Virus record (IMG/VR): IMGVR_UViG_3300014838_000024
Coordinates: 1 to 56,671 of that record
From: a virus
Taxonomy: Duplodnaviria > Caudoviricetes
Length of the DNA stretch: 56,671 bases
Direction: 5' to 3' (one strand)
A program made the position numbers and the translations under genes. Positions 1 to 56,671 of this stretch are shown here, in pieces (the stretch's first letter is position 1; each line of letters begins with the position of its first letter). The notes beneath the pieces are model-generated. The model was not told the DNA's origin, searched no databases, and worked only from the letters and a program-made list of their open reading frames with translations.

Positions 1-228
1 CCCATCATTGATCACTTCGGTGATCGCAATTGTCGGCTCATCAGGATTCGAGCCGAAGCACGAGGTTGCTCGTTCGAGAAGGACTCTCGCTCGTACATAC
101 AACTGCCGATCAAAACCCTCGATTTGCCTAATGATCAGGATCAAGAGCACTTCCTGATTCTTGGGCATCACATAATCAGGGAAATGCTGGACATCATCCA
201 GGAGGAGTTCGCTTATGCTCACTCGTGA
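1..228 (+). CDS. Partial CDS (5' truncated), possibly a deoxynucleoside monophosphate kinase-like protein
   Basis: Frame 1 is open from base 1 to TGA at 226-228. It reads ...LIRIRAEARGCSFEKDSRSYI..., resembling the C-terminal R-x-GC-x-F-x-x-DSRSYI motif of phage dNMP-kinase-like proteins, and overlaps the next start codon. Confidence 0.45.
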   Translation, partial: PIIDHFGDRNCRLIRIRAEARGCSFEKDSRSYIQLPIKTLDLPNDQDQEHFLILGHHIIREMLDIIQEEFAYAHS

Positions 229-907
229 GATGGTCGAGAATGCCCTCCCCTCAAATCTGAGGGGGGCGGCAACTCAGGCTTTTACAGATCAGATCAACAA
301 CCTGGTCCAAGATCCAATCGTCGCCGAGCAGATCAGGAACAACTTCGTGAGTTATACGAAGGTGCTTCAGGATGGCCGGTTCAAGACGGAGGATTACCTC
401 CACGCAGTCGCCTATGTCTCGTTCAAGCACATGGGCTACACGAACCAGGACGCCTACTGCAAGACGTTTCCACATCGTCACGCGATCTTGGTCGCAAAGG
501 GAATTTCTGCGAAGGATCTCTCGTCCTATGTGAGCGCCTACCACCACAATAAATTGGTGAATATGGTGATGGAACAATCACTTGTTCCTATGTGGATCAT
601 CAACCAGGATGCTTACCAGAAGGCGATCAACGCCCAAATGGACATCATGGACAACAGCATGTCCGACATGGCTCGAACAGCTGCTGCGAATTCGATCCTC
701 ACCCATTTGGCCAAACCAAAAGAAGCCGCTGTCAATTTGAGCCTTCATATGCCCGAGACTTCTGGGATGCTCGAGATGCGGGAGATGCTGCGACAGCTCG
801 CTCAAAACCAGCAACAAGCTATCGAGGCTGGAATGTCGCCTCGAGAGATCGCCGGCCAGAAGCTGATCGACGTGACCCCAAACCCACCAGAAAAGAGTGA
901 GCTATAA
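215..907 (+). CDS. N4 gp69-like conserved protein (putative terminase small subunit)
   Basis: 230 aa, GGAGGAG RBS, TAATG overlap with the large terminase. Position and sequence style match N4-like phages. Confidence 0.7.
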   Translation: MLTREMVENALPSNLRGAATQAFTDQINNLVQDPIVAEQIRNNFVSYTKVLQDGRFKTEDYLHAVAYVSFKHMGYTNQDAYCKTFPHRHAILVAKGISAKDLSSYVSAYHHNKLVNMVMEQSLVPMWIINQDAYQKAINAQMDIMDNSMSDMARTAAANSILTHLAKPKEAAVNLSLHMPETSGMLEMREMLRQLAQNQQQAIEAGMSPREIAGQKLIDVTPNPPEKSEL

Positions 908-2496
908 TGGAGCTCCTCAAGCAAGAACTCGACGAATGGCTCGATAGCGTCTCGTACAAGGATCTAAACGCTTCGAGCTATATGCCGAGTGACTTCGCAC
1001 TTACGTTCATGAACTTCATCAAGCTCGTGAATGGCAAAGAAGGTGAGTCGCATAAGACGCCTCCTGTGCATTTGAAGATGCTGGACAAGCTCGTTGAGGA
1101 CTCGCCCTATGTGGCGAATCTCTGTTTCCGTGGAGCAGCTAAAACCACACTCTTCATGGAATACTTCGTGCTCTTCCTGGCGTTCTATGGGTTTCTGCCT
1201 GGGTTCGGTAAAGTCGAGGGCATGATCTACGTGTCTGACTCCATGGAAAATGGTGTCAAAAGCGCCAGGAAGAACATCGAGTTTCGCTATAACAACTCTG
1301 ACTTCCTTCAGTACTGGATCCCGACAGCACACTTTACAGACAACTACATGGAATTCACTGGTCGAGAGGGAAACCGTCTAGGCGTGAAGATGTTCGGCGC
1401 TAAAACAGGTCTTCGAGGCACCAAGATCTTTGGAAAACGCCCTACGATCGCTGTGCTGGATGATCTGGTGAGCGATGACGATTCGAAGTCCCGCACCTCG
1501 ATGGAAGCCATAAAAGACACGGTTTACAAGGGTGTAAATCACGCTCTGGATCCCACGAGACGCAAAGTCATTTTCAATGGGACGCCATTTTCCAAGGAAG
1601 ACATTCTGATCGAGGCTGTCGAATCGGGTGCTTGGGATGTGAACGTCTGGCCGGTGTGTGAGAGGTTTCCCTGCACGCGCGAAGAGTTCATCGGAGCCTG
1701 GGAAGATCGTTTCATGTTCGATTACGTGCAACAACAATATGATATGGCCCTCAAGACGGGTAAACTCGCTGGCTTCTACCAGGAGTTGATGCTCAGAATC
1801 ACCTCTGCTGAAGACCGATTGATCCAAGACGAAGAGATCAAATGGTACTCTCGGGAGCAGCTACTCAACAACAAGAACACTTTCAATTTTTATATCACCA
1901 CGGACGTAGCGACTTCCACCAAACAAAAAGCCGACTTCTCTGTGATAAGTGTCTGGGCTTATAACCATTTGGGACACTGGTTTTGGGTGGACGGCATCTG
2001 TGAGCGACAGACGATCGACAAGACCTGGAATGATCTCTTCCGTCTGGTGAGTGAGTACAGACCTCAATCGGTTGGCATCGAAGTGACGGGGCAGCAACAA
2101 GCTTATGTGAGGCTTCTTCAATCTGAGCAGATGAATCGGAACATCTGGTTTACCTTCGCCAGCTCTGAGAAGAACAATGAGCCTGGCATCCGACCCACCA
2201 TCGACAAATTGTCTCGGTTGAACCTTGTAGTTCCTTGGTTCAAAGCCGGAGGCATGTACTTTCCTGAAGAAATGCGTCATTCTGTGATCATAGGGCACTT
2301 CCTCCAGCAGATCCGACTGGCCACCAAGAACGGACTGAAGGGCAAGGACGATTGTCTCGATACAATCTCGATGCTTGGCTACATGAAACCTTGGAAACCT
2401 TCTGAGTCGTCTCCTTTAATGGGGCACGAGGATGGTCCTTGGGAAGATGAGTCGCACGAAGCTGACAACAGCCCGCTCTCTGCCTACATTGTGTGA
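907..2496 (+). CDS. terL: Terminase large subunit (N4 gp68-like)
   Basis: Walker A-like CFRGAAKTT, Walker B VLDDL, coupling motif FNGTP, and nuclease motifs ITTDVA, DFSVISVW and DDCLDTISML. Confidence 0.95.
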   Translation: MELLKQELDEWLDSVSYKDLNASSYMPSDFALTFMNFIKLVNGKEGESHKTPPVHLKMLDKLVEDSPYVANLCFRGAAKTTLFMEYFVLFLAFYGFLPGFGKVEGMIYVSDSMENGVKSARKNIEFRYNNSDFLQYWIPTAHFTDNYMEFTGREGNRLGVKMFGAKTGLRGTKIFGKRPTIAVLDDLVSDDDSKSRTSMEAIKDTVYKGVNHALDPTRRKVIFNGTPFSKEDILIEAVESGAWDVNVWPVCERFPCTREEFIGAWEDRFMFDYVQQQYDMALKTGKLAGFYQELMLRITSAEDRLIQDEEIKWYSREQLLNNKNTFNFYITTDVATSTKQKADFSVISVWAYNHLGHWFWVDGICERQTIDKTWNDLFRLVSEYRPQSVGIEVTGQQQAYVRLLQSEQMNRNIWFTFASSEKNNEPGIRPTIDKLSRLNLVVPWFKAGGMYFPEEMRHSVIIGHFLQQIRLATKNGLKGKDDCLDTISMLGYMKPWKPSESSPLMGHEDGPWEDESHEADNSPLSAYIV

Positions 2497-2502
2497 GGAC
2501 AT

Positions 2503-3213
2503 ATGCTCGTTTCAGATCTCTTCAGTAAGCTCTCTTTCGGAGAGCTCTCGAACCTGGCTATGTCAGGCAATGGCAGTGGTACGATCGTCACGGCTCAACA
2601 GCCTAAGCTGATCGGTTATGCCAATGATGGCCTCCTTCGGTTGCACACGAAGTTCGTCCTCAAGGAGAACGATCTCCTGTTGCAGCTGTACGAGCACATC
2701 ACGTTCTATCACCTGATCCCGAGGTTCTCGATCCAATACACTCCTCCGGTTGGGACGGTTAATGAGCCTATTCGCTACATCTTGGATTTGCCGGAAGAGC
2801 CTTTCAATGATGAATTGCTGAAGGTTACTACAATATATGATCATCTTGGAATGGAGATCCCACTTAATAACGAAGAGAAGCATAATTCGTGCTTCACTCC
2901 ACAGGTAAAGCTGCTACAAGTTCCTAACCCGGTGGATGAAAAGTTCCTCACGGTTCGGTATCAACAGCGTCACGCCAAACTTACAGGTGACTTGGAGCAA
3001 TATATCTCTCTCCCTGTATCGCTCGAAGAGGCGCTGACATCGTTTATCGCGTTCAAAGTGTTCAGCCACATGAACACAGCTGATAGCAACTCGAAAGCTC
3101 AAGAGTTCAATCAGACGTTTGAACAGCTCTGTGGTGAAGTGACGGACAGGGATCTGGTCAGTTCCAGCATATCTCAGTCCAACATCCGGTTTAGTAGAGG
3201 AGGTTGGGTCTGA
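2503..3213 (+). CDS. N4 gp67-like virion (head-tail adaptor) protein
   Basis: 236 aa directly after TerL, with LSFGELSNL N-terminus and RFSRGGWV C-terminus as in N4-like gp67. Confidence 0.75.
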   Translation: MLVSDLFSKLSFGELSNLAMSGNGSGTIVTAQQPKLIGYANDGLLRLHTKFVLKENDLLLQLYEHITFYHLIPRFSIQYTPPVGTVNEPIRYILDLPEEPFNDELLKVTTIYDHLGMEIPLNNEEKHNSCFTPQVKLLQVPNPVDEKFLTVRYQQRHAKLTGDLEQYISLPVSLEEALTSFIAFKVFSHMNTADSNSKAQEFNQTFEQLCGEVTDRDLVSSSISQSNIRFSRGGWV

Positions 3214-3560
3214 TGGGACTATGCGAAACCACCAATTATTTCGGCGGCCTTGGAGGTGAAACCCCTGGCAGGCCATACAGCTATGGGCAGGGAGGTTATC
3301 TCCAACCCTATGGTGGCGCTCGGTTTGCGCCCATGGTTGACCGACTCATTGGCAATGCTTTCCCCACTGTGAAGTTCGTCGCCGACAACATGGATTATAT
3401 CCGGTATGTCGCGGACAACATGCTAGCGATCGTCACTCTGGCCGAATCCCAGGCAACTCAGATAGCCACGCTTCAAGCGCAGATATTGGTGCTTCAAGCT
3501 CTGGTGGTCCCGAGTTCTCCGACGATTGTAGCCCCTGCTCTCTCCATGAGTTCAGATTGA
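3213..3560 (+). CDS. Truncated tail-fibre/appendage anchor protein (resembles the N-terminus of N4-like gp66)
   Basis: ATG at 3213 overlaps the gp67 stop (TGATG). MVDRLIGNAFPTVKFVADNMDYIRYVADNM resembles the virion-attachment N-terminus of N4-like tail fibres. It is followed by a short heptad segment and a stop after about 115 aa. Confidence 0.6.
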   Translation: MGLCETTNYFGGLGGETPGRPYSYGQGGYLQPYGGARFAPMVDRLIGNAFPTVKFVADNMDYIRYVADNMLAIVTLAESQATQIATLQAQILVLQALVVPSSPTIVAPALSMSSD

Positions 3561-3581
3561 GTTCGGATTGAGGAGAGCACA

Positions 3582-3953
3582 ATGGCCGAGGTGATCACGC
3601 CATATGAAACTCTGGAGGCGTTCCTCGTCGCTAATCCAGCGTCGAACCACTCCAGTTATGTGCTGACTCCTCCTCCAGCTCTCTTCTCCATTGGTGTCTA
3701 TGTCTCTGACGCTATACTTGAGCCGGTTCCGGGTGGGTTGAGTGTCTCTGTAGCAGATGCAGTGCTGGAACCTGTCGGTGGAACTGGTCCTCAACTAGCT
3801 TTTGGAGTCCCTTCACTCTCGTTCGCTTCCACAGCAGTGGGAGCCAATATCAACTTGACGGTGACAATCTCCAATCCGGGGACCGCCGATCTTGTGATCA
3901 GTTCACTGATCCCAACAGGTGACTTCACCGTCGCCACAATCGTAGAGGACTAA
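3582..3953 (+). CDS. Putative adaptor/scaffold protein: two tandem beta-strand repeats plus the N-terminal half of an ASH (choice-of-anchor D) Ig-like domain
   Basis: GAGGAG RBS; repeats GVYVSDAILEPV and SVSVADAVLEPV; C-terminus PSLSFASTAVG...TVTISNPGTADLVISSLIPTGDF. Confidence 0.65.
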   Translation: MAEVITPYETLEAFLVANPASNHSSYVLTPPPALFSIGVYVSDAILEPVPGGLSVSVADAVLEPVGGTGPQLAFGVPSLSFASTAVGANINLTVTISNPGTADLVISSLIPTGDFTVATIVED

Positions 3954-3957
3954 AGTT

Positions 3958-4374
3958 ATGGCGAATGCAGTCTATCCGAACTTCCGTAATGTTCTGCTCT
4001 CTCCGGGTGTGAACCTGGCGACGGCAGCTATCAAAGCCTGTCTTGTCACGCTCACCACGGGTACGACCAACTACACCTACTCGGCGGCCCATGCCAATCT
4101 GAGCGATGTCGCTTCGGGTTCGATCTTCGTTGCTGGTGTGGCTCTCACCTCCTTGGCGGTTTCTGCTCAGGCGCTGACCGCTGCTTCTGTCGTGTGGCCT
4201 TCGGTCGCAGTATCCGGCTCCAAGAAAGCCGAAGCGATCATTCTCTACATCGACACCGGCACGGGGAGCACTTCGACCCTGATCGGCTACATCGACACGG
4301 CCACTGGTTTGCCGGCTACGCCAACGGGTCAGAACATCACGCTGAATTGGTCTTCGTCCGTCCTGACCGACTAA
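3958..4374 (+). CDS. Small beta-rich virion fibre subunit
   Basis: 138 aa. MANAVY...AIKACLV...AEAIILYIDTG...TSTLIGYIDTATGLPATPTGQNITLNW matches a widespread family of small phage tail/fibre proteins. Confidence 0.6.
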   Translation: MANAVYPNFRNVLLSPGVNLATAAIKACLVTLTTGTTNYTYSAAHANLSDVASGSIFVAGVALTSLAVSAQALTAASVVWPSVAVSGSKKAEAIILYIDTGTGSTSTLIGYIDTATGLPATPTGQNITLNWSSSVLTD

Positions 4375-4404
4375 AGCTCGTCTCTCTGATCTGAAAACGA
4401 GCAC

Positions 4405-6330
4405 ATGACCGCACCCACAGTCGTAAGTTCTGCGTATCATCCTTGGACTGGCGCTTATCCGCTGGCCTCATCGAACACGTTTGACTCGACTGGCTGCGAT
4501 GGTGTGCTCGTTTTCTTTTTCACCCTTACGGGTGCTTCTTGGACACCTCCTCCGTCTTGTACCTATTTGGGACAGACGGCTACGCTTATTGGTCAGAGCT
4601 ATGTTTCGTCGCAGACTTCTGCGGGAACGCTCTATGCCTATATTGTTCGAGGTTTCACCCCCGGTTCCGGCACGCTTTCGGTCGCTCAGAGCTCGAATTA
4701 CGCTGACTCGGGCTGCGTCTACATCATTGGTCTGACTGGCACCCAAGCCACGCCAATTGGCAACTCGATCGTTCATGTTAGCGCCAGCCCGTCCGACACA
4801 CAGTCGGTCACTGCGTCTGCTGCCAATTCGCTCTTCATTGTGTTCGGTGGCGATGCTCAGGCCCCGTCGATCACGGTCACGCCTCCTTCGGGAGCGACAG
4901 CACTTCTCAACAACACCACAGCGACAAACAACCTGGGTAAGGTTCACAGCGTTACTGGTGTTTCTTCCGGAGCCAGTGTCTCCGAAACTTCGACGGCTCC
5001 TTACAACTACACTTCAACTGCCGTCATTGAAGTGCTTGGTTCTGGTGGTGGTTCTGGCATAAGCTTGACGCTGACGACACCTCTCTCGATTACGCCTGCC
5101 TTGGGCGCTGAGACGGTGACGATCCCGATCATTGTGAGCGCCAGTCCTCTGTCTTTGAGCCCGGCTCAGCTTTCAGGCAGTGTCACAGCACCTCTCGCCA
5201 TCACAACTTCGCCCTTGGCTTTGACCCTGGGACAAGGTGCAGGCACGGTTCTCGATCCTGTAGGGATCACGTCTGGACCCTTGAACCTTAGTGTTCTTCT
5301 TGGTTCAGGCGATAGCGTCACTCTCCCAATCATCATAAATTCTGGGCCTCTGAGTGTTCTCACTCAGCTGACGACACCGAGCTATTTGAGCTTCCCGCCG
5401 ATGGTGGCTGGGCCTCTTGCTTTGAGCGTTGTCCAAGACGCTGGAAATGTGATCCAGCCGCCTCAGATCTCGTCTGGGCCTCTCTCGTTGAGCGTTGGCA
5501 ATGGCGCTGGAAGCGTTCTCGTCACGCCGGTCATTTACTCCTACGGCCTAAATTTGAGTGTCGGGTTTATTCCCGGTGTTCCCAGTGTGATAACGCCTCC
5601 ACTGATCACCACGGCACCACTTTCGATCTCACCTCTGATGGACGCATCTGCGGTGATTGTTTTCCCTGACAACATCATCTCATGGCCATTGTCGTTGAGC
5701 ATAGGGTTCCCTGGACCCAGCAACGTAATCACTCCAGCCGTGATCACGGCTACGGCTTTGAATGTGGCTGTGAACAACCACGTTGGTGAAGTCGATGTCG
5801 CCATTGTGATCCAAGCTCCTCCTTTGTCGCTCTCGTTGGGGAACGGTTCGGGAAGCATCGCCATTCCGGTGGCTGTCTACAGTGCTCCCTTGAGTCTGAG
5901 TCTCGGGCTCACGCCGTTGAACATCATGGCACCAGTCTTGATCGTTGTGCCGCCTTTAAGTTTGTCTGTGCTCTCTTACACGGGTACGATCACAGACCCC
6001 TTGGGCATCTATGCAATCCCGCTGTCGCTCACCCTCGGGCTTCAGGTGGACACGATCATCCAGATCCCTCCTCCGATTCAAGCTCCGGCTTTGAATCTTG
6101 GGATCAATTTGACCCCTGGATACGTTTCGGACCCGGTGGGGATCTATACATTCCCGCTCTCTATATCCGTTGGTCTAGGTTCAGTGAACCTTCCAATCAA
6201 TCTCTTTGTCGATCCTCTGAAACTCTCCTGGGGTCGAGTTCCTCCTGTGTATGTTGATGCACCCAATCTGAACATCTTGGTCGGGCTTCAACATCCATTC
6301 ACTCATCCTCCGACAGTCGTAGTAGGTTAA
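4405..6330 (+). CDS. Fibre protein: N-terminal beta-rich (putative receptor-binding) domain, then about 18-19 degenerate 22-aa repeats
   Basis: About 210-aa S/T-rich globular domain, GSGGGSG linker, then repeats of xxxPLSLS(V/L)GxGxGSVxxPxxI. Almost no charged residues. Confidence 0.65.
   Translation: MTAPTVVSSAYHPWTGAYPLASSNTFDSTGCDGVLVFFFTLTGASWTPPPSCTYLGQTATLIGQSYVSSQTSAGTLYAYIVRGFTPGSGTLSVAQSSNYADSGCVYIIGLTGTQATPIGNSIVHVSASPSDTQSVTASAANSLFIVFGGDAQAPSITVTPPSGATALLNNTTATNNLGKVHSVTGVSSGASVSETSTAPYNYTSTAVIEVLGSGGGSGISLTLTTPLSITPALGAETVTIPIIVSASPLSLSPAQLSGSVTAPLAITTSPLALTLGQGAGTVLDPVGITSGPLNLSVLLGSGDSVTLPIIINSGPLSVLTQLTTPSYLSFPPMVAGPLALSVVQDAGNVIQPPQISSGPLSLSVGNGAGSVLVTPVIYSYGLNLSVGFIPGVPSVITPPLITTAPLSISPLMDASAVIVFPDNIISWPLSLSIGFPGPSNVITPAVITATALNVAVNNHVGEVDVAIVIQAPPLSLSLGNGSGSIAIPVAVYSAPLSLSLGLTPLNIMAPVLIVVPPLSLSVLSYTGTITDPLGIYAIPLSLTLGLQVDTIIQIPPPIQAPALNLGINLTPGYVSDPVGIYTFPLSISVGLGSVNLPINLFVDPLKLSWGRVPPVYVDAPNLNILVGLQHPFTHPPTVVVG
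5070..6290 (+). repeat. Degenerate protein-level tandem repeat (about 66 nt / 22 aa)
   Basis: Units such as TSGPLNLSVLLGSGDSVTLPIII, SSGPLSLSVGNGAGSVLVTPVI, QAPPLSLSLGNGSGSIAIPVAV and YSAPLSLSLGLTPLNIMAPVLI. Confidence 0.85.
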
Positions 6331-6331
6331 C

Positions 6332-6583
6332 ATGACCTGGACTCCAGGAAGCGCAGTAACTCCTCCGCTTACAATTCCCGCTGGTGAGAGCGTCACTGTG
6401 ACGGTGAAGTTCACCCCAACGGTGGCTGGAGCTCAGACTGGCTCGCTTGGAATAATGTCCAATGCTCCTTCAAGTCCAGATGCTCTACCTTTGTCAGGTA
6501 CTGGAACCAGTGGGACTACACCTGCACCAGCAGTTTCCCTTTCGGTCACTTCGTTGACCTTCCCCAGCACGGCGGTTGGATAA
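6332..6583 (+). CDS. Small linker protein: C-terminal half of one ASH domain plus the first strands of the next
   Basis: LTIPAGESVTVTVKFTPTVAGAQTGSLGIMSNAPSSPDALPLSGTG, then PAVSLSVTSLTFPSTAVG*. Confidence 0.7.
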   Translation: MTWTPGSAVTPPLTIPAGESVTVTVKFTPTVAGAQTGSLGIMSNAPSSPDALPLSGTGTSGTTPAPAVSLSVTSLTFPSTAVG

Positions 6584-8010
6584 TGGCTACTTCGGCTTCT
6601 CAGCGGATCACGCTTACAAACACCGGCACTGCTCCCTTGGTGATCTCTGGGATCACAGCTACGGGTGATTTTGCCGATGTCACCGACTATTCCGTGTCGG
6701 TTCTCGCTGGCGGTGTCTGCCATATCGACGTGACTTTCACTCCCCTAGCTGTGGGTTCTCGAACAGGTACGATCTCAATCGCCTCCAATGCGCCTGGATC
6801 TCCTCATGTCGTGACCTTGGGAGGCACAGCAGTTCCTGCGGTTTTGCCAAGGGTCTCTGCCTTGGGAAATCAGTTCATGGCTGCCGGTGCTCCCATTCGT
6901 TTGAAGAGCATCAATTGGACTGGTGGCGAAGGCACCAATTATGCGCCTCATGCTTTGTGGGCTCGTTCTTGGAAGAGCCAGCTCGATCAGTTCAAAGCCA
7001 TGGGTTTCAATTGCTTGAGGTTCCAGCTTTCTGGTGACTTCTGTGCGAATCCCTTGATCACATCCACAGCTATTGATCCCACGAAAAACCCTGATGTTGT
7101 GGGCCTTACGACCTTGGCTTTCTTGGATCTGATTGTCGCCTACTGCAACACGATCGGCATGTATATCGTGCTTGATCATCACAGGTGTTTTGCCTCTGGA
7201 GGCACAGGCACCGATGGTTGGCCAATGGCCGGTGGGGCAACTGGCTCTTATAGCCAGGCCCAGTGGATCACCCACTGGTCAGTGCTCGCCACTCGATATG
7301 CTTCCAGCACGGTGGTCATTGGTGCTGACGTTCACAACGAGCCCTATGCGATTGAGTGGGCTTATTGGGCTCCGATGGTTGAAGCCTGCGGTAATGCTAT
7401 CTTGGCGATTGCGCCAAATTGGCTGATCTTCGTCGAGGGTGACACCAATTGGACTGGTGCAGCTTATTACCCCACAGCAACGCTGACGAGCGACTCGATC
7501 TGGTGGGGTGGGCAGCTTATTGGCGCTCAGCCTGGCAACCGACCCATTGTGCTCTCGTCTCCCAATCATGTGGTCTATGCGCCTCACGAGTATGGAACAT
7601 CTGTATCTGGCCAGACTTGGCTGGCAACCTCATCGAGCGCACCTACTGGGTGGCCAAACAACCTTCAACCGATGTGGAGACAGCATTGGGGTTGGGCTTT
7701 CGAACAGAACATCGCTCCGATCTGGGTTGGTGAGTTCGGAGGACAGTTTGGTTTCGCCAATGCGACAGGTGCAGCCAATGGCAATGCCAATGCACCCACA
7801 GAGATCGTCTGGCTACAGACACTCATGAAGTATTTGAATGGTGATTGGAACGGAGACGGCACCAATCATCTCACTGGTTCGCAGTTGGGTATGTCATTTG
7901 CCTACTGGAATGACATGCTGAGCGGTGATACAGGGTCTCTAGTCATCGACAACGATCTCACAACGCCTCAGAGTGGCAAACTAGCCCTCCTCACCCCGCT
8001 CATCCCGTAA
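6583..8010 (+). CDS. GH5 endoglucanase (cellulase) with an N-terminally incomplete ASH Ig-like domain
   Basis: GH5 motifs: INWTGGE, MGFNCLRF, IVLDHH, DVHNEP (acid/base Glu), NWLIFVEG, WWGG, VVYAPHEYG, PIWVGEFGG (nucleophile Glu), SGDTG. No signal peptide. Confidence 0.93.
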   Translation: MATSASQRITLTNTGTAPLVISGITATGDFADVTDYSVSVLAGGVCHIDVTFTPLAVGSRTGTISIASNAPGSPHVVTLGGTAVPAVLPRVSALGNQFMAAGAPIRLKSINWTGGEGTNYAPHALWARSWKSQLDQFKAMGFNCLRFQLSGDFCANPLITSTAIDPTKNPDVVGLTTLAFLDLIVAYCNTIGMYIVLDHHRCFASGGTGTDGWPMAGGATGSYSQAQWITHWSVLATRYASSTVVIGADVHNEPYAIEWAYWAPMVEACGNAILAIAPNWLIFVEGDTNWTGAAYYPTATLTSDSIWWGGQLIGAQPGNRPIVLSSPNHVVYAPHEYGTSVSGQTWLATSSSAPTGWPNNLQPMWRQHWGWAFEQNIAPIWVGEFGGQFGFANATGAANGNANAPTEIVWLQTLMKYLNGDWNGDGTNHLTGSQLGMSFAYWNDMLSGDTGSLVIDNDLTTPQSGKLALLTPLIP

Positions 8011-8019
8011 GAGGGCTCC

Positions 8020-8370
8020 ATGACAACCGCACAAGAAGCCAACTTCACTGTTACTCTGACCCCTGCTCCTACGGTTACAGTGCTGCTCAACTACACCACA
8101 AGGGATGGAACGGCCACTGCTGCCAGCGGAGCTTACACTTTAACTTCAGGAGTGTTGACCTTTGCTCCAGGTGAAACCGTGAAACACGTCATTGTTCCGG
8201 TCAGTCTGCCTCTTGCGCCAGGTTCTGCCGCTGAACTCTTCTATCTCGATGTGACTTGGCCTTCTGGTTCGGTTAACACGATCACACGCAGTCCAGGTAT
8301 TTGTAACCTTCCAGGCAATACAACTACCCCACTGCCTTCTGTCTCTATCTCTAGTCCTTCGGTGGTGTGA
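8020..8370 (+). CDS. Calx-beta domain protein lacking its first strand and ending in a Calx-beta-like first strand
   Basis: FTVTL...VLLNYTTRDGTATAASGAY...SGVLTFAPGETVKHVIVPV; C-terminus LPSVSISSPSVV. Confidence 0.85.
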   Translation: MTTAQEANFTVTLTPAPTVTVLLNYTTRDGTATAASGAYTLTSGVLTFAPGETVKHVIVPVSLPLAPGSAAELFYLDVTWPSGSVNTITRSPGICNLPGNTTTPLPSVSISSPSVV

Positions 8371-8373
8371 TCC

Positions 8374-11199
8374 ATGACAACCTTCAGCACAACTCGTATT
8401 GCAAACTTCGTGGTCACGCTCAGTGCAGCGGCCACGGCAGCTTGTTCGGTCAATTACGCCACGGTCGATGGAACTGCCATTGGTGGAACCGACTACCAAG
8501 TGACCACGGGCGTTTTGAACTTCGCCATCGGTGACATCACCAAGACGATCCCTGTGCCTTTGAATGCACTTTCGGTTGGTGGGCTCACTTTCGATATGCT
8601 CTTGTCCTCTCCCGTGGGCTGCACGATCACCACTGGCGAAGAAGGCATCGCCACCATTGGCGTCGTCACTCCTCCGGTCACGTATTTGAGCCGGTTCGAA
8701 TGGACCTATAATACGCTCAAGCTGACCACGAACGGCTATTTTGGTCCCACCACGGGAGGATCTACCCTCGCCTTTCAGTGCCCTTACCATGCACGCGAAA
8801 ACGCTATTATCGTTGAAGCTCCTGACTGGTGCCATGAGAGCGTTTCCGAGACGATCTCTTTCTGGGCCAAACTGGAAGCCTGGAAGACGATTGTCGATGG
8901 CACAACCACAGGCATGGCTGCCTGCTGGGCTTCGATCGAGGCGAATTATATTCCCACTCCCACAGTTGGTCAGCTTTGGGGAGCTTATACTCCTGCTTCT
9001 CCCGCAGGTTATGAGCCTGACGCTGCCACGATCGCTTTGACCCCGGTTGATTACAATACGACAGTGACGGTTGGCGCTGATCCGCTCTACACCGAGCTCG
9101 TTGCCGCCTACACCGGCAAAGACGTGTATCTGATGCACTGGCTCTATGATGTGGACGGAGCCTATGGTTTCCATGGCGCTGATGGCACCACAAAGCTCAT
9201 GGCTCCGATCAACAACTACCAACGTGGCCCGGTCGAAGATGGCTTGGCCACGATCACGCACTGTTGCTACGAGGACTACAAGAACGGTGGTCAGCCTATT
9301 GGTGCGAGCGGGTTTGGCTTCTTGCCAATTTATGACCAGGCTCCTCCGACTTATTCGAGCAGCGCCAACCCCTACTCTTACAGCGCCCAGTGGACGTATT
9401 CTTGCGCCCCTGACGCTGAGAGTCGGGCTATTGGAGCCATCTATGCGGCTCACACGCTCTCTACGGCGGCAGGCATTGCACCTATTGCCACGAAGTCTAT
9501 GAAGATGGCCGATTATATGCGGTACGCCTTCTACGACAAGTACTTCGTGCCGATCCACAATTATGCTGGCACGCTCATGAATGGTGCTGGCAAACACTAT
9601 CTGCTCAGCTGGGGTGCTGGCTTTGGTGGCGGCATCATCGTGCCTCCAGGCACGGCTTCCTATTGGGGCTTTCGCATTGGTTGTTCAGAGGTTCACTTTG
9701 GGTACAACTGCGTCGATGTGGCTTATGCCTGCATGACGGGGCAGGATTTCGCGCCTCTGGGAGCCACAGCTGCTGCTGATTATGCGACATCCTTGGATCG
9801 ACAGCTTGAATTGATCCGTTGGCTTCAAAGCCCTGCTGGACCGATTGCTGGTGGTGTGACCTCCAACTGGAAGGGTGTCTATGGCACCCCGACAGATGCT
9901 CGTGTGAGCGCCCAGTTCTATGGGATGAACTACACTTATTCTCCGAGCTGGCATAACCCGCCTTCGAACAACTGGACTGGCTATCAAGCATGGGGCCTCG
10001 GAAAAGTCTCGCAGCTTTATGCGACAGTCTGCCAGAAGACCGACACAGTGTCGTTGAGCCTGATCACTCGCTGTGGTGTGATCTTGGATCTGTGGGTTCA
10101 GTGGTTCTACACCAATTGCGTAATGGACCTCGTGAACGGTTCGATGGCCTATCCGATCAACTCGTCCTGGACGAGCCCTACGGTTGTGAGTGGTCATACT
10201 TCGACAGTTGCCACAGCAGCGGGTGACTATGAGTATTTGCCCACGTTGAACTGGGACTCGACTGGAAATTACGCTACCTTCTGGTCGGCGAGTGCTGTCC
10301 CGAACCCGAACCTGCTCTATACGACCACATCGACTGGCTGGGATCCTGGAACAGCTGCTGGCTTTGCTCAGGTTCTCATCCAGTATGCTTATGCCAAGTC
10401 CAAGCTCACTGGTTCTTTGACGGGTATAATCCCCGGAGGAACAGCTACATTCCAACAAGTGCTGACCAAAGCCCAGCAAATGATGGAAGTTGTCTGGTGG
10501 AACCAAGATCCAGTTGGGTTCGGTTCCATTGGTTCGCTTGCTCTTCCGAGACTGAACGACATTCTCTGGATCCCGACTCAGTTTGGGACTGGTGCAATGC
10601 CTAATGGAGAAGTGCTCGCTCACGGTGTGACGACTTTCAAGAGCGCCAGAATGAGCCTCTATTCGACGACTGCCAACTGGTCTGGTGTGCAGACCTATCT
10701 GGCAGCAGTTGCAACGGCTTATCCGACGATCTCTGGTATGTGGGTGGCCAATAACGCTCCTGCTTTGAACGCTGCTTTGAATACGATCGCAGCTGACACG
10801 ACACTTCCGATCGCTCCTTCGGTCAACTACCATCGGTTCTGGAATGGTGCTGATGTGGCTGTGGCTTTCGCTATGTTCCAGCAGTATTTCCCGACACTGG
10901 CGGTGCCCACATTCACCACGCCTTTCTCGCCTTGCTGGGTCAATGCTCAGATCAATTACGCTGTGTTCTTGGCGACAGAGTATGGATCCACCACAACCAC
11001 CAGAACAGCAGCAAAAGCTGCTTGTCTGACGGCTTTGACCAGCACTCTAATGAGTGGAGCTCAGGTGACTGCCATGACAACGGCAATCAACACCTGTGTC
11101 GATGCTTGTGTGGCAGCTCTGGCCACCCCAGCGACCTATGCAACGGTGTCAGCAGCGGCAATTGCCACGGGTATTACGGCTGCACTCGCTGCAATGTAA
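8374..11199 (+). CDS. Calx-beta + glycoside hydrolase family 48 (processive exo-cellulase-like)
   Basis: GH48 motifs in order: PYHARE..IVEAPDWCHESVSE, YLMHWLYDVD, INNYQRG, QWTYSCAPDAESRA, KMADYMRYAFYDKYF, HYLLSW, FRIGCSEVHFGY, SLDRQLELIRWLQS..GPIAGG, FYGM, YHRFW..DVAVA. N-terminal Calx-beta VNYATVDGTAIGGTDY. Confidence 0.93.
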   Translation: MTTFSTTRIANFVVTLSAAATAACSVNYATVDGTAIGGTDYQVTTGVLNFAIGDITKTIPVPLNALSVGGLTFDMLLSSPVGCTITTGEEGIATIGVVTPPVTYLSRFEWTYNTLKLTTNGYFGPTTGGSTLAFQCPYHARENAIIVEAPDWCHESVSETISFWAKLEAWKTIVDGTTTGMAACWASIEANYIPTPTVGQLWGAYTPASPAGYEPDAATIALTPVDYNTTVTVGADPLYTELVAAYTGKDVYLMHWLYDVDGAYGFHGADGTTKLMAPINNYQRGPVEDGLATITHCCYEDYKNGGQPIGASGFGFLPIYDQAPPTYSSSANPYSYSAQWTYSCAPDAESRAIGAIYAAHTLSTAAGIAPIATKSMKMADYMRYAFYDKYFVPIHNYAGTLMNGAGKHYLLSWGAGFGGGIIVPPGTASYWGFRIGCSEVHFGYNCVDVAYACMTGQDFAPLGATAAADYATSLDRQLELIRWLQSPAGPIAGGVTSNWKGVYGTPTDARVSAQFYGMNYTYSPSWHNPPSNNWTGYQAWGLGKVSQLYATVCQKTDTVSLSLITRCGVILDLWVQWFYTNCVMDLVNGSMAYPINSSWTSPTVVSGHTSTVATAAGDYEYLPTLNWDSTGNYATFWSASAVPNPNLLYTTTSTGWDPGTAAGFAQVLIQYAYAKSKLTGSLTGIIPGGTATFQQVLTKAQQMMEVVWWNQDPVGFGSIGSLALPRLNDILWIPTQFGTGAMPNGEVLAHGVTTFKSARMSLYSTTANWSGVQTYLAAVATAYPTISGMWVANNAPALNAALNTIAADTTLPIAPSVNYHRFWNGADVAVAFAMFQQYFPTLAVPTFTTPFSPCWVNAQINYAVFLATEYGSTTTTRTAAKAACLTALTSTLMSGAQVTAMTTAINTCVDACVAALATPATYATVSAAAIATGITAALAAM

Positions 11200-11228
11200 A
11201 CTGAGTTCTTCAAATATACGTCTAATTT

Positions 11229-11264
11229 GGGGGAAGCTTGTACAAAGCTTCCCCCTAGTTATTT
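11229..11264 (+). terminator. Probable intrinsic terminator after the cellulase module
   Basis: Hairpin GGGGGAAGCTT-GTACA-AAGCTTCCCCC followed by TAGTTATTT. Confidence 0.65.
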
Positions 11265-11282
11265 AGAGTTGTACTCAAGGTC

Positions 11283-11311
11283 TATTGTACTTCTTCTGAA
11301 CCAGCTATAAG
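11283..11311 (+). promoter_or_regulatory. Candidate sigma70-type late promoter
   Basis: TATTGTAC...CTATAA in an AT-rich intergenic gap between a terminator and the next operon. N4 late genes are transcribed by host RNAP. Confidence 0.35.
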
Positions 11312-11341
11312 CAAATTGGTATTCAGAAGAGGTGAACCACA

Positions 11342-11713
11342 ATGGCTGATCAATGGCAGACAGGGGTAATACCTCCGAACGCAGCTGACGTGCAGACGAC
11401 CCCCAATGAGCTGACCGTTTTGACGGATGGCTCCATTGCAGGAGCGAACCTGGTTACGAACCAGAACGCTGCCATCGGAACTTCGGCGACACTCATTGTT
11501 GCTGCTCGTCCTGGAATTCCCGGTGTCGGGCGAAAGAGCCTCACGATCACCAACAAGGGTTCTAGCCCGGTCTTCATCGGCAATGCCGGTGTGACGGCTG
11601 CCACAGGCACCGAGATTCTGCCCGGCACCTCCAGAGATTTCATTACCTTCGTGGCGATTTACGGCGTCGTGGCTTCGGGCACTGGCTCTGTCGATTACGT
11701 CGAAATTTTCTGA
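11342..11713 (+). CDS. Small beta-sandwich virion protein (spike/decoration-like)
   Basis: GAGGTG RBS; RKSLTITNKGSSPVFIG...TGTEILPG...IYGV pattern seen in small phage structural proteins. Confidence 0.55.
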   Translation: MADQWQTGVIPPNAADVQTTPNELTVLTDGSIAGANLVTNQNAAIGTSATLIVAARPGIPGVGRKSLTITNKGSSPVFIGNAGVTAATGTEILPGTSRDFITFVAIYGVVASGTGSVDYVEIF

Positions 11714-11725
11714 GGAGAACCTCCA

Positions 11726-12250
11726 ATGGCCGACGATACTTCAGGCGTGATCTCTGCTGATCCGATCATTGTCAACACTGGCATTGATCCAAATGGGATC
11801 GTTCGTGAGAACTCCCCTCGTCGTCAGAAGAGCGAGATTGTTTGGCGGGATGCCGCCAACAACATCTGGAAGACCAAGCTCTATGAGGGTGGCCCTACTG
11901 GTGGTGAAACCAGTGATCTTGAACTCGTGAGTTCAGCCACCCCTGGTGTTCTGCCGGCTGGTCCTGTGCCTGTTCCAGTTTGCCCGTATCCTCCGATGCT
12001 CATCCAAGAGCTCAAATACGTGCAGGATGTCGGCCTCAAGTCGAGGCTCTCTCCCAAGAGTACTTCTGGCGTCAAGACTGGCCAGATTTATTGGCGGGAT
12101 CTCGCCAACAACCTTTGGCTCACCGAGTCTTTCGAAGACATCGCCAAAGAGACCTTCTCCGTGGACACCCTTATTGCAGCTGCCGTTCAGGGGGTTCCCC
12201 CGGCTGTGCCTGTGGTGTCTCCCATTCCCACTTCATCTTCTACCAGCTGA
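11726..12250 (+). CDS. Hypothetical protein with an internal domain duplication
   Basis: GAGGAG RBS; IVWRDAANNIWKTKLYE versus IYWRDLANNLWLTESFE, each followed by a Pro/Val-rich tail. Confidence 0.7.
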   Translation: MADDTSGVISADPIIVNTGIDPNGIVRENSPRRQKSEIVWRDAANNIWKTKLYEGGPTGGETSDLELVSSATPGVLPAGPVPVPVCPYPPMLIQELKYVQDVGLKSRLSPKSTSGVKTGQIYWRDLANNLWLTESFEDIAKETFSVDTLIAAAVQGVPPAVPVVSPIPTSSSTS

Positions 12251-12258
12251 GGATTACC

Positions 12259-13263
12259 ATGACCGATTGGGCCAAGATCGTACGAGGCATATCGCCCGGA
12301 GCTGCTGAACATATCGTTGCAATGATCGCTGATCATGCAGACGAAGTGTTCCCCAGATATGGGATCACTACTATTCGTCGTCAGGCTTGTGTTTTGGCTC
12401 ATATGAGTGTCGAGACACAGGGCTTCACCAAGCTCGAAGAGAACCTGAAATACTCGGCTGAGCGTTTGCTCGAAGTGTTCCCGACACACTTCAACCGTGA
12501 GCAGGCCGAAGCCTGTGCTCTCGTGCCGCAATTGATCGCCGATCGGGCTTACGATGGTCGAATGGGCAATCGTCCTGGTTCAGACGATGGCTGGTTGTTC
12601 AGAGGCAAAGGTCTCTGGGAATGTACTGGTCGCTCCAATGGAGAGCTCATCGCCAGGAAGTTGGGGATCACCCCGGATCAAGCAGCTGTTTGGCTGATCC
12701 ATCCTGACCATGCTCTCGAATGTGTCGGCGCTCTCTTTCAGATCCTGAAGGTTGCTCCTTCAGCCGACTCGGGCAATGTCACCGAGCAGACCAAACATAT
12801 CAATGGTGGTCTAAACGGCCTCTATGAGCGGGAATCCGCTTATACGAAGGCCCTTCGTCTTCTGAATTTGGAAGGTGCTAACAAGCGTGTTGCACTCACC
12901 GAACAAGACACTCCCGAACTTCAATCTTCCGTGAACGATCTCCGTGAAGACGGATCTCGCACCATCAAAGGAGCCGACCAGTCCCAGAGAGGATTGATTG
13001 GTGCCCTTGGTTCGGTTGGAGGCGCGACAGCGGCTCTCTCTCAGGTTCAAGACACTGCCAACCAGGTCCAGTCTGCTGTTCAGACTGTACAGTCTGGTGG
13101 TGCTCTTGTCCCTTGGGCTCAGACTCATTGGCCTTTGATCTTGGCCGGAGTGGCTACTGGTTTGGCGATCTTCTTCGCCTATCGGGCTTGGCAGGGTGCC
13201 AATGCCGTCAAGCTGGCTCGTGTCGATGACGCGAACACCGGCCTCAACCCCACGAGGATATGA
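12259..13263 (+). CDS. Endolysin, GH19 (chitinase/lysozyme-like), with C-terminal transmembrane region
   Basis: Likely start is ATG 12259 after GAGGA. Motifs LAHMSVETQGF..EENLKYSAERLLEVFP, YDGRMGN..DGWLFRGKG..TGR, TKHINGGLNGLYER. C-terminal hydrophobic WPLILAGVATGLAIFFAY. Confidence 0.88.
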   Translation: MTDWAKIVRGISPGAAEHIVAMIADHADEVFPRYGITTIRRQACVLAHMSVETQGFTKLEENLKYSAERLLEVFPTHFNREQAEACALVPQLIADRAYDGRMGNRPGSDDGWLFRGKGLWECTGRSNGELIARKLGITPDQAAVWLIHPDHALECVGALFQILKVAPSADSGNVTEQTKHINGGLNGLYERESAYTKALRLLNLEGANKRVALTEQDTPELQSSVNDLREDGSRTIKGADQSQRGLIGALGSVGGATAALSQVQDTANQVQSAVQTVQSGGALVPWAQTHWPLILAGVATGLAIFFAYRAWQGANAVKLARVDDANTGLNPTRI

Positions 13264-13694
13264 TGCTTGCACTTCTCGGCCCTTGGGCTTCGGTGGCCTC
13301 AAGTGTGTGGTCTTTCGCAACTTCCCGCATTGGGAACGTGCTTCTGGCGGCGACAGTCGCTTATGGTGTTGCTCATTTCCGTGAGGAATACGCCTGGAAA
13401 AAGAGCCTAATAGCTCAGGAAGTCGCTCTCAAAGCGGCTCATGCCGAAGAGCTCGCTCGTGAAACTCAAGCGAGTTCTGAGATTGCAGCTGCGGCCACTT
13501 CTCGTGTCGTGGAAGACGAAGCTGCCGTCACCTCGATGCAGCACCAAATCGACCTTCTCAAAGCTCTGGAGCCCATCAATGTCCCGTCCCTCAAGTCTGC
13601 TCCTTGTTCTCTTGACAGCATTTTCGCTAACAGCGTGCGCGAGTTCGACGCAGCTGGTGCTCGAAAGACCAAAACTTCCGGTCGCTCCCGCTGA
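13260..13694 (+). CDS. Inner-membrane spanin (Rz-like)
   Basis: N-terminal hydrophobic segment, coiled coil and C-terminal Cys. Follows the endolysin and overlaps a lipoprotein gene. Confidence 0.7.
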   Translation: MMLALLGPWASVASSVWSFATSRIGNVLLAATVAYGVAHFREEYAWKKSLIAQEVALKAAHAEELARETQASSEIAAAATSRVVEDEAAVTSMQHQIDLLKALEPINVPSLKSAPCSLDSIFANSVREFDAAGARKTKTSGRSR

Positions 13695-13851
13695 GTTCGG
13701 GAAACCGATCCCTCTTCCCGAGGCGACAAAAGGCAAGAGCCTGAAGGTCTTCGTCCTCGAGAACCGAGCTGTAGCCATCGAGGCTAACCACCGCCTCGAG
13801 GACGACGCTGCCTTCTATGGCGACGTGCAAGACCAGTTCGGAACCAAGTAA
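13579..13851 (+). CDS. Outer-membrane spanin lipoprotein (Rz1-like, overlapped)
   Basis: ATG 13579 after GGAG. MSRPSSLLLVLLTAFSLTAC carries a lipobox; Pro-rich mature region; +1 frame inside the i-spanin 3' end. Confidence 0.8.
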   Translation: MSRPSSLLLVLLTAFSLTACASSTQLVLERPKLPVAPAEFGKPIPLPEATKGKSLKVFVLENRAVAIEANHRLEDDAAFYGDVQDQFGTK

Positions 13852-13867
13852 AGTAAGGTGTTTAGAG

Positions 13868-14173
13868 ATGATCGACGTTGACTACACAATGCGCCTTGGT
13901 GACATTCTGCAAGCTGTTGTAGTCGCAGTGGGAGGTCTCACCGTGTTCAACCAAATGAGAAACGAATCCAACGAGAACAAATCTCGGCTTGATCGTGTCG
14001 ATGGTGAACTGATCAAGCAGACCGACATCCTTACTCGTCTTGCTTCTGGTGAAGAGCGCATGAATGGCTTTAGTCATCGTCTTTCGATGGTGGAGCAGCG
14101 TCTGTTCAACCAACGTGATCGTGATCGTGAGAATAATCGCTGTGATCCACGAGATCGTAACGACGTTGCGTAG
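13868..14173 (+). CDS. Putative holin-like membrane protein
   Basis: One N-terminal TM segment (ILQAVVVAVGGLTVF), a coiled coil and a charged tail, at the end of the lysis cassette. Confidence 0.45.
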   Translation: MIDVDYTMRLGDILQAVVVAVGGLTVFNQMRNESNENKSRLDRVDGELIKQTDILTRLASGEERMNGFSHRLSMVEQRLFNQRDRDRENNRCDPRDRNDVA

Positions 14174-14198
14174 TCCAACACGGTAGGAAGAGTCCCCA

Positions 14199-16442
14199 AT
14201 GGATTATAAAACCACCAGTGCGATGGAACCGAATGTCAACGGTAACGACAGCGACATGCAGTTCCAGCAGGCGGAAAGTGTCTCCACAAAGCTCACCGAG
14301 TGGACGAACGAACCGTGCGTGGAAGATCTAAAGCGGGATCTCGAAGCGGCAAGACCTCACCACACCACCCAGATGGCGCTTATCGAGGCATGGAATGATC
14401 TGCTCCATGTTCGAGGCAAAGCCAAACCTCCGGAAGTCAAGGGACGTTCTCGTGTCCAACCAAAGCTCATTCGGCGTCAAGCTGAGTGGCGCTATTCGGC
14501 GCTGACAGAGCCTTTCCTTGGCTCAGACAAGCTCTTCAAGGTCGATCCTGTGACTTTTGAAGACGCTGACGCAGCTGAGCAGAACGAGCTTGTTCTGAAT
14601 TGGCAGTTTCGAACCAAGATGAACCGAGTCAAGTTCATCGACGATTATGTTCGTTCCAATGTGGACGAAGGTACCTGTATCGTTCGAGTGGGCTGGAAAC
14701 GAGTCACAGTCAAAGTCAAGCAGCAAGTTCCGGTATGGTCTCACCATGCAATGACGGACGAAGCGAGTGCTCAGAAGCTTCAGCAGGCTCTCGCTTTGAA
14801 GCAGGAAAATCCTCGTGGATATTCCGAGCAGGTTCCTCCTGAAATCCAAGCGGCTGTGGACTACTATGAAGAGTCCCAGATCCCTACGGTTGCAGTTCAA
14901 ACTGGCACCCAGGAGGTCATGGTCGAGAAAGCTATCGAGAACCGACCCACAGCTGAGGTGCTTTCTCCTGAGAACGTGGTCATTGATCCTTCGTGCAATG
15001 GTGACATCGACAAAGCGAATTTCTGTGTGATCTCTTTTGAGACCTGCAAGGCAGAGCTCCTAAAGGAACCAGACAAATACAAGAACCTTGAGCATGTCGT
15101 CTGGACTTCGAACAGTCCTTCGACAGAGCCGAACCATGCCACCCACACCCCAGCTGACTTCGTGCTGAACGATGTCGCTCGTAGGAAAATCGTCGCCTAC
15201 GAATATTGGGGTTTCTGGGACATGGAGAACGATGGGAAGCTCGTTCCCTTCGTTGCCACTTGGATCGGTGCCACGCTTATTCGATGCCAGGTGAACCCTT
15301 ATCCTGACGAGAAGCTCCCCATTGTTTTGGTTCCTTACATGCCCAAGAAGCGGGACTTGTATGGTGAGCCTGACGCTGAGCTCCTGAAGGACAATCAACG
15401 AATTCTCGGTGCTGTAACTCGTGGCATGATCGACTTGCTCGGTCGAAGCGCCAATGGTCAACAAGGCATTGCTAAGGGAATGCTCGATCCATTGAATCGT
15501 CGGCGTTACGAGAATGGCCAGGATTATGAGTTCAACCCGAGCATGACGCCTACTCAGGGGATCATCGAACACAAATATCCAGAGATGCCAAACTCGGCTC
15601 TCGCTATGGCCCAGATGGTCAACTCGGAAGCCGAAGCTCTCACAGGTGTGAAGAGTTTCTCGGGTGGATTGTCTGGTGACTCTTATGGGCAGGTTGCAAC
15701 CAACACCAAAGACGTGGTGGATGCAGCTTCGACCAGAGAGATCGCCATCCTGAGACGACTCGCCAAAGGCATGTCGGAAATTGGTACGAAGATCATCTCC
15801 ATGAACTGCGAATTCATGTCCGAGGAAGAGACTGTTCGTGTGACGAACGAGATCTTCGTCAAGGTAAAGCGTGAAGACCTCAAAGGAAACTTCGATCTTC
15901 AGGTCGATATTTCAACTGCCCAGGCTGACAACGCCAAAGCCCAGGATCTTGGCTTTCTTCTTCAGACGATCGGCCCCAATGCAGGCCAGGAAATCACCAT
16001 GATGATCATGAGTGAGATCGCCAAACTGAAGCGGATGCCTGTGCTTGCTCACAAGTTGAAGACTTATCAGCCGCCTCCGCCCACGCCTGAACAGCAGCAG
16101 ATGCAGCAGCTCCAGCTTGAAGAGCAACAGCTCAAGGTACAGAAGCTCCAGGCTGAGATTCAGCTCCTTGGTTCAAAGGCTGGTGAGATCTCTTCTAAGA
16201 AAGATCTAATGGACTTGGACTACGTTGAACAAGAGAGTGGGACTAAACATGCTCGTGACATGCAGAAACAGCAGGCACAGAGTGAAGGCAACCAGAATCT
16301 TGCTGTAACTAAGGCTCTTACGAGTCCCCTTAAAGATGGACATAAAGCTCCTAATCTTGAAGCGGCCATCGGTTATAATGCACTTAGTGCTAAATTGGGG
16401 GGAGGAAGCACCCCTCAACCTCAAAATAGTCTTGGCTCCTGA
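14199..16442 (+). CDS. Portal protein (N4 gp59-like)
   Basis: [53 protein letters not shown] and [14 protein letters not shown], as in N4-like portals. Confidence 0.93.
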
Positions 16443-16514
16443 ATAGGATGCTGATACAGAAAAGTAGAAGACGGAGTTAAACACGTCTCAACTCGTAATA
16501 AGGACCACTCAGAC

Positions 16515-16862
16515 ATGTCTGAAGTCGAAGGACTCGAATATCAACTCGAGCAAACCAAAGTTCTGAAGCATCGCCGTGAGATGGCAGAACGCCTGTTCAA
16601 GAATCCGGACTTCCGTGCATTGATCGTCGATGGTTTCTGCCGTGACGATGCTGCTCGGTTCGTTCAAGAGAGCGGTGATCCTGCTCTGAGTGAAAAGCCT
16701 GGTGCTCGTGAAGATTGTCTAGCGATGGCTCAGGCCAGTGGACATCTGAAGCGTTATTTGGCGATGCAAATTCAGATGGGCTCAACTGCCGAGCGAAACA
16801 TCTCAGAGCTCGAAAATGCTCTGACCGAAGCTCGTCTGGAAGAGGGCTTCAATCATGGGTGA
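16515..16862 (+). CDS. Conserved N4-like head-region protein
   Basis: 115 aa, ERLFKNPDFRALIVDGF motif, between portal and the gp57-like gene. Confidence 0.7.
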   Translation: MSEVEGLEYQLEQTKVLKHRREMAERLFKNPDFRALIVDGFCRDDAARFVQESGDPALSEKPGAREDCLAMAQASGHLKRYLAMQIQMGSTAERNISELENALTEARLEEGFNHG

Positions 16863-18096
16863 AGCTCCTGACTTTCTCGGCATGTCCGATGAGGATTTCC
16901 TGAAACAATCACCGGCTGCCGGTGAGATCGCAGCATCCAAGGATGCAGAAGTCGAAGAGGAAGCCTCTACGGGGGCCGAGGAAGACAAAACGGAGCGAAC
17001 AGAGCGAAAGTCGCCCGAAGGTACGACCGAAACAACGGCCCATACCCAAGAAGAGCCTTCGGTCGATGGGGAAGAAGTCGAACCTAAGAAGGTTGTGACC
17101 AAAGCTCCGAAGAAGGTTGTCGTTGCCGAAGTCAAGAAGGAAGAGACCGAAGCCAATAAGGATGCCACCGCTGCTCAGACCTCGGATAACACCGAGAACA
17201 CTGAAGGCGAGCAGACTGAAGGTGAGGTCACTGAGACCGAGACCCCGGACTACGAGACTTTCTACAAGCAGATCATGACCCCTTTTAAGGCCAATGGCCG
17301 TACTGTGGAACTGAAGACGCCCGAAGAGGCGATTCAGCTGATGCAGATGGGGGCGAACTATACCAAAAAGATGCAGGAGCTGGTGCCGCACCGTAAGTTG
17401 CTCACCATGCTGCAAAACAATGGGCTGACGGACGAGGGCAAGCTTTCTTATCTGATCGACTTGGATAAGAAGAACCCAGAAGCCATAAAGAAGCTCATCA
17501 AAGAATCGGGTGTCGATCCTCTGGAGATCGACACCTCTGTCGAACCGAACTACCATGAAGGCAATCACAGAGTCAGTGATGAAGAAGTAGCCTTCCACCA
17601 AACTTTGGACGACATGAAGTCGAGTCCGGAGCGGGTGGCGACACTTCAAGTCATCAATGGCGATTGGGATCAGGCCAGTAAAGAGGCTCTCTGGAAGAAT
17701 CCAGACATCATGAACGTAATTCATGGTCAGCGTGAGAACGGTATCTACGACCGGATCACCACTGAAGTGAACAGGCGCAAGGTGTTGGGACAAATTCCAT
17801 CGAATGTCCCTTTCCTACAGGCTTACAAGATCGTTGGCGATCAGATGACTGAGGCTAATGCCTTTGCAGATCTGAACATCAAAGCTCCTGTACAGCAACA
17901 GCAGTCCAAGACCACACCAGAAGTGGTGGCTACTCGAGTAGCAGCGCCTAAACCCGCTGTGAAAAATGGAGCCAGGGCAGCTGCGGCCTCAACCTCCCGC
18001 CAAACCTCCGGTAAGGTCCAGGAATCCTCGAAAAATCCGCTCTCGATGAGTGACGAGGAGTTCATGAAACTGGATCACTTCTCCGGACGGGTCTGA
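16855..18096 (+). CDS. N4 gp57-like protein (probable scaffold; often annotated tape measure)
   Basis: Acidic N-terminus, PFKANG..IQLMQMGANYTKKMQ, and MSDEDF/MSDEEF at both ends. Immediately precedes the major capsid gene. Confidence 0.8.
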   Translation: MGEAPDFLGMSDEDFLKQSPAAGEIAASKDAEVEEEASTGAEEDKTERTERKSPEGTTETTAHTQEEPSVDGEEVEPKKVVTKAPKKVVVAEVKKEETEANKDATAAQTSDNTENTEGEQTEGEVTETETPDYETFYKQIMTPFKANGRTVELKTPEEAIQLMQMGANYTKKMQELVPHRKLLTMLQNNGLTDEGKLSYLIDLDKKNPEAIKKLIKESGVDPLEIDTSVEPNYHEGNHRVSDEEVAFHQTLDDMKSSPERVATLQVINGDWDQASKEALWKNPDIMNVIHGQRENGIYDRITTEVNRRKVLGQIPSNVPFLQAYKIVGDQMTEANAFADLNIKAPVQQQQSKTTPEVVATRVAAPKPAVKNGARAAAASTSRQTSGKVQESSKNPLSMSDEEFMKLDHFSGRV

Positions 18097-18115
18097 TCTG
18101 TAAAGGATCCCTGCC

Positions 18116-19348
18116 ATGTTGAATTATGTGCCTACCACTTCCGACCAGTACGGTATTGACGGTACTGGCTCTGCTCAGCAGCATCCGCTGTTTTGGCTGA
18201 AGAAAGCCATTATAACTGCCCGCAAAGAGCAGTTCTTCATGCCTTTGGCTTCCACGATCAACATGCCGAAGCACTTCGGCAAGACGATCACCGTCTACGA
18301 ATACGTGCCTCTGCTCGACGACCGCAACGTCAACGATCAAGGTCTCGATGCTTCGGGCGCTGTGGAAACCAACGGCAATCTCTATGGTTCGAGCCGTGAC
18401 ATCGGCACGATCTCTTCGAAGCTGCCGACGCTCACCGAAAACGGCGGACGTGTGAACCGGGTTGGCTTTACCCGTCTTCTGCGCTCGGCGACCATCCACA
18501 AGTTTGGCTTCTTCACGGAATTTACCCAGGAATCCCTCGACTTCGATACCGACGAAGCTCTGATGGATCACCTTTCCCGTGAGCTGATGAACGGTGCCGT
18601 GCAGCTGACCGAAGCCGTGCTTCAGCGTGATCTGCTGAACTCTGCCGGCGTTATTCTGTTCGCTGGTGGAGCGACCTCGCAGAACGGCACCATCGGTGTC
18701 TCCGGCGAAGTTCAGACCATCGGGGGTGTCTCGATCCCGGCTGCGATCGTGAACTACAAGAACATCATGCGTCTGGACCAGATCCTGACCGACAATCGTA
18801 CGCCTCGGCAGACGACTGTTATCACTGGTTCGCGCCTGTTTGACACGAAGACCATTCCGGCTGCTCGTGTCATGTTCGTTGGTTCGGAACTGGTGCCTTT
18901 GCTCAAGGGTCTCACGGATCTCTTCGGCAATAAGGCGTTCATCCCGGTCCAGCAGTATGCTGACGCTGGCACGATCCTGAACGGCGAGATCGGCTCCATC
19001 GACAACTTCCGCATTATACAAGTGCCGGAGATGCTGCATTGGGCTGGCGGTGGAGCGGCTGTCGGCACGAACCCCGGCTATCGTTCGACCTCGATCGGTG
19101 GCGTCCAGAAATACGACATCTACCCGATGCTCGTTCTGGGCGAAGACAGCTGGACGACCGTTGGCTTCCAGACGGACGGCAAGACTGTCAAGTTTGCTGT
19201 GATGACCAAAATGCCTGGCAAGGACACTGCCACCCGTGAGCTAGATCCGTTCGGCGAAATGGGCTTCAGCTCGATCAAGTGGTACTACGGCATCCTGATC
19301 AAGCGTTCCGAGCGTATGGGCATCATCCAGACCGTCGCCCCGGTCTAA
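18116..19348 (+). CDS. Major capsid protein (N4 gp56-like)
   Basis: [56 protein letters not shown]; strongly biased codon usage. Confidence 0.96.
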
Positions 19349-19360
19349 GTTTGAACCAAT

Positions 19361-19391
19361 GAGGGAAGGGCTTCGGCCCTTCTCTCTCTTT
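19361..19391 (+). terminator. Intrinsic terminator after the major capsid gene
   Basis: GAGGGAAGGGC-TTCG-GCCCTTCTCTC followed by TCTTT. Confidence 0.85.
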
Positions 19392-19425
19392 AATCCCACT
19401 CTTCTTAGAACACGGGTTCGAACCA

Positions 19426-20061
19426 ATGACCGAAGTGCAGATCGCCCACTACGACTACGACAACAGTGACCAGCCCACTGAGCTTCCGGGAGCCGATGAG
19501 CTCACCGTATTGAAGGCTCGTGCGAAGCTGATGGGGATCGTCTTCTCGAACAACATCGGCCTGGCTGCTCTTCGTTCGAAGATCGAAGCCAAGCAGAACG
19601 AAGCCGAGAGTGAAGACGAGACCGAGACGGCTCAGGTCGTCAATGCGCTCACCGGGGAAAACCCCAAGGCACCGAAGCGAACCATTCGTCAGTTCATGAT
19701 CGACGAAGAGATGAAACTCGTTCGACTTCGGATCACGAACCTGGATCCCAAGAAGAAGGATCTACCCGGTGAAATCTTCACGGTCGCCAACGAATATCTC
19801 GGCACCGTCAGGAAGTATGTGCCCTTCGGCGAAGTGACCGATGGTGGCTACCATGTGCCATGGTGCATCTATCAGATGATGAAGAACCGGAAGTTCATCA
19901 ACATCCGAACCATCAAAAGCGCCAATGGCAAAACCCGTGTCGAACATAAGCCGGCCCAGGAATTCGCTCTCGAAGTGCTTCCTCCTTTGACCAAGGAAGA
20001 ACGTGAACGTCTGGCCAATGCCCAGGCTGCTGCTGGAACTTTCACGCAGCCTGACAACTGA
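19426..20061 (+). CDS. N4 gp55-like protein
   Basis: LKARAKLMGI.FSNNIG, KLVRLRITNLDPKKKDLPGEIFTVAN, FALEVLPPLT; syntenic with N4-like phages. Confidence 0.8.
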   Translation: MTEVQIAHYDYDNSDQPTELPGADELTVLKARAKLMGIVFSNNIGLAALRSKIEAKQNEAESEDETETAQVVNALTGENPKAPKRTIRQFMIDEEMKLVRLRITNLDPKKKDLPGEIFTVANEYLGTVRKYVPFGEVTDGGYHVPWCIYQMMKNRKFINIRTIKSANGKTRVEHKPAQEFALEVLPPLTKEERERLANAQAAAGTFTQPDN

Positions 20062-20101
20062 TTGGCTTCATGCAAACCCGCCGCAGGGTGAAGCCATTAT
20101 G

Positions 20102-20138
20102 GCCCACTTGGTTCCAAAAGAACCTGGTGGGCTTTTTT
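20102..20138 (+). terminator. Intrinsic terminator
   Basis: GCCCACTTGGTTC-CAAAA-GAACCTGGTGGGC followed by TTTTTT. Confidence 0.8.
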
Positions 20139-20172
20139 ATAACTGCACATAAGTTAGAGGAAGAACACTCCC

Positions 20173-20886
20173 ATGGCTGAAGTCCTTGATCCTGCGATCG
20201 ACAATCCGATTATTCCTTCTGTCGATGTGACTGGACCTTTGTTCCAGATCCCTGAGATCGCTACCGATGCCATGTATGCCAAGATCCTGCCTTTGGATAT
20301 GACGGCATTCACCACAGGCACTCCGGCAGGGACAGGCTTCTTTGATCTGCTCATGGCCTCGTTGAAAGCTCAGCTCGATGTTGAGTTCCAGAACAACCGG
20401 ATCACAGGTGCCGAGTACACCAAGGCGTACATCGAGCTCACTCAGAGCGCACTTCAGACGAGCTTGCAGTTCCTCCTGGGTAAGGGTCAAGCGTTCTGGC
20501 AGGAACAGTCTGGGCAAATTGCCGCTGTGACTGCTCGTATCGCCTTGGAGAGTGCTCGTTTCACCTACCAGAACATCCAGCCAGCCCAGCTTCAATTGCT
20601 CAATGAGCAGGGGGATCAGGCTCGTGCTCAGACGAGTGACACTCGTTTGGATGGTCTTCCGGTAGCTGGCGTCATGGGCGCACAAGAGTCGCTCTACCAG
20701 CAGCAGATCATTTCCTACAAGCGAGATGCTGAGGTGAAAGCCGCCAAGATCTTCACGGATGCCTGGATCACCCAGAAGACCATGGATATTGGCCTCCTAC
20801 CGCCTGTCGGCTTCACGAATGACAGCGTGAACGAGATCCTCACGGTCCTCATGGCGAACAATGCCTTCGGAGCTCCGACAGCGTAA
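20173..20886 (+). CDS. N4 gp54-like virion (tail) protein
   Basis: GTGFFDLLM, NRITGAEYTKAY, YKRDAEVKAAKIFTDAWITQKT. Confidence 0.8.
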   Translation: MAEVLDPAIDNPIIPSVDVTGPLFQIPEIATDAMYAKILPLDMTAFTTGTPAGTGFFDLLMASLKAQLDVEFQNNRITGAEYTKAYIELTQSALQTSLQFLLGKGQAFWQEQSGQIAAVTARIALESARFTYQNIQPAQLQLLNEQGDQARAQTSDTRLDGLPVAGVMGAQESLYQQQIISYKRDAEVKAAKIFTDAWITQKTMDIGLLPPVGFTNDSVNEILTVLMANNAFGAPTA

Positions 20887-23012
20887 TGGGCTTCTTTCAA
20901 GGCTCCAAGCAGATAGCTGTCTCGTCCTCGGTCTGGAATTTGGCCGGGGACGTGACCAAGCGTCCAAATTTTCTCGAGACAACTGTGCTGGGGGCTACAC
21001 TCTCCAGCAGTGATCTCGATATGTGTGAGCAGTTGAACAATGCTTACATCGGTGGACCTGGTATTCAGATCCGTAATTATGGGGATTGGGCTAACCAAAG
21101 TGGGTACAACACCACCATTGGCATGAATGCCTCGACTCTAAACATTGCTCCTCCAATTGATCCGACAGTCTTGGCACCTTTGTTGCCTGTGGTTACTGGA
21201 GAAACCACTCTTATTCAACAAGACGCCATTGGGTATGGGGATTATACCTATTGGGTCGATCAATATATGCTTATTCATTACCCTGCTCTGATCTCGACGG
21301 CTTACAGCTGCGATCTGGATACGACGACCAACATTGTCACGATCACTTTTGCCGACACCACGACGACAACCTTCGCTCTCTCTGGGTTCAATCCCGGTTT
21401 GAGGTATCTCTATGTCGTCTATAACTATGAAATTCCTCCGGTTTTGCCGTCCACAACGCCCACTTATTCGCCGCTGACGATGCTCATATATCAGCAGGGC
21501 TCAGGCACTCCGGCTTTGGACGCCCTCTTCTCGGCAACCTCTTCGGGGGACTATTTTCTCCCTTATATACCTTTCTTGGTGGACAAGAATATCGTTGGAC
21601 CGAGCACGTTTCCTGCGGTCTATACAGCTTCAAAAGAGGCTCTTCGTAGGTCCATTGGAGCTGACTACGACGAGCTCATAGTCAAGATCCTGGAAAACCA
21701 TTCGATCGCTGATGTGGATTACATCTATGCAGTGTTCGGGGTGGCTCTTAATGTGCTCGAAAACTCTTGCCGGATGTACATTTATCAGTTCTTCTTGGCT
21801 GCTACAGCTGGCCAAGACTTGACACTTCCGGCTGCTATGTACACTGGAGGCACAGTTGTTGTGACTTCCAATGGTGCTTGGTTCATGGACTATTGGCAGC
21901 AAGTGCTCTGGACCGGCTGCACAGAAACCAAAGGCACGGGTCTACTCACCAATGGAGACACTGGGAACCCAGCCAAGGTGAACGATTGTTGGTTCACCAT
22001 TGAGTATGACACGATAGTTTCCAACCAAGTGAAGTCTGCGGTGAGACTCACCTGGCAAGTCGATCTAAACAACTGGCGATACCTGATCATCTACGACCTT
22101 GAACACCTCAATATGATCTATGGTGGCAAGGGAGTGATCACTTACATGGGGCAAGCTCTGGCTGACTCCAATGAGAGCAGCTTTCTGATCCCCTTGAACT
22201 CAGCTGTTTATGCGGCAATGTCGCTTAAAGACAGCACTCAGATGTGTACGGCTTGCTGTTATCTCGTGTTCAACTGCTACACAGTGAAGCGAGCGCCATG
22301 GTACACAGCAGGTTTCTTTAAGGTGCTCCTGATCGTAGTGGGCATTGCCTTGTCCATTGTGCTCGGTGGAGCAGGGGGTCTTGGTCTTCTTGGTTCGAAC
22401 ATTGCCGTTGGAACCATGTTCGGCTTCACTGGAACCATGGCGGTCATCGCTGGAGCGATAGCTAATGCTCTCGCAGCTATGGTTCTCTTGCAGGTTGTGC
22501 AGTGGGGATCGACGAAACTCTTCGGTCCTCAGCTTGGAGCGATCATTGGAGCCGTGGTTGGGCTCTTCGCAATGCAGATTGGCACGGCTCTAGCCAATGG
22601 CATGAGCATGTCAGCTCTCTTCAACCTGCTTACACAGCCGGCCAACCTCATCAAACTTACGGAGGCCGCCGGTAATGTCTATGCTCAAATCATGCAGATT
22701 CAAGCTCAAGACATCAATACCTCGACACAGACGATGGAAAACAGCTATAATGTCGCAGACGCTAAGATCCAGGCCCAATGGGTGCAAGAATTTGGGACTG
22801 GTGGAGGCGCTGATCTGGCAATCAATCCGTTAGCTCTGACTGATACGGCTCTCCCCAACGTAGGACCGAACATTGTCCTGGCAGAGTCTCCTTCGAGCTT
22901 CTTTAGTCGGACATTGCTCTCAGGAAGCGACATCGCTGACCTGTCATTGAGCTATGTGAACAACTTCTGCGATGCCAACATCAGCACTACGCTGCCCACC
23001 AACCAAGCTTGA
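20886..23012 (+). CDS. N4 gp53-like virion protein
   Basis: MGFF..VSSSVWNLAGD N-terminus, C-terminal hydrophobic TM-like helices, and the ESPSSFFSRTLLSGSDI motif. Confidence 0.75.
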   Translation: MGFFQGSKQIAVSSSVWNLAGDVTKRPNFLETTVLGATLSSSDLDMCEQLNNAYIGGPGIQIRNYGDWANQSGYNTTIGMNASTLNIAPPIDPTVLAPLLPVVTGETTLIQQDAIGYGDYTYWVDQYMLIHYPALISTAYSCDLDTTTNIVTITFADTTTTTFALSGFNPGLRYLYVVYNYEIPPVLPSTTPTYSPLTMLIYQQGSGTPALDALFSATSSGDYFLPYIPFLVDKNIVGPSTFPAVYTASKEALRRSIGADYDELIVKILENHSIADVDYIYAVFGVALNVLENSCRMYIYQFFLAATAGQDLTLPAAMYTGGTVVVTSNGAWFMDYWQQVLWTGCTETKGTGLLTNGDTGNPAKVNDCWFTIEYDTIVSNQVKSAVRLTWQVDLNNWRYLIIYDLEHLNMIYGGKGVITYMGQALADSNESSFLIPLNSAVYAAMSLKDSTQMCTACCYLVFNCYTVKRAPWYTAGFFKVLLIVVGIALSIVLGGAGGLGLLGSNIAVGTMFGFTGTMAVIAGAIANALAAMVLLQVVQWGSTKLFGPQLGAIIGAVVGLFAMQIGTALANGMSMSALFNLLTQPANLIKLTEAAGNVYAQIMQIQAQDINTSTQTMENSYNVADAKIQAQWVQEFGTGGGADLAINPLALTDTALPNVGPNIVLAESPSSFFSRTLLSGSDIADLSLSYVNNFCDANISTTLPTNQA

Positions 23013-23023
23013 TCGGAGCCAAG

Positions 23024-23437
23024 ATGGCTGATCCCTTTTCTATTTCGTCTGACCAGTTGGCCAATTTTGGGTTCAATCCTCAGCAGCTTGCTTCTATGCA
23101 GGCTGGCACCTTTAATTTTGGCCAGAATAATGGAGCTGGAGGTGCAGCTGGAGGTTTGGCTGCAACTGGTCTCGGTGCGAATATAGGCACTGCTCAGCTC
23201 GCTCTAGGTGGTCTCTCGACCTTGGGCAATCTCTGGACTGCCTGGAACGCAACTGACCTGGCCAAAAAGCAGTTCAAGTTCCAGAGCCAACTCGCCTCCG
23301 ACAATTATACGAACCAGTCGCAGGCTTACAACACGAACCTCACCGATCGTGAAAGCGCCCGTGGTGCTATGGAGAACCTCTCTCCCGGCCAGGTGGCTGC
23401 CTACAACAACGCCAATAGCCTGAAGACCACGATGTAA
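23024..23437 (+). CDS. N4 gp52-like small ejection protein
   Basis: ATG 23024 after GGAG; Gly/Ala-rich hydrophobic segment, then LAKKQFKFQ..NYTNQ..YNT; no Cys. Confidence 0.7.
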   Translation: MADPFSISSDQLANFGFNPQQLASMQAGTFNFGQNNGAGGAAGGLAATGLGANIGTAQLALGGLSTLGNLWTAWNATDLAKKQFKFQSQLASDNYTNQSQAYNTNLTDRESARGAMENLSPGQVAAYNNANSLKTTM

Positions 23438-23451
23438 GGGGGGTAATTCCA

Positions 23452-25485
23452 ATGGCTGAACTCACTTGGCGTGATGTTGCCGCCCCTGATTTCTCGGGGG
23501 CTATGCGAGGGTATCAGATCGCTGGAGATCAGATCACTCAGGCCGGAAAAGGTCTAAGTGATGCTCTCGGCAACTTCGACACGACCAGAAAGAACGACGC
23601 TGCCAACGCTATTTATCAAGCGTCGATGAACTATAAAGACCCTGCTGCTTTGCACGCTGCAATGGCTGATGGATCTCTCTATGCGAAAGCTGGTGTGGAT
23701 CCTTCTCTGATCACAGCTGATGCGAACAAGGCTCTCGACAATCGTGCTGGTCAGCTTCTGAACCAATCAGTGACACAGACGGCTCTCGACCAGTCCAAGC
23801 AGATGAACCCTCTTCTGGTGGATCAAGAGAAGCTGAAGAATCAGCTTGCTCAAGGCACTCTGGCTGCGAACATTGCTCAGCCGGGGCTGGCCAATGCTTC
23901 GACTGCGGCTCAGACTGCCAGAATATTGCAGGACAACTCACAAAGTGGAACCAGGTTCCATGATGAGCAAGTTGCTCAGGCTGACGAATTGGCTGCGAAG
24001 CGCCGTGCTGCGGATATTGCTCAGAGCACAGGGTCTTATGCTGAGGGTCTGGGTAAAATTGCTGACACAGCCAATGGTGGTGAAGACGACATCGACGGTG
24101 GTACTCGCGCTAGGATGATTGCTAACTACCCTGCGCTCTATCGGCAGTTCCATCCGGATGCCACTGACATCCCTGGTTCAAATGGGGTTTCTGCAAATGG
24201 TGCTGGTGGTGGAGGCGCTCCTGGAAGTGCAGCTGCTATTGGAGCTCAACTAGCTGCTTCGGTAAATCCCAATCTTGCTGGACCTTCTGACAGCTACAAT
24301 GCCATGACCAGAAAGATGGAGAGTGGTGGCAATCCTAATGCACATGCCACGACGGGTAGTGCAGGAGGACTCTACGGCTTTACGAATGACACCTGGAAGG
24401 GTGTCATGGCGAACCATCCCGAGTTGGGTTTGACGGCTGCTGGGAAGATGGACCCTGGACAGCAAGAAAAAGCTATGCAGGCTCTCACGAGCGACAACAG
24501 TAAATCGCTCAAGGCTGGTGGCGTTGAAGCCACTCCAGCGAACCTGCGTATGGCGCATTTTCTTGGTGCTCCTCAAGCGACCAAGTTCCTCAATGCGATG
24601 GGCAATGATCCCAATGCAGATGCTTCTTCGCTGTTCCCCAAGGAAGCAAAAGCGAACCCGACAATCTTCAATGGGAAGACGCTTGGTCAGGTTTATGCTG
24701 CTCAAACCGCAGGTTTTGGTGGGGTCATTCCTCCAGATCTCGTAGCGAACAGTCAAAATCAATCTAATCGTGCCATCGAGCTGTTGAGCAACATTGACAC
24801 GAAGACCAACCAAAATAATGCGGCAGGTATTCAGGGTAACTACTCTGAGGCTATGGCTGATACTAAAATGGATATGGCTGGAGCTGTCAAAAAGCTTCAG
24901 CAAGGTAGGTTTGGTAATGCTGATCCTACTCTTCTTGCTCAAGCCGTCCGTCAAGTAATCACGCAAAGCAAAACAGAAGGCAATGTTGAAGTAAATCCTG
25001 CCACTGCTGCGGCAATTCTTGATAGATCTTCTGATGTTCACTCTGGACCATTTGGTGGACTCAATCCTTACAACTTTGGGCGTCAAAGTATTGATACTGA
25101 CGAGGATGCTCAGACAGCTGAGTTGGCAAAAATTGGTCAAGGTGAGGCTCAGAAACTTGCCCAGTCGAATGCTGGCCATGCTGCGCTTGCTGCGAAACTT
25201 CAAGCTGCCATGGCTGCAAAGAACCAGGCCCAGAACGAGCTCTTCCAGGCTCAAAAGGACTCGACGACTCGACAGATGGATCCTGCGATCCTGCAAGCGA
25301 AGCTCGACAAGTACAATCGCATGTCTCAAGCGATGGAAACGATCCTTCGGGCGAACGGTCCAAATTATAAAAAGGACGGGACTCTTGCTGAAGGTCCAAC
25401 GACACCTTCGTATGCACCAGTAAAAACAAAAACACAGAAAGCCCTCGATGAAGCAGTAAGCCCTAAGTGGCTCAAAGAAGGCTAA
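23452..25485 (+). CDS. N4 gp51-like ejection protein with a lytic-transglycosylase-like domain
   Basis: MAELTWRDVAAPDFS N-terminus; central MESGGNPNA..SAGGLYGFTNDTW..MAHFLGA; lies just before the vRNAP gene. Confidence 0.75.
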   Translation: MAELTWRDVAAPDFSGAMRGYQIAGDQITQAGKGLSDALGNFDTTRKNDAANAIYQASMNYKDPAALHAAMADGSLYAKAGVDPSLITADANKALDNRAGQLLNQSVTQTALDQSKQMNPLLVDQEKLKNQLAQGTLAANIAQPGLANASTAAQTARILQDNSQSGTRFHDEQVAQADELAAKRRAADIAQSTGSYAEGLGKIADTANGGEDDIDGGTRARMIANYPALYRQFHPDATDIPGSNGVSANGAGGGGAPGSAAAIGAQLAASVNPNLAGPSDSYNAMTRKMESGGNPNAHATTGSAGGLYGFTNDTWKGVMANHPELGLTAAGKMDPGQQEKAMQALTSDNSKSLKAGGVEATPANLRMAHFLGAPQATKFLNAMGNDPNADASSLFPKEAKANPTIFNGKTLGQVYAAQTAGFGGVIPPDLVANSQNQSNRAIELLSNIDTKTNQNNAAGIQGNYSEAMADTKMDMAGAVKKLQQGRFGNADPTLLAQAVRQVITQSKTEGNVEVNPATAAAILDRSSDVHSGPFGGLNPYNFGRQSIDTDEDAQTAELAKIGQGEAQKLAQSNAGHAALAAKLQAAMAAKNQAQNELFQAQKDSTTRQMDPAILQAKLDKYNRMSQAMETILRANGPNYKKDGTLAEGPTTPSYAPVKTKTQKALDEAVSPKWLKEG

Positions 25486-25515
25486 CCTTTCTCTAAGTTA
25501 TAGAGAAAATAGAAT

Positions 25516-25551
25516 AAGAAGGTCAGACTTAAAGTCTGGCCTTCTTTTTTT
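25516..25551 (+). terminator. Intrinsic terminator upstream of the vRNAP gene
   Basis: AAGAAGGTCAGACTT / AAGTCTGGCCTTCTT hairpin followed by a T tract. Confidence 0.8.
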
Positions 25552-25603
25552 GTAATTCACCCACTATGGTCAAAAAATACATTCCTCTTGGCCGAGGCTT
25601 TTT

Positions 25604-28600
25604 ATGACTGACGTGTCTGACCTCATCAATACTGCTGCGAATGGTCCTGCTCCGAGTGTAGACGCTCCTGCTCCTCCAACTAATCCTGGGCAAGAGAAGC
25701 TTGGAGCCCTCATGAAGGGGCTTCCTCAGCAGAAACAACAGGAAGTTGCTGCCACAGCTGACGCTAAGCGTGTCGCTCTCGGTGGTATGCCTGATGAGGA
25801 GACCTTTAAGAGCGCAGCTATTGCTCGTGTCACTGGTGCAGGTGTAGCCAGCGCCAATCCGATCGAGCATGACTTCGCTACGATGGCGTGGCCCGATGTC
25901 GAAGCCAAATATGGTCCAGAAGCTGCTTCAAATTTGCTTCATGCCACGACAAATTATCGCAATCTGTCGGTGGGAAATCGTGGAACCGATGGTCTCATTA
26001 GCGTCAGGACCAAAGACCTCTTCAAGAGTGCTGCTCTTGGTGCTGGTGAAATGGTTGGAGGCATTGGAGCTCTCGGTCTAAGTGGTCTCGATGCTATCGG
26101 TCGTCAGGTCGGTGCCGATACTCATATGGGTGTCTGGGCTTCAAAAGAGATCAAAGATGCCGCAGACCGGATTGAAGGCACAGAGAGTCCTTATCTCAGG
26201 AACCTTCGTAAAGCGAACCAAGAAAAGGGAGAACTTAATACTCGAGATAATGCTGCTCAAGCTGAAATCGACAAGGCCAATGGCGATGGAGAAATCGTCT
26301 CTGGTTTGAAGGAAATTGGTCGGAACGCTCTCGATAGTTTTGGAAATGTGATCGAAAATCCAACGCTCTTGAGCGATGCTTCTGCTGGTGCTCTTGGTTC
26401 AGTTGTAGCTGGTGGTCCCATTGCCAAAGGCGTTGGCTTGACTGGGAAAATCATTGCTCCTGCGGTTGAGAAAGCTGCGACTTTGGGTCTTGGAGGTGTC
26501 TCCAAAGGCATGGTCGCACTTAACGAAGCTGGTGCTCCGAGAGCTGCGCAACTTTTGGGTGATGCAGCCTCGGGTGTGGGTAAAGTTGGGAAGTATCTTC
26601 CTGGTGAAGAGAGCATTGGTGTCGGAGCGATGTTTGGTGGTGGATCCTACCAACAGACGGCTGCGAATATCGCTTCGATGGATCCTGAAGAACTTAAAGC
26701 GAAGTCTCCCTATTTCAGAGAGCTTCTCGCCAAGGGTATGAGCCCTGAAGACGCTCAGGCTCAAGTGGCTGACAAAGCTGGCCAAATGGCAGGTGCAATC
26801 GCTGCTCCTGCTGGCATGGTGGCCGGTGCCCTTGCCAAGAGTGTGATCAAGAGCCCCTTCACTTCGGAAAGCCTCCCGGATGCTGCCTACAATGTTGTGA
26901 AAAGCACGGGTGAGCAGGCTCTTCAAGGTGGTGCTGGTCAGGCTGCAAATAACGTAGGTGAGCAGCAATATGCTGACCCAAACAAAGATCTCACCCAAGG
27001 TGTCGGTGAGGCTATGGGTTCAAGCCTTGCGGGTGGTCTCGGTGCAGGTGTGGTAATGGCTGCTCCTGGAGCAGCTGTTCATACTGCTGGCGTGGCTAAA
27101 GACGCAGTGAAAGCGAGCTTCAATGCTCGACTTGACAAACTGGCTGCTGCCAATGAGGCGAAGAACCCTTCTTCGGATGCGAACATCTCGGCTGCCAGTG
27201 CTGCTGCCAGTGAAGCCATGCAGGACCGAACTGCTCACGAGTCTCTCGCAGATGCAGTGATCAGAGCTCACACCAATGACGACATAACGCCAGAGAACCG
27301 TGCCAAAGATGTATCTCTGGCCGACAAGATCACAAGACTGGGTGTGTTCAGTTCCAAAGAAGTATCTTCTGAAGGGCTTGACCCTGAACTGAAGACTGAT
27401 CTGGATGGCACTACCAATCGGGTGGATGCTCTTCTGCACATGGCGAACAGCGTCAACGAGCATGGTGCCGACTCAATAGAGGGGCTTTCTGCTGCTCGTG
27501 AGCTGAACAAGTTCCTTGGGCACTATGAAGACCTGATCAATAGCGATCAGAGAGCCTTCGCTGCGATCGACGACCATGAACCTGCTGGAAAGCTGAACAA
27601 CGAGTTCAATGTGCTCGCTGATCATCTCATGAGCAATCCGACGATCCAAAAAGCCATGACTAAAGTTCGTGGTCTCTCGGAAGAAGCCATTACAAAGCTG
27701 GTCAATCCGATCACTGAGGAGAGCCTCAAGTCAGGTAAAGCCCAGACAGATGCTGAGAACATCGCTGGATTGGCGGCTATCGTTCCAGAGAATAGCAATC
27801 TGGACGCCATAAACTCAGTGTTGAAGCACGCCACTGAAGGTGGTGACGGCAAACTGCATCTTTCTGCGGAACAACACCAAGCTCTCCTGGCTGCATGGTC
27901 GCTGCTCACTGCGTCCAAAGATTCGATTGATCGCCAGAAAAAGATGGGCAACAAAAACCAGTTGAATTCAGTCTCCAGCGATGTGTTGTCAGAACCAGGG
28001 AAAAAAGGTGACACAGCCCTCTCAGCATTGGCGTTTACTAAGCGCATCTTCAATAACATGCGTGCAGGTAATGTGGACGCTGCTCGTCAGGAGCTTCGTA
28101 ATTTCGGCATGTTCACTGACCATATGGCTAACAAGTCTGATGCCGTGAACACCCACTATACCAATGGTGACGGAAAGTCGGTGCCCTTCAAGGCTCGTAA
28201 TTCCGAGACGAACGAATGGTACAAGTCCTATGCGCCTATAATTCATCCGAAGAATGCTGTTTCGGTTGAGCTCGCTCAGAGGATCAACCTCGAAGCCAAG
28301 CGAACCAATGACATCTACAACAATCTGACCAAGGCTTTTCCTGAACTAAAAGGAAAAGAAAAGAGCGTCGCTGACCTTCATCCCAACTTGATTGGAGATT
28401 CCAATGCAGTGGCTAAAGCGCATTCTAAGAATGAGCGGGTTCAACCGAAAACTGACAAGTCTGTGGTCCCCGTTGAAGCAGACGCTGAAGGAGCACCTGC
28501 CTCTATTGTTCCCGTTGGTTCCAGCGAAGCCGGATCTGCTCAGAAAGATGAAGCGCCGGCCCTTCTGAAGGCTCCTACGGTCGGCAAGAACTACATCGCA

Positions 28601-31600
28601 GCCGAGGGTGATGCTCCCTTTGGTTCAAAAGAAGAAGCCCACCAGGCGATCTTGGAAGTGGCTCATGACCCTGCGAAATACAATATCGAACCCGTCACCA
28701 CAGGCGAGGGGTTCATTGCCCACTTGAAGAACGAGTTCCAAGGCGAAGCGACAACCGGAACGAAGGATGTGCCGCCTGCGGCACAGGCTTCTGACGAGGG
28801 AGCGAAGCTTCCCACTGAGAGCGAACTCGCTAAAGCACATAAGTTTGAGGAAGGGCTTTCGAAGCTCACCCCTGACGAAGTGTGGGACAAATACAGCGCC
28901 TACCATGACAAGCATAACAATCGAGAACGCACTCCCTACGAGCAGCTGATCTGGGATGCTCTTGAGCGTGAGTACCTTCGTAGAAACCCTGAAGAAGCCA
29001 AGGTTTCCGAAGCGACACCCGATCGTTCTCTGGAGGTTGCGAAACCCAAGGCGGAGGCGTCTTCGCCGGAGCCGAAGGAGATTTTGAAAGCTCAAGAGAA
29101 AGTCGAGGGAGCTGAGGATCGAGCTAAACTATTTGAAGACACCAAACGCTCAGCGATCGCTGATGAATTGAGCGAGCTTTACGCCAAAGAAGACAAAAAA
29201 GGAAACATTCGCTCGAAGGCAGACGATGCTCGTATAAACGAGCTCGAAATGATGCACGAGGAGATGCTCCAAAACGACAAAGCCAAGGAGAAAACCAAGG
29301 ACGAGATCGAAGCCGAAGTCGAACCAATCAAAGAAGAAACCACTTCCAAGCCCACAACGACCGAGGACTTGTATCCTGATCTCGTTGGAACCAAGCAGGA
29401 AGATGGAAGCCCTCTCAAGAACTGGTTCCATGAAGCTTTTGAAGTGCCCAAGGACCACGAAGAGACGGGATCCAGGCTCCTGGGGCTCGAGAAGCCTTAT
29501 GAGGCTGTGCGCTACGCTCTGAGCTCTGACGAGCGCCTCAAAGAGTTCCTGGGCAAGGACAAGCGCCTTGCAGCACTCCCTTCCAATATTGCCCGAGCTT
29601 TCAAAGCGTATCTGGGTTTGGTTCCAGATATGCAAAAAATCATGGAAGATCGCTTAACAACCAAACTTGGGGATGTGAATGATCCAAAATCTCCTGGAGC
29701 AAACTTGCTCACAGGCAAGTCGAACCGTTGGGCTGAAACGAGAGTGTTTAATCTCGTTGAACAAAAGGAAGATGGCTCTTTCGCCTACAATAAGCAGCTG
29801 GCTGAACAGTCGATCATGGCTGGTCTTCATTGGCTTTTGGTATCAGATCGGTTCGCCTCCAAAATGGATGCCAATCTGGCTGGTGCGCTTACTGGAATCC
29901 CCTCAGACAAGGCTGACAGCTTCGTGGACCGGCTTGCTGTCGGACTCTCTCCACTTGAAGCAAAGCGTTCTCTTGCTGATCGGATCGTAAAGTTCTGGGG
30001 TCTCAAAGAGAACAAGAACGCTGATAACGGCCATACGCAGGGCATTGCCGAAGCCATGGCTGTTGAAGTGCTCAAAGCTCTGGAAGGGCTTTCGCTTCCC
30101 GATGAAGACGCTCCAAATGGGAGACAGGGCCTTCTAAAGGTCCAGAAGTTCTATGTTATGAGCGACGACTCACTCCAAACAGGGGATTACACGAAGACGC
30201 CCGGCACAAAAGTCGTAAGGTCGCTCCAGAGGATTATCTCGAACCTCGCAGTGGGTGATCTCCTTCATGCGGCTCCTTCATTGATTGAAGAAGCTGTGCT
30301 TAGAGAGCCTGAAGACAAGAACTATTATGGTGGCGACAAGATCAAGGTTCCCGACACTCAGATGAACAATCCGAGTGTGCGAAACACTCGTGCCGACAAA
30401 GAGCAAATCGAGAAGTCCAACGCTGAGCCGCACTACCTGAACACCCACATGCACGATCTCTATACAGCCATTGGAAACTCTGGGCTTCTGGATCTGTTTG
30501 GTGGTGGAAGCGACCTTCAAGAGCGTATCGAAAAAGGCACCATCAACAACGAGCACGCTTCCAGTTTGGATGGCAAGAACACAACTGTAAGGTCTGCCTG
30601 GGAAGCCCTCCAGAACCGTGTCTCCGAGATGAAAACGAGGCCCTTGGGTCTCGAGGAAGCGATCCATTACGCCAACAACATCAGTGCGATTGGTCGTTTG
30701 CAGCAATTGGGAGGCCAGACTCCTCAAGGGAGCAAGCTTATTCGTGCAGCAATTTTGCCGACTTGGAGCAACTTGGATCTTCGTGCAGGCGGCGAAGGAA
30801 AAGCAGACCATCTCAAATTTTGGACGATGGGTCTCGCTCAGGCGCTTGGTGTGAAGATCCACACACTCGATCCTTTCGACGCTCAAGGCACGTCTGGGAA
30901 CACGCTCAACGAGAAGGTGAACCACCTGATCGAGAACAGGTTCTCGAAGAGCATCGAAATGCTCCAGGACCATCTGAACAACAGCAATAAATTCTCGTCT
31001 CTGGATTTTGTGGATCAGCTCAAGAGCGACTTTGCTGGAGCCAAGGATGAAGGTGCTTCGCTCACTGAAAATGCTGTGCAAGCCCTCCTTGAGCACGCTC
31101 GTTGGCTCAATTCTTCAGATGAAGAGAAAGCCAACTTCAAGACTTCGCTTTATGTCGAAGCCGATGGTGTGACGAACGGTCTGGCCAACGCTATCCATTT
31201 GCTCTCCACAGGACGCTTTACGTCAGAAGAGTTCACTCGCTTGGCCAGAGCAGGGCACTTCTTTGATGGAACCAAAACCATGAACGAGCATCGTGCTCGA
31301 GATGGTGTGGATCTCTATGAGCAAGCGTCTGAGAGGCAACAAAAGCACCTCGACGACATGTATGATCGCTATGATCAGAAGAATCCAGACGTTACCAGGC
31401 AAATGGATAACGTGAACACGGTCTTGGGTCGTCTTGTGAAGGGTGTCAGGTTCGATCCCACCACTGGCGACGTAGACGTGAGCCGTGATGTCACCAAGAA
31501 CCCCGCTACAATCACAGTCTATGGTTCTGGACCTAAAGGCATTGCTTCCAAACTCACGGACAATCTGGTTCGAAAGCTCTATGAGAAGTTCTCAGACGCT

Positions 31601-34600
31601 GCTGAGATTCTCCATGACCATCCTGAAGCTGACATACATGAAGCTCTGATGGGTAAGGGCGCTACTGTTGACGACTTGAAAAAGTTTCAAGATGCCTTCA
31701 ATCAGCTTCTAACCCGAAAGACCGACAAGAATTTTGGCTCACTGTCTATGGTGAATACCGGCCATGAGCCAATCGACTTTTCAAAGTTCACTAAGAAAGA
31801 CTTTGTGGACTTTTCCTTGAGCAAAGCCGCCTTCGAAAACATCCAGACGAATGTCCACCACTTGTTTGTTGATCCAATGGTGAAGGGGATCAATGACACC
31901 GTAGGTAAACCGCTCCTTAACTCCAAGAAGGCTATCCAGAAGGCTTCTCAAGTTCAGTCAATAGTTCTCGAGCACCTATTCAAAGCCGCTGTTGCAAAGC
32001 TTCAAGCAGAGAAAGCCAAGGATCCGACCTACTCACCGACAGATGGTATCTCTCAAAACGAGACTGATGCGATCCAAAGAGAGCTTCTAAAGAAGTTCCC
32101 TATGATTGAGGCTCCTGGTCAGAGGTTCTTTCCGGTTGGAAGAGACACTTCGGATGTGAAGAACGTGACGAGCTCAGGGCTCGATGGTGCGTTCAAGACG
32201 AATGTACAAATTCATGGCCCTTCAGATGGTGGTGTGAAGGTTCTCGCCACGGTCAATGTGGGTATGGGTGATGGCAAGACCATGCAGACGGCCATCAACA
32301 AATATGGTGTCGGTGGTCTCCATGTGTTCGACGGAAATAATCTGGCTCTCGACAAAATCGCTGACGGTAGCCAAAAAATGAACCAGGCTGTCTCTGACGC
32401 TTGGCAGGGAAACTCGATCCGAGCTGTGCTGAAGAGTTTCGAAATTGCGAACTCCAATATTACAGCAGATATGTTTGATAAGAATCTAAATCTTCGCAGC
32501 AAAATTAGTGAAGTTCTCTTTGGTGAAGATTCGCACTTGGTAGATGGAGGCACGCTCAAAGCCGCTTTCGATACTCTCAGAGATACTCTCGGCGCTTTCG
32601 CTGACAGTGTGGACGATCGCCATCAAGTCATGCACGAGTTCGAGAGCCATATCGACAACATGGCAGGAGCCCAAGAATCTTATAAGAGCCCTGGTATTGC
32701 TCTCACTGGTTCACACGAAGACATTGCCAACAGAATGAACGCCCGTCTTGATGAGGTTCAACAAGAGAACACTAAGAAACGCAACCAAACCAAAGAAAAA
32801 GAGATCTCGCTCAAAAACGCCAAAGATCTCGAAGCCGTTATGGACAGCGTGGAATTCTCTCCCGAGCAAAATCTCATCATGCGTGAGGTCGATCGCTCTG
32901 GAGCTCTCAAGGACTACGCGATCAAGACTGGCGACTTTGATGGCGCTTCTGAAAACACGCAAGGCTTCATCGACGTAACCAACAAAGTGATCCACCTAAT
33001 CAGCCCCACGGCTGAGACGATCACTCACGAAGCGATCCATGCTGCGACCTTCAATAAGGTGCTTGCCCATTACGAAGGCCAAGACCTTGGCCCAAGGTCG
33101 AGAGAGATCCAAAAGGCAGTGGGCAATCTCGAAAAGCTGATGGATCAGTTCTTGAAACTGAACATCGCTGACGTGGGAGAAAACCAGCATTCCTACAGAG
33201 ACGCTGTGGCTGCGATCAACGAATATCGCAACGACGTTGATACACCTCTGAACAAAGCCCGTGCTCTCAATGAGTTTATGGCTTGGAGCTTGTCGAACCA
33301 AGGACTTGTAGACACCCTTAAAGGTGTGCCTGTTCATTTCTTGGTTCAAATGGCCAAGAATGTCTGGGAACAGATCAAAAATATCGTCTTTGGTTCGAAG
33401 CTTGATGTGTCGAAGGCTTACGCCCATGTGCTGTTTAATACGGCGATAATCGCTCGTGAACAGCCGACTGTGGCTGATCTGAACCGAAAGGTTATGCTCT
33501 TCCAGAACAGCACTTATGGCACTGACGCTCGTTTGAGTGGGTTCAACAAGACCTTCAGCGATATGTTCTCTCGCTTCCTCAAAGAAGACGACACGATTAA
33601 AACCAGAGCCACCGCTCTCGTAAAGAGCAACACAGATGCTGCTGATCTAATGGCCATGGCCAATGCTCAGGGCTTCTATATGGATCAACAAGCGAGAGGC
33701 GTCTTTACAAAGGTTGTGAGTGCTCTCGCTTCTAAAATGACGCTCGATCCCAATTCGCTGGTCGCTATAAGCGAGCTTTATCAGCACGTTTCGGAGAACT
33801 TGACTTCGGACATGCTCATGGATCCGAACATCGTTGATCAGCAACAAGCTGGAGAGCTCGCCAAACGCAAGTACGACATGCTCATGGGAAATGCTGGCTC
33901 TAGAAAAGACGCACAGGGACGCTCTTCCTTGATGCCGGTGTTCTTGGGTCTCTCGCTCGTGGACGATGGCCTTCGAGATGCTCTTCGTCAGATGGATCTT
34001 CCCAAGGGTGAAAAGCACTTGGGCGGCACCACGAACGATTGGCTGAGAAATACTGCAAACGACCAACTTCAAGGTATGAGCGAGATCTTCGCAGGGCAGG
34101 GCAAAGCCAAAAACGTCCAGGATGCGATCGACAATCTCACCAAACAAATTGGCAAGACAGCTTTAGATGCAAATTCTGCAATGGAGCAGCTCGCTCTCGC
34201 ACCCAATGCAGGGATCAACCGAGCCAACGAAATATTCGTGGATTTCGTGGGCCGTGTGGTTGACGTGGTGAGAGACCAAAACCAAAAAATTCAATCCGAC
34301 CCAACAAAAAGCAATTTCGTCAAGAAAGCTGCTGACATTGCTGAGTTCGTGGCGAACTTCGCCACTCAGGAAGGAGGCGAACGTATTGCTGAAGGTGTGA
34401 CGACCTTTATGAACAAACTCACCAACAAAAATTGGAGAGATGTCCAAGAGATCGTGTCTGAAATCACTGGACGCTCGCAGAGCAATGGTGGTCCCTACGA
34501 TTACATAAAGCTGGCGTCTACGATGATCGGCCAAGTGCGTCAGCAATATCGGGATCACTTCCCGGAACTTTTCAACGAGCAATTTAAGCGCAAACTCGAA

Positions 34601-36868
34601 AAGAACGAACAAAGCAACATGCACTTGAGCATGGGTAGAACCGATCTTGCGGCTCTCCTGAGCTCTGGATCACACTCTTCCAAAGACGTGCTCAATATGC
34701 TGCATGACGAGAGGGCTTCGAACAGGGAAATTCGTGTTCTCGAGACTTCTCTCAAGGCCCAGGATCCCCAGCATTTCGACAAGGTGCAAGCGAAAGCCCA
34801 GCAACTTGCTGATCACATGGTCAATCGCACCCAGGGCAAGAACCTGCTTCTTAATGCCCAGGCCGTGAGCGATCTCTTGCAGGAGAGCCCCCGTGTAAAT
34901 CGGGTCAAGCCCGACAAGGCTTATGTGGATAATGTGGACAGGCTGACGACGCTCTATGCGTTGAACAAGCTTCCCCCCGAAGTGAGAAAATCCATGAGAT
35001 CCTTGGTTCAATCTGAACCGGATGGCATGAACTTCGTGCTCAGTTACCTGAAGGGAAATCGTTCAGACGAAACCAAAAAAGCCACAGGCATGGCTCTCTA
35101 CAACTCGAGGAAAGGTTATATTCCCTCTGTGCAACAAGAGGGTGTGAGTCTTCGTGTCGCAAAAGACAGCGAAGCTGGTCCTTTGCTCGCTCAAAGCTAT
35201 GTTCGGATTGGAGACTATAAAGGCTCCAAAGCCGAAGAGAATTACAGCACCATGGGGTACTACTACGCACCTGTTTCGAACAGAGCCGGGTTCTCCCAGG
35301 GTATCATCCAAAACGCTGCTCACACCTCGGGTGGCGTAGAAGTAGCCACAGGCAAGTCTATGGGCCTCACTGGTGGGCGGATCACAAATCCGGCAGCTGT
35401 CGAGCGTATTTCCAAACAACTCGCCAGGGAAGGCTCCCAGACCACTGAGAACCTACAGCCTATTTTCAACGACAAGGGCAAGCTAGTCGCCTACGAGCGA
35501 AGCATTGATCCGACGCAACTTAGTGCTTTGAATCAAGACACTCACATGGGCCGCATGATTGGTGTCTGGCAGGGTCGTCAGGTCGAAGAAGGGCTTACCC
35601 AAGAGTTCAATAAAAGCTTCGTTGATGTGCTTCACGATAACTACAAGAACGCTTCCAAAGATGAGAAGCAGGGCTATGTTGATCTCAATGATCCAAAATC
35701 CTGGGGTAACGACAAAGTGAACTTGGACGCTCTGCATTTGATGACGCCTGAGACCAGGGAATACATCAAAGACAAGTTTGGCGAACAGTTCATGGTTCGT
35801 CGGGATCTTATCAATGATGCGATCGGCTATCGCAAAGCGACTATCGGAGACGCCTGGACAGGAAACTGTCGCTGGAGCGATGAGACCCAGGCGGGTGTGA
35901 GAAATCTTTGCATGAGTGTCTTTGGAAACAAGGCTTATGCTCAGATGGTCAATTCTGAGAACGATTGGAAATACCTCGTTCGAGAAGCCAAGACCAACAT
36001 CGTGGTGAAGAGCGTTATCGTGCCTTTGGCAAACTTCGCTTCCAACTTGTTGCAGCTGGCTTCTCGTGGTGTGCCAATGGCTCACATGGCGACGAGCATC
36101 CCCAAGAAGATCGCTGAGGCTGAGGCTTACCAAAAGGGACGTTTGGCCCTCATGAAAGCCGAAGGACAACTTCGTGCAGCCGAGGGAGCTCAGGACTTCA
36201 CTGCTCAGCTTAAACTCAAAAACAAGATTGAAGCGATCAACGACAGGTTCACACGTCTCTCGATATGGCCTTTGATCAAAGCAGGTGAGTTCGGTTCGAT
36301 CTCACATAGCGACATGTCGAAGGACGATCAGATGCTCACTGGTGGTCGGCTTCATGATTATGTGGATAAGCAGATCTCGAAGCTGCCTAAAGCCGTCCAG
36401 AACGCTGGGGACCTGGCGCTCATTGGCAAAGACACGGCTCTCTTCCAGGGTCTTGCGAAGTCTGTCGAGTATGGAGACTTCCTCGGCAAAGCGATCCAAT
36501 ACGATCACTATGTCAACAAGAAAGGCTTCACAGAGAAACAAGCTTTGGCCCGGATCACTGAGGAATACGTGAACTTCGATCGGCTTCCCGGCAGATCCCG
36601 TGGGTATCTCGATGAAATGGGCATGATGTGGTTCTTCAATTTCAAACTTCGAACCACGAAGGTTGCTCTCTCGATGCTCAGAGAGAACCCTCTTCAGGCT
36701 TTGATCGGGACAATGATGCCTGCTCACCAGCTGGGACTTGGAACGCCCTTTGCGGATAACATCGTCTCCAAGACTTTCGCTGGACATCTGGGGTATTCGC
36801 TTGGACCGGCCATGATGTTGCACTCGCCAATGCTGAACCCTCTTGCACATTTGCTCGGGAAGCTCTGA
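25604..36868 (+). CDS. Virion-encapsidated RNA polymerase (N4 gp50-like)
   Basis: 3754 aa with single-subunit RNAP motifs: IGRLQQ, LYVEADGVTNG (A), RDVTKNPATITVYG (B), HVFDG (C). C-terminal VEYGDFLGK..EEYVNFDRLPGRSR. Confidence 0.96.
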   Translation: MTDVSDLINTAANGPAPSVDAPAPPTNPGQEKLGALMKGLPQQKQQEVAATADAKRVALGGMPDEETFKSAAIARVTGAGVASANPIEHDFATMAWPDVEAKYGPEAASNLLHATTNYRNLSVGNRGTDGLISVRTKDLFKSAALGAGEMVGGIGALGLSGLDAIGRQVGADTHMGVWASKEIKDAADRIEGTESPYLRNLRKANQEKGELNTRDNAAQAEIDKANGDGEIVSGLKEIGRNALDSFGNVIENPTLLSDASAGALGSVVAGGPIAKGVGLTGKIIAPAVEKAATLGLGGVSKGMVALNEAGAPRAAQLLGDAASGVGKVGKYLPGEESIGVGAMFGGGSYQQTAANIASMDPEELKAKSPYFRELLAKGMSPEDAQAQVADKAGQMAGAIAAPAGMVAGALAKSVIKSPFTSESLPDAAYNVVKSTGEQALQGGAGQAANNVGEQQYADPNKDLTQGVGEAMGSSLAGGLGAGVVMAAPGAAVHTAGVAKDAVKASFNARLDKLAAANEAKNPSSDANISAASAAASEAMQDRTAHESLADAVIRAHTNDDITPENRAKDVSLADKITRLGVFSSKEVSSEGLDPELKTDLDGTTNRVDALLHMANSVNEHGADSIEGLSAARELNKFLGHYEDLINSDQRAFAAIDDHEPAGKLNNEFNVLADHLMSNPTIQKAMTKVRGLSEEAITKLVNPITEESLKSGKAQTDAENIAGLAAIVPENSNLDAINSVLKHATEGGDGKLHLSAEQHQALLAAWSLLTASKDSIDRQKKMGNKNQLNSVSSDVLSEPGKKGDTALSALAFTKRIFNNMRAGNVDAARQELRNFGMFTDHMANKSDAVNTHYTNGDGKSVPFKARNSETNEWYKSYAPIIHPKNAVSVELAQRINLEAKRTNDIYNNLTKAFPELKGKEKSVADLHPNLIGDSNAVAKAHSKNERVQPKTDKSVVPVEADAEGAPASIVPVGSSEAGSAQKDEAPALLKAPTVGKNYIAAEGDAPFGSKEEAHQAILEVAHDPAKYNIEPVTTGEGFIAHLKNEFQGEATTGTKDVPPAAQASDEGAKLPTESELAKAHKFEEGLSKLTPDEVWDKYSAYHDKHNNRERTPYEQLIWDALEREYLRRNPEEAKVSEATPDRSLEVAKPKAEASSPEPKEILKAQEKVEGAEDRAKLFEDTKRSAIADELSELYAKEDKKGNIRSKADDARINELEMMHEEMLQNDKAKEKTKDEIEAEVEPIKEETTSKPTTTEDLYPDLVGTKQEDGSPLKNWFHEAFEVPKDHEETGSRLLGLEKPYEAVRYALSSDERLKEFLGKDKRLAALPSNIARAFKAYLGLVPDMQKIMEDRLTTKLGDVNDPKSPGANLLTGKSNRWAETRVFNLVEQKEDGSFAYNKQLAEQSIMAGLHWLLVSDRFASKMDANLAGALTGIPSDKADSFVDRLAVGLSPLEAKRSLADRIVKFWGLKENKNADNGHTQGIAEAMAVEVLKALEGLSLPDEDAPNGRQGLLKVQKFYVMSDDSLQTGDYTKTPGTKVVRSLQRIISNLAVGDLLHAAPSLIEEAVLREPEDKNYYGGDKIKVPDTQMNNPSVRNTRADKEQIEKSNAEPHYLNTHMHDLYTAIGNSGLLDLFGGGSDLQERIEKGTINNEHASSLDGKNTTVRSAWEALQNRVSEMKTRPLGLEEAIHYANNISAIGRLQQLGGQTPQGSKLIRAAILPTWSNLDLRAGGEGKADHLKFWTMGLAQALGVKIHTLDPFDAQGTSGNTLNEKVNHLIENRFSKSIEMLQDHLNNSNKFSSLDFVDQLKSDFAGAKDEGASLTENAVQALLEHARWLNSSDEEKANFKTSLYVEADGVTNGLANAIHLLSTGRFTSEEFTRLARAGHFFDGTKTMNEHRARDGVDLYEQASERQQKHLDDMYDRYDQKNPDVTRQMDNVNTVLGRLVKGVRFDPTTGDVDVSRDVTKNPATITVYGSGPKGIASKLTDNLVRKLYEKFSDAAEILHDHPEADIHEALMGKGATVDDLKKFQDAFNQLLTRKTDKNFGSLSMVNTGHEPIDFSKFTKKDFVDFSLSKAAFENIQTNVHHLFVDPMVKGINDTVGKPLLNSKKAIQKASQVQSIVLEHLFKAAVAKLQAEKAKDPTYSPTDGISQNETDAIQRELLKKFPMIEAPGQRFFPVGRDTSDVKNVTSSGLDGAFKTNVQIHGPSDGGVKVLATVNVGMGDGKTMQTAINKYGVGGLHVFDGNNLALDKIADGSQKMNQAVSDAWQGNSIRAVLKSFEIANSNITADMFDKNLNLRSKISEVLFGEDSHLVDGGTLKAAFDTLRDTLGAFADSVDDRHQVMHEFESHIDNMAGAQESYKSPGIALTGSHEDIANRMNARLDEVQQENTKKRNQTKEKEISLKNAKDLEAVMDSVEFSPEQNLIMREVDRSGALKDYAIKTGDFDGASENTQGFIDVTNKVIHLISPTAETITHEAIHAATFNKVLAHYEGQDLGPRSREIQKAVGNLEKLMDQFLKLNIADVGENQHSYRDAVAAINEYRNDVDTPLNKARALNEFMAWSLSNQGLVDTLKGVPVHFLVQMAKNVWEQIKNIVFGSKLDVSKAYAHVLFNTAIIAREQPTVADLNRKVMLFQNSTYGTDARLSGFNKTFSDMFSRFLKEDDTIKTRATALVKSNTDAADLMAMANAQGFYMDQQARGVFTKVVSALASKMTLDPNSLVAISELYQHVSENLTSDMLMDPNIVDQQQAGELAKRKYDMLMGNAGSRKDAQGRSSLMPVFLGLSLVDDGLRDALRQMDLPKGEKHLGGTTNDWLRNTANDQLQGMSEIFAGQGKAKNVQDAIDNLTKQIGKTALDANSAMEQLALAPNAGINRANEIFVDFVGRVVDVVRDQNQKIQSDPTKSNFVKKAADIAEFVANFATQEGGERIAEGVTTFMNKLTNKNWRDVQEIVSEITGRSQSNGGPYDYIKLASTMIGQVRQQYRDHFPELFNEQFKRKLEKNEQSNMHLSMGRTDLAALLSSGSHSSKDVLNMLHDERASNREIRVLETSLKAQDPQHFDKVQAKAQQLADHMVNRTQGKNLLLNAQAVSDLLQESPRVNRVKPDKAYVDNVDRLTTLYALNKLPPEVRKSMRSLVQSEPDGMNFVLSYLKGNRSDETKKATGMALYNSRKGYIPSVQQEGVSLRVAKDSEAGPLLAQSYVRIGDYKGSKAEENYSTMGYYYAPVSNRAGFSQGIIQNAAHTSGGVEVATGKSMGLTGGRITNPAAVERISKQLAREGSQTTENLQPIFNDKGKLVAYERSIDPTQLSALNQDTHMGRMIGVWQGRQVEEGLTQEFNKSFVDVLHDNYKNASKDEKQGYVDLNDPKSWGNDKVNLDALHLMTPETREYIKDKFGEQFMVRRDLINDAIGYRKATIGDAWTGNCRWSDETQAGVRNLCMSVFGNKAYAQMVNSENDWKYLVREAKTNIVVKSVIVPLANFASNLLQLASRGVPMAHMATSIPKKIAEAEAYQKGRLALMKAEGQLRAAEGAQDFTAQLKLKNKIEAINDRFTRLSIWPLIKAGEFGSISHSDMSKDDQMLTGGRLHDYVDKQISKLPKAVQNAGDLALIGKDTALFQGLAKSVEYGDFLGKAIQYDHYVNKKGFTEKQALARITEEYVNFDRLPGRSRGYLDEMGMMWFFNFKLRTTKVALSMLRENPLQALIGTMMPAHQLGLGTPFADNIVSKTFAGHLGYSLGPAMMLHSPMLNPLAHLLGKL

Positions 36869-36882
36869 ACGGGTGCTGACAT

Positions 36883-36921
36883 AAAAAAAGGGAGACGATC
36901 TGTAAAGATCATCTCCCTTAA
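36883..36921. terminator. Terminator between convergent late and middle transcription units
   Basis: A7 tract, then AGGGAGACGATCT-GTAA-AGATCATCTCCCT. The U tract falls on the minus strand. Confidence 0.75.
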
Positions 36922-37042
36922 TACTGGCTTTGAGTCGTTGGCCAAAATCACAAGTCCGTGGGCTAGACCTTCCAGACTATGATCCTGCTGCTCTACCCTC
37001 AATTAAGCGTGTTCCTTGCAGTCAGTTCACGCACCAGTTCGC

Positions 37043-37564
37043 TCAAGCCTCGCCAACAATGCACCAATCATGGGCCAGCATGTCAGTTTGCGAAGCGAGC
37101 CAACCCATGAGGATCTCGCCAGTGGCGGTCTTCATGGTGATGCACGGCAGCACTTTGGCAGAGCCATACGGCTGTGTTCGTGCATATTCGGCATTGTTCT
37201 CCGACCAGAACTCCTGATCGGTGATTATTTTCCCTTTGAGATGCCCACTCAACGAAAGCCACATGTCCTTACCGTTCCAACCAGAGCGAGAGATTTTCTT
37301 GCCTGCCTGAAGCGCATGGAGAGCATGGCCGAAGCTCATATTCCCCGAGCTCTTGTAAGAGCTCTCGAACACGTCCTTGGGCGACCAAGAGACGTAACCT
37401 TCACGTCCTTCGATGTTTGGTTTGCCGCCGTCCATGTATTCGACGAGATAGCCTTCCTCATCCGGGTCTTCGCCCCTGGGCGGAACCCATCCTCGGAAGA
37501 TGTTGTAATCGCCTTTGGTCATCGGCTCGGCACCAAGCAATTTGGTCCCATAGTAAAGTTTCAT
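37043..37564 (-). CDS. Tad2/DUF2829-family anti-defence sponge-like protein fused to an additional N-terminal domain
   Basis: C-terminal MSFGHALHALQAGKKISRSGWNGKDMWL...CITMKTA...GWLASQTDMLAHDW. N-terminal YGTK..AEPM..GYLVEY..YVSWSPKDVFE. ATG 37564 has a GAGG RBS. Confidence 0.8.
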   Translation of the reverse strand: MKLYYGTKLLGAEPMTKGDYNIFRGWVPPRGEDPDEEGYLVEYMDGGKPNIEGREGYVSWSPKDVFESSYKSSGNMSFGHALHALQAGKKISRSGWNGKDMWLSLSGHLKGKIITDQEFWSENNAEYARTQPYGSAKVLPCITMKTATGEILMGWLASQTDMLAHDWCIVGEA

Positions 37565-37588
37565 TGATTTTCCTCTTGGTTCCCTCTT

Positions 37589-37620
37589 CAAAAGAAAACC
37601 CCCGAGATCACTCTCGGGGA
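37589..37620 (-). terminator. Possible minus-strand terminator
   Basis: CCCCGAGA-TCAC-TCTCGGGG preceded on the + strand by AAAAGAAAA. Confidence 0.55.
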
Positions 37621-37811
37621 CTCATTTTCGTTTTGGCCTTGGGCTCAGATGAGAAGTCTTCGTCACCCCAGAACTTAAAGAATATGAAGAAAAGTCCTGC
37701 GATAACAAAACCTCCCGCGAGGAAGGGTGCCAATGCGAGGATGATCGCAGTAAGGGCCAACACTGCGATCACAGATAGCACCCCGGAGATCAGAGTGCAG
37801 ATGCCTCGCAT
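37608..37811 (-). CDS. Small membrane protein
   Basis: 67 aa with a long hydrophobic segment; start overlaps the upstream stop. Confidence 0.65.
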   Translation of the reverse strand: MRGICTLISGVLSVIAVLALTAIILALAPFLAGGFVIAGLFFIFFKFWGDEDFSSEPKAKTKMSPRE

Positions 37812-38263
37812 TAGTTATTCTTCGGCTTGCCAAGACCCTTGAAGAGCGAACGACCCTGAGAGGCAGCAGCCTCAGCAGGTTGAGCAACACCGTCTCCCTG
37901 GGTTGCTTCGGCTGCAACCACAGTTTCAACCGAGGCAGTTTCCTCGAACGGAGCTTTCTCTTCCGGTTCCGGCTGTTCAACAACCGGAGCAGTGGTACGA
38001 GCCACAACAAACGGCTGCTGCCGAATCGGAAACTCCTCGACCTTAACCTCAGATCCCAAGAAGGGAGCCTTGTGTTCGGGCTTGATCGAGTTGATCGGCC
38101 TAATGTCGATCGTGGCCTTAAAGCCCTCACTACCACGAGTGGCAGAGATGTCGATGAGCATTTCCATGCCATCGTGGACCTTCATCTGACGACCAACATA
38201 GTCGCGGATGGCTTGTTCAATCTCGGACTGAACGATGGTGATTTGCACTGTTTTCCCCTTCAT
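37811..38263 (-). CDS. Conserved N4-like hypothetical protein
   Basis: QITIVQSEIEQAIRDYV...IDISATRG..ATIDI, then an acidic tail ending SLFKGL. Alternative GTG start at 38248. Confidence 0.7.
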   Translation of the reverse strand: MKGKTVQITIVQSEIEQAIRDYVGRQMKVHDGMEMLIDISATRGSEGFKATIDIRPINSIKPEHKAPFLGSEVKVEEFPIRQQPFVVARTTAPVVEQPEPEEKAPFEETASVETVVAAEATQGDGVAQPAEAAASQGRSLFKGLGKPKNN

Positions 38264-38808
38264 AGGTATAAACGCATGAGTTGTTGGAACACTGGTGTGT
38301 TCACTCCTGCGTGAATTGCACCTAAAGCGTCAGCCACATGCTCCGCCGCTTGCGTGACCTTGCCCCTATATACCGGGAAATTGGCTTTGGGGTAAAGACT
38401 TTGCGCTTGAGCAATCATCTGGAGCTTTGAGGCATTCTTATTTCCGGTGAACGCCTTCTTCACCTCGGTTGCGGTGACTTCGATCAACTCGAAGTCTTTT
38501 GCGAGCATAGCTCCAAGAATTCCCACGCATACACCGTAGGAAGTCATTGCTCGCGCGGACTGTGACCCAACAGGAACCTCTACGAAGATGGCTTTAGCCC
38601 CCTCCGCTCGGGCAAAAGCAGCTGTTGCCAGCTGTTTAGCCACATTGAGATCCTTTGAGTTCTGTCGAACCTGTTTATGAGCCACTATATCAGGTTCCAG
38701 AACCCATAGAATTGGGTCATAGAGGAACCCTGTCGTTAGATCGAGTTCGCCTTTAGCTATGCCCCAATGGGTGAGGCTTGGATCAAATCCAACGACAGGT
38801 ATTCTCAT
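38260..38808 (-). CDS. RuvC-like Holliday junction resolvase
   Basis: VVGFDPSLTHWG, IFVEVPVGSQSARA, EHVADA. Confidence 0.85.
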   Translation of the reverse strand: MRIPVVGFDPSLTHWGIAKGELDLTTGFLYDPILWVLEPDIVAHKQVRQNSKDLNVAKQLATAAFARAEGAKAIFVEVPVGSQSARAMTSYGVCVGILGAMLAKDFELIEVTATEVKKAFTGNKNASKLQMIAQAQSLYPKANFPVYRGKVTQAAEHVADALGAIHAGVNTPVFQQLMRLYL

Positions 38809-38841
38809 TTCTCGCCAATCTTCATGCAGTTCTCGCCAAAG

Positions 38842-39603
38842 TTAGGCTTTGGCTCCGAAAAGGCTCTTTCGAGCCGGCGCTGCACCATTGGCCTGGGGCG
38901 GACCACTCACAGGCTTAGAGCTGGGACGACCAGGTGTTCCACCCACGCCGTCCTTGATAACCCGCTTATCACGGACTTTGCCTTTGTTGCGTTCGAGCCA
39001 AGCATCCCAGAAGATCCCCTTTTCGGCACCATTACGGGCCTCAGCGACGGTCATCCTGGTTTCGGTGTGGAACACCTTGTCGATGAAGTTGGTCTCACGC
39101 TCCTCACCAGTGGGAACGTATTCGCCGGAGCTGTCCTTGACGTTCTTGTTCTCGAGCTGCTTGACGATCGCCAAAGAAACGACCAGGCCAAGAAGACCTG
39201 TGAGCACAGGAACCGACTTGGGCAGTTCCTTTCTGGCGTCGTTGTCCCAGATCTTGACCATCTTATCCTCGCCTTCCTGCTCAGCCAGGGGCTTGCCGGA
39301 GGTCACGAGGCAGATGTCGTCGATGGTGGTGAAGCCGGGGAGAGGCACCTTCTTGGACTTGTCGTCCTTGTTGAGGAAGAAGTTCTCGCCCTTCTTGTTG
39401 GTGATGTAGATGGTCTCCCGATACTCCTTGCCGTCATGCTCGACGATGAGCGTGACCGAACGAGCGCCCGAAGCAGCCTGGCCGGCATAGGCCATCTTGA
39501 TCGGACCCGTGTAAATATCGGTTTCGAGGACGGAAAATCCGCCCAGACGATCCTGGGACTCTTCCAGACCGTCGTTCTTCAGTTCGCCAAACAGGCTGCT
39601 CAT
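38842..39603 (-). CDS. Single-stranded DNA-binding protein (N4 gp45-like)
   Basis: DRLGGF, YRETIYITN, LPGF, and C-terminal ARKSLFG as in N4SSB; syntenic. Confidence 0.85.
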   Translation of the reverse strand: MSSLFGELKNDGLEESQDRLGGFSVLETDIYTGPIKMAYAGQAASGARSVTLIVEHDGKEYRETIYITNKKGENFFLNKDDKSKKVPLPGFTTIDDICLVTSGKPLAEQEGEDKMVKIWDNDARKELPKSVPVLTGLLGLVVSLAIVKQLENKNVKDSSGEYVPTGEERETNFIDKVFHTETRMTVAEARNGAEKGIFWDAWLERNKGKVRDKRVIKDGVGGTPGRPSSKPVSGPPQANGAAPARKSLFGAKA

Positions 39604-39641
39604 TGTATATCGCTTTCTCTAAGTTGAAGTTGGTGGGGTGA

Positions 39642-40373
39642 TTACGCCCCGTAGAAGGCTGAAAGGTGATCCAAGAGGATCTGGCAATCGTTGTCGATAA
39701 AGGTCTGTTTCTTTTCAAACATACCCATAGGTGATCGGATCTTCTCGCCAATAGTCGTCTTGGTCGGACGGGTTTGGAAGACGTGCTTGTAGCCAAGCTC
39801 TTCGTCTTCCTCAGAGATGTGCAAGAGCTCTGAATGATAATCCTTCAGATCCTTGAGCACCATCTTCTTGGTGGCTACGACTGTCGAAAAGTAGGACTCG
39901 ACGCCATTGTTTTTGAGAGAGCCCTTTATGGGCACACTCGTCTTTATGTCCATGGCCTTCTCATCCAACTCGTCTTTGACGTGAGCTGTGATGATGACGG
40001 GCTTGCCGAAGCGAACGACTTTCTCCTGCATCAGCACTTTGAAGAACTGGGCGAAGTCTCCCCAGGCTTTCATCGTGTTGGTGCTTGGAAGCACATATTG
40101 GGTCTCGAGCATATCCATAAGGAACGTGAGCGAATCCAAGACGATGCCGTCGATTGCAGGGTTCCCTGTGGCGTAGTCGAACGCTTCATGGACCTGATAG
40201 GGATCGTCGATTCGATATGGCTGGAATTTGTTCTTGAACGGAAGACGCTTTCCAGCCTCGGTGTTCAAGTGCATCCATTTTTCTTGGTTCCGGATGTTTC
40301 GCAAGCTGGCGCTCTTTCCAGTTGCTGAATACCCCACGACCAGGATCAGTTGGTCGTTGACTTCACTTGACAT
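39642..40373 (-). CDS. AAA-family ATPase (N4 gp44-like)
   Basis: Walker A GYSATGKS, Walker B-like IVLDSLT, RSPMGMF. Confidence 0.85.
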   Translation of the reverse strand: MSSEVNDQLILVVGYSATGKSASLRNIRNQEKWMHLNTEAGKRLPFKNKFQPYRIDDPYQVHEAFDYATGNPAIDGIVLDSLTFLMDMLETQYVLPSTNTMKAWGDFAQFFKVLMQEKVVRFGKPVIITAHVKDELDEKAMDIKTSVPIKGSLKNNGVESYFSTVVATKKMVLKDLKDYHSELLHISEEDEELGYKHVFQTRPTKTTIGEKIRSPMGMFEKKQTFIDNDCQILLDHLSAFYGA

Positions 40374-40436
40374 TTTGTAACCCCGTTTTTGAGGAGGAGA
40401 TCCCAAACCAAATTAAGGCTCGGGGTCTCTTCAGCT

Positions 40437-42611
40437 TTAAGCAGCAGGAGTTTTGGCGAACCGTCTTCCAACGGTCGTCATGATCGTGCTGTCGATCTCC
40501 TCTTCTTCCAGGGGATCATTGAGCTTGCGATTGAAGGAGTGAACCTGCTTAGAGACCGTGATTAGGTCCAATCCAGAATCCACGAGAGCGAGAGCGAACT
40601 TGATCATCTGATTGTTGCGAGAGCCATTGGCGATCCGTTGTGCGAACCACCTCTCGAGGTTGTCGAGGGATGCAACAGCCTTGTAATCTTTCTTGTAGGC
40701 TTCGTTCTTCGTGGTCTTTGGAATGAACGGCAGGATGTCGAAGAGAGCTCCGTCCAGATTGTAATGGTAGGTGCCTGTGTCACAGGTCATCCACTTCTTC
40801 GATCTCTGGTTGGAGCTGCTGTCCACGTCTGCCGTCTTGAAAGGCAGCCAGGCCACCACATCGTTGACGAGCTCGGTGTATTCATCCTTATCGAGTTTCA
40901 GGATGAAATTGATCGGGATCAAAAGCCTGAAGCGGTTCTCTTCAGGTGTGCTCCTCTTGGTCGTGTAGGTGAGGAACTTGTATTCACTCAAAAGATCGTG
41001 AACCAGGTCGATCGAGATGCCTCCATCCACATCAAGCACGAGCATATTGAACCCAGGAGTGACGTTCTCCTCGGCTCGATGTTTGTTCTTGAACAAATGG
41101 TTGGCCCAGTGCATGTCAGGTGCTTGGGTCAAATTGAAGAGCTGATCGAACGGAACTGGATCGTCCGGAGGTGCATAATCAAACGCCCAATTGTCGCTGA
41201 ACGAGAAGATCATGTCGTCGAGATTAGTCTCTTTCAGGCATTCGCCTTTGAAAAATTCGATCCCGTCTACAAAGTTCTTCTTGATGATGATGTTGTTCTT
41301 GTAGCCCCAGGCTGTCGCCAGGGTCATCATCTCGTTTCGAGCAGAGTTACCCTTCTGATAGAAAGGAAGCGCCTCCAGCAAGTCTGCGTGAGTGACTTCT
41401 TCGCCACATCCCGAGACATATTTCGCCAGACGCACATGTGCTTTTTCACGCTTGAGGATCGTGGCGAAAGCCTCACCAGATTCTTCGACCAGGAGTATCG
41501 CCTGCTGAAGATGGATGAGTTCGATCTCGTTGCTCTGATCGACGAAGGCCAGAGCTCCAGCCAATTTTATGGCTTTGAAATACCGATGAGAAAGCTCGGC
41601 TTTCTGGATCTCGCAATGATCAGGCATGAGGTCAGCTGCCTGTTCGCAGGCGATCTTATACTTCAGTGATTCGATGCCTACTTCTTCCTCGACGACCATC
41701 TTCCAATTGTACATTCCAGAATCGGCCAGAGAGTGAAAATGAGCCGCCCATTGCTGAAGCTTTTCATTGTTCTGTGGCTCTGTAAGCCGACGATAGATCT
41801 CCTCTGGAGACTGTGAATTGAACGCTTTGCGATCCTGTTGGCCATAACCAAAGAGGCAACGACGAGCATACCCAGTTTCCAGGAACGAGTAGAACTGCTC
41901 CTCTGCAATGCCGCCGTCGAAGAGCTTCGAAGGCGTGCCGAACAAAAGCATATTGGTGGGTGTCTTACCCTCCAATTCTTCGTTTCGCTCATTGTCGGGA
42001 GTGTTCTTGGTGAGCTTGTCCTTGACGAGTCCCTGATCGTAGAGCTCCAGGAAGAGCGTCAACACATCGACGGAACCAATGAGGTTAGAACCGATCTCGT
42101 CGATCTGGAGATTCACTGAACCGCAGTTGGCCATGATCAGCTTGTGACGCAGCTGCTTCACAGCCGGAGGCGTGCCAGAGTCGAAAGTGAAGCTGAAAGC
42201 GCCGAAACGCTTATATTCCTTCACAACTTTATCGAACTCCTCCTGCACGTCTGAATTGTTCCGAGCAGCTCGATCATTGGCAATGACCCAGTGGTTCGTC
42301 TCAGAGATGCTCGGAAGCGTGTCTTCCATGAAACGCTTTTTGAAGCCCCTCATGAATTCGTTCTCGATCACATTGACTGAGTGTCCTTTGCCGAAGCCTG
42401 AAGTGGCCAGAGCAAGAGCGTAGATATTGACCGGGATGTCGCCTCGGTCCTTGGTGACGATGGTTGCCCGCATCGAAGAAGCCATTTTTCCAAGGAAATA
42501 AGCGACTTCACAGCGAAAGAATCCACGGTCGGTGTTCTGGGTTTTATTGCAAAGCACCTCGACCAGCTCTTCGATCGCCGGATGATGTGTTACGCCTGCA
42601 AGGTCGATCAT
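40437..42611 (-). CDS. DNA primase (N4 gp43/dns-like)
   Basis: ATSGFGKGHS, LQIDEIGSNL, LVLDVDGG, YTTKRS..RFRL, and PriCT-like GSRNNQM. ATG 42611 overlaps the upstream stop. Confidence 0.85.
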   Translation of the reverse strand: MIDLAGVTHHPAIEELVEVLCNKTQNTDRGFFRCEVAYFLGKMASSMRATIVTKDRGDIPVNIYALALATSGFGKGHSVNVIENEFMRGFKKRFMEDTLPSISETNHWVIANDRAARNNSDVQEEFDKVVKEYKRFGAFSFTFDSGTPPAVKQLRHKLIMANCGSVNLQIDEIGSNLIGSVDVLTLFLELYDQGLVKDKLTKNTPDNERNEELEGKTPTNMLLFGTPSKLFDGGIAEEQFYSFLETGYARRCLFGYGQQDRKAFNSQSPEEIYRRLTEPQNNEKLQQWAAHFHSLADSGMYNWKMVVEEEVGIESLKYKIACEQAADLMPDHCEIQKAELSHRYFKAIKLAGALAFVDQSNEIELIHLQQAILLVEESGEAFATILKREKAHVRLAKYVSGCGEEVTHADLLEALPFYQKGNSARNEMMTLATAWGYKNNIIIKKNFVDGIEFFKGECLKETNLDDMIFSFSDNWAFDYAPPDDPVPFDQLFNLTQAPDMHWANHLFKNKHRAEENVTPGFNMLVLDVDGGISIDLVHDLLSEYKFLTYTTKRSTPEENRFRLLIPINFILKLDKDEYTELVNDVVAWLPFKTADVDSSSNQRSKKWMTCDTGTYHYNLDGALFDILPFIPKTTKNEAYKKDYKAVASLDNLERWFAQRIANGSRNNQMIKFALALVDSGLDLITVSKQVHSFNRKLNDPLEEEEIDSTIMTTVGRRFAKTPAA

Positions 42612-43591
42612 GACGGAAAATACCGATCCTTTTGAGTGCAAATTGGGAAGACTTCGCAGTAGCCGCAGCGTTTGGGTTCTCCAGGAATCGTCTTGACGAC
42701 GCCCTTTCCACCTTTTTCCGCTTGGAAGGCACGAGCCTCCATGGCGTTGTCGAAGTTCTTGGTTGATCGTCCTGTGGTTTTGGTAGCGTCACCGTAGTAT
42801 TTGAACACGGGATCGGACTTCCAAAGCTCTTCGTCGGTACACTCAGGGAGATCTGGCTCTGGGTGATTACTAAAGAGCTCGATGTCATTGAGTTTGTTAC
42901 GAACCCAATCCTCTGTCTCTTTGAGAGACCAGAGAGTGATCTCTTTGTATTCGACCCGCTTCTGAGGATACTTTGGGTTGGTCTTTGCCATCATCTTCTG
43001 CCAGTCGGTGAAGATGAAGTTGATGCGACCATAATCCTCGGTGATCTTGGGCATGGCCTGGGTAGCGTCGAGCCAACGATAGATGCTCATCTGGAGCCTG
43101 TAATCGTCGTCCTTATCGCCATGAACCCAGGAATAAGCAGAGGTGCTCTTGTTGTCCTGAACAATGCCCTCAGTCACGAGATCGAATTTACCGCCGATCG
43201 TGTAACCCCCAAACTCACGGAACAATCGCTGCTCCAGATAAATGGGAATGATGGCGTTGCTGGCTCGAACTTCGTCGTCGGTTGGGTTCACTTTCACCCG
43301 CTCGATGAGATCGTCCGGATAGCCCAGGAGCGAGAGAGATCTCTCGTAGCCTTTGGTCCAGGCTTTCTCCACAGAGTCGTGAAGCGACTTGCCGAGAGCT
43401 CGTGCAATGAAGGCTTCCACGTCGATCTTGATCGTTTCAGGCGGCATCCTCTTGGGGAGCACGATATGCCTGAGCGGCTTCATCAGCGTGGTTGCTGAAA
43501 TGTATTTATCGACACCCCTGACATAATCGTATTCGTCATGCAGGAGCCACACAGCCAATGCCAGGCTGATGTCAGAATCGTTGGTGATCAT
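42608..43591 (-). CDS. PD-(D/E)XK exonuclease (N4 gp42-like)
   Basis: ISATTLMKP, IGGKFD..VQDNKSTS, QMSIYRWL, C-terminal RCGYC..C. Confidence 0.85.
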   Translation of the reverse strand: MITNDSDISLALAVWLLHDEYDYVRGVDKYISATTLMKPLRHIVLPKRMPPETIKIDVEAFIARALGKSLHDSVEKAWTKGYERSLSLLGYPDDLIERVKVNPTDDEVRASNAIIPIYLEQRLFREFGGYTIGGKFDLVTEGIVQDNKSTSAYSWVHGDKDDDYRLQMSIYRWLDATQAMPKITEDYGRINFIFTDWQKMMAKTNPKYPQKRVEYKEITLWSLKETEDWVRNKLNDIELFSNHPEPDLPECTDEELWKSDPVFKYYGDATKTTGRSTKNFDNAMEARAFQAEKGGKGVVKTIPGEPKRCGYCEVFPICTQKDRYFPS

Positions 43592-43616
43592 TAGGGAAGT
43601 CTCCTGCTAGAATTTA

Positions 43617-43653
43617 AGAGGACCGTAGCCCCGAGAAAGAGCTACGGTCTCTC
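43617..43653. terminator. Intergenic hairpin (terminator or processing site)
   Basis: AGAGGACCGTAGC...GCTACGGTCTCT inverted repeat. Confidence 0.45.
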
Positions 43654-43667
43654 GATCAGGTGGTTGA

Positions 43668-44087
43668 TCAGGCGGTGCCGACTAATTCTTCTTCTTCTGC
43701 ACGAGCAACCGAGACTGTCGGCTCTTCGGTGCCGACGATCGGGCTGGGAGGAATGTTGAACTCTTCCTTGGTGAAGTCGCCGAGCTTGGTGAGAGTGATG
43801 ATCACCACATCGAGAACCTTCACTTTTTCGCTGCCGCCCATGCGGTTGAAGAAGTTCTGCTGAACAGCTTGCTGAGCACGGCCAATCTGAGGAACAGCGA
43901 ACTGACCGTCCGTGCTCATCACGACAGCATTGGCGCGAATCGCATTGGGAGTGGCGTTCGGATCTTCCGTATGTGAAAACACGATCTCCGCCGCCACGAG
44001 GTAATACCCCTGGCGTTCGACCGGCTGATCAGCCTTCAGGTCGATTGTATTGTCTTGGTCGGTGATTCTTTTTTCCCTTTGGTTCAA
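43668..44087 (-). CDS. Conserved N4-like hypothetical protein downstream of DNA polymerase
   Basis: 139 aa; IGRAQQAVQ..DVVIITLTKLGDFTKEEF. Confidence 0.7.
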   Translation of the reverse strand: MNQREKRITDQDNTIDLKADQPVERQGYYLVAAEIVFSHTEDPNATPNAIRANAVVMSTDGQFAVPQIGRAQQAVQQNFFNRMGGSEKVKVLDVVIITLTKLGDFTKEEFNIPPSPIVGTEEPTVSVARAEEEELVGTA

Positions 44088-46684
44088 CTGCCCAGAGCCT
44101 TTTCAATGATCCCTGGGATTTCGATTTCAGTGGCCCCATTTGGGATGACGATCTCCTTGGCCCAACTGGGATAGAAGATCGACACTTCGCCACCGAGTTT
44201 CACTTGATCGTGCCAAATGTCAGGGTGATCCTGCCATTGAACAGCCTTGACCAGGTGTTCATTGACGTAAGCTACGACTCGAGTGTCGTCTCGAACGAGC
44301 GCATAGCCTGCATCATGGATTTGAGCGCAGGGTCTTATGTCCAAACGGTGATCGCTCTTGCGAACTTTCCCCATGAACTCAACCCATGCTCGGGAATTTA
44401 AGAGACACCAGCTCTGCCCAAGTGCATTACCTGCACTTCGACCTTCAGCCTCAGCCTCTTGTGGTGTTTTGCCGTTGCCCCTGATGACTTGTGCGAGCAG
44501 TGGAGTGCGAACTCTCAGCCCAAAAGCCACTGTGACATATCCATCTATGCAGGCTCTATCCAATTTAGCTGCAACCCAGTCGATTGAGACTTTGTACAGT
44601 TCCTTGAAGCTTGCTTCGATGCGCTTGGCTTCATCCAAAGAGAACCCGCAATTCTTCATCAAGGTGGAGAAAGTCCCTTGATAAGTCAGAGCAAAGGTAG
44701 GTGGCTTGGAGTCTTGCCGAAGCTTTTTATATTTACCCTGTATGGAGTTGATCGAGTCCACACTGATCGGGTCAATATCCGGCATAAGATTGGTCCAATA
44801 GCTGTAGGCCCTAAGCGAATGACCGTCGTAGCCATCCGTGTACACCTTCAACTTATTTGGATCTTTGGTTGTGAGAGCTGAGATACGATCTTCGAGCGAA
44901 GAGAAATCCAGACCCAGGAGGATCCAACCCAAGGGAGCTTCGATGCAGCTCTTGATAAGCTTTGCATATTTGCTGTTGGCAGGAAGGTTCTGGAGATTGG
45001 GATCACTCGAAGAGAGTCTCCCTGAGAGAGTGCCCCCAAGGTTGAAATTCCCACACAGATAGTGCCAGCCATCAGGCCCAGGAACAGAGTTCTCGAGGGC
45101 CGGAATGAAGGTTTCGAGGATGATCGAGACAGCTGCATAATCGACGAGAGCATCCAGGAAAATGATCACGTCAGGGTTGGTCGTATGGCTCTTCAGAGAT
45201 TTGATGATCTCGGCTTTGGTGCTCGGCTGTTTTGCAGCCGTGTAACCGAGCACAGGAAGCTCCAGCATATTGTAGAGGAGGTCTTGCAGCTGAGGTCCAG
45301 AGTTGGGATTGAACACTTCTCTGGCGTCTGCAAGCGTCACCCTCTTTTTCTTGAGGGTGGCATTCTTCATCGTCACCCATTGCTGGTTGAGTCGATTTGT
45401 GAACTCCTGACCAATCTGGCTGTCCTGGAGTGTGACCACAGCTTTCTGCTCGTCAGCCACGAGGAGAGCCTTCACTTCGACGACTCGTTCCATGTTCACA
45501 GGCAAGCCTGTGAGTTGCATCTGGATAATGTCTCGAGTGGTCGGCTTGAAGAGTGTCTCATAGATCTCGAGCTGCTGATCTGCGACAAGCTTGTCCCAGT
45601 GCTTCTCAAACACGTACCAAGTCGAGCAGGTGTCGATCAGATTGTAACGAAGGAGCTTGCTGAGCTCGATCTTCGTAATGTCCTTGATGTCTTCACCCAA
45701 GGCATAATTGCCGGCGAACTCCTGAGCTTGATCCTTGAGTGAGAGACGGTTCCCAGAGCATGAATTCGTTGCCAAATATGCAATGAGGCGAGTACACTCC
45801 CACATGCCAGGTTTGAGTAAGATGCCCATTCCCAAAAGAAGCCCTTTGGTATCGAGCTGATCCTTCATATAGAGCTGGTAAATCAGCACGTACACGTCGA
45901 AAGAGACCTGATGATAAATCGCCCTTTGAGCCATCCGAGCGAAGAAAAATCTCAGCAACTCTCTGACTTGCTCGTTGCGAACTTGTTTCCCGAAGACACC
46001 CTCGATCGGCTCGTCCAGAGGCTCGTAGTCTACGGCGAATGCAACACCCGAATGTTTGTCCCAGGAGAAGGCGATCGTTCCGATCCCACATGTGTGGTGC
46101 TTGAGTCCGAAGCCTTCTATGTCGATTGTAAGAGGGACGTTTATTTCGATCAGATGATCGAGAGCATCTGAAATCTCTTGGATCGTGCGAGGATAGCTCT
46201 CGCTTTTGATCAGGCCATTGCCGGGATCTGTGTAAGTCCCATTCTTGTGATCCATGAGGGCTACGATGCCCTGAGCGATCTTCACTTGAACCTTCTCCGG
46301 ATCATAGAAGATCGAGCGATAGCTGGGAACGTAGACGACCTTCCAGGGACCGAACACACAGTCCAGGACGTAGCCCAAATTCACGTCGATCTTGGCGCTC
46401 TTGGTGAGCACCTTGAAATATTCAGAGTCATTTACGACCAAATATTCAACATGCAGATCATTGAGCACTGAGGTCAGCTGCTCGTCGATGTAAGCCTTCA
46501 TTTCCTTGGCCGGGGTCTTCTTTTTCCCAGGTGTGTAATGAAGATCGAGGACCAGCACTTCGTTGGGGTCCAAGCCATAAGGGTCGATGTAAGCTTTCCG
46601 GATGTCGTCCTTGCGGATTGAACCAACCAGAAAGCACACCGGATAAGCCGTCAGCACTTCGGGGCTGTAATAAAGATGGTGCAT
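44084..46684 (-). CDS. DNA polymerase, family A (N4 gp39-like)
   Basis: 3'-5' exonuclease motif TIDIEGF; polymerase motifs SGRLSSSDPNLQN, LDFSSLEDR (A), RQDSKPPTFALTYQG (B), QIHDA (C). Confidence 0.96.
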   Translation of the reverse strand: MHHLYYSPEVLTAYPVCFLVGSIRKDDIRKAYIDPYGLDPNEVLVLDLHYTPGKKKTPAKEMKAYIDEQLTSVLNDLHVEYLVVNDSEYFKVLTKSAKIDVNLGYVLDCVFGPWKVVYVPSYRSIFYDPEKVQVKIAQGIVALMDHKNGTYTDPGNGLIKSESYPRTIQEISDALDHLIEINVPLTIDIEGFGLKHHTCGIGTIAFSWDKHSGVAFAVDYEPLDEPIEGVFGKQVRNEQVRELLRFFFARMAQRAIYHQVSFDVYVLIYQLYMKDQLDTKGLLLGMGILLKPGMWECTRLIAYLATNSCSGNRLSLKDQAQEFAGNYALGEDIKDITKIELSKLLRYNLIDTCSTWYVFEKHWDKLVADQQLEIYETLFKPTTRDIIQMQLTGLPVNMERVVEVKALLVADEQKAVVTLQDSQIGQEFTNRLNQQWVTMKNATLKKKRVTLADAREVFNPNSGPQLQDLLYNMLELPVLGYTAAKQPSTKAEIIKSLKSHTTNPDVIIFLDALVDYAAVSIILETFIPALENSVPGPDGWHYLCGNFNLGGTLSGRLSSSDPNLQNLPANSKYAKLIKSCIEAPLGWILLGLDFSSLEDRISALTTKDPNKLKVYTDGYDGHSLRAYSYWTNLMPDIDPISVDSINSIQGKYKKLRQDSKPPTFALTYQGTFSTLMKNCGFSLDEAKRIEASFKELYKVSIDWVAAKLDRACIDGYVTVAFGLRVRTPLLAQVIRGNGKTPQEAEAEGRSAGNALGQSWCLLNSRAWVEFMGKVRKSDHRLDIRPCAQIHDAGYALVRDDTRVVAYVNEHLVKAVQWQDHPDIWHDQVKLGGEVSIFYPSWAKEIVIPNGATEIEIPGIIEKALGS

Positions 46685-46713
46685 GTCGGCTTCTCTCTTT
46701 TCCTTGGTTCAAA

Positions 46714-47214
46714 TCAATAAAGCAGCCGACCGACTGAATAGATTTCCATCTTGGGGACCAGCTTTGAGAACTGTCTCATTGCTCGGAGATCTCCACGAAG
46801 GGTGTATCCAGCATTGTCGGCTCTAGGTTCGTTACCCATGCCCGGAACCAGAACGACAAGGCATTCTGGTAGGGCGTTCCTGATCTCACGGTCGCTTGTG
46901 CAAGGTTTGAGCACCCTGAACAGCATCTGTTTGATCAAGCAGAGGTCGTCCTTGACGGTTTTCTCGTCCCTAAGCCATGCTTCCATGGTGTTGTTCAACG
47001 TAAAATGAAGTGTGGGCTTACACACTCCCTGTTGAACCACGGTCGAGACGCCTGAAGGCATGAACACCTGGCCTCCATAGAGGAAACCATCTGCTGTAAG
47101 GCTCTTCAGGCGCTTGTTCGAGTTGTTGAGTTCGAGAATTACCCCGGCCAATCGACGCTTCTCAGCCTCGAAGAGCTTCTCAAGCACGAAGTTTATAACT
47201 TTGCTGTTGTCCAT
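46714..47214 (-). CDS. Hypothetical protein (N4 gp38-like position)
   Basis: ORF between helicase and polymerase; DGFLYGG and IRNALPECL motifs. Confidence 0.65.
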   Translation of the reverse strand: MDNSKVINFVLEKLFEAEKRRLAGVILELNNSNKRLKSLTADGFLYGGQVFMPSGVSTVVQQGVCKPTLHFTLNNTMEAWLRDEKTVKDDLCLIKQMLFRVLKPCTSDREIRNALPECLVVLVPGMGNEPRADNAGYTLRGDLRAMRQFSKLVPKMEIYSVGRLLY

Positions 47215-47232
47215 GACGCATTGTCCCACAAC

Positions 47233-48579
47233 TCAGGCGACAATGCCGCCGTATTTCTCTGAGAGTTCACCGTAGAGGATCACCCGAGAACGAGCTCTGG
47301 TGAAGGCGACATATAGAAGACGAGCAACTGTCGCAGCTTGGTGACAGGTGCTTATGTCTCCCATGTCCAAGAAGACAACATCATAGGTGCTCCCCTGGGC
47401 TTTATGCACAGTGGCTGCATCTCGAGGCCGAAGATCAGGGATCTTGTTCTTCAGGAAGAAGTATCTGTTCCAGTTTTTCGTGCGACTGAAATATTGAACC
47501 AAGGAGGAATAATGATCCCGGTTCACAGGCAGAGGCACATGGTAGAACATCTCCCCGAGTCGGGATTTGAGTGTGGCTGTCCGGATTTCGACGCTCACGT
47601 CATCGTTGACGACGAGCATCTCGGTCTTGGTGGTCTGGTCGATGATCTCGACTTCCTCTTCGACCGATAAACTCTGGTTTCCAATCCGAATTGCCTGGTT
47701 GTTAATTAGAAACTCACCAGATCCATATTCACCAGGAAGGTGACGGACATCTCGGATGTGATCATTGTAAAGAACGACCCGTTTGTTCGTGTAAGCCAGA
47801 ATTCTGGCATCACGAGTTTGTACCTTGAAGGTTGCATTGATCAGATCCTCCATTGTGGTGCTGTCCACCCAGTCGATGACGCCAGGGACAACCTTGATTG
47901 GGTTGAAGACGCCTGTTTCGACGGTGTTCCGGAGCTGCTGACACACGTTCATCAATGCAGGTTGCCCTGCATTACGGACGTTCTCAGTGAGCTCGAAGAA
48001 CGAGAGCCCAGCTCGATGAATGGGTGAGATCGTCTCCATGACTGGAGCCAACTGACAATGATCGCCAACGAAGACGATCTTGCAATTGTGGGTGCCTTCA
48101 CGGATCAACAAAAGCAGCGCCGAATCAACCATATAGGCTTCGTCCACGAAGATGATCTTTCGCTCGTGAACCTGCCAAGCGCCTGTCTTCGTGAGCTTGG
48201 ATTTGCCTGTCGAATAATCGTCCGTGACCTTGAGAGCCAGGAACGAATGGATCGTCTCGGTCGGACGGCCTGTGCTGAGAGAGAGCACTTCAGCCGCCTT
48301 GTTAGTGGTGGCCGTCATCTGCACCGAGTCATACTCGGGTTGGATCCCCATCATCTTGCAGGATTTGAAGTATTCCGGCATTACCTGGTCGATCAACCAG
48401 CCCATTAGGAAGGTCTTACCAACTCCTCCCGGCCCGGAAATGATGATCTCTTTCTCTGGTCCAAAGAGGAACTGAAAGAAGCCGTCAGCAGCTTCTTGTT
48501 GTCCTTGGTTCAAAGACGCCAAAGGAAGTGACGGGGGTGGAGGAGTAGCTTTGGTCTTTTCAGGATAAAAGAAGGACAT
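47233..48579 (-). CDS. SF1 DNA helicase (Dda/RecD-like, N4 gp37)
   Basis: LNQGQ, GPGGVGKT, TATTNKAA, VDEA, VGDHCQLAPV, TVHKAQGSTY, YVAFTRAR. Confidence 0.93.
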   Translation of the reverse strand: MSFFYPEKTKATPPPPSLPLASLNQGQQEAADGFFQFLFGPEKEIIISGPGGVGKTFLMGWLIDQVMPEYFKSCKMMGIQPEYDSVQMTATTNKAAEVLSLSTGRPTETIHSFLALKVTDDYSTGKSKLTKTGAWQVHERKIIFVDEAYMVDSALLLLIREGTHNCKIVFVGDHCQLAPVMETISPIHRAGLSFFELTENVRNAGQPALMNVCQQLRNTVETGVFNPIKVVPGVIDWVDSTTMEDLINATFKVQTRDARILAYTNKRVVLYNDHIRDVRHLPGEYGSGEFLINNQAIRIGNQSLSVEEEVEIIDQTTKTEMLVVNDDVSVEIRTATLKSRLGEMFYHVPLPVNRDHYSSLVQYFSRTKNWNRYFFLKNKIPDLRPRDAATVHKAQGSTYDVVFLDMGDISTCHQAATVARLLYVAFTRARSRVILYGELSEKYGGIVA

Positions 48580-48593
48580 ACGGGTTCTCCGAC

Positions 48594-48630
48594 AGAGAAA
48601 AACCCTCCTTTTTAGGGGAGGGGTTCTCTG
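48594..48630 (-). terminator. Intergenic hairpin / possible minus-strand terminator
   Basis: AACCCTCCT-TTTT-AGGGGAGGGTT with an A tract on its left. Confidence 0.55.
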
Positions 48631-48690
48631 CTCGTTATTAAGCGGGTGAAGTGGGAACGACACCCTTCGGAAAAAACCAAATGGTGTAGC

Positions 48691-49149
48691 TTAGTGGGGA
48701 ACGAACTGCCTTAGATTGGGCTTCGAATAGTGAGGCCCTTTCACGATCTTCTGGTTGGCATCAAATATTGCCTGTCCATCGACGAATTTGGACCAGTTGG
48801 AACGGTTCACTTCGTCTACAGCACCCAGAATGTCATAGCGGTTCATGTGAGCGACACCGACTGCGGTGACAATCTGGTCGGCCAAGGCATCGAGGAGCTC
48901 TGTGGTATCCACCACAGAAATTTTGTTGACCTCAGAAGCCTTTAGATGCAATGCCAGACTGTGAAGTGAGACAAGAGCTGCCGTTAACAGAGATTGCGTA
49001 AGACGATCATTGCCTTTCAGGGCGCTGACCATCTCAGCGACTTCCTCAAAATGGACACCGAGAGCTGTCTGTTCGTTTCTCGGTGTCGGCTTTGGAACGG
49101 CTGTCTGGCACCAGGCCAGGGTCTTATTGAGAATTTGGGGATCAAACAT
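48691..49149 (-). CDS. MazG-like NTP pyrophosphohydrolase
   Basis: HFEEVAE, ELLDALADQIV, EVNRSNWSKF, KIVKGPHY. Confidence 0.85.
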   Translation of the reverse strand: MFDPQILNKTLAWCQTAVPKPTPRNEQTALGVHFEEVAEMVSALKGNDRLTQSLLTAALVSLHSLALHLKASEVNKISVVDTTELLDALADQIVTAVGVAHMNRYDILGAVDEVNRSNWSKFVDGQAIFDANQKIVKGPHYSKPNLRQFVPH

Positions 49150-49498
49150 CTTGGGAGCAGTCCGCGAGTTGCTCAGCTGGAGCGTGCGCCTGACGTTTTG
49201 ACGATATGTCGTCGTTGATCAATGTGGCAATGTAGCTTTTGATGGAAAGAATCTTCTTCTCTTCCATCAGGTCAGCGATGTCGTCTTGGAACTCAGTCGG
49301 GAGTTCGTTGAAGATGTCCTCCATAAAAGCCCGTCGAGTGTCGGCTGGAGGTATCTTGAGTGACTTTAAGCGCAGGGTGATCGAGGTCGGGTGGCAGCGA
49401 AGCTTTTCACCAATCGTCGAAAGTGAGAACCCGAGGCTGTTGAGGCGGGTGATGTCCCGATCAGAGCCCTTTCGATTGCGGCGTAGCACGGTTGACAT
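49142..49498 (-). CDS. HTH DNA-binding protein (conserved in N4-like phages)
   Basis: LNSLGFSLSTIGEKLRCHPTSITLRL..PPADTRRAFME. Confidence 0.75.
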   Translation of the reverse strand: MSTVLRRNRKGSDRDITRLNSLGFSLSTIGEKLRCHPTSITLRLKSLKIPPADTRRAFMEDIFNELPTEFQDDIADLMEEKKILSIKSYIATLINDDISSKRQAHAPAEQLADCSQDV

Positions 49499-49596
49499 GC
49501 AATGGTCCTTTAAGAGGGTGAGGGTGAAACTACCTACTATATGTTTGAGGAGCACTACCTATAGACTCGCTCCTCCTTGAACGAGCTATAACTTGA

Positions 49597-49628
49597 GTAG
49601 GGGAAACTACCTAGTAGCTCCCCCTACA
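49597..49628. promoter_or_regulatory. Intergenic hairpin after rIIB
   Basis: GTAGGGGGA(A)ACTAC-CTA-GTAGCTCCCCCTAC inverted repeat. Confidence 0.45.
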
Positions 49629-49641
49629 ATTCGTATTCAGT

Positions 49642-51171
49642 TTAGAGATTATCTTCGACGGTTTGCAGCACCAGTTTGGAAGATTTCTCATCCAGACCCA
49701 AAGCCTGCCAACTCAGCTTGACAGTTTTCTTGTGCTCAAGCAGCTCTCGTGCCGCTTTCACGCTCTCTGATGCCAACTTAGCGTTCACAAACGAGTCATA
49801 AAGTCGCAGGGCTTTCTGTTTGCGGCTTTCGACCTCGGCTTTTACCAAGACGACCTCCTTGACAACGGCCTTCGGATCGACCTTGGGCGCACTCAAGGGC
49901 GTCTCAACGTCATCCGGAAGAGCTTCTACCGCCTCAGCCTTTACGATTGCCGGGGCAATCGTGGGGGCTTCGGCTTTAGGAGCCTTCTTGATCGGGTAGA
50001 GTTCACTCCAAGGAGTGATCTTGACGTTCTGTCCCTGGTGTCCCTGGATCCTGACTTCCTCGATTGGCAGGTCATGATCTCCGGTAAGAGCACGTCCAAG
50101 CAAAAGCTGGGCTTGCTCGTTATCGGTAAATGGCTGATTTTTCTTGAGCTTTTGGAAAGCGTCGTCCGAAAGCTCAAACAGGATGTGGTAGCCGCAGACA
50201 CGCATCTTGTTGGCGTCGTGGTTCGGCACAGCGATCACGTCCTCGGGGCGAACCTTGGCCAGAACCACGACATCCCCAAAAAAGCCTCCGACATAGGCTC
50301 GTCGAGCCACATGGAGACCATTGGAGCACTCGTTGGCGCGGTTTGGATCGACAAGCGAAGGATCCATACAGACGTAGGAGCCAACCTGCTGAGAGACCTT
50401 CTGCGTGTGACAATCCACGTAGCCCCGTCTTGTTGGGCTCTGAATGGCCCGCTTCAGGACTTTGTAAATGATGATGCAGCCGTCATCAGCGATGGGGAGA
50501 TCTCCACGCTGAAGAAACTTGAGCAGGTCATCGACTGAGTGCCGGCGTTGATCCGACACAGCCGCAACACGCTGCATGAAGGCGTCCATTCCTTTGGTGG
50601 AAGAAGTCTGCACAGCTCGCTTGAACTGCGGTTTCAGCTTCTCGACGTTGGCAACCACTTTGTCGCCGACGATAGCCACGATGGTTTGATCGCCTTTGTC
50701 GCCTGTGTCCCGATCATGGAACCCAGGCTCATTCGCCGGTTGAGCATTAGCGATGATCTCTTCGGCCACAGAGAGAAGGTGCTCTGCCTGAGTCTCTTTA
50801 TGGCCAGGTACAGAGCCTATGACCATCGGAGGCACAGGTTTCCCTCCAGGGACGGTAATCGCCTCAGCGGCTCTTACAAGCCAGCTGGAGAGCTTGTGCT
50901 TCGCCACTTTGAAGAAACTGATCCCAGTTTTGGTCTGTTCCTGGTAGTCCTTGTACGGATTGCCGTCTTTGGGCTCCTCAAGATCGACCTCAGCGACAGC
51001 ACCAGGTCCAGACGCCAGAGTCGGCGTAATGACCTTGATGATTTTGGCGAGACGATCGTCACCCTGAAAGATGACAACCGTTTCTCCGTCTTCTTTATAG
51101 AGTGTGAGCTGGCGGTCATCGACGACCGCAGCGATCACACGAGTCAGGATAGGTTCGCTTTGAGTTTGCAT
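49642..51171 (-). CDS. rIIB: rIIB-like protein
   Basis: LPIADDGCIIIYK, YVDCHT, VDPNRANECSNGLHVA, KVRPEDVIAVP, KMRVCGY. Confidence 0.88.
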   Translation of the reverse strand: MQTQSEPILTRVIAAVVDDRQLTLYKEDGETVVIFQGDDRLAKIIKVITPTLASGPGAVAEVDLEEPKDGNPYKDYQEQTKTGISFFKVAKHKLSSWLVRAAEAITVPGGKPVPPMVIGSVPGHKETQAEHLLSVAEEIIANAQPANEPGFHDRDTGDKGDQTIVAIVGDKVVANVEKLKPQFKRAVQTSSTKGMDAFMQRVAAVSDQRRHSVDDLLKFLQRGDLPIADDGCIIIYKVLKRAIQSPTRRGYVDCHTQKVSQQVGSYVCMDPSLVDPNRANECSNGLHVARRAYVGGFFGDVVVLAKVRPEDVIAVPNHDANKMRVCGYHILFELSDDAFQKLKKNQPFTDNEQAQLLLGRALTGDHDLPIEEVRIQGHQGQNVKITPWSELYPIKKAPKAEAPTIAPAIVKAEAVEALPDDVETPLSAPKVDPKAVVKEVVLVKAEVESRKQKALRLYDSFVNAKLASESVKAARELLEHKKTVKLSWQALGLDEKSSKLVLQTVEDNL

Positions 51172-51181
51172 TTGGGTTCCT

Positions 51182-53689
51182 TCAGCCCAGCAGGGCAAGT
51201 TTGATGATCTTGGCCAGTCGGGCAGAATGTCCATTGGCTTTGGCTTGAGATTGGTGAGCGACTATTCGGAACTTCTCGATGTCGATCAGGTCCATGAAGG
51301 GATTACCCTCCAGTTTTTGTTTGACATCCAGAATTGTCTGAGACACCGGAAAAGCCTTGATGATCCTTCCAGTATCTTCGATGGTCGAACCAGAGTTTCT
51401 GTAGGTTCTGGAGTATTTGACCATGTGCCTCCAAATAACGAGCACCATCAGATCATGCTCATTGAGGCTGTGTTTTAGCCCAACAGCTTTTCTGATCTCA
51501 GGAACATCAAAGATCTCATTCACCTTCTGGGGATGATCGTACTGATCGAGTTCTTTTCCATCACCATTGCCATGTGCTCGATTTATATCCTCAGCCCAAT
51601 AAGCAATGAAGGTCGGGGAGGTAGTGACTGTCTTCGTGATGTAGCTTATCACGTACTCGTTGAGCTCCATGAGACCAGACTCTTTCAGTTTCTTGGCTTG
51701 GGGTTCGGTTCGAACAACGGCGCATTGATCACCAAAAAGCTTGGTGACTATACGAGCAGTGTCTCCATCAAAGACGCCTAAATCAAAAGTCCGGTGATCA
51801 GCTTTTGAAAACCAGACTTTATGGAAGAAGAGCGGCTTCTTTATCCGAGGAGCATTTTCAAGGAAGCAATTATCGACACGAGTGGGCTTGTCACTGACGA
51901 AGACGCCACTGAGTGAAGGATAGCCTGTGAGGACTGGCTTCTTTGGTTTGTTGGGATTAACTGGAGCACGAAATGCTCTGGTTTTTTTCAGCTCAGCTTC
52001 TTCAGTAAGGTCGAATATAATGAAACCTCTGGCCTTGAAGAAGTCCCTGATGTGTTGAATTTTCGTCTTCGCCAAAGGTGCATGGTAGAACCACACTTGC
52101 TGCTTGCCACCAAGGCTTTTAAGTTCGTCGGTGACTGTAAGTCTACTCATGACCTCTTTTTGAGAATAGCTGATCACCATGACCTTCCGCATGATCGGCA
52201 GATATTCGCTGTGCTTGTCGAAGTGAAGTCTTTGTGGTGCGACCATATTTTCACTTCCCTTGTAGCTTTTTTCGCCCAGGTAAATGAAAAATCGGTTTAG
52301 TTCCAGGATACGATCAGCAGCAATATCTCGAACCAAGGGACGAACAACACTCCTCTTAAACCATTCATGAGCGTGGCTTGAGGAGTACCAACTTCTCTCT
52401 TTGCCAAACAGGATAGAGATCTTCCCCTTTTTTGACTTAGGATGAATGATGCTGTGCTTCACTTGGTTCAGATGACCACGATTTCCAATGCCAAGTTCGA
52501 TGACCTTGTTGATCCGCAGTTCCATGTCCCGGCGATGGAAAGTTGGATCGCTGGGATAATTCCTGCGTGTGTACTGCTCGGTCAGCTGTTTGACGTTGTT
52601 GATGATTGGTAGATCACTCCTTGTGTCCGAATAGATAAACCTAGGCATTTCCTGTTTTTCATTCATCAGCACGCCAACTTCACGCTTCTCGCCGATCTCC
52701 TTGATCTGTATTTCCAAGAGAGGCCAGGCTTCCTTGATGATCTGCTGGTCGAGACGCTCTGAAAAAAAGCCTGAGACCAACTCCTTCAAGGTGTTGATCG
52801 TATGCTCCTGCATCGAGAGCGATTCTCTGGAAGGAGTGACGCTGATCGTGTCAGGCTTGGCTTGAAAAACGATCGAGTAATTGGTGCCATACGTGCGTCC
52901 TGACAACTTTGAAAGGATGCCTGTTAGTGTGGTGTATTGTGAACTATAAGCTCCATTGCTTTCAATGGGATAGATCACGTTCCCATAACGCACAAAGACG
53001 TTGTTCTTTTTTTCTGAGAGAATTTTGTTAGTGATCACCCAGTTGTATTCAGCCGTGGAAAGCGGAAGTCCTTCGATAGCACTTCCATTGATCGTGACGT
53101 TCATTTCGCCGTTGAAAGCGACTTGCTCAAACAGTTCCTTGAAGGTGTTTTTGTCGTATAAGCCCTTGACCGGGATTTTGACTTGAAGGCCCATTTCGTC
53201 AGTCGGAAGAGCCACAATGGGTGTGATCCCAGGCTTGCCGAACTTGTCGGCTGAGCTTTTTGAGAGGTTGTAAATCGTCTTCACGCCTTCGTGCCATGAA
53301 GTCACTTCGAAGTGATCGCCATAAGCGAAGGGGGACTTACAACCGAGACCGAAGCCACCTGTCTCGGTGCCGTTGTTCTTCTTGTCAGAGCCGCCATAGG
53401 TGCCATAGAGAGGCCCCATCATGTCGGGGTGAATTCCTGCACCAAAATCTCTGACGATAATTTCTTCGCCGATCGTGACAATAACCGGCTTGTCGGTGAT
53501 GCCGGCCCGGATGTGAGCATCCCAGGCGTTGCAAAGAACCTCTCTGGCCACAGCCAAACGCTGATTGGAATAGAGCGTGCTCGAAAGGATCTGGAAAAAT
53601 GCTGCATCGTTGGAGATGCCAAACTCAATGGTCTTGGCTCCGCCGATCATGGCGTGTGTAATATGGTCAGCGACATGTGTGACTTGCAT
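51182..53689 (-). CDS. rIIA: rIIA-like protein
   Basis: FQILSSTLYSN..AVAREVLCNAWDAH, IVRDFGAGI, TGGFGLGCKSPFAY (GHKL ATPase), VTPSRESLS. Confidence 0.9.
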   Translation of the reverse strand: MQVTHVADHITHAMIGGAKTIEFGISNDAAFFQILSSTLYSNQRLAVAREVLCNAWDAHIRAGITDKPVIVTIGEEIIVRDFGAGIHPDMMGPLYGTYGGSDKKNNGTETGGFGLGCKSPFAYGDHFEVTSWHEGVKTIYNLSKSSADKFGKPGITPIVALPTDEMGLQVKIPVKGLYDKNTFKELFEQVAFNGEMNVTINGSAIEGLPLSTAEYNWVITNKILSEKKNNVFVRYGNVIYPIESNGAYSSQYTTLTGILSKLSGRTYGTNYSIVFQAKPDTISVTPSRESLSMQEHTINTLKELVSGFFSERLDQQIIKEAWPLLEIQIKEIGEKREVGVLMNEKQEMPRFIYSDTRSDLPIINNVKQLTEQYTRRNYPSDPTFHRRDMELRINKVIELGIGNRGHLNQVKHSIIHPKSKKGKISILFGKERSWYSSSHAHEWFKRSVVRPLVRDIAADRILELNRFFIYLGEKSYKGSENMVAPQRLHFDKHSEYLPIMRKVMVISYSQKEVMSRLTVTDELKSLGGKQQVWFYHAPLAKTKIQHIRDFFKARGFIIFDLTEEAELKKTRAFRAPVNPNKPKKPVLTGYPSLSGVFVSDKPTRVDNCFLENAPRIKKPLFFHKVWFSKADHRTFDLGVFDGDTARIVTKLFGDQCAVVRTEPQAKKLKESGLMELNEYVISYITKTVTTSPTFIAYWAEDINRAHGNGDGKELDQYDHPQKVNEIFDVPEIRKAVGLKHSLNEHDLMVLVIWRHMVKYSRTYRNSGSTIEDTGRIIKAFPVSQTILDVKQKLEGNPFMDLIDIEKFRIVAHQSQAKANGHSARLAKIIKLALLG

Positions 53690-53786
53690 AGTAGGTGCTC
53701 CTGGTTGAGGTATAGACGTGCGAAATCGCTACTCTTTGGGCAATGAGCCCGAAGAACAGGTAAATGTCGCTACAAATCAGACTGAG

Positions 53787-54341
53787 TTAGCTCAGTGCGA
53801 CTTGAGTTTTCTTCTCAAAGTTATCTTTGAACCGCTTCAACGATGCTTCAAGCGCAGACTCACTCTCTATATTCGAAGAGAATGAAACTTGAGTCGTGGT
53901 TCCAGACCGTCTTTCGGATTGTTCTTTCTTTACAATGGGGTGTGGGTCTATGAGCTGGTAGCCATTAGAAGTGCGATGCACTCTCCAGACCCATTGTCGC
54001 AGCTCAATGCTGTGCTCACGGATACGTTTGATCCGGTGGACCCAGGTGATGAGTCCGGCTTCTTCGAGAGCCTTGATCGCAGCACAAGCTGTTGATCGAG
54101 CGCAATCTGCTGCTTTAGCCAGCTTGTCTAAGCTCGGGTAGCAAAAGCCTTTTTTGGCGTTGTGAAACACCCAAAGGAGAGCCTTGAGCACGTCCAGCTG
54201 CTTGGCTGTGATCCATCCATAGTGCTTTCCCTTCTTGGTTCGAAAAGTGAGGGCTCTGCCCAGGGTCATAATCCTGAGTTTGGCTTCTCGATCAAGAGGT
54301 TGTGGCTTTCCAAAGCCGAAGAGTTTCTCTCTCTGGTGCAT
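53787..54341 (-). CDS. Winged-HTH protein resembling alphaproteobacterial plasmid replication initiators
   Basis: LDREAKLRIM..R..GKHYGWITAK.LDVLKALLW.FHN...G.CYPSLDKLAKAADCARST..AIKALEEAGLITWVHR..RTSNGY. Confidence 0.65.
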   Translation of the reverse strand: MHQREKLFGFGKPQPLDREAKLRIMTLGRALTFRTKKGKHYGWITAKQLDVLKALLWVFHNAKKGFCYPSLDKLAKAADCARSTACAAIKALEEAGLITWVHRIKRIREHSIELRQWVWRVHRTSNGYQLIDPHPIVKKEQSERRSGTTTQVSFSSNIESESALEASLKRFKDNFEKKTQVALS

Positions 54342-54366
54342 GTGCCTGGTCCCTGGTTAGGACCGT

Positions 54367-54420
54367 AAAAAAAAAAGACGCACGAATCCGATCTTCAGAA
54401 CTTGCGTTCTGAAGTTGGAT
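54367..54420 (-). terminator. Attenuator/terminator-like hairpin in the leader of the Rep-like gene
   Basis: ATCCGATCTTCAGAAC-TTGC-GTTCTGAAGTTGGAT, with A10 at 54367-54376 (U10 on the minus-strand transcript), 25 nt before the ATG. Confidence 0.55.
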
Positions 54421-54429
54421 ATGAGAACT

Positions 54430-54508
54430 TTCGTCTTGTCAGGGAGCGAAAGCCCTCATTCGAAATTACGGCCTGCCAAGCTGGTAACTTGGCGGGCCGT
54501 TTCTTTTT
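54430..54508 (+). ncRNA. Candidate small counter-transcribed (antisense) RNA
   Basis: GAAA-loop hairpin (54441-54456), then a + strand terminator ACGGCCTGCCAAG-CTGGTAA-CTTGGCGGGCCGT-TTCTTTTT, in a region where all genes are on the minus strand. Confidence 0.4.
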
Positions 54509-54550
54509 CCACGGCCTGCTTCGTGATTCGAAGCAGCCGCCAGTCTGAGG

Positions 54551-55474
54551 CTAGAGGCATTCATCTTCAAGCGTCTTTCTGAACTGGATCCAACCCTCCC
54601 CGAGATTTCCGCCCGTCTCTGGGTTGTTCCAGGCGTCGTTATCGTCAGCTGCATCGTCTCCATCGGCTTCAACGATGTGCTCGAACGGCGAAGCATGAAC
54701 AGGCTTCATCGTGAAGAGCTTGTCGTAGAGAGCCACAGCCCGATCGAACGTCATGTCGAAGCCTTCGACCGTCTTGTAGGAAGTCGAAGCACAGCAAGCC
54801 ACTGAGAGCTTCCGGAGAAGCTCGAATTTGGTCTGGCCGCTGATGTTCATTGACATGACTTCGAGCACGTCACTGTCCTTGATGAACGGCAGATGTGCTT
54901 CGCCTGGATTGAGGATCTGAGGCTTGGCGCTTTTAAGCGCCTTACGTACTTCCCGAGCCAAGAGCATGATGTGTGGCTCAGCGTCCTTGTGATCCCGGAG
55001 AGCCAAGAAGTTCGACCAATTTGAGCTCGTCACAACCACGGTGATGTGGCTGAAAGGCTCGAGAAGTCGGTTAACGATCTGCTTGTGGTAGCCGGCCTTG
55101 GAGAAGGCACGGGCCATCGCCACTGCATTGTCTCGGGCATAGAGCCAGGCTTCTTCGCGACTTGCAGGACGACAGCCTGTCCTAGTGAAGCGTTCGTCCA
55201 GGATCAGTATCTGAGTATTGCACTCCTCGCTGGCCTGCATTCCCTTCTGGTTGGCTCCCCAATGAAGAGGCACGTAGGGATCGTCGAGCACATCCTGGAT
55301 GAGCTTCTCGACCGGGATCGCTCTGGAGGAGCTCGCATTGCGGGAGAACATCCGATGCGTCATGAACTCGCTGTGGATGCAGCGAGGATAACGAAGCAGG
55401 AGTGTGTCGATCCGCTTCGAAGGATCGAGAGCATGGATTGACGAGAGGATACTTGTCGCAGCAATGGTGGTCAT
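54551..55474 (-). CDS. thyX: FAD-dependent thymidylate synthase (ThyX-like)
   Basis: HSEFMTHRMFSRNASSSRAIP, HKQIVNRLLEPF, NFLALR, HASPFEH. Confidence 0.88.
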   Translation of the reverse strand: MTTIAATSILSSIHALDPSKRIDTLLLRYPRCIHSEFMTHRMFSRNASSSRAIPVEKLIQDVLDDPYVPLHWGANQKGMQASEECNTQILILDERFTRTGCRPASREEAWLYARDNAVAMARAFSKAGYHKQIVNRLLEPFSHITVVVTSSNWSNFLALRDHKDAEPHIMLLAREVRKALKSAKPQILNPGEAHLPFIKDSDVLEVMSMNISGQTKFELLRKLSVACCASTSYKTVEGFDMTFDRAVALYDKLFTMKPVHASPFEHIVEADGDDAADDNDAWNNPETGGNLGEGWIQFRKTLEDECL

Positions 55475-55638
55475 TGTGTAAGTTCCTGTTTGGCGAGCTT
55501 CTTCTTTGCAGCTCGCTCTCTGGAGTTTTTTCGGTTTCGCTCCATGGCTCGAAGATCAGAGCAGGGGGAGCAGAGGATCTTCCGACCGTTGTTGTGGATC
55601 TCGGTCTTACAGTCCTGGCAGAAGCATTTATTTGCCAC
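55471..55638 (-). CDS. Small CxxC...CxxC zinc-finger protein with basic tail
   Basis: FCQDC..ILCSPC, then an R/K-rich helix. GTG start assumed at 55638; stop overlaps the thyX start. Confidence 0.55.
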   Translation of the reverse strand: MANKCFCQDCKTEIHNNGRKILCSPCSDLRAMERNRKNSRERAAKKKLAKQELTQ

Positions 55639-55885
55639 TGGGGGAATTAGCTTTCTTCGCCTCTTTTTCGAACTCAACCTGAGTTTTCAGTTTGGTGATC
55701 TCGCTGTCGATGAGCCAGATAATGTCTTCACCAAAGCCTTGACTCTTCTGAGGAAGTAGTCCGAGCACGGTTGTGAGGGTGTCGTAAGCGTCAGCTTTAG
55801 GAGCAAGCCTGGCAACTTCCTTTTTGAGATACTGGATCTCGTGACGACACCTGCTGAGCATGTCGAGAACATAAGTAGTGTTCAA
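55628..55885 (-). CDS. Hypothetical protein
   Basis: AGGAG RBS; coiled-coil-like segment with LAPKADAYD. Confidence 0.6.
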   Translation of the reverse strand: MNTTYVLDMLSRCRHEIQYLKKEVARLAPKADAYDTLTTVLGLLPQKSQGFGEDIIWLIDSEITKLKTQVEFEKEAKKANSPSGK

Positions 55886-55889
55886 TGGA

Positions 55890-56279
55890 TCAGTCTCCTT
55901 TTTTCAGTCGGTTGATTTTGCTGATCACGCAGTTTTTGGTGAAGAACACGTCAACCCTTTGAGGGCAGCGTTTGTTCAGTTCTTTAGCGGCTCCTTCTCT
56001 GGTGAATCCCTCCTTGTTGATGAGGTTCAACAACTCAGTGACGGTTGCCTCGTCCCAGATCACAGCTTTGCGAGGATCGACGTAGGTTCGCTTTGCTGGC
56101 TTGGTGTAGCCTCGACGAGCTCCAGGAATTGTGAAGCCTCGATCGAGATCAGGCACAAATGGAGGTGGAGGTAGGGGAGCACGAGCTCGATGCAGATCAC
56201 CACCGCAGAGCTGTTGTTTCGTTGGTTCAGGGAGTCTCACCAAAGGAGTGCCTCCGAGCGAAATATGTCGGTTACTCAT
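55890..56279 (-). CDS. Protein with a GcrA-like N-terminal HTH domain located at its C-terminus
   Basis: WDEATVTELLNLINKEGFTREGAAKEL...FTKNCVISKINRL versus GcrA WTDERVELL..LW.EG.S...IA.EL...TRNAVIGK.HRL. Confidence 0.6.
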   Translation of the reverse strand: MSNRHISLGGTPLVRLPEPTKQQLCGGDLHRARAPLPPPPFVPDLDRGFTIPGARRGYTKPAKRTYVDPRKAVIWDEATVTELLNLINKEGFTREGAAKELNKRCPQRVDVFFTKNCVISKINRLKKGD

Positions 56280-56442
56280 GAGGGATCCTCGGCATTAGGC
56301 TCACCCAGATGGCAGCCATAGCAAGACCAAAATCCAAGCCATAAATAAGTTTCATCTGAAAGAGCTTGAACCAAATGACATAGATAAGGACAGGGACGAT
56401 CCCAATAAATGCGATCACAGTGAAGGAAGAGAACTTATTCAT
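56272..56442 (-). CDS. Small two-TM membrane protein
   Basis: ATG 56442 overlaps the upstream stop; two hydrophobic segments. Confidence 0.55.
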   Translation of the reverse strand: MNKFSSFTVIAFIGIVPVLIYVIWFKLFQMKLIYGLDFGLAMAAIWVSLMPRIPHE

Positions 56443-56627
56443 TACTTTCTCGCTTTGAGGTTCGCAGCCTTTTGTCGCTTCTCGTGGCGTGTCCACGAGC
56501 ATGATGAGCAAACTTTCTTTGCACCATGAGCAAGTATTGTTATGCCACAATCTTCACACAACTTGGTATTCTGTTTCTTTGCGGGAGTGATCGCAGGGTC
56601 TCCAGCGTAATAACAAGTTAACGCCAT
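56442..56627 (-). CDS. Small CxxC...CxxC zinc-finger protein with basic tail
   Basis: LCEDC..KVCSSC, then RHEKRQKAANLKARK. Confidence 0.55.
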   Translation of the reverse strand: MALTCYYAGDPAITPAKKQNTKLCEDCGITILAHGAKKVCSSCSWTRHEKRQKAANLKARK

Positions 56628-56671
56628 TAGCGTACTCTTTCTTTACATAAAAAAAGCGACCCTCTTTACAG

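What the first reader, a model, noticed from the sequence alone, without database searches (positions are those of the whole stretch)
3213..11199. Candidate 'phage cellulosome': a multi-gene appendage assembled by beta-strand complementation of split Ig domains
Seen: each ASH or Calx-beta domain in the locus is incomplete, and the missing piece lies in another small gene. The 3582 C-terminus and 6332 N-terminus together make one ASH domain. The 6332 C-terminus and GH5 N-terminus make a second ASH domain. The 8020 C-terminus and GH48 N-terminus make a Calx-beta domain. The 8020 protein itself lacks a first strand, and 3582 and 3213 carry orphan Calx-like first strands. The genes are intact and have RBS-like sites or coupled starts. 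Established: donor-strand complementation builds chaperone-usher pili, and scaffoldins tether endo- and exo-cellulases in cellulosomes. Inference: a branched assembly running anchor (3213) -> adaptor (3582) -> [6332 -> GH5] and [8020 -> GH48], a cohesin-independent way of mounting monomeric enzymes on a phage tail.
Basis: partly seen in the sequence, partly recalled or inferred. Interest (0 to 1): 0.92.

Follow-up and report, generated by a model that had tools for sequence, protein, structure and literature searches.

The report
Phage cellulase appendage with split domains
An uncultured N4-like phage carries two cellulases on a tail appendage whose small immunoglobulin-like domains are divided between separate genes in the same way in related phages, which suggests the parts snap together by sharing beta-strands.

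Summary
The window is a 56.7-kb N4-like (Schitoviridae) contig. Between the terminase and the lysis genes lie an anchor (3213-3560), an adaptor (3582-3953), an arm-like protein (3958-4374), a repeat fibre (4405-6330), an 83-aa linker (6332-6583), a GH5 (6583-8010), a small Calx-beta protein (8020-8370) and a GH48 (8374-11199).

The adaptor ends with the first half of an ASH domain, and 6332 begins with the second half. That break point recurs in 11 distinct adaptor sequences. In three relatives the partner gene starts exactly with the missing half. All 13 phage Calx-beta N-termini examined lack strand A. Strand-A-like peptides are conserved in the adaptor and at the C-terminus of 8020.

Independent assemblies and a 97.7%-identical strain from another study argue against sequencing error.

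A GH5/GH48 cellulase pair on an N4-like phage is already known from Erwinia phage S6. "Cellulosome" is therefore a loose analogy.

The best reading is a non-covalently assembled appendage joined by a split Ig-like domain and by donor strands. The exact wiring is untested: the one complex prediction gave no verdict, and the single-chain folds were of low confidence.

Rating: new variant of a known kind, of moderate to high interest.

The parts
2503..3213 (+). Virion structural protein, counterpart of S6 gp097. It forms the upstream border of the appendage locus.
   Evidence: phrog_2125, E 3.5e-72. 42% identical to S6 gp097.
3213..3560 (+). Anchor: the N-terminal virion-attachment module of N4-type appendages, followed by a short coiled-coil-like stretch. 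Its C-terminus is ..PALSMSSD.
   Evidence: phrog_29955 'appendage', residues 42-95 on profile 22-74 of 556, E 3.7e-7. PDB 9lc0 '60 kDa protein' residues 23-77, E 1.9e-7. S6 gp096 residues 12-78, 40% identity. The ATG at 3213 overlaps the upstream TGA.
3582..3953 (+). Adaptor: an N-terminal F..NP..NHSS motif, two orphan strand-A-like peptides, then the first half (strands A to C') of an ASH/PapD-like Ig domain, which ends at the stop codon.
   Evidence: Pfam ASH positions 12-56. A family of 117-133 aa proteins all end at ..PTGDFxVxxI..*. The half-ASH is the most conserved region of the protein: 0.65 mean pairwise identity against 0.38 for the linker.
3690..3773 (+). Two donor-strand-like peptides within the adaptor (residues 37-48 IGVYVSDAILEP and 53-64 LSVSVADAVLEP).
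   Evidence: Present in 2-3 copies in all 8 adaptors aligned. They resemble canonical Calx-beta strand A, such as LTVADASVVEG in P0007. Equivalents occur in L020, S6 gp095 and Hena1 gp204.
3958..4374 (+). 138-aa 'arm'-like small tail protein.
   Evidence: phrog_644, E 1.3e-23. PDB 9d93 'Tail wing arm, gp31', E 1.1e-9. 81% identical in L010. Always followed by a protein with the 4405-type N-domain.
4405..6330 (+). Fibre protein: an N-domain of about 210 aa with weak 'minor tail protein' similarity, then about 17 repeats of 22 aa (PLSLSxGxxxGxVxxPxxIxxx), spanning about 5080-6219.
   Evidence: phrog_553, E 1e-5. Repeat spacing of 22 aa. In L010 the homologous N-domain and 5 repeats are fused to the second half of the ASH domain and to GH5.
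6332..6583 (+). 83-aa linker protein: the second half (strands D to G) of ASH domain 1 (residues 1-58), a Thr/Pro linker, and strand A of ASH domain 2 (residues 66-83).
   Evidence: Pfam ASH positions 60-97. 59% identical to the internal segment of the L010 767-aa protein and 46% to the N-terminus of the L073 1145-aa protein. In giant tandem-ASH proteins, query residues 9-83 map as one contiguous slice.
6583..8010 (+). GH5 cellulase-family enzyme, preceded by ASH domain 2 without its strand A (residues 1-85).
   Evidence: PF00150, E 1.7e-37. DUF1573/HYDIN Ig from profile positions 18-20. Catalytic Glu in NEP (E253) and GEFGG (E384) aligned to S6 gp095 E570 and E689.
8020..8370 (+). Small Calx-beta protein that starts at strand B and ends with a conserved strand-A-like peptide (residues 106-116, nt 8335-8367).
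   Evidence: PF03160, 37.5 bits, profile 21-78. A family of 112-116 aa proteins with a conserved C-terminus LPxVSISNPxV*. The C-terminal strand has 0.67 identity against 0.36 for the linker. In the AF2 model of the protein alone, the tail 93-116 has pLDDT 30-42.
8368..8376 (+). Junction TGA TCC ATG: an in-frame stop, one codon, then the start of the GH48 gene.
   Evidence: Same layout in L010 (TGA CCT ATG).
8374..11199 (+). GH48 enzyme with an N-terminal Calx-beta domain lacking strand A, and a C-terminal Ala/Thr-rich extension of about 100 aa.
   Evidence: PF02011, E 2.1e-128. Calx-beta profile 23-83. 39-41% identical to the GH48 of S6 and 16 other Erwinia phage records. Glu159 aligns with S6 Glu155.
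11229..11255 (+). Terminator-like hairpin (11-bp stem, 7 GC pairs) that closes the locus.
   Evidence: The other terminator-like hits in the region have weak 5-7-bp stems inside coding sequence.

Best explanation
The locus encodes a multi-subunit tail appendage of an N4-like phage. It displays a GH5 and a GH48 glucanase, homologous to the cellulose-receptor enzymes gp095 and gp094 of Erwinia phage S6.

The subunits are separate polypeptides, translated from one operon with coupled starts, and they join non-covalently by completing each other's beta-sandwich domains.

Joint 1, conserved across a clade. The adaptor (3582) supplies strands A-C' of an ASH/PapD-like Ig domain, and the next module (here the 83-aa protein 6332) supplies strands D-G. 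Both sheets of the sandwich would then be built from two chains.

Joint 2, seen only in this lineage. The C-terminal strand A of 6332 completes the ASH domain at the N-terminus of the GH5 protein.

Joint 3. The Calx-beta domains of 8020 and of GH48 start at strand B. They are completed by donor strands drawn from the two SVxDAxLEP peptides of the adaptor and from the C-terminal SVSISSPSVV of 8020.

The anchor (3213) fixes the whole assembly to the tail through the N4 gp66-type N-terminal module. 3958 and 4405 form a further arm-plus-fibre branch.

What is shown: domain content, the positions of the breaks, their conservation, and the integrity of the genes. What is inferred: that the halves associate, and which donor fills which acceptor.
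For: Break in ASH domain 1 at the same loop.
- 11 distinct adaptor sequences end right after ..TGDFxxxxI(4-6 aa): the window, L010, L013, L070, L073 and P0113-P0118. P0114 and P0115 are near-duplicates.
- In L013, L070 and L073 (3 of 3) the next gene overlaps by ATGA and begins M(TE/S)ITIPPFGS.., which is the missing half.
- Pfam coordinates are complementary: window 12-56 plus 60-97; L010 1-52 plus 50-95.
- The half-domain is the best-conserved part of the adaptor (0.65 against 0.38 for the linker).

Unsplit forms exist in L020, L059, S6 gp095 and Hena1 gp204. The two halves are therefore parts of one domain type.

Sequencing error is unlikely.
- L007-L010, from four metagenomes, are 100% identical across their version of the locus.
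- Run X2, from another study, holds one 16.4-kb contig spanning 3200-11200. It has 185 substitutions, and its 8 gaps all lie at 4773-4816 with a net length change of 0. There is no indel at 3953, 6330, 6583 or 8370.
- P0001 (98% identical, 116 aa) and P0012 (96% identical over the N-terminal 110 residues searched, 941 aa) keep the same lengths.

Calx-beta.
- 13 of 13 phage N-termini lack strand A.
- The small-protein family keeps a conserved C-terminal strand after a variable linker.
- In Hena1 the small protein gp202 has the same design (..AVISISDAVITQV*) but lies downstream of GH48. The strand therefore cannot depend on read-through into GH48.
- Orphan SxSD[AG]V-type peptides occur in the GH5 chain or its adaptor in all 5 genomes that carry GH48: the window, L010, L020, S6 and Hena1. 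In S6 the peptide may instead be the first strand of a complete domain. I saw none in the L070 and L073 proteins, which have no GH48, or in the one L013 protein listed (sequences read; the pattern scan did not include them).

AF2 model of 8020 alone: the core has pLDDT 63-88 and the C-terminal 24 residues have 30-42. No fold-back in cis was predicted.

Structural precedent: in podophage A1002 a second protein supplies the missing beta-strands of a split nozzle, and fibre dimers dock on a 'rope' by beta-sheet augmentation (PMC13730344; passages and section 11 read).

The enzymes look active. The catalytic Glu residues are conserved.
Against: - No structure or interaction evidence exists. The read-through fold, used as a cis proxy, does turn residues 107-117 into a strand, but only at pLDDT 44-49. 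The alignments were shallow (7 rows).
- In S6 the only donor-like peptide (LSVSDGVI, residue 265 of gp095) may simply be the first strand of a complete domain. A strand-A-less Calx-beta domain may therefore be stable on its own.
- Donors (3-4) outnumber acceptors (2).
- In L010 the second ASH half lies inside a 767-aa protein, which makes the geometry harder to picture.
- The 4405|6332 and 6332|6583 breaks are seen only in the window's own lineage (the window plus the X2 strain). They could be recent and neutral, or mildly harmful.
- dN/dS between the two closest adaptor alleles rests on only 6 differences (omega 0.36).
- There are no transcript or virion proteome data.
Confidence: 0.6

Rival explanations
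1. The ASH split is real, but the donor-strand idea for Calx-beta is wrong. The strand-A-less Calx-beta domains are stable by themselves. The repeated SVxDAxLQ peptides and the C-terminus of 8020 serve another contact, for example docking the 3958 'arm' protein by beta-sheet augmentation, as rope proteins do in chain-like fibres.
For: In A1002 and GP4, a rope protein docks small fibre subunits of 140-170 aa by beta-augmentation (PMC13730344). 3958 is 138 aa and is the most conserved protein of the locus (81% identical to its L010 homologue). It follows the adaptor in the window, L010, L084 and L088/L089. S6 has no clearly orphan donor.
Against: The peptides co-occur with GH48/Calx-beta in 5 of 5 genomes, including L020, S6 and Hena1. 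No 3958 homologue was found in those three: tblastn found it only in L007-L010 and L059, and no Erwinia phage appears among the 10 organism names itemised (one further name is not listed). The peptides resemble canonical Calx-beta strand A in sequence. L059 has a 3958 homologue but a complete-ASH adaptor without such peptides.
Confidence: 0.18
2. Translational recoding joins some pieces. Read-through of the in-frame TGA at 8368 would make an 8020-GH48 fusion with a complete second Calx-beta domain. A shift at the TAATG of 6581-6585 would join 6332 to GH5. The short forms would be by-products or a second isoform.
For: TGA, one codon and ATG in the same frame occur both in the window and in L010, 2 of 2 lineages with DNA. 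The read-through product has canonical spacing of strand A to strand B. In the AF2 read-through model residues 107-117 become a strand.
Against: Hena1 has the small protein downstream of GH48. GH48 genes of S6, L020 and Hena1 start at the same point with their own ATG and nothing upstream to read through from. No slippery heptamer is visible at 6575-6585, and no Rfam element was found. Recoding cannot bridge 3582 to 6332, which lie 2.4 kb and two genes apart. Stop codons at ordinary gene ends are a mix of TAA, TGA and TAG, so there is no reassignment.
Confidence: 0.1
3. Gene decay. An S6-like single hydrolase gene was broken by an insertion and by point changes. The small ORFs are dying fragments, and only the catalytic proteins matter.
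For: Fused forms exist in S6, Hena1 and L020. The 4405|6332 and 6332|6583 breaks are limited to one lineage.
Against: The fragments are conserved as ORFs of constant length across lineages with 42-71% identity, and the half-domain and terminal strand are their best-conserved parts. Stops and starts sit exactly at the domain breaks with coupled starts. Frame 2 upstream of 6332 is closed right up to the ATG. Without joints, GH5 and GH48 would have no link to the virion anchor.
Confidence: 0.08
4. The breaks are artefacts of sequencing or assembly.
For: The window is a metagenome contig of modest depth: 6-9x mean word depth in the run that is probably its source.
Against: A contig from another study and habitat label, 97.7% identical, has no indel at any junction. 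The L007-L010 version of the locus was assembled identically from four metagenomes. The same breaks occur in many diverged sequences.
Confidence: 0.02

Closest known systems
Erwinia phage vB_EamP-S6 (Schitoviridae) gp096-gp095-gp094. S6 uses bacterial cellulose as its first receptor.
   Same: Same genome position between terminase/gp097 and the lysis genes. Same enzymes (GH5 43% identical, GH48 41%). The GH48 also begins at Calx-beta strand B. The N-terminal ..HSSR motif is at the start of the GH5 chain (PMC9544554, passages).
   Different: In S6 the GH5 chain is one 782-aa protein with whole Ig domains. S6 has no small Calx-beta protein, no 3958/4405 genes and no clearly orphan donor peptides.
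Split nozzle and chain-like fibres of Pseudomonas podophage A1002 (also GP4 and VP1).
   Same: A phage tail domain is divided between two genes and rebuilt when one protein supplies the missing beta-strands. Small subunits dock on repeated sites of a carrier by beta-sheet augmentation (PMC13730344, passages and section 11).
   Different: The domains are different (beta-propeller/platform, not ASH or Calx-beta), the phage family is different, and no enzymes are mounted. Here nothing has been solved structurally.
Donor-strand complementation in chaperone-usher pili (recalled from general knowledge; no paper read).
   Same: An Ig-like fold lacking one edge strand is completed by a strand of the neighbouring subunit, giving chains of subunits.
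   Different: In pili the missing strand is the C-terminal G strand and the donor is an N-terminal extension. A periplasmic chaperone and an usher are needed. Here the missing strand is N-terminal strand A of Calx-beta, or half a domain for ASH, and no chaperone or usher family was hit in the locus.
'Genes in pieces' of T4-like phages: split nrdA, DNA polymerase and topoisomerase genes (recalled; PMC2988022 seen only in a search listing).
   Same: An insertion divides a gene, and both parts stay functional by associating as separate chains.
   Different: Those insertions are homing endonuclease genes in enzymes. Here the inserted genes are tail proteins, no endonuclease or intron was detected, and the split is a recurrent joint between modules.
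Branched multi-protein adsorption devices of N4-like and other phages (G7C gp63.1/gp66, Moo19 gp81/gp82, B2 gp48/gp49, CBA120).
   Same: Enzymatic tailspikes are attached to the virion through a separate protein, and the N-terminal residues of about 10-74 bind the tail (PMC11654681 passages; PMC9569702 passages).
   Different: Those use whole 'tail spike attachment' domains of trimeric spikes. A divided Ig-like domain or donor strands are not described in the passages I read.
Cellulosome (cohesin-dockerin scaffolds; recalled).
   Same: An endo-type GH5 and a GH48 are held together on a common carrier.
   Different: No cohesin or dockerin is present. The likely substrate is the host's own cellulose coat, for infection rather than plant biomass (by analogy with S6).

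Membership tests
ASH / PapD-like Ig domain (PF15780, DUF1573, HYDIN-type Ig) | Sequence match to the family profile | tested here: met
   6332: ASH E 4.2e-6, 27.3 bits against a cut-off of 27. GH5 N-terminus: DUF1573 31.8 bits against 26.1. 3582 only E 0.016, but 0 of 2000 shuffles reach its alignment to the GH5 N-terminus.
ASH / PapD-like Ig domain | A complete seven-strand domain within one polypeptide | tested here: not met
   3582 covers profile positions 12-56 only. 6332 covers 60-97 only. The GH5 N-terminus starts at 18-23. The L010 pieces cover 1-52 and 50-95.
Calx-beta (PF03160) | Profile match above the gathering score | tested here: met
   8020: 37.5 bits. GH48: 37.1 bits. Cut-off 27.
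Calx-beta (PF03160) | N-terminal strand A (profile positions about 1-20) in the same chain | tested here: not met
   Matches start at profile positions 21 and 23. 25-31 residues precede the DGTA core in 13 of 13 phage proteins, against 35-42 where my strand-A pattern is found in canonical domains.
Glycoside hydrolase family 5 | Profile match and both catalytic glutamates | tested here: met
   PF00150 E 1.7e-37. E253 (NEP) and E384 (GEFGG) align to S6 gp095 E570 and E689. Activity and substrate were not tested.
Glycoside hydrolase family 48 | Profile match and the catalytic acid | tested here: met
   PF02011 E 2.1e-128. E159 aligns to S6 gp094 E155. The Asp of the APDAE motif is conserved, though my numbering differs by 3 from the paper's D331.
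Chaperone-usher type donor-strand complementation | An incomplete Ig-like fold completed by a strand from another subunit | tested here: inconclusive
   Incomplete domains and conserved candidate donor strands are present. Association is not shown.
Chaperone-usher type donor-strand complementation | A dedicated chaperone and usher | tested here: not met
   No such family among the Pfam hits of the ten locus proteins at E up to 1.
Cellulosome | Cohesin and dockerin modules | tested here: not met
   No cohesin or dockerin hit in the ten proteins.
Genes in pieces created by homing endonuclease or intron insertion | An endonuclease gene or self-splicing intron at the split | tested here: not met
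   3958 and 4405 hit only tail-protein families. No Rfam family at E up to 0.1 in 3000-11600.
Chain-like fibre (rope plus small fibre dimers; GP4, A1002) | A small fibre subunit of the Gp80 fold, and a carrier with repeated docking sites | tested here: inconclusive
   3958: no Pfam hit. The Atlas lead to a Gp80 cluster scores only 0.87. PDB hit to Bxb1 gp31 'tail wing arm', E 1.1e-9. 4405 has about 17 repeats of 22 aa. However, L059 pairs a 3958 homologue with a protein that has no such repeats.
Programmed stop-codon read-through | An in-frame stop conserved with the downstream frame, and a product spanning it | tested here: inconclusive
   The in-frame TGA layout occurs in 2 of 2 lineages with DNA. 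The gene order in Hena1 argues against need for it. The product is not testable here.

The most novel reading that the evidence does not exclude
A divided ASH domain and strand-A-less Calx-beta domains with matching donor peptides form a standard 'plug and socket' set. A clade of N4-like phages uses it to hang monomeric enzymes on one anchor, and to swap them by recombination. For the GH5/GH48/small-Calx cassette, Hena1-type myoviruses use it too. The enzymes seen are GH5, GH48, GH18 and GDSL esterases. In this phage the result would be the branched chain anchor -> adaptor -> (6332 -> GH5) and (8020 -> GH48), plus an arm-and-fibre branch. That would be the first donor-strand or split-Ig assembly system described for receptor-binding proteins of a virus.
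Probability: 0.3. Interest if true: 0.8.

Novelty: new variant of a known kind. Interest (0 to 1): 0.62.

Why it matters
If the halves really assemble, this is a compact, genetically separable joint for attaching monomeric enzymes to a phage tail. Known tailspike attachment modules work differently.

It would explain how these phages exchange depolymerase modules without touching the virion-binding part.

It would give phage engineers a small connector, about 50 plus 50 residues or a 10-residue donor strand, for mounting new enzymes.

It also suggests how the GH48 of the studied Erwinia phages S6 and Hena1 could be held on the virion. The papers I read do not explain this.

The enzymology itself, a GH5 plus GH48 pair acting on bacterial cellulose as a receptor, is already known from S6.

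Tried and rejected
Complex prediction. I submitted three chains: 3582 residues 1-72, GH48 residues 1-100, and 8020 as the partner. The verdict was 'no answer'. The median score was 0.53. A control with the GH48 piece replaced by an unrelated protein scored 0.76, and controls with 8020 replaced scored 0.00.

Fold-back in cis (circular permutation) of 8020. The AF2 model of 8020 alone leaves residues 93-116 at pLDDT 30-42, so I found no support for it. With only 7 rows in the alignment it is not excluded.

Read-through fold. A strand appears at 107-117 but below pLDDT 50. I treat this as weak.

Stop-codon reassignment. I rejected it because ordinary gene ends use TAA, TGA and TAG.

Recent frameshift debris at 4405|6332. 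I rejected it because frame 2 has stops right up to the ATG.

Searches that gave nothing useful:
- GH5 protein against viral contigs found no relative.
- tblastn of 3582 and of 4405 against GenBank phages found no match.
- megablast of the locus found no match.
- The adaptor profile against viral contigs found only one new short contig.
- The N-terminal GH48 search was swamped by generic Calx-beta proteins.
- The whole-library search with 6332 was swamped by giant tandem-ASH proteins, so it says nothing about small stand-alone relatives.
- PDB search with the 4405 N-domain gave only a chance Fab hit.
- Pfam found nothing for 3958, 4405 or the anchor.
- Tandem Repeats Finder sees no DNA-level repeat in 4405.
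- Rfam gave no hit.

dN/dS between L088 and L089 rests on too few changes: adaptor 3 synonymous and 3 non-synonymous, omega 0.36; 3958 homologue omega 0.05.

Literature. Searches for 'donor strand' + 'tail fiber' + 'bacteriophage' + 'Ig-like' gave 0 papers. 'strand complementation' + 'bacteriophage' + 'tail' gave 11 papers, none on phage tail assembly by their titles. 'Calx-beta' + 'bacteriophage' + 'glycoside hydrolase family 48' gave 8 papers holding at least 2 of the 3 terms; by title and abstract start, none describes this. That is the basis for saying I found no prior description. Subscription journals and supplementary files were not searched.

Full report
WHAT THE WINDOW IS. The window is a whole IMG/VR virus record of 56,671 bases, estimated to be 77% complete. 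It has the layout of an N4-like podophage (Schitoviridae). It encodes a large terminase at 907-2496, 63% identical to gp098 of Erwinia phage S6. It also has a portal-sized ORF at 14199-16442 and a 3754-aa ORF at 25604-36868, the size of a virion RNA polymerase. The finding lies between the terminase and the lysis/portal block. In S6 that position holds gp097 (virion protein), gp096, gp095 (GH5 'hydrolase', 782 aa) and gp094 (GH48, 809 aa).

THE GENES. All are on the + strand:
- 2503-3213: phrog_2125, the counterpart of S6 gp097.
- 3213-3560: anchor.
- 3582-3953: adaptor.
- 3958-4374: phrog_644.
- 4405-6330: repeat fibre.
- 6332-6583: 83-aa linker protein.
- 6583-8010: GH5.
- 8020-8370: small Calx-beta protein.
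- 8374-11199: GH48.
A strong terminator-like hairpin follows at 11229-11255. Stops and starts are tightly coupled: TGATG, TAAagttATG, TAAcATG, TAATG and TGAtccATG. Stop codons are a normal mix, so there is no sign of a changed genetic code.

CHECK OF THE OBSERVATION. Pfam places the end of 3582 on ASH profile positions 12-56 and the start of 6332 on positions 60-97. The GH5 protein starts at positions 18-23 of the ASH-type profiles. 8020 starts at Calx-beta position 21 and GH48 at position 23. The 3582 hit alone is weak (E 0.016). However, both halves align to the matching halves of the ASH sequence at the GH5 N-terminus, and 0 of 2000 shuffles reach either score. The 6332 C-terminus likewise aligns to the strand-A region of 3582.

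A search of 1.8 billion representative proteins with 6332 hit giant tandem-ASH proteins. In them, query residues 9-83 map as one contiguous stretch. 6332 is therefore an out-of-register slice: half a domain, the linker, and the next first strand.

For Calx-beta, my strand-A pattern starts 35-42 residues before the DGTA core in canonical domains. It was found in 89 of the 263 cores that passed my filters, so the pattern is strict. The 13 phage proteins examined have only 25-31 residues there. An alignment with canonical proteins P0006 and P0007 shows the missing LSITDVSVVEG-type strand directly. The claimed orphan strand at the end of 3213 recurs in two other lineages but not in L010, and it stays doubtful.

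ARE THE BREAKS REAL? The terminase brought in 80 related loci. Four contigs from four metagenomes (L007-L010) are 100% identical over their version of the locus. Public run X2, from another study, holds one 16.4-kb contig that covers 3200-11200. It has 185 substitutions, and its 8 gaps all lie at 4773-4816 with a net length change of zero. There is no indel at any junction. The table of substitutions was cut, so I could not read every stop codon in that strain. However, proteins P0001 (98% identical, 116 aa) and P0012 (96% identical over the N-terminal 110 residues searched, 941 aa) keep the same lengths. Sequencing error is very unlikely.

CONSERVATION OF THE SPLITS. This is the main result.

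(a) The adaptor family. Eleven distinct sequences share one design: the window, L010, L013, L070, L073 and P0113-P0118, of which P0114 and P0115 are near-duplicates. Each has an N-terminal F..NP..(N)HSSR motif and ends a few residues after ..TGDF, in the middle of an ASH domain.

(b) In L013, L070 and L073 (3 of 3) the next gene overlaps by ATGA and begins M(TE/S)ITIPPFGS.., which is exactly the missing half. It continues into GH5 and further enzyme domains.

(c) In L010 the adaptor is followed by the 3958 homologue. Next comes one 767-aa protein made of the 4405-type N-domain, five 22-aa repeats, the second ASH half and GH5. The 3582|second-half split is therefore old. The 4405|6332 and 6332|6583 breaks are peculiar to the window's lineage.

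(d) Unsplit forms exist. L020 has a 930-aa protein (NYSSR motif, two LSIS[DN]GVI peptides, a whole Ig-like region, GH5, GH18). L059 has a 177-aa adaptor with a whole ASH domain. S6 gp095 and Hena1 gp204 are also unsplit.

(e) The half-domain is the best-conserved part of the adaptor, with mean pairwise identity 0.65 against 0.38 for the linker.

THE CALX-BETA SIDE. The 8020 family comprises P0001-P0005 and the L010 protein, 112-116 aa and 61-98% identical to 8020. Every member starts at strand B and ends with LPxVS[IV]SNPxV. The terminal strand is as conserved as the core (0.67 against 0.70), while the linker before it is not (0.36).

Every phage GH48 I could read starts at strand B: the window, L010, L020, S6 and Hena1.

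In the myovirus Hena1 the same cassette occurs: gp204 with a C-terminal GH5, gp203 GH48, and gp202, a 117-aa strand-A-less Calx-beta protein ending ..AVISISDAVITQV. There the small gene lies after GH48, so its terminal strand cannot owe its conservation to read-through into GH48.

Orphan peptides of the type SxSD[AG]V[IL] are found in the GH5 chain or its adaptor in all five GH48-bearing genomes. I saw none in the L070 and L073 proteins, or in the one L013 protein listed; these phages have no GH48 (sequences read; the scan did not include them). In S6 the single such peptide may be the first strand of a whole domain, which weakens the case.

STRUCTURE PREDICTIONS. AF2 on 8020 alone gives a core of moderate confidence (pLDDT 63-88) and a tail, residues 93-116, at 30-42. 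No fold-back in cis is predicted. Reading the in-frame TGA through gives a two-domain model in which residues 107-117 become a strand, but only at pLDDT 44-49. I treat this as weak.

3958 is the most conserved protein of the locus. It matches the 'tail wing arm' gp31 of mycobacteriophage Bxb1 (PDB 9d93, E 1.1e-9). By the passages I read, gp31 sits on a wing base protein and not on other tail proteins (PMC12646305). 3958 is always followed by a protein with the 4405-type N-domain, whatever follows that domain: repeats here, or a beta-helix-like region in L059. 4405 carries about 17 repeats of 22 residues. I read 3958 and 4405 as a further arm-and-fibre branch. A rope-and-dimer 'chain-like fibre' as in GP4 and A1002 is possible but not shown.

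MECHANISM PROPOSED. The anchor binds the tail through the N4 gp66-type N-terminal module (phrog 'appendage'; PDB 9lc0; the link of 9lc0 to N4 is my recollection). The adaptor binds the anchor, probably through the HSSR motif; this is an inference from its position at the N-terminus of the GH5 chain in S6 and L020. The adaptor's half ASH domain pairs with the half carried by the next module, and from the fold topology both sheets would be mixed (inference). The strand A of 6332 completes the GH5 N-terminal domain. 8020 and GH48 are held by donor strands. The enzymes keep their catalytic glutamates. By homology with S6 they probably cut a cellulose-like coat of the unknown host during adsorption (PMC9544554).

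WHAT IS KNOWN AND WHAT IS NEW. Several things are already in print:
- the GH5/GH48 pair on an N4-like phage;
- multi-protein tailspike complexes in Schitoviridae (PMC11654681, PMC9569702);
- a phage tail domain rebuilt from two gene products, and docking by beta-sheet augmentation (PMC13730344).
My three literature searches found no description of a conserved divided ASH domain as a joint between receptor-binding modules, or of strand-A-less Calx-beta domains with matching donor peptides. I therefore rate it a new variant of a known kind. Supplementary files of the papers were not available and might hold relevant domain maps for S6 or A1002.

VERDICT. Confidence is higher for the ASH joint, lower for the Calx-beta donor strands, and low for the exact wiring. 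Interest is 0.62.

Noticed in passing
L026 14183-14338; L050 18968-19147; L061 19121-19345; L063 12419-12643: Tiny ORFs of 51-74 aa consist of little more than the ..F..NP...NHSSR motif. They lie far downstream in other N4-like relatives, as if the docking motif alone were kept as a gene.
   Followed up: partly
window 10900-11196: The GH48 protein has a C-terminal extension of about 100 aa, rich in Ala and Thr. It is absent from the S6, L010 and L020 homologues (809-846 aa against 941 aa). Its function is unknown.
   Followed up: no
window 5080-6219; L010 13988-14330; L089 1874-2943: The 22-aa PLSLS repeat of the 4405 family varies in copy number: about 17 in the window, 5 in L010, and at least 15 in L089.
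   Followed up: partly
L020 13923-16715; L073 13382-16819: The distal chain carries different enzyme sets in relatives: GH5 + GH18 in L020, and GH5 + ASH + GDSL lipase/esterase in L073. This is module shuffling behind the same N-terminal joint.
   Followed up: partly
L002 (Erwinia phage Hena1) 4803-9819: A myovirus of another subfamily carries the same GH5 / GH48 / small Calx-beta cassette as the N4-like phages, fused to a baseplate protein. This looks like transfer of the cassette between tail types.
   Followed up: partly
window 4773-4816: The 97.7%-identical strain in run X2 has a cluster of five small indels here (net change 0) inside the N-domain of 4405, amid dense substitutions at 4438-4672. 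It is a local hypervariable patch.
   Followed up: no
window 11342-11713 and 11726-12250: Two small ORFs (123 and 174 aa) lie between the terminator-like hairpin and the lysis-type genes. They have no match in the 80 related loci. 11342 has only a weak PHROG hit (E 0.0011).
   Followed up: no
window 3200-11200 (runs X1, X2, X6, X7): Near-identical sequence was laid from runs labelled permafrost, freshwater and peat metagenomes, from four studies. The phage lineage seems widespread in cold wetland or freshwater settings. The host is unknown.
   Followed up: partly

Follow-up and report, generated by a model that had tools for sequence, protein, structure and literature searches.

Erwinia phage S6 (vB_EamP-S6, Schitoviridae, Waedenswilvirus) is the closest described system to the locus analysed here. 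According to a commentary from 2022 (PMC9544554), its GH5 protein gp095 degrades carboxymethylcellulose, and infection depends on the synthesis of cellulose and is inhibited by Congo red; gp094 is called 'predicted' there. The dependence on cellulose is restated in PMC11512310 and PMC13101476, and the citing papers give Knecht et al. 2022 as the primary study. G7C (gp63.1/gp66) and Pectobacterium phage Possum (gp66/gp67) are described in PMC9569702 as having an enzyme-bearing fibre on an adaptor that acts on surface polysaccharide. GH48 is moreover encoded in 17 deposited Erwinia phage records, with 39-40% identity to the GH48 protein of the present locus (P0002).

The initial annotation of this locus knew of no described phage GH48. 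This did not hold, given those 17 records and the discussion of S6 gp094/gp095 in 2022 (PMC9544554), and the search of viral databases that it proposed found GH48 in Erwinia phage records, including the tail slot of S6. A GH5 and GH48 pair in phage is already known, and cellulose as first receptor was published in 2022. New here are the GH5 pairing in 18/18 loci, a separate GH48 clade, BcsB in 4/4 carrier genomes and carriers among the Hyphomicrobiales.

The tail-appendage module and its source genome

The window, i.e. the whole stretch of 56,671 nucleotides that was analysed, comes, judged by its gene content, from an uncultured phage of the N4-like type (Schitoviridae) and makes up most of its genome. 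The completeness of the phage contig is 77%. The giant virion RNA polymerase, which together with N4-type structural genes is the criterion for Schitoviridae, is present as a 3754-aa ORF (phrog_2206, 2343 bits). PHROG matches were also obtained for the portal (phrog_1216, 4.6e-252), the terminase and major head and tape-measure-like proteins, and the major capsid protein is 72.7% identical to that of Erwinia phage phiEaP8. The habitats of the phage are peat, permafrost and fresh water.

The cassette sits in the variable appendage region of this genome, which extends from the gp097-type virion protein to the lysis genes and contains the following features:

2503..3213, + strand: conserved virion structural protein, homologue of S6 gp097 with 42% identity over 236 aa (phrog_2125, 3.5e-72)
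3204..3560, + strand: 118-aa ORF resembling the N-terminus of appendage/tail proteins (phrog_29955 appendage, 3.7e-07; phrog_12242 tail protein, 3.6e-06)
3582..3953, + strand: 123-aa ORF, Ig-like, weakly matching GH5 tail hydrolases of phages (phrog_18474, 6.2e-05, profile positions 278-331)
3958..4374, + strand: 138-aa ORF of phage family phrog_644 (1.3e-23)
4405..6330, + strand: P0003, 641 aa, N-terminal domain (~residues 1-210), then ~20 'PLSLS'-type repeats
6332..6583, + strand: P0005, 83 aa, second half of an Ig-like domain, linker and C-terminal strand (ASH, 4.2e-06)
6583..8010, + strand: P0001, 475 aa, Ig-like domain without first strand, then GH5 domain (PF00150, 1.7e-37)
8020..8370, + strand: P0004, 116 aa, stand-alone Calx-beta protein (Calx-beta, 2.8e-09)
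8374..11199, + strand: P0002, 941 aa, Calx-beta (1-95), GH48 (~104-840) and C-terminal helical extension (~853-940) (PF02011, 2.1e-128)
11342-11713 and 11726-12250, + strand: two ORFs that separate the endolysin from the GH48 gene
12259..13263, + strand: endolysin, right border of the module (phrog_181, 7.5e-42)

The variable region is bordered on its left by the first of these ORFs. The product of 3204..3560, which has a 40% match to residues 12-78 of S6 gp096, is likely a tail-attachment adaptor. The ORF at 3582..3953 had no match in the Pfam search; the same applies to the two ORFs in front of the endolysin, for which phrog_30212 (0.0011) was the single PHROG match. Both enzyme genes are on one strand, GH5 first and Calx-beta-GH48 downstream of it. 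The tail-slot position given in the initial annotation stands in so far as the pair lies in the tail module and beside lysis genes. Two details had to be corrected: the 116-aa Calx-beta ORF (8020-8370) separates the enzymes, and the endolysin begins only ~1 kb further down, at 12259, past the two intervening ORFs. The suggested check for a chimeric assembly gave no indication of one. The module is not chimeric because one independent contig of 16,409 nt, from a different study, covers all of it (3200-11300, with 185 substitutions over 8101 positions). Gaps between the two sequences amount to 8 letters, all at 4773-4816 and summing to zero, and no indel is found at any ORF junction of the module.

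The GH5 and GH48 enzymes and their proposed role

P0001 is, by its sequence, a GH5 endo-beta-1,4-glucanase of putative activity. It matched PF00150 with 129.9 bits (E 1.7e-37, residues 109-414), the curated cut-off being 23.5 bits. The catalytic glutamates E253 (NEP motif, HNEP) and E384 (GEFGG) are both invariant in 12 aligned relatives and align with E570 and E689 of S6 gp095, the catalytic residues named in PMC9544554. The best solved matches were the endocellulases CelE2 and E1 (PDB 8fc0, 8.9e-64; 1ece, 3.1e-60), and the AF2 model (mean pLDDT 73.5) has strands alternating with helices. The N-terminal domain is Ig-like (DUF1573, 1.5e-07; HYDIN/VesB Ig, 6.4e-07). Among the PHROGs, the 'tail protein' family phrog_5717 is matched by GH5 relatives (3.9e-47). 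With 475 aa, P0001 is short compared to the 727-844 aa of the GH5 ORFs of cultured relatives and is without the 275-440-aa N-terminal region present in these; its attachment would therefore depend on an unproven interaction. The S6-type layout, with GH5 and an Ig-rich/attachment N-region on one polypeptide, is absent here and divided among P0003, P0005 and P0001.

P0002 matched PF02011 with 430 bits (E 2.1e-128; cut-off 25 bits) and Calx-beta with 3.7e-09. The GH48 profile (1-619) is covered in three stretches (1-460, 443-605 and 591-619) within one open frame that contains no stops. The catalytic acid E159 (IVEAPD..SE) and the base D347 (APDA) are invariant in 40 relatives. E159 aligns with E155 of S6 gp094, and D347 with the residue that is changed in 4jjj (T. 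fusca, D224N), a structure to which P0002 has a sequence match of 7.1e-84. For S6 gp094, Asp331 of the commentary (PMC9544554) is Asp334 in the translation made here. The AF2 model of P0002 (pLDDT 85.7, pTM 0.80) has the (alpha/alpha)6 barrel fold of GH48; in Foldseek, TM values by target of 0.90-0.92 (E 3e-47) were obtained for 14 solved GH48 entries, which include 1g9j, 4el8, 5yj6 and 4jjj, with Cel48F, CelS and the CelA GH48 among them. P0002 is a Calx-beta and GH48 protein and so belongs to the family of processive cellobiohydrolases, with putative activity. No signal peptide was evident by eye in P0001 or P0002, and the hydrophobic N-terminal stretch of P0002 lines up with Calx-beta strands in 40/40 aligned relatives and is modelled as a strand.

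Most of what the initial annotation said about the enzymes was borne out: the GH5 at 6583-8010 and the GH48 at 8374-11199 with their catalytic motifs kept, the absence of evident signal peptides and the Ig-like modules at both N-termini, which Pfam places as an Ig-like domain in P0001 and Calx-beta in P0002. The profile search that it recommended matched both families far above the cut-offs. 'Two full-length' hydrolases is correct for the GH48; for the GH5 it is partly so, with the customary N-terminal region found on separate ORFs.

The tail appendages of this phage probably carry a two-enzyme cellulose depolymerase set that serves infection. The division of labour between endo- and processive exo-enzymes is textbook cellulase synergy, and the two proteins may well act in this manner. 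By analogy with S6, GH5 and GH48 would be located on the tail appendages of the virion, where they would bind and cut cellulose secreted by the Bcs machinery of the host. Cellulose would be the real substrate and also the first receptor, and its cleavage would let the particle reach the outer membrane. An endo and exo set aimed at host cellulose had been proposed initially and agrees with the published case of S6, as presented in PMC9544554.

It is unlikely that the enzymes are soluble late proteins instead, which are freed at lysis and dissolve a cellulose matrix for biofilm escape or for reaching neighbouring cells. Both genes are located close upstream of the endolysin, beside the lysis region, P0001 is compact and lacks the long N-terminal part seen in cultured relatives, and support for a complex between P0005 and the P0001 N-terminus was weak in the test described below. 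However, both enzymes have N-terminal beta-sandwich modules, and modules of this kind are joined to tail-attachment regions in relatives; in one related locus (L019) a P0003-type N-domain, repeats, half an Ig domain and GH5 are fused in one 767-aa ORF. No secretion signal is evident, though lysis would free the proteins regardless. Furthermore, S6 is reported to require cellulose for infection and not for spread alone (PMC9544554).

Less probable still are virion depolymerases with a substrate other than cellulose, namely another beta-glucan, an exopolysaccharide or modified cellulose (e.g. the phosphoethanolamine form). GH5 is a polyspecific family, and another beta-glucan is for this reason a possible substrate; the phage-type GH48s form a separate clade with ~30-33% identity to characterised cellulases. 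On the other hand, the best solved GH5 matches are true endocellulases, and the catalytic Glu and Asp as well as the fold of GH48 are conserved. BcsB (PF03170), which is common in Pseudomonadota, was found in 4/4 bacterial genomes holding the cassette, compared to 2/14 control genomes. This count is also indirect evidence for the proposed dependence of infection on cellulose made by the host. In addition, S6 gp095 is reported to cut carboxymethylcellulose (PMC9544554).

Divided ORFs and beta-sandwich domains

P0003 is a putative fibre or shaft protein that would carry the GH5 enzyme. It has weak PHROG minor-tail-protein matches (1e-05), and its atlas neighbours are viral hypothetical proteins. 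One of its two database relatives is the L019 fusion, with 50% identity in the N-domain over 378 aligned positions. P0005 is 57.6% identical to the half-Ig of the same fusion; its ASH match covers positions 60-97 of 98 of the profile, and the ORF begins mid-domain. Elsewhere, several GH5 ORFs begin at that half-Ig position. The C-terminal strand of P0005 (..SLTFPSTAVG) corresponds to the missing first strand of the P0001 Ig domain. The P0005 stop and the P0001 start overlap as TAATG, and at 6581-6585 the Ig domain passes from one frame into another: P0005 ends with ..LTFPSTAVG and a stop, and P0001 begins with MATSASQRITLTNTG. Between P0004 and P0002, which are in frame, the gap consists of TGA and one codon, followed by ATG. 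The C-terminal tail of P0004 (..LPSVSISSPSVV, then stop) resembles the first Calx-beta strand, and the Calx-beta domain of P0002 is without this strand.

The enzymes may plug onto the fibre via these split beta-sandwich domains, with the upstream tail donated in trans, but this idea is speculative and we regard it as doubtful. Translation would be coupled through the stop and start codons, which overlap (TAATG) or abut (TGA + 3 nt + ATG), and strand donation would provide a reusable socket for swapping depolymerase modules between phages. If true, phages would have a new means of mounting interchangeable enzymes on the tail. In favour of the idea, the Ig split and the Calx tail are found again in other lineages, as set out below. 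When P0001(1-95) and P0005 were tested as a complex, support was weak, with a score of 0.37 in a calibration range (<=0.60) that held 5/78 solved complexes and all 4 passing mismatches (of 180), and the halves of a split domain may pass via likeness to solved Ig folds. The best of 3 controls scored 0.00. The contacts agreed to at least 99% between runs, with a partner pLDDT of at least 56. The mark was reached by 51/78 solved complexes and 2/108 mismatched pairs in the calibration. The GH48s of S6, Fifi067 and Hena1 start likewise at this strand-B position, and no donor tail precedes them; the first Calx-beta strand may therefore be dispensable.

Decay of the module, with the P0003/P0005/P0001 and P0004/P0002 breaks as recent disruptions of two long genes and enzymes that miss the virion, is very improbable. 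It would fit the Ig domain split across two frames, the mid-domain start of P0005 and the fact that most relatives carry one continuous ORF instead. However, five other protein clusters share the P0001-type break point with its M-[A/P]-T-S-A start, one with 98% and four with 52-55% identity, and the Ig split is seen in the clusters P0129, P0131, P0133 and P0134. The split at the same residue in the element of Rhodoblastus acidophilus DSM 142 has a different frame offset, which disfavours a shared frameshifting signal as well. P0127, P0128, P0152, P0153, P0159 and P0177 have the same half-Ig start as P0005, and a small Calx ORF with a strand-A-like tail is present in both L019 and L022, in one case in a different frame. 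Moreover, the independent assembly, which differs at 185/8101 positions, is without indels at the junctions, and the catalytic residues are intact.

Distribution and comparison with known systems

A GH5 domain was found upstream on the same strand in 18/18 loci with phage-type GH48, not all of which are independent, and natural GH5+GH48 fusions exist as P0090 (1326 aa) and P0092 (1643 aa). In the GH48 tree (FastTree, midpoint root), 31 phage-type sequences were separated from 14 cellular ones with 100% branch support; the phylogeny suggested initially thus returned a clade of their own. That the pair is metabolic cargo recently acquired from a cellulolytic bacterium, with no role in infection, is hardly credible. 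In favour of this view, GH48 in cells is otherwise characteristic of cellulolytic Actinomycetota, Bacillota and Chloroflexota, but this separation, the ~29-35% identity to cellular GH48s, the clade's own Calx-beta architecture without CBM2 or dockerin and the location in the appendage slot all stand against it. The nearest named carriers of the cassette are Hyphomicrobiales, and for this reason the alphaproteobacterial host assumed in the initial annotation has some support as a candidate.

The cassette is not an Erwinia curiosity, and the window widens its scope. The clade is large, old and phage-specific, with phages from peat, permafrost and fresh water and elements in cellulose-synthase-bearing Alpha- and Gammaproteobacteria. 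Given this spread and the constant GH5 pairing, bacterial cellulose looks widely used as a phage receptor in soil and water. Biochemists would also find in the clade a source of compact, module-free GH48 enzymes.

S6 is N4-like too and has the order gp097-gp096-gp095(GH5)-gp094(GH48)-lysis in the same slot as the window, with 42.6% identity in the GH5 region and 40.7% in GH48. Its gp094 has the same strand-A-less Calx-beta start as P0002. In contrast, S6 gp095 (782 aa) is a single protein in which two complete Ig-like domains precede GH5, where the window has P0003, P0005 and P0001, and S6 has no stand-alone Calx-beta ORF like P0004. The S6 GH48 has 809 aa and no C-terminal helical extension, whereas P0002 has 941 aa with this extension. 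No similarity between the lysis proteins of the window and S6 was detectable by sequence comparison. The host of S6 is a gammaproteobacterium, while the nearest named carriers for the window are Alphaproteobacteria.

The Hena1 / pEp_SNUABM_01 group (Vequintavirinae, ~148-kb Erwinia myoviruses) also has adjacent genes for GH5 (729 aa) and then GH48 (806 aa), with 45% and 39-40% identity to the window, respectively. The pair is located among baseplate and tail-fibre genes there. The group belongs to a different family and virion type, and the cassette therefore moves as a unit from one phage lineage to another. The branched fibres of the Schitoviridae G7C and Possum occupy the same genomic slot as the cassette; as described in PMC9569702, their enzymes are SGNH deacetylases that modify O-antigen and attach by N-terminal 'tail spike attachment' domains, not by split Ig/Calx-beta domains. 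Cel48F (C. cellulolyticum), CelS (C. thermocellum), Cel48A (T. fusca) and E1 (Acidothermus) have catalytic domains, folds and residues as in the phage enzymes, but the enzymes of cellulolytic bacteria are secreted with CBM2 or dockerins, whereas the phage enzymes have Ig-like/Calx-beta modules and no signal peptide. In chaperone-usher pili, an Ig-like fold missing an edge strand is complemented by a strand of another polypeptide (donor-strand complementation). The proposed phage docking would likewise be an Ig-like fold with one edge strand from another polypeptide; in pili, however, the last strand is missing and an N-terminal extension is donated, while in the phage proteins the first strand is missing and a C-terminal tail would be donated.

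Catalytic domains and genomic setting of the enzyme pair

The two glycoside hydrolase genes are located in a densely packed run of plus-strand genes between 2.5 and 13.3 kb, in which the following features were found.

2503-3213, plus strand, homologue of gp097 of Erwinia phage vB_EamP-S6 (S6), left border of the variable region
4405-6330, plus strand, P0003, putative fibre or shaft protein of 641 aa with an N-domain and PLSLS-type repeats
6332-6583, plus strand, P0005, ORF of 83 aa with part of an Ig-like domain
6583-8010, plus strand, P0001, GH5 enzyme of 475 aa (PF00150, E 1.7e-37, residues 109-414, Pfam)
8020-8370, plus strand, P0004, Calx-beta ORF of 116 aa
8374-11199, plus strand, P0002, GH48 enzyme of 941 aa with N-terminal Calx-beta domain (PF02011, E 2.1e-128)
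11342-11713, plus strand, ORF of 123 aa, no Pfam match, marginal PHROG match only
11726-12250, plus strand, ORF of 174 aa, no Pfam match, marginal PHROG match only
12259-13263, plus strand, endolysin (phrog_181, 7.5e-42), right border

P0001 starts with an Ig-like domain of the DUF1573/HYDIN-VesB/ASH type according to profile matches. Its nearest solved structures are the endocellulases CelE2 (8fc0, 8.9e-64) and Acidothermus E1 (1ece, 3.1e-60), and those of P0002 are T. fusca Cel48A (4jjj, 7.1e-84), CelS and Cel48F. A genome-level scan covered GH48 profile positions 1 to 619 within a single open frame. The catalytic residues E253 (HNEP) and E384 (GEFGG) of GH5 as well as E159 (VSE) and D347 (APDA) of GH48 are in place, were invariant in 12/12 aligned GH5 and 40/40 aligned GH48 relatives, and align with those named for S6 gp095 and gp094. 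With 14 solved GH48 entries, the AlphaFold2 model of P0002 (pLDDT 85.7, pTM 0.80) gave superpositions with TM values of 0.90-0.92 by target. Families, solved-structure matches, catalytic residues and the GH48 fold together confirm, far beyond chance, the GH5 and GH48 enzymes reported at these sites in the initial annotation.

The GH48 enzyme ends with an Ala/Thr/Cys-rich extension (residues 853-940, window 10930-11199), modelled as four helices with low confidence (pLDDT 55-73). Among the matches listed, it was common only to P0006 (99% identical) and P0007 (66%), both of 941 aa.

The two ORFs that separate the endolysin from the GH48 gene may belong to either the appendage module or the lysis module. 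When the lysis proteins of S6 and Fifi067 and the downstream ORFs of the related locus L019 were compared with the window, only the portal gave a match. The endolysin has a hydrophobic C-terminal stretch resembling a membrane anchor, and the next ORF (13260-13694), without family match, has a hydrophobic segment at its start.

Phage identity, assembly and habitat

The window is the entire IMG/VR record, linear and with an estimated completeness of 77%. It encodes a virion RNA polymerase of 3754 aa (phrog_2206, 2343 bits) and an N4-type portal, terminase and major head protein; its capsid protein shares 72.7% identity with the capsid proteins of N4-like phages infecting Erwinia, Achromobacter and Rhizobium. 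By gene content, the phage is classified as N4-like (Schitoviridae). A 677-aa virion protein (23452-25485) combines a transglycosylase-like segment (phrog_4067, 9.4e-20) with a tail-fibre-like part and is probably a second, particle-borne cell-envelope enzyme. The GC content is about 0.48-0.56 and slightly higher in the appendage region (4-14 kb) than in the remainder.

A chimeric assembly, named in the initial annotation as a possible refutation, is not what was found. An independent freshwater contig of 16,409 nt from a different study covers 3200-11300 unbroken with 185 substitutions and only eight gap letters, all at 4773-4816 and summing to zero, and the assembly is sound. Runs with pieces at least 99% alike to the window came from permafrost and peat samples, and one permafrost run may be the source sample. 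Runs X8 to X20 (shares of 0.20 or less) were left out of this statement; in X6 and X7, short contigs covered 21 and 19 of 30 bins, the uncovered parts being uninformative. Megablast of 6583-11199 against 50,697 phage records gave no near-identical phage DNA.

In freshwater run X2 (record 10), a second contig has 733 unrelated letters instead of the 709 bases at 3243-3953, a region of two small adaptor-like ORFs, and diverges further at 4025-4204. It seems that variants occurring together exchange the module's attachment end. A search with the N-domain of P0003 gave two relatives only, and an Atlas look-up of P0003 returned only viral hypothetical clusters.

Split reading frames within the module

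Among the five ORFs from 4405 to 11199, P0005 uses a different reading frame from the other four, which are all in one frame. P0005 begins partway through an Ig-like domain (ASH profile 60-97 of 98), whose first half was absent from the other frames upstream, and ends with ..SLTFPSTAVG. The start of P0001, MATSASQRITLTNTG, corresponds to position 18-20 of the next Ig-like domain's profile and overlaps the stop of P0005 (TAATG). Since continuous relatives read ..SLSFPSTEVDDVSDALSFTITNIGT.. across this junction, one Ig domain is shared by two polypeptides and cut after its first strand. The Rhodoblastus element has ..ALTFPDTTVG and a stop followed by MATSAAKDVTLTNIG, with the spacing TGAAATG, i.e. 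+1 where the window has -1. Four GH5 clusters (P0129, P0131, P0133 and P0134; 52-55% identical) begin with M-[A/P]-T-S-A and do so at the residue where P0001 begins. The half-Ig start of P0005 is also the start of the GH5 ORFs P0127 and P0128 (77% identical in the catalytic part) and likewise of P0152, P0153, P0159 and P0177. L019 carries a P0003-type N-domain, repeats, half-Ig and GH5 in a single 767-aa ORF. Judged from these sequences, the Ig split recurs in relatives and is no local accident.

A similar division precedes GH48. The C-terminal ..LPSVSISSPSVV of P0004 resembles a first Calx-beta strand in sequence; after it follow TGA, one codon and the GH48 ATG, and the Calx-beta domain of P0002 begins at profile position 23. 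Small ORFs with a P0004-like tail also stand upstream of GH48 in two related loci, L019 (in frame) and L022 (another frame). In a whole-library phmmer search with P0004, the best 150 matches were without exception giant Calx-beta proteins with many repeats (1005-7043 aa). It is unusual for the module to be divided into small ORFs in this way.

The simplest reading is that the split ORFs are real separate proteins made by coupled translation, with module borders that fall inside Pfam domains. Read-through of the in-frame TGA (8368-8370) could occur in the window and in L019 and was rejected as a general mechanism because the L022 ORFs are in different frames. Programmed frameshifting at 6581-6585 was discarded, as there is no slippery heptamer and the shift required is +1 at the Rhodoblastus junction and -1 in the window. 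Sequencing error is ruled out by the independent contig and the intact 3754-aa ORF.

Separate proteins could also allow the upstream tail to complete the downstream domain in trans and thereby dock the enzyme, an idea that we regard as doubtful. Complex prediction for residues 1-95 of P0001 with P0005 scored 0.37 against 0.00 for the best of three controls, which is weak support. By the tool's own calibration, a pass scoring no more than 0.60 is more likely to be wrong than right if the pairing was not already probable, and split-domain halves can pass through likeness to solved folds. The runs agreed in at least 99% of contacts with a partner pLDDT of at least 56. GH48 of S6, Fifi067, Hena1 and others starts at the same strand-B position, where only the GH5 C-terminus and no donor tail lies upstream; the first strand may therefore be dispensable, which counts against docking. 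A search of the literature on phage tail fibres found no mention of strand complementation in the papers listed, which only weakly suggests that the idea is unpublished.

Distribution, host and comparison with phage S6

The clustered-protein search with GH48 gave 203 matches. Among the 120 listed, the best 98 (P0006-P0103) were 36-99% identical, most of about 790-850 aa with PF02011 and PF03160; from P0104 onward, identity was mostly about 30-34%, and the enzymes come from beetles, fungi and actinobacteria, many of them carrying CBM2. In a FastTree phylogeny, 31 phage-type and 14 cellular GH48s were split by a branch with 100% local support. The window GH48 and P0007 fall into one subclade of 13 rows, together with the Segnochrobactraceae copy, and the Erwinia phage enzyme lies within the other main subclade; as the tree was rooted at midpoint only, the donor cannot be named.

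In 18/18 phage-type GH48 loci examined (14 from IMG/VR and four from GTDB genomes), the same strand carried a GH5 domain 0.3-3.5 kb upstream. The loci are partly redundant: L013 and L024 are one and the same element, L019 and L020 are near-identical, and L011 and L026 look near-identical. L014, L015, L016 and L021 are S6, Hena1, pEp_SNUABM_01 and phiEaP8. Natural GH5 and GH48 fusions occur in P0090 (1326 aa) and P0092 (1643 aa); in P0008 (1397 aa), a phage-type GH48 is fused to an SGNH/GDSL esterase. The viral contig scan with P0002 as single protein gave no match and required an alignment query. With the GH5 alignment, 80 metagenome loci were obtained, of which only L101-L103 reached at least 44% identity; the others were distant, mostly cellular GH5s, and the scan supplied no further split junctions. 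The window's cassette is an environmentally widespread member of its kind.

Four bacterial genomes carry the cassette, namely a Segnochrobactraceae isolate, Rhodoblastus acidophilus DSM 142, Azorhizophilus paspali and Azotobacter beijerinckii. BcsB was found in 4/4 of them compared to 2/14 control genomes. Both enzymes have their closest named relatives in Hyphomicrobiales (GH48 50% to Segnochrobactraceae, GH5 54% to Rhodoblastus), which lends modest support to the alphaproteobacterial host proposed in the initial annotation. The tRNA scan found no tRNA genes in the whole window and thus gave no host clue. In the Rhodoblastus element (L024), GH5 and GH48 are separated by a 620-aa ORF (6123-7985). 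A Calx-beta domain at its start is followed by Gly-X-Y repeats of collagen type and by several 'GDFYLD..YGPK' units, which gives it the look of a fibre protein that was inserted between the two enzymes of the cassette.

Both enzymes are likely parts of the tail appendages that would bind and cut cellulose secreted by the host and so let the particle reach the cell surface. GH5 would open the chains internally and GH48 would work processively from chain ends, presumably in synergy. This reading is based on the gene position, the N-terminal domain types, GH5 relatives fused to tail-type N-terminal regions (phrog_5717 'tail protein' and L019) and the precedent of S6. The main alternative, soluble GH5 and GH48 enzymes released at lysis, is considered unlikely.

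The protein search found GH48 in 17 of 50,697 phage records, all 17 from Erwinia phages, with 39.0-39.8% identity to P0002 over 88-89% of the query. The carriers include the N4-like phages S6, phiEaP8, Fifi067, Kuerle and Pastis and the 147-149-kb myoviruses Hena1 and pEp_SNUABM_01. GH5 was found in 34 of the 50,697 records, including phages of Serratia, Klebsiella and Pseudomonas besides Erwinia. The suggestion of a first phage GH48 was therefore wrong; S6 gp094 has been in print since 2022. A 2022 commentary on Knecht et al. 2022 (PMC9544554) states that S6 encodes both glucosidases, names the Calx-beta and GH48 architecture of gp094, and reports that the GH5 part of gp095 degrades carboxymethylcellulose, that infection needs cellulose synthesis and its activation by c-di-GMP, and that Congo red blocks it. 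The cellulose dependence of S6 and M7 was restated later (PMC11512310, PMC13101476), and cellulose-synthesis genes have been reported elsewhere as phage requirements in Klebsiella and Vibrio. The proposal of cellulases aimed at host cellulose is reasonable and has an experimental precedent. The phage GH5 and GH48 pair is of a kind already known from S6, whose gene order of gp097, gp096, gp095 (GH5, 782 aa), gp094 (Calx-beta and GH48, 809 aa), holin and endolysin matches the arrangement in the window.

Follow-up and report, generated by a model that had tools for sequence, protein, structure and literature searches.

A stop-start junction inside an Ig-like domain ahead of a predicted tail cellulase in an uncultured N4-like phage

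Why does the gene for a predicted phage tail cellulase begin in the middle of an Ig-like domain, directly at the stop codon of a short upstream reading frame? The question is raised by a virus record of 56,671 nucleotides, called the window here. A giant virion RNA polymerase gene is the hallmark of N4-like phages (Schitoviridae-like). In the window a 3754-aa ORF (25604-36868) matches phrog_2206 'virion RNA polymerase' with 2343 bits over profile positions 27-3405 of 3406, and the gene order terminase, cellulase, GH48 is that found in Fifi067. By its sequence the window can be assigned to an uncultured N4-like phage (Schitoviridae-like). The features around the junction are the following.

4405-6330, plus strand: ORF A, 641 aa; an N-terminal part of about 215 aa, then 14 motif-matched PLSLS-type repeats about 22 aa apart
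6328-6334, plus strand: junction of ORF A and ORF B; TAA, one base (c), ATG; +1 frame
6332-6583, plus strand: ORF B, 83 aa, frame 2; stop TAA at 6581-6583
6527-6580, plus strand: proposed donor; the 18 C-terminal aa of ORF B (...SLTFPSTAVG), which carry strand A of the second Ig-like domain
6581-6585, plus strand: TAATG; the TAA of ORF B overlaps the ATG of ORF C (6583-6585), -1 frame
6583-8010, plus strand: ORF C, 475 aa, frame 1; Ig-like domain, then GH5 cellulase domain

The junction and the enzyme behind it

The preliminary description of this DNA had quoted the letters TAATG between ORF B and ORF C, and re-reading the sequence found them as stated: the junction reads ACG GCG GTT GGA TAA TG GCT ACT TCG, with GGA at 6578-6580. 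In both ORFs the start ATG is the first ATG, GTG or TTG after the preceding in-frame stop. The junction could be an artefact, that is, an insertion or deletion made in assembly or sequencing, or a tail gene in decay could recently have been inactivated by mutation. Such an origin would suit a metagenome-assembled, incomplete virus record, and also the three breaks seen in the locus when it is compared with fused relatives. However, contigs from 4/4 independent public runs (four studies) show no inserted or missing letters at 6575-6590 and no substitution at 6581-6585. A single contig across 6200-7000 differs from the window by nine substitutions and no gaps. RNA-library contigs are among those covering the junction; their presence there cannot show transcription. 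Furthermore, splits of this kind occur in an isolate genome as well and persist at about 50% sequence identity, and the GH5 motifs are intact (see below), so that an artefact or a fresh pseudogene is scarcely credible.

Among representatives of 90%-identity clusters, a variant of ORF B (P0124) is 96% and a variant of ORF C 98% identical, and the lengths are still 83 and 475 aa. The close variants of ORF B differ in four bases, which give three amino-acid changes and no synonymous change, all within the half-domain part, and this part thus gives no short-range sign of purifying selection. DNA nearly identical to the window was searched for in the phage collection and gave no match.

The GH5 domain (PF00150) covers residues 109-414 of ORF C (6907-7824) with 129.9 bits (cut-off 23.5; 1.7e-37), and the closest solved chains are CelE2 (8fc0, 8.9e-64) and endocellulase E1 (1ece, 3.1e-60). 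N252-E253-P254 (NEP) and E384 (GEFG) are invariant in 9/9 sequences of alignment A1 and in 7/7 of alignment A2; the Glu of the NEP motif and the later Glu are what we take to be the catalytic residues of GH5. From its sequence the ORF C enzyme looks intact, and cellulase activity is predicted. A GH5 protein of Erwinia phage S6, gp095, degrades carboxymethylcellulose, with cellulose as the first receptor (PMC9544554).

An Ig-like domain divided between two ORFs

Residues 4-82 of ORF C correspond to DUF1573 positions 18-97 of 98 (31.8 bits, cut-off 26.1; Pfam), and residues 4-81 to the HYDIN/VesB-like Ig domain (HYDIN_VesB_CFA65-like_Ig) positions 20-99 of 100 (30 bits, cut-off 25.5; Pfam). Since the matches begin at about position 18, the first 18 or so profile positions are absent from ORF C, and its Ig-like domain (residues 2-87, 6586-6843) has no strand A. 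The ASH / HYDIN-VesB-like / DUF1573 domain is therefore not whole on one polypeptide: ORF C carries profile positions of about 18-99, and the first strand is found on ORF B.

An HMM was built from 41 homologous domains of the fused type and used for scoring. On its own, ORF C 1-92 reached 83.1 bits at positions 27-110, and a read-through sequence (the 24 C-terminal aa of ORF B, X, then ORF C 2-92) reached 99.4 bits in one stretch at positions 5-110, above the best of 20 shuffled tails (mean 83.0, sd 1.9, maximum 87.5 bits). The expectation in the preliminary description that an in-silico fusion would outscore its parts was thus borne out, and the same was seen at two related split loci (L017, 108.1 against 92.5 bits for the downstream part alone; L005, 102.8 against 94.2). 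It had also proposed that removal of TAATG restores the domain, and indeed the register is then the same as in P0022, a natural protein that joins the equivalents of ORF B and ORF C in one chain. P0022 was modelled with AlphaFold2 (mean pLDDT 87.4), and the break corresponds there to loop 110-116, which follows the last strand-A piece (108-109) and precedes strand B (117-123). This model puts the ORF B-ORF C break in the A-B loop of the ASH-type Ig-like domain.

The donor piece of ORF B falls on positions 4-25 of the HMM from fused domains (10.2 bits), and in the P0022 model its counterparts are the strand pieces 96-98, 102-104 and 108-109. Its motif, L[TS]FP[SD]T.V, is also C-terminal in the upstream proteins L005, L017, P0286, P0314 and P0222, and the upstream ORF always stops directly after it. 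The piece is identical at 10/15, 9/15 and 9/14 positions, compared with 18/52, 19/48 and 17/60 for the rest of the upstream protein. The 27-30-aa tails alone matched no Pfam family because they are too short. Sequence and P0022 model together point to the pattern of donor-strand complementation, with an acceptor Ig-like fold lacking strand A and a donor motif kept on six upstream proteins.

The preliminary description had named the upstream protein as the donor. This is correct insofar as ORF B carries strand A; however, ORF B is an 83-aa adaptor-like piece and not the anchor itself. It begins mid-domain (ASH positions 60-97 of 98, 27.3 bits, cut-off 27; Pfam): residues 13-58 are the C-terminal half of an ASH-type Ig domain, and a short linker joins them to the donor piece. 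Pfam and PHROG revealed no recognisable anchor domain in ORF B, so that in the window the chain to the virion includes a presumed link, from ORF A to ORF B. The first 215 or so aa of ORF A have their homologue in the N-terminal part of fused cellulases, presumably the virion anchor, with 49% identity (188/380) to the N-terminal half of a fused 767-aa protein (L006). ORF A matches a PHROG 'minor tail protein' at 1e-05 and no family in Pfam. The L006-type protein is continuous through the point equivalent to the junction of ORF A and ORF B, and seven other homologues (P0005, P0006, P0022, P0030, P0031, P0037 and P0055) begin at the ORF B start point. An AlphaFold2 model of the L006 segment with repeat and half domain (mean pLDDT 53.5, below 50 for residues 1-116) was too poor to judge whether the last repeat of ORF A completes the half domain of ORF B.

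Conservation of the break and translation across it

Two diverged split loci, L005 and L017 (50-52% identity over the first 140 residues), have stop and start at the same loop as the window. The junction in L005 is that of L097, a contig of the isolate genome of Rhodoblastus acidophilus DSM 142; one split locus thus resides in a cultured and harmless bacterium. The junction DNA is GGA TAATG GCT in the window (-1), GGA TGA A ATG in L005 (+1) and GTC TGA CCC ATG in L017 (in frame), where one base change would re-fuse the two genes. The distance between stop and start is 0-6 nt in all three junctions for which DNA was at hand. Between lineages the junction has been rebuilt, yet stop and start stayed adjacent.

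The downstream partners begin with M[AP]TSA (window/P0004, P0007, P0009/P0010 and P0011/P0012), and are 47-59% identical in the Ig part (75.6% for P0009 and L005, which are close relatives) and 55-69% identical in GH5. The upstream partners of four 50%-identity clusters (P0167, which is L005, P0286, P0314 and P0222) end within one residue of the same point, with the shared end ...L[TS]FPDT.[VI](G). A representative search with the L005 upstream protein was flooded by large bacterial multi-ASH proteins, and four of the 150 matches listed were informative. In viral contigs, a single-protein scan with ORF C found no relative, and a scan with the ORF B alignment recovered the L005 contig alone. 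A comparison of ORF B with longer proteins gave 41 matches, all of them large bacterial multi-ASH 'choice-of-anchor D' proteins, which are uninformative for the split.

The fused form is the majority, with 33 of 35 distinct fetched loci against two split ones, and includes Parlo gp069, Pavtok gp15, Fifi067_00006 and P0022. In the domain tree all seven split Ig domains form one group (SH-aLRT 81), and the shared break position may therefore trace to a single event, that is, to retention and not to repeated invention. The split Ig module is found on at least three separate GH5 lineages and two anchor types. The preliminary description had proposed a clean gene fission. Fission fits, since fused relatives exist and the split is kept in diverged lineages, but a private event of this genome does not, the break being old and shared. 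Judged from these sequences, the break is a conserved old gene fission and not an error or recent decay.

The TAATG overlap is a normal gene junction in this phage: it occurs also at 907 and 20886, making three of the 23 gene junctions listed in the window. An overlapping or abutting stop and start, as in coupled gene pairs, is present in the window (TAATG) and in the relatives (TGA-A-ATG and TGA-CCC-ATG). Unlike most window genes, neither ATG of the pair is preceded by a strong Shine-Dalgarno sequence.

The preliminary description had offered recoding as an alternative, in which a frame shift or stop read-through makes a fused ORF B-ORF C protein. Some Ig-like domains are reportedly added to phage structural proteins by programmed frameshifts, as Fraser et al. 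are said to have described in 2006. UGA-C is a leaky stop context. At the L017 junction and at the Calx-beta junctions of the window and L006 (see below) the stop is an in-frame TGA that has C or T as its next base and stands one codon ahead of the start, and some readthrough is conceivable there. However, the ASH junctions would require shifts of -1, +1 and 0, so there is no conserved frame relation, and the other hallmarks of programmed frameshifting, a slippery heptamer and a stimulatory structure, are absent as well. No X XXY YYZ heptamer precedes the TAA, the fold of the 117 nt downstream is no better than that of shuffles (z -1.52; 13 of 200 shuffles as good), and 5800-8800 contains no Rfam match above chance (one hit, E 0.67). 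In addition, every stop has an ATG after it, and TGA is an ordinary stop in L017 and the window. Recoding into a fusion, on this evidence, is very improbable. Reassignment of the stop codon, an option at the in-frame TGA junctions, was rejected because TGA closes 13 of the 24 listed window genes and, in L017, stands at the end of the conserved GH5 C-terminus.

Proposed strand donation, a second break and known systems

That the same break is kept in distant relatives suggests an enzyme plugged onto its carrier by one borrowed beta-strand. The tail cellulase, whose gene is one-piece in most relatives, would here be made as separate polypeptides. Ribosomes finishing ORF B would restart at the overlapping ATG, giving both chains in matched amounts, and the C-terminal strand of the upstream protein would then enter the incomplete Ig-like domain and complete the beta-sandwich. 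The cellulase would thereby be tied non-covalently to its carrier, as in donor-strand complementation. The carrier would be the anchor protein itself in L005, L017, P0286, P0314 and P0222 and the 83-aa ORF B in the window, and the stop-start would serve as a module boundary for the exchange of enzyme cassettes. That two coupled polypeptides reassemble in this way, with strand A coming from the upstream protein, is the explanation which we consider probable.

Complex prediction for ORF C 1-92 with ORF B gave an ipSAE of 0.36 against 0.00 for the best control, a low score in the range where mismatches also pass; runs agreed in at least 95% of contacts, with a partner pLDDT of at least 56. In the calibration, which holds only roughly since our own alignments were used, the mark was reached by 58/80 solved complexes and 2/110 mismatched pairs, and at an ipSAE of 0.60 or less seven solved complexes reached it, as did the two mismatched pairs. 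Two halves that belong to a single domain may also pass through likeness to solved whole domains. The computation thus lends weak support to physical binding, and the upstream protein may physically donate strand A to ORF C.

The split might instead be merely tolerated, with GH5 made from an internal start as a soluble, free enzyme that is released at lysis or held otherwise, and with the strand as a leftover without binding role. The absence of an anchor domain from ORF B and the weak complex prediction would agree with this. Moreover, many phage tail proteins (Parlo, Pavtok, Fifi067) open with a Calx-beta domain that lacks the first strand, and no donor is visible beside them; in these three phages the ends of the neighbouring cellulase genes showed no donor strand. 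An Ig-like domain may thus be viable alone even when strand A is missing. However, a useless tail should drift and its stop should wander, whereas five diverged upstream proteins and ORF B all include the full strand A and stop within one residue of a common point, and the tail is better conserved than its surroundings. We therefore regard a free enzyme as unlikely.

Downstream of the cellulase the window contains the following features.

8020-8370, plus strand: second adaptor-like small ORF, 116 aa; Calx-beta domain, linker, tail
8368-8376, plus strand: second stop-start inside an Ig-like domain; TGA TCC ATG, in frame
8374-11199, plus strand: 941-aa ORF; Calx-beta domain without its first 22 or so profile positions, then GH48-like domain

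The Calx-beta domain of the small ORF begins at profile position 21 of 119, and the tail of this ORF, ...LPSVSISSPSVV, resembles Calx-beta strand A. In the 941-aa ORF, residues 9-68 correspond to Calx-beta profile positions 23-83 of 119, followed by GH48 (2.3e-15), and the protein is homologous to Fifi067_00007 (40% identity over 2-804). The Calx-beta break is kept in two other lineages, L006 (TGA CCT ATG, in frame) and L005 (ATGA overlap). From its sequence it appears to be a second, independent break of the same design, 1.8 kb downstream of the break between ORF B and ORF C.

A general plug-and-socket for phage tail enzymes is conceivable, and we put it forward tentatively: the socket would be a glycosidase's Ig-like domain without its first strand, the plug the C-terminal strand of an anchor or adaptor, and the junction a recombination seam where phages that differ in their anchors swap enzyme cassettes. 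In this phage it would operate twice, for GH5 through an ASH domain and for the GH48-like enzyme through a Calx-beta domain, two Ig folds that are unrelated. In its boldest form the idea would, by analogy with the docking sites of podophage A1002 (below), make the 14 PLSLS repeats of ORF A a 'rope' that carries more plugs, and would extend this mode of docking to the many phage tail proteins whose first domain is a Calx-beta domain short of its strand. The holding and exchange of enzyme-bearing receptor-binding proteins on phage tails decide host range. If the idea is true, an Ig-like domain split in the A-B loop would be a simple portable connector, with the strand on the carrier and the rest on the cargo, and it would explain the same cellulase cassette behind unrelated anchor domains. 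A C-terminal ...LxFPDTxV tail followed by an enzyme gene starting mid-domain would then be annotated as a pair and not as a pseudogene, and the arrangement would offer a natural template for split-domain tags and for depolymerase swapping in engineered phages.

Related arrangements are known from other phages. In Pseudomonas podophage A1002 a tail protein is split over two genes and the partner supplies the absent beta-strands ('structural complementation'), and fibre dimers dock on a repeat-bearing rope protein by beta-sheet augmentation (PMC13730344). The A1002 split, seen by cryo-EM according to the same text (PMC13730344), concerns the beta-propeller/platform of the nozzle, whereas the split in the window lies in an Ig-like domain before a glycosidase and is inferred from sequence. 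No homology was found between the window proteins and the split nozzle or rope of A1002. In the adapter and branched tailspike systems of K1E/K1-5, G7C (gp63.1-gp66) and CBA120 the enzyme-bearing receptor-binding protein is a separate chain held via another tail protein, and as in the system proposed for the window this boundary permits exchange of the enzyme module; however, the attachment domains there are whole N-terminal domains, and a domain cut between partners is not described in the text available (PMC9569702). In a preprint on a Klebsiella receptor-binding protein (10.64898/2026.05.12.724579) the words donor, split, complementation and augmentation do not occur. In the full-text literature searched, which covered few subscription journals and no supplements, no paper turned up on a phage tail enzyme that shares a split Ig-like domain with its carrier; a prior description is possible.

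The nearest counterparts in composition are the one-piece tail cellulases. S6 gp095, Fifi067_00006, Serratia phage Parlo gp069 and Erwinia phage Pavtok gp15 resemble ORF C in having GH5 (41-45% identity) after ASH-type Ig domains, and like the window locus these genes stand beside a GH48-like/Calx-beta protein in an N4-like genome. In 3/3 annotated one-piece records examined, anchor, Ig domains and GH5 are in one ORF of 652-844 aa, whereas the window has three ORFs, with one break inside an Ig domain.

In chaperone-usher and type V pili, an Ig-like fold that lacks an edge strand is made whole by one from a second polypeptide. These are different proteins, and the window, for which the arrangement is predicted from sequence, has neither chaperone nor usher and would form a one-to-one link and not a polymer. 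The geometry proposed here for ORF B and ORF C is that of type V pili, where the neighbour's C-terminal strand occupies the N-terminal strand position that has been left empty.

The cut Ig-like domain and its confirmation

We assign the window to the N4-like phages, based on a 3754-aa ORF that matches the virion RNA polymerase family in a profile search (2343 bits), on the encoded portal and large terminase, and on a gene order (terminase, small structural genes, cellulase, GH48-like protein) as in Erwinia phage Fifi067 (Schitoviridae). The record is linear, about 77% complete, and has 56,671 bases with a GC content of 51.7% and no N. Among the matches listed, at least 20 public runs, spread over 15 studies of peat, permafrost, lake and fresh water, carry the stretch wholly or partly. 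The cellulase region is organised as follows:

4405-6330, + strand: ORF A, presumed anchor followed by repeats, 641 aa, frame 1
5080-6330 (residues about 226-641), + strand: repeats of ORF A, 14 motif-matched, PLSLS-like core, spacing about 22 residues, no Pfam family
6328-6334, + strand: ORF A/ORF B junction, TAA c ATG; start of ORF B lies partway through an ASH-type domain
6332-6583, + strand: ORF B, small protein, 83 aa, frame 2
6578-6580 (GGA), 6581-6583 (TAA), 6583-6585 (ATG), + strand: ORF B/ORF C junction, as read in the sequence
6583-8010, + strand: ORF C, Ig-like domain and GH5 cellulase, 475 aa, frame 1

The letters quoted around TAATG in the preliminary description match the window exactly. 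In Pfam, ORF C matches a GH5 cellulase (129.9 bits), and ahead of this lies an Ig-like domain of the ASH/DUF1573/HYDIN-VesB type, which enters the profiles only at position 18-20 or so. ORF B corresponds to the last third of an ASH domain (positions 60-97 of 98) followed by 25 further residues. The predicted cellulase has kept its catalytic motifs, with NEP and GEFG invariant in the alignments, and its nearest solved chains are CelE2 and endocellulase E1. The Ig-like domain of ORF C (6586-6843) shares 50-59% identity with individual domains found in large "choice-of-anchor D" proteins from Acidobacteriota/Terriglobia and some actinomycetes (loci L102-L176), a hint that might point to the source of the domain or to the phage host.

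That the stop-start cleanly splits one domain, as had been proposed, was borne out by an HMM built from 41 one-piece homologous domains. Residues 1-92 of ORF C alone reached 83.1 bits (positions 27-110), whereas the read-through of the last 24 residues of ORF B, an X and residues 2-92 of ORF C reached 99.4 bits in a single stretch (positions 5-110); 20 shuffled-tail controls gave a mean of 83.0 bits (sd 1.9, maximum 87.5). A natural one-chain equivalent of ORF B and ORF C, P0022 (574 aa), has an AlphaFold2 model with a mean pLDDT of 87.4, in which pieces of strand A (96-98, 102-104, 108-109) are followed by a loop (110-116) and strand B (117-123). The break of the window maps to G111/D112, within this loop.

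For four runs, each from a different study, contigs were compared with the window. All four cross 6575-6590 with TAATG unchanged and no inserted or missing letters; one contig covers 6200-7000 with nine substitutions and no gaps. The cluster representatives of ORF B (P0124, 96% identity) and ORF C (P0004, 98% identity) also have 83 and 475 aa, respectively. An assembly or sequencing error at TAATG is ruled out by these indel-free contigs and same-length variant proteins. The ORF A/ORF B junction is likewise unchanged in a contig from an RNA library. Peat metatranscriptome contigs (run X8) span the two junctions (6237-6387 and 6419-6725) with 0-1 differences; such libraries can contain DNA and are no proof of transcription.

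Fused and split relatives

The same GH5 domain is found with 40-45% identity in cultured phages of Erwinia, Klebsiella, Serratia and Pseudomonas (34 records), and in all three annotated records opened it lies within a single ORF, 652-844 aa long, that also encodes an N-terminal anchor and ASH-type domains. We further counted 35 distinct fetched sequences from virus, metagenome and genome collections that align from the start of the ORF C Ig-like domain into GH5: in 33 of them the reading frame extends upstream for at least 88 codons, and two are cut at the site of the window. The DNA of these two cut loci shows the following junctions:

L005: upstream ORF ends ...ALTFPDTTVG, then TGA, one base and ATG GCG; downstream MATSAAK...; frame +1
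L017: upstream ORF ends ...TLSFPDTTV, then in-frame TGA, CCC and ATG; downstream MPTSAAK...; frame 0

The isolate Rhodoblastus acidophilus DSM 142 carries the L005 junction unchanged on one contig (L097). In the window the frame relation is -1, and the distance from stop to start is 0-6 nt in every junction with DNA. Among proteins known as sequences only, P0007, P0009 and P0011/P0012 begin at the same residue as ORF C, and, among the matches listed, three additional upstream proteins, drawn from different 50%-identity clusters, share the ending ...SL[ST]FPDT.[VI]: P0286, P0314 and P0222 (303, 306 and 482 aa, the last with three complete ASH domains). At the C-terminal end of the upstream proteins, the final 14-15 aligned positions show 60-67% identity between lineages, compared to 28-40% in the rest of the 83-aa stretch. 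The fused relatives and the same-site split in diverged loci support gene fission, the main inference drawn earlier.

In a GH5-only tree (89 rows, quick method), the seven split forms fall into at least three groups with starred branches between them, and their nearest neighbours are fused forms. In an Ig-only tree (48 rows, 90 columns, strand A left out) all seven form one group (SH-aLRT 81, not starred). The simplest reading is one old fission, after which recombination brought the split Ig module to different catalytic domains and behind two anchor types, that of ORF A in the window and, in L005 and L017, that of Pavtok/Parlo. Several independent origins are also conceivable. With one origin or several, the split state has persisted while the sequences diverged to about 50% identity and the junction was rebuilt at least twice.

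Over its first 215 or so residues, ORF A shares 49% identity with the N-terminus of a one-piece cellulase of 767 aa (L006 type), in which the N-terminus is followed by four PLSLS-type repeats, compared to 14 in ORF A, then half an ASH domain (58% identical to ORF B) and GH5. This protein is uninterrupted at the equivalent point, which makes the ORF A/ORF B junction a second break in comparison. Seven other homologues (P0005, P0006, P0022, P0030, P0031, P0037, P0055) begin where ORF B does; this boundary is a second recurrent one, and the "half domain" straight after such repeats is native architecture. The last repeat of ORF A might complete the half domain of ORF B; in an AlphaFold2 model of the L006-type segment, the repeats have a pLDDT below 50 throughout. 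A fibre shaft is one possible role for the repeats of ORF A, a series of docking strands another.

Proposed coupling and strand donation

Termination of ORF B and reinitiation at the overlapping ATG would couple the two chains. A GGAG-type motif, present before most genes of the window, is absent before the ATG of both ORF B and ORF C, and two other gene pairs of the window are joined by the same one-base overlap:

907: TAATG between 215-907 and the terminase gene 907-2496
20886: TAATG between 20173-20886 and 20886-23012

Ribosomal recoding, the alternative raised in the preliminary description, would instead yield an ORF B-ORF C fusion by frameshifting or readthrough. It is unlikely: the shift required differs between lineages, there is no slippery heptamer and no Rfam match above chance, the downstream RNA fold is no better than shuffles (z -1.52), and these phages use TGA as a normal stop codon.

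With two separate chains, the C-terminal strand of the upstream protein would complete the Ig-like sandwich of the enzyme; the textbook parallel is the donor-strand complementation known from pili. The one direct test of this part of the earlier proposal, a complex prediction for ORF C 1-92 with ORF B, lends it weak support (ipSAE 0.36, best control 0.00; runs sharing at least 95% of contacts, partner pLDDT at least 56), and physical donation of strand A remains an inference. Of 80 solved complexes, 58 passed the mark for the prediction, as did 2 of 110 mismatched pairs; at an ipSAE of 0.60 or below, it was passed by only 7 of the 80 and both passing mismatches, counts that are only rough for ORF C/ORF B since own alignments were used. 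Two halves of one domain may also pass merely because such whole domains are solved. In L005, L017, P0286, P0314 and P0222 the strand donor itself bears an anchor domain, and the model is therefore simpler there than in the window.

The Calx-beta junction and known systems

A second stop-start that falls within an Ig-like domain is located downstream of the cellulase:

8020-8370, + strand: small ORF, 116 aa; Calx-beta from profile position 21 of 119, linker, tail ...LPSVSISSPSVV
8368-8376, + strand: junction, in-frame TGA, TCC, ATG
8374-11199, + strand: enzyme ORF; Calx-beta from profile position 23, then GH48-like domain

In tandem bacterial Calx-beta domains (consensus of 194), ...LPTLS[IV].D.SVTEGNSG precedes the shared ...FTVTLS core, and judged by this consensus the tail LPSVSISSPSVV looks like the missing first strand. 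The read-through scored 90.8 bits compared to 84.7 for the enzyme N-terminus alone (20 shuffled tails: mean 86.2, sd 0.99, maximum 89.7), a modest gain that is smaller than in the ASH case. Two other lineages have kept the stop-start in differing junction forms, each with a gain of 7.4 bits:

L006, 6670-6830: ...VVSINNVSVS, TGA CCT ATG
L005, 8560-8760: ...VVSINNVSVPNP, ATGA overlap

Among cultured phages, the tail proteins Parlo gp070, Pavtok gp16, Fifi067_00007 and Klebsiella phage relatives also start with Calx-beta lacking the first 20 or so profile positions, and the gene before them showed no donor strand at its end. Such starts suggest caution in reading the Calx-beta tail as a plug. At most 25 open codons lie upstream in 44 of the 260 Calx-beta hits of the set; strand-less starts are found, for example, in L001 (6014), L002 (5447) and L003 (5375).

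Searches of the full-text literature, here mostly main texts of journals free of subscription, found no phage glycosidase that shares with its carrier an Ig-like domain cut in the A-B loop. In the branched tail fibres of K1E/K1-5, G7C and CBA120, as treated in section 2.4 of PMC9569702, adaptor and enzyme are on separate chains, like the arrangement proposed for the window. For Pseudomonas phage A1002, PMC13730344 reports a two-gene tail protein rebuilt by strand complementation and a repeat-bearing "rope" that docks fibres via sheet augmentation. Both were shown by cryo-EM in A1002, whereas the split Ig-like domain of the window is deduced from sequence.
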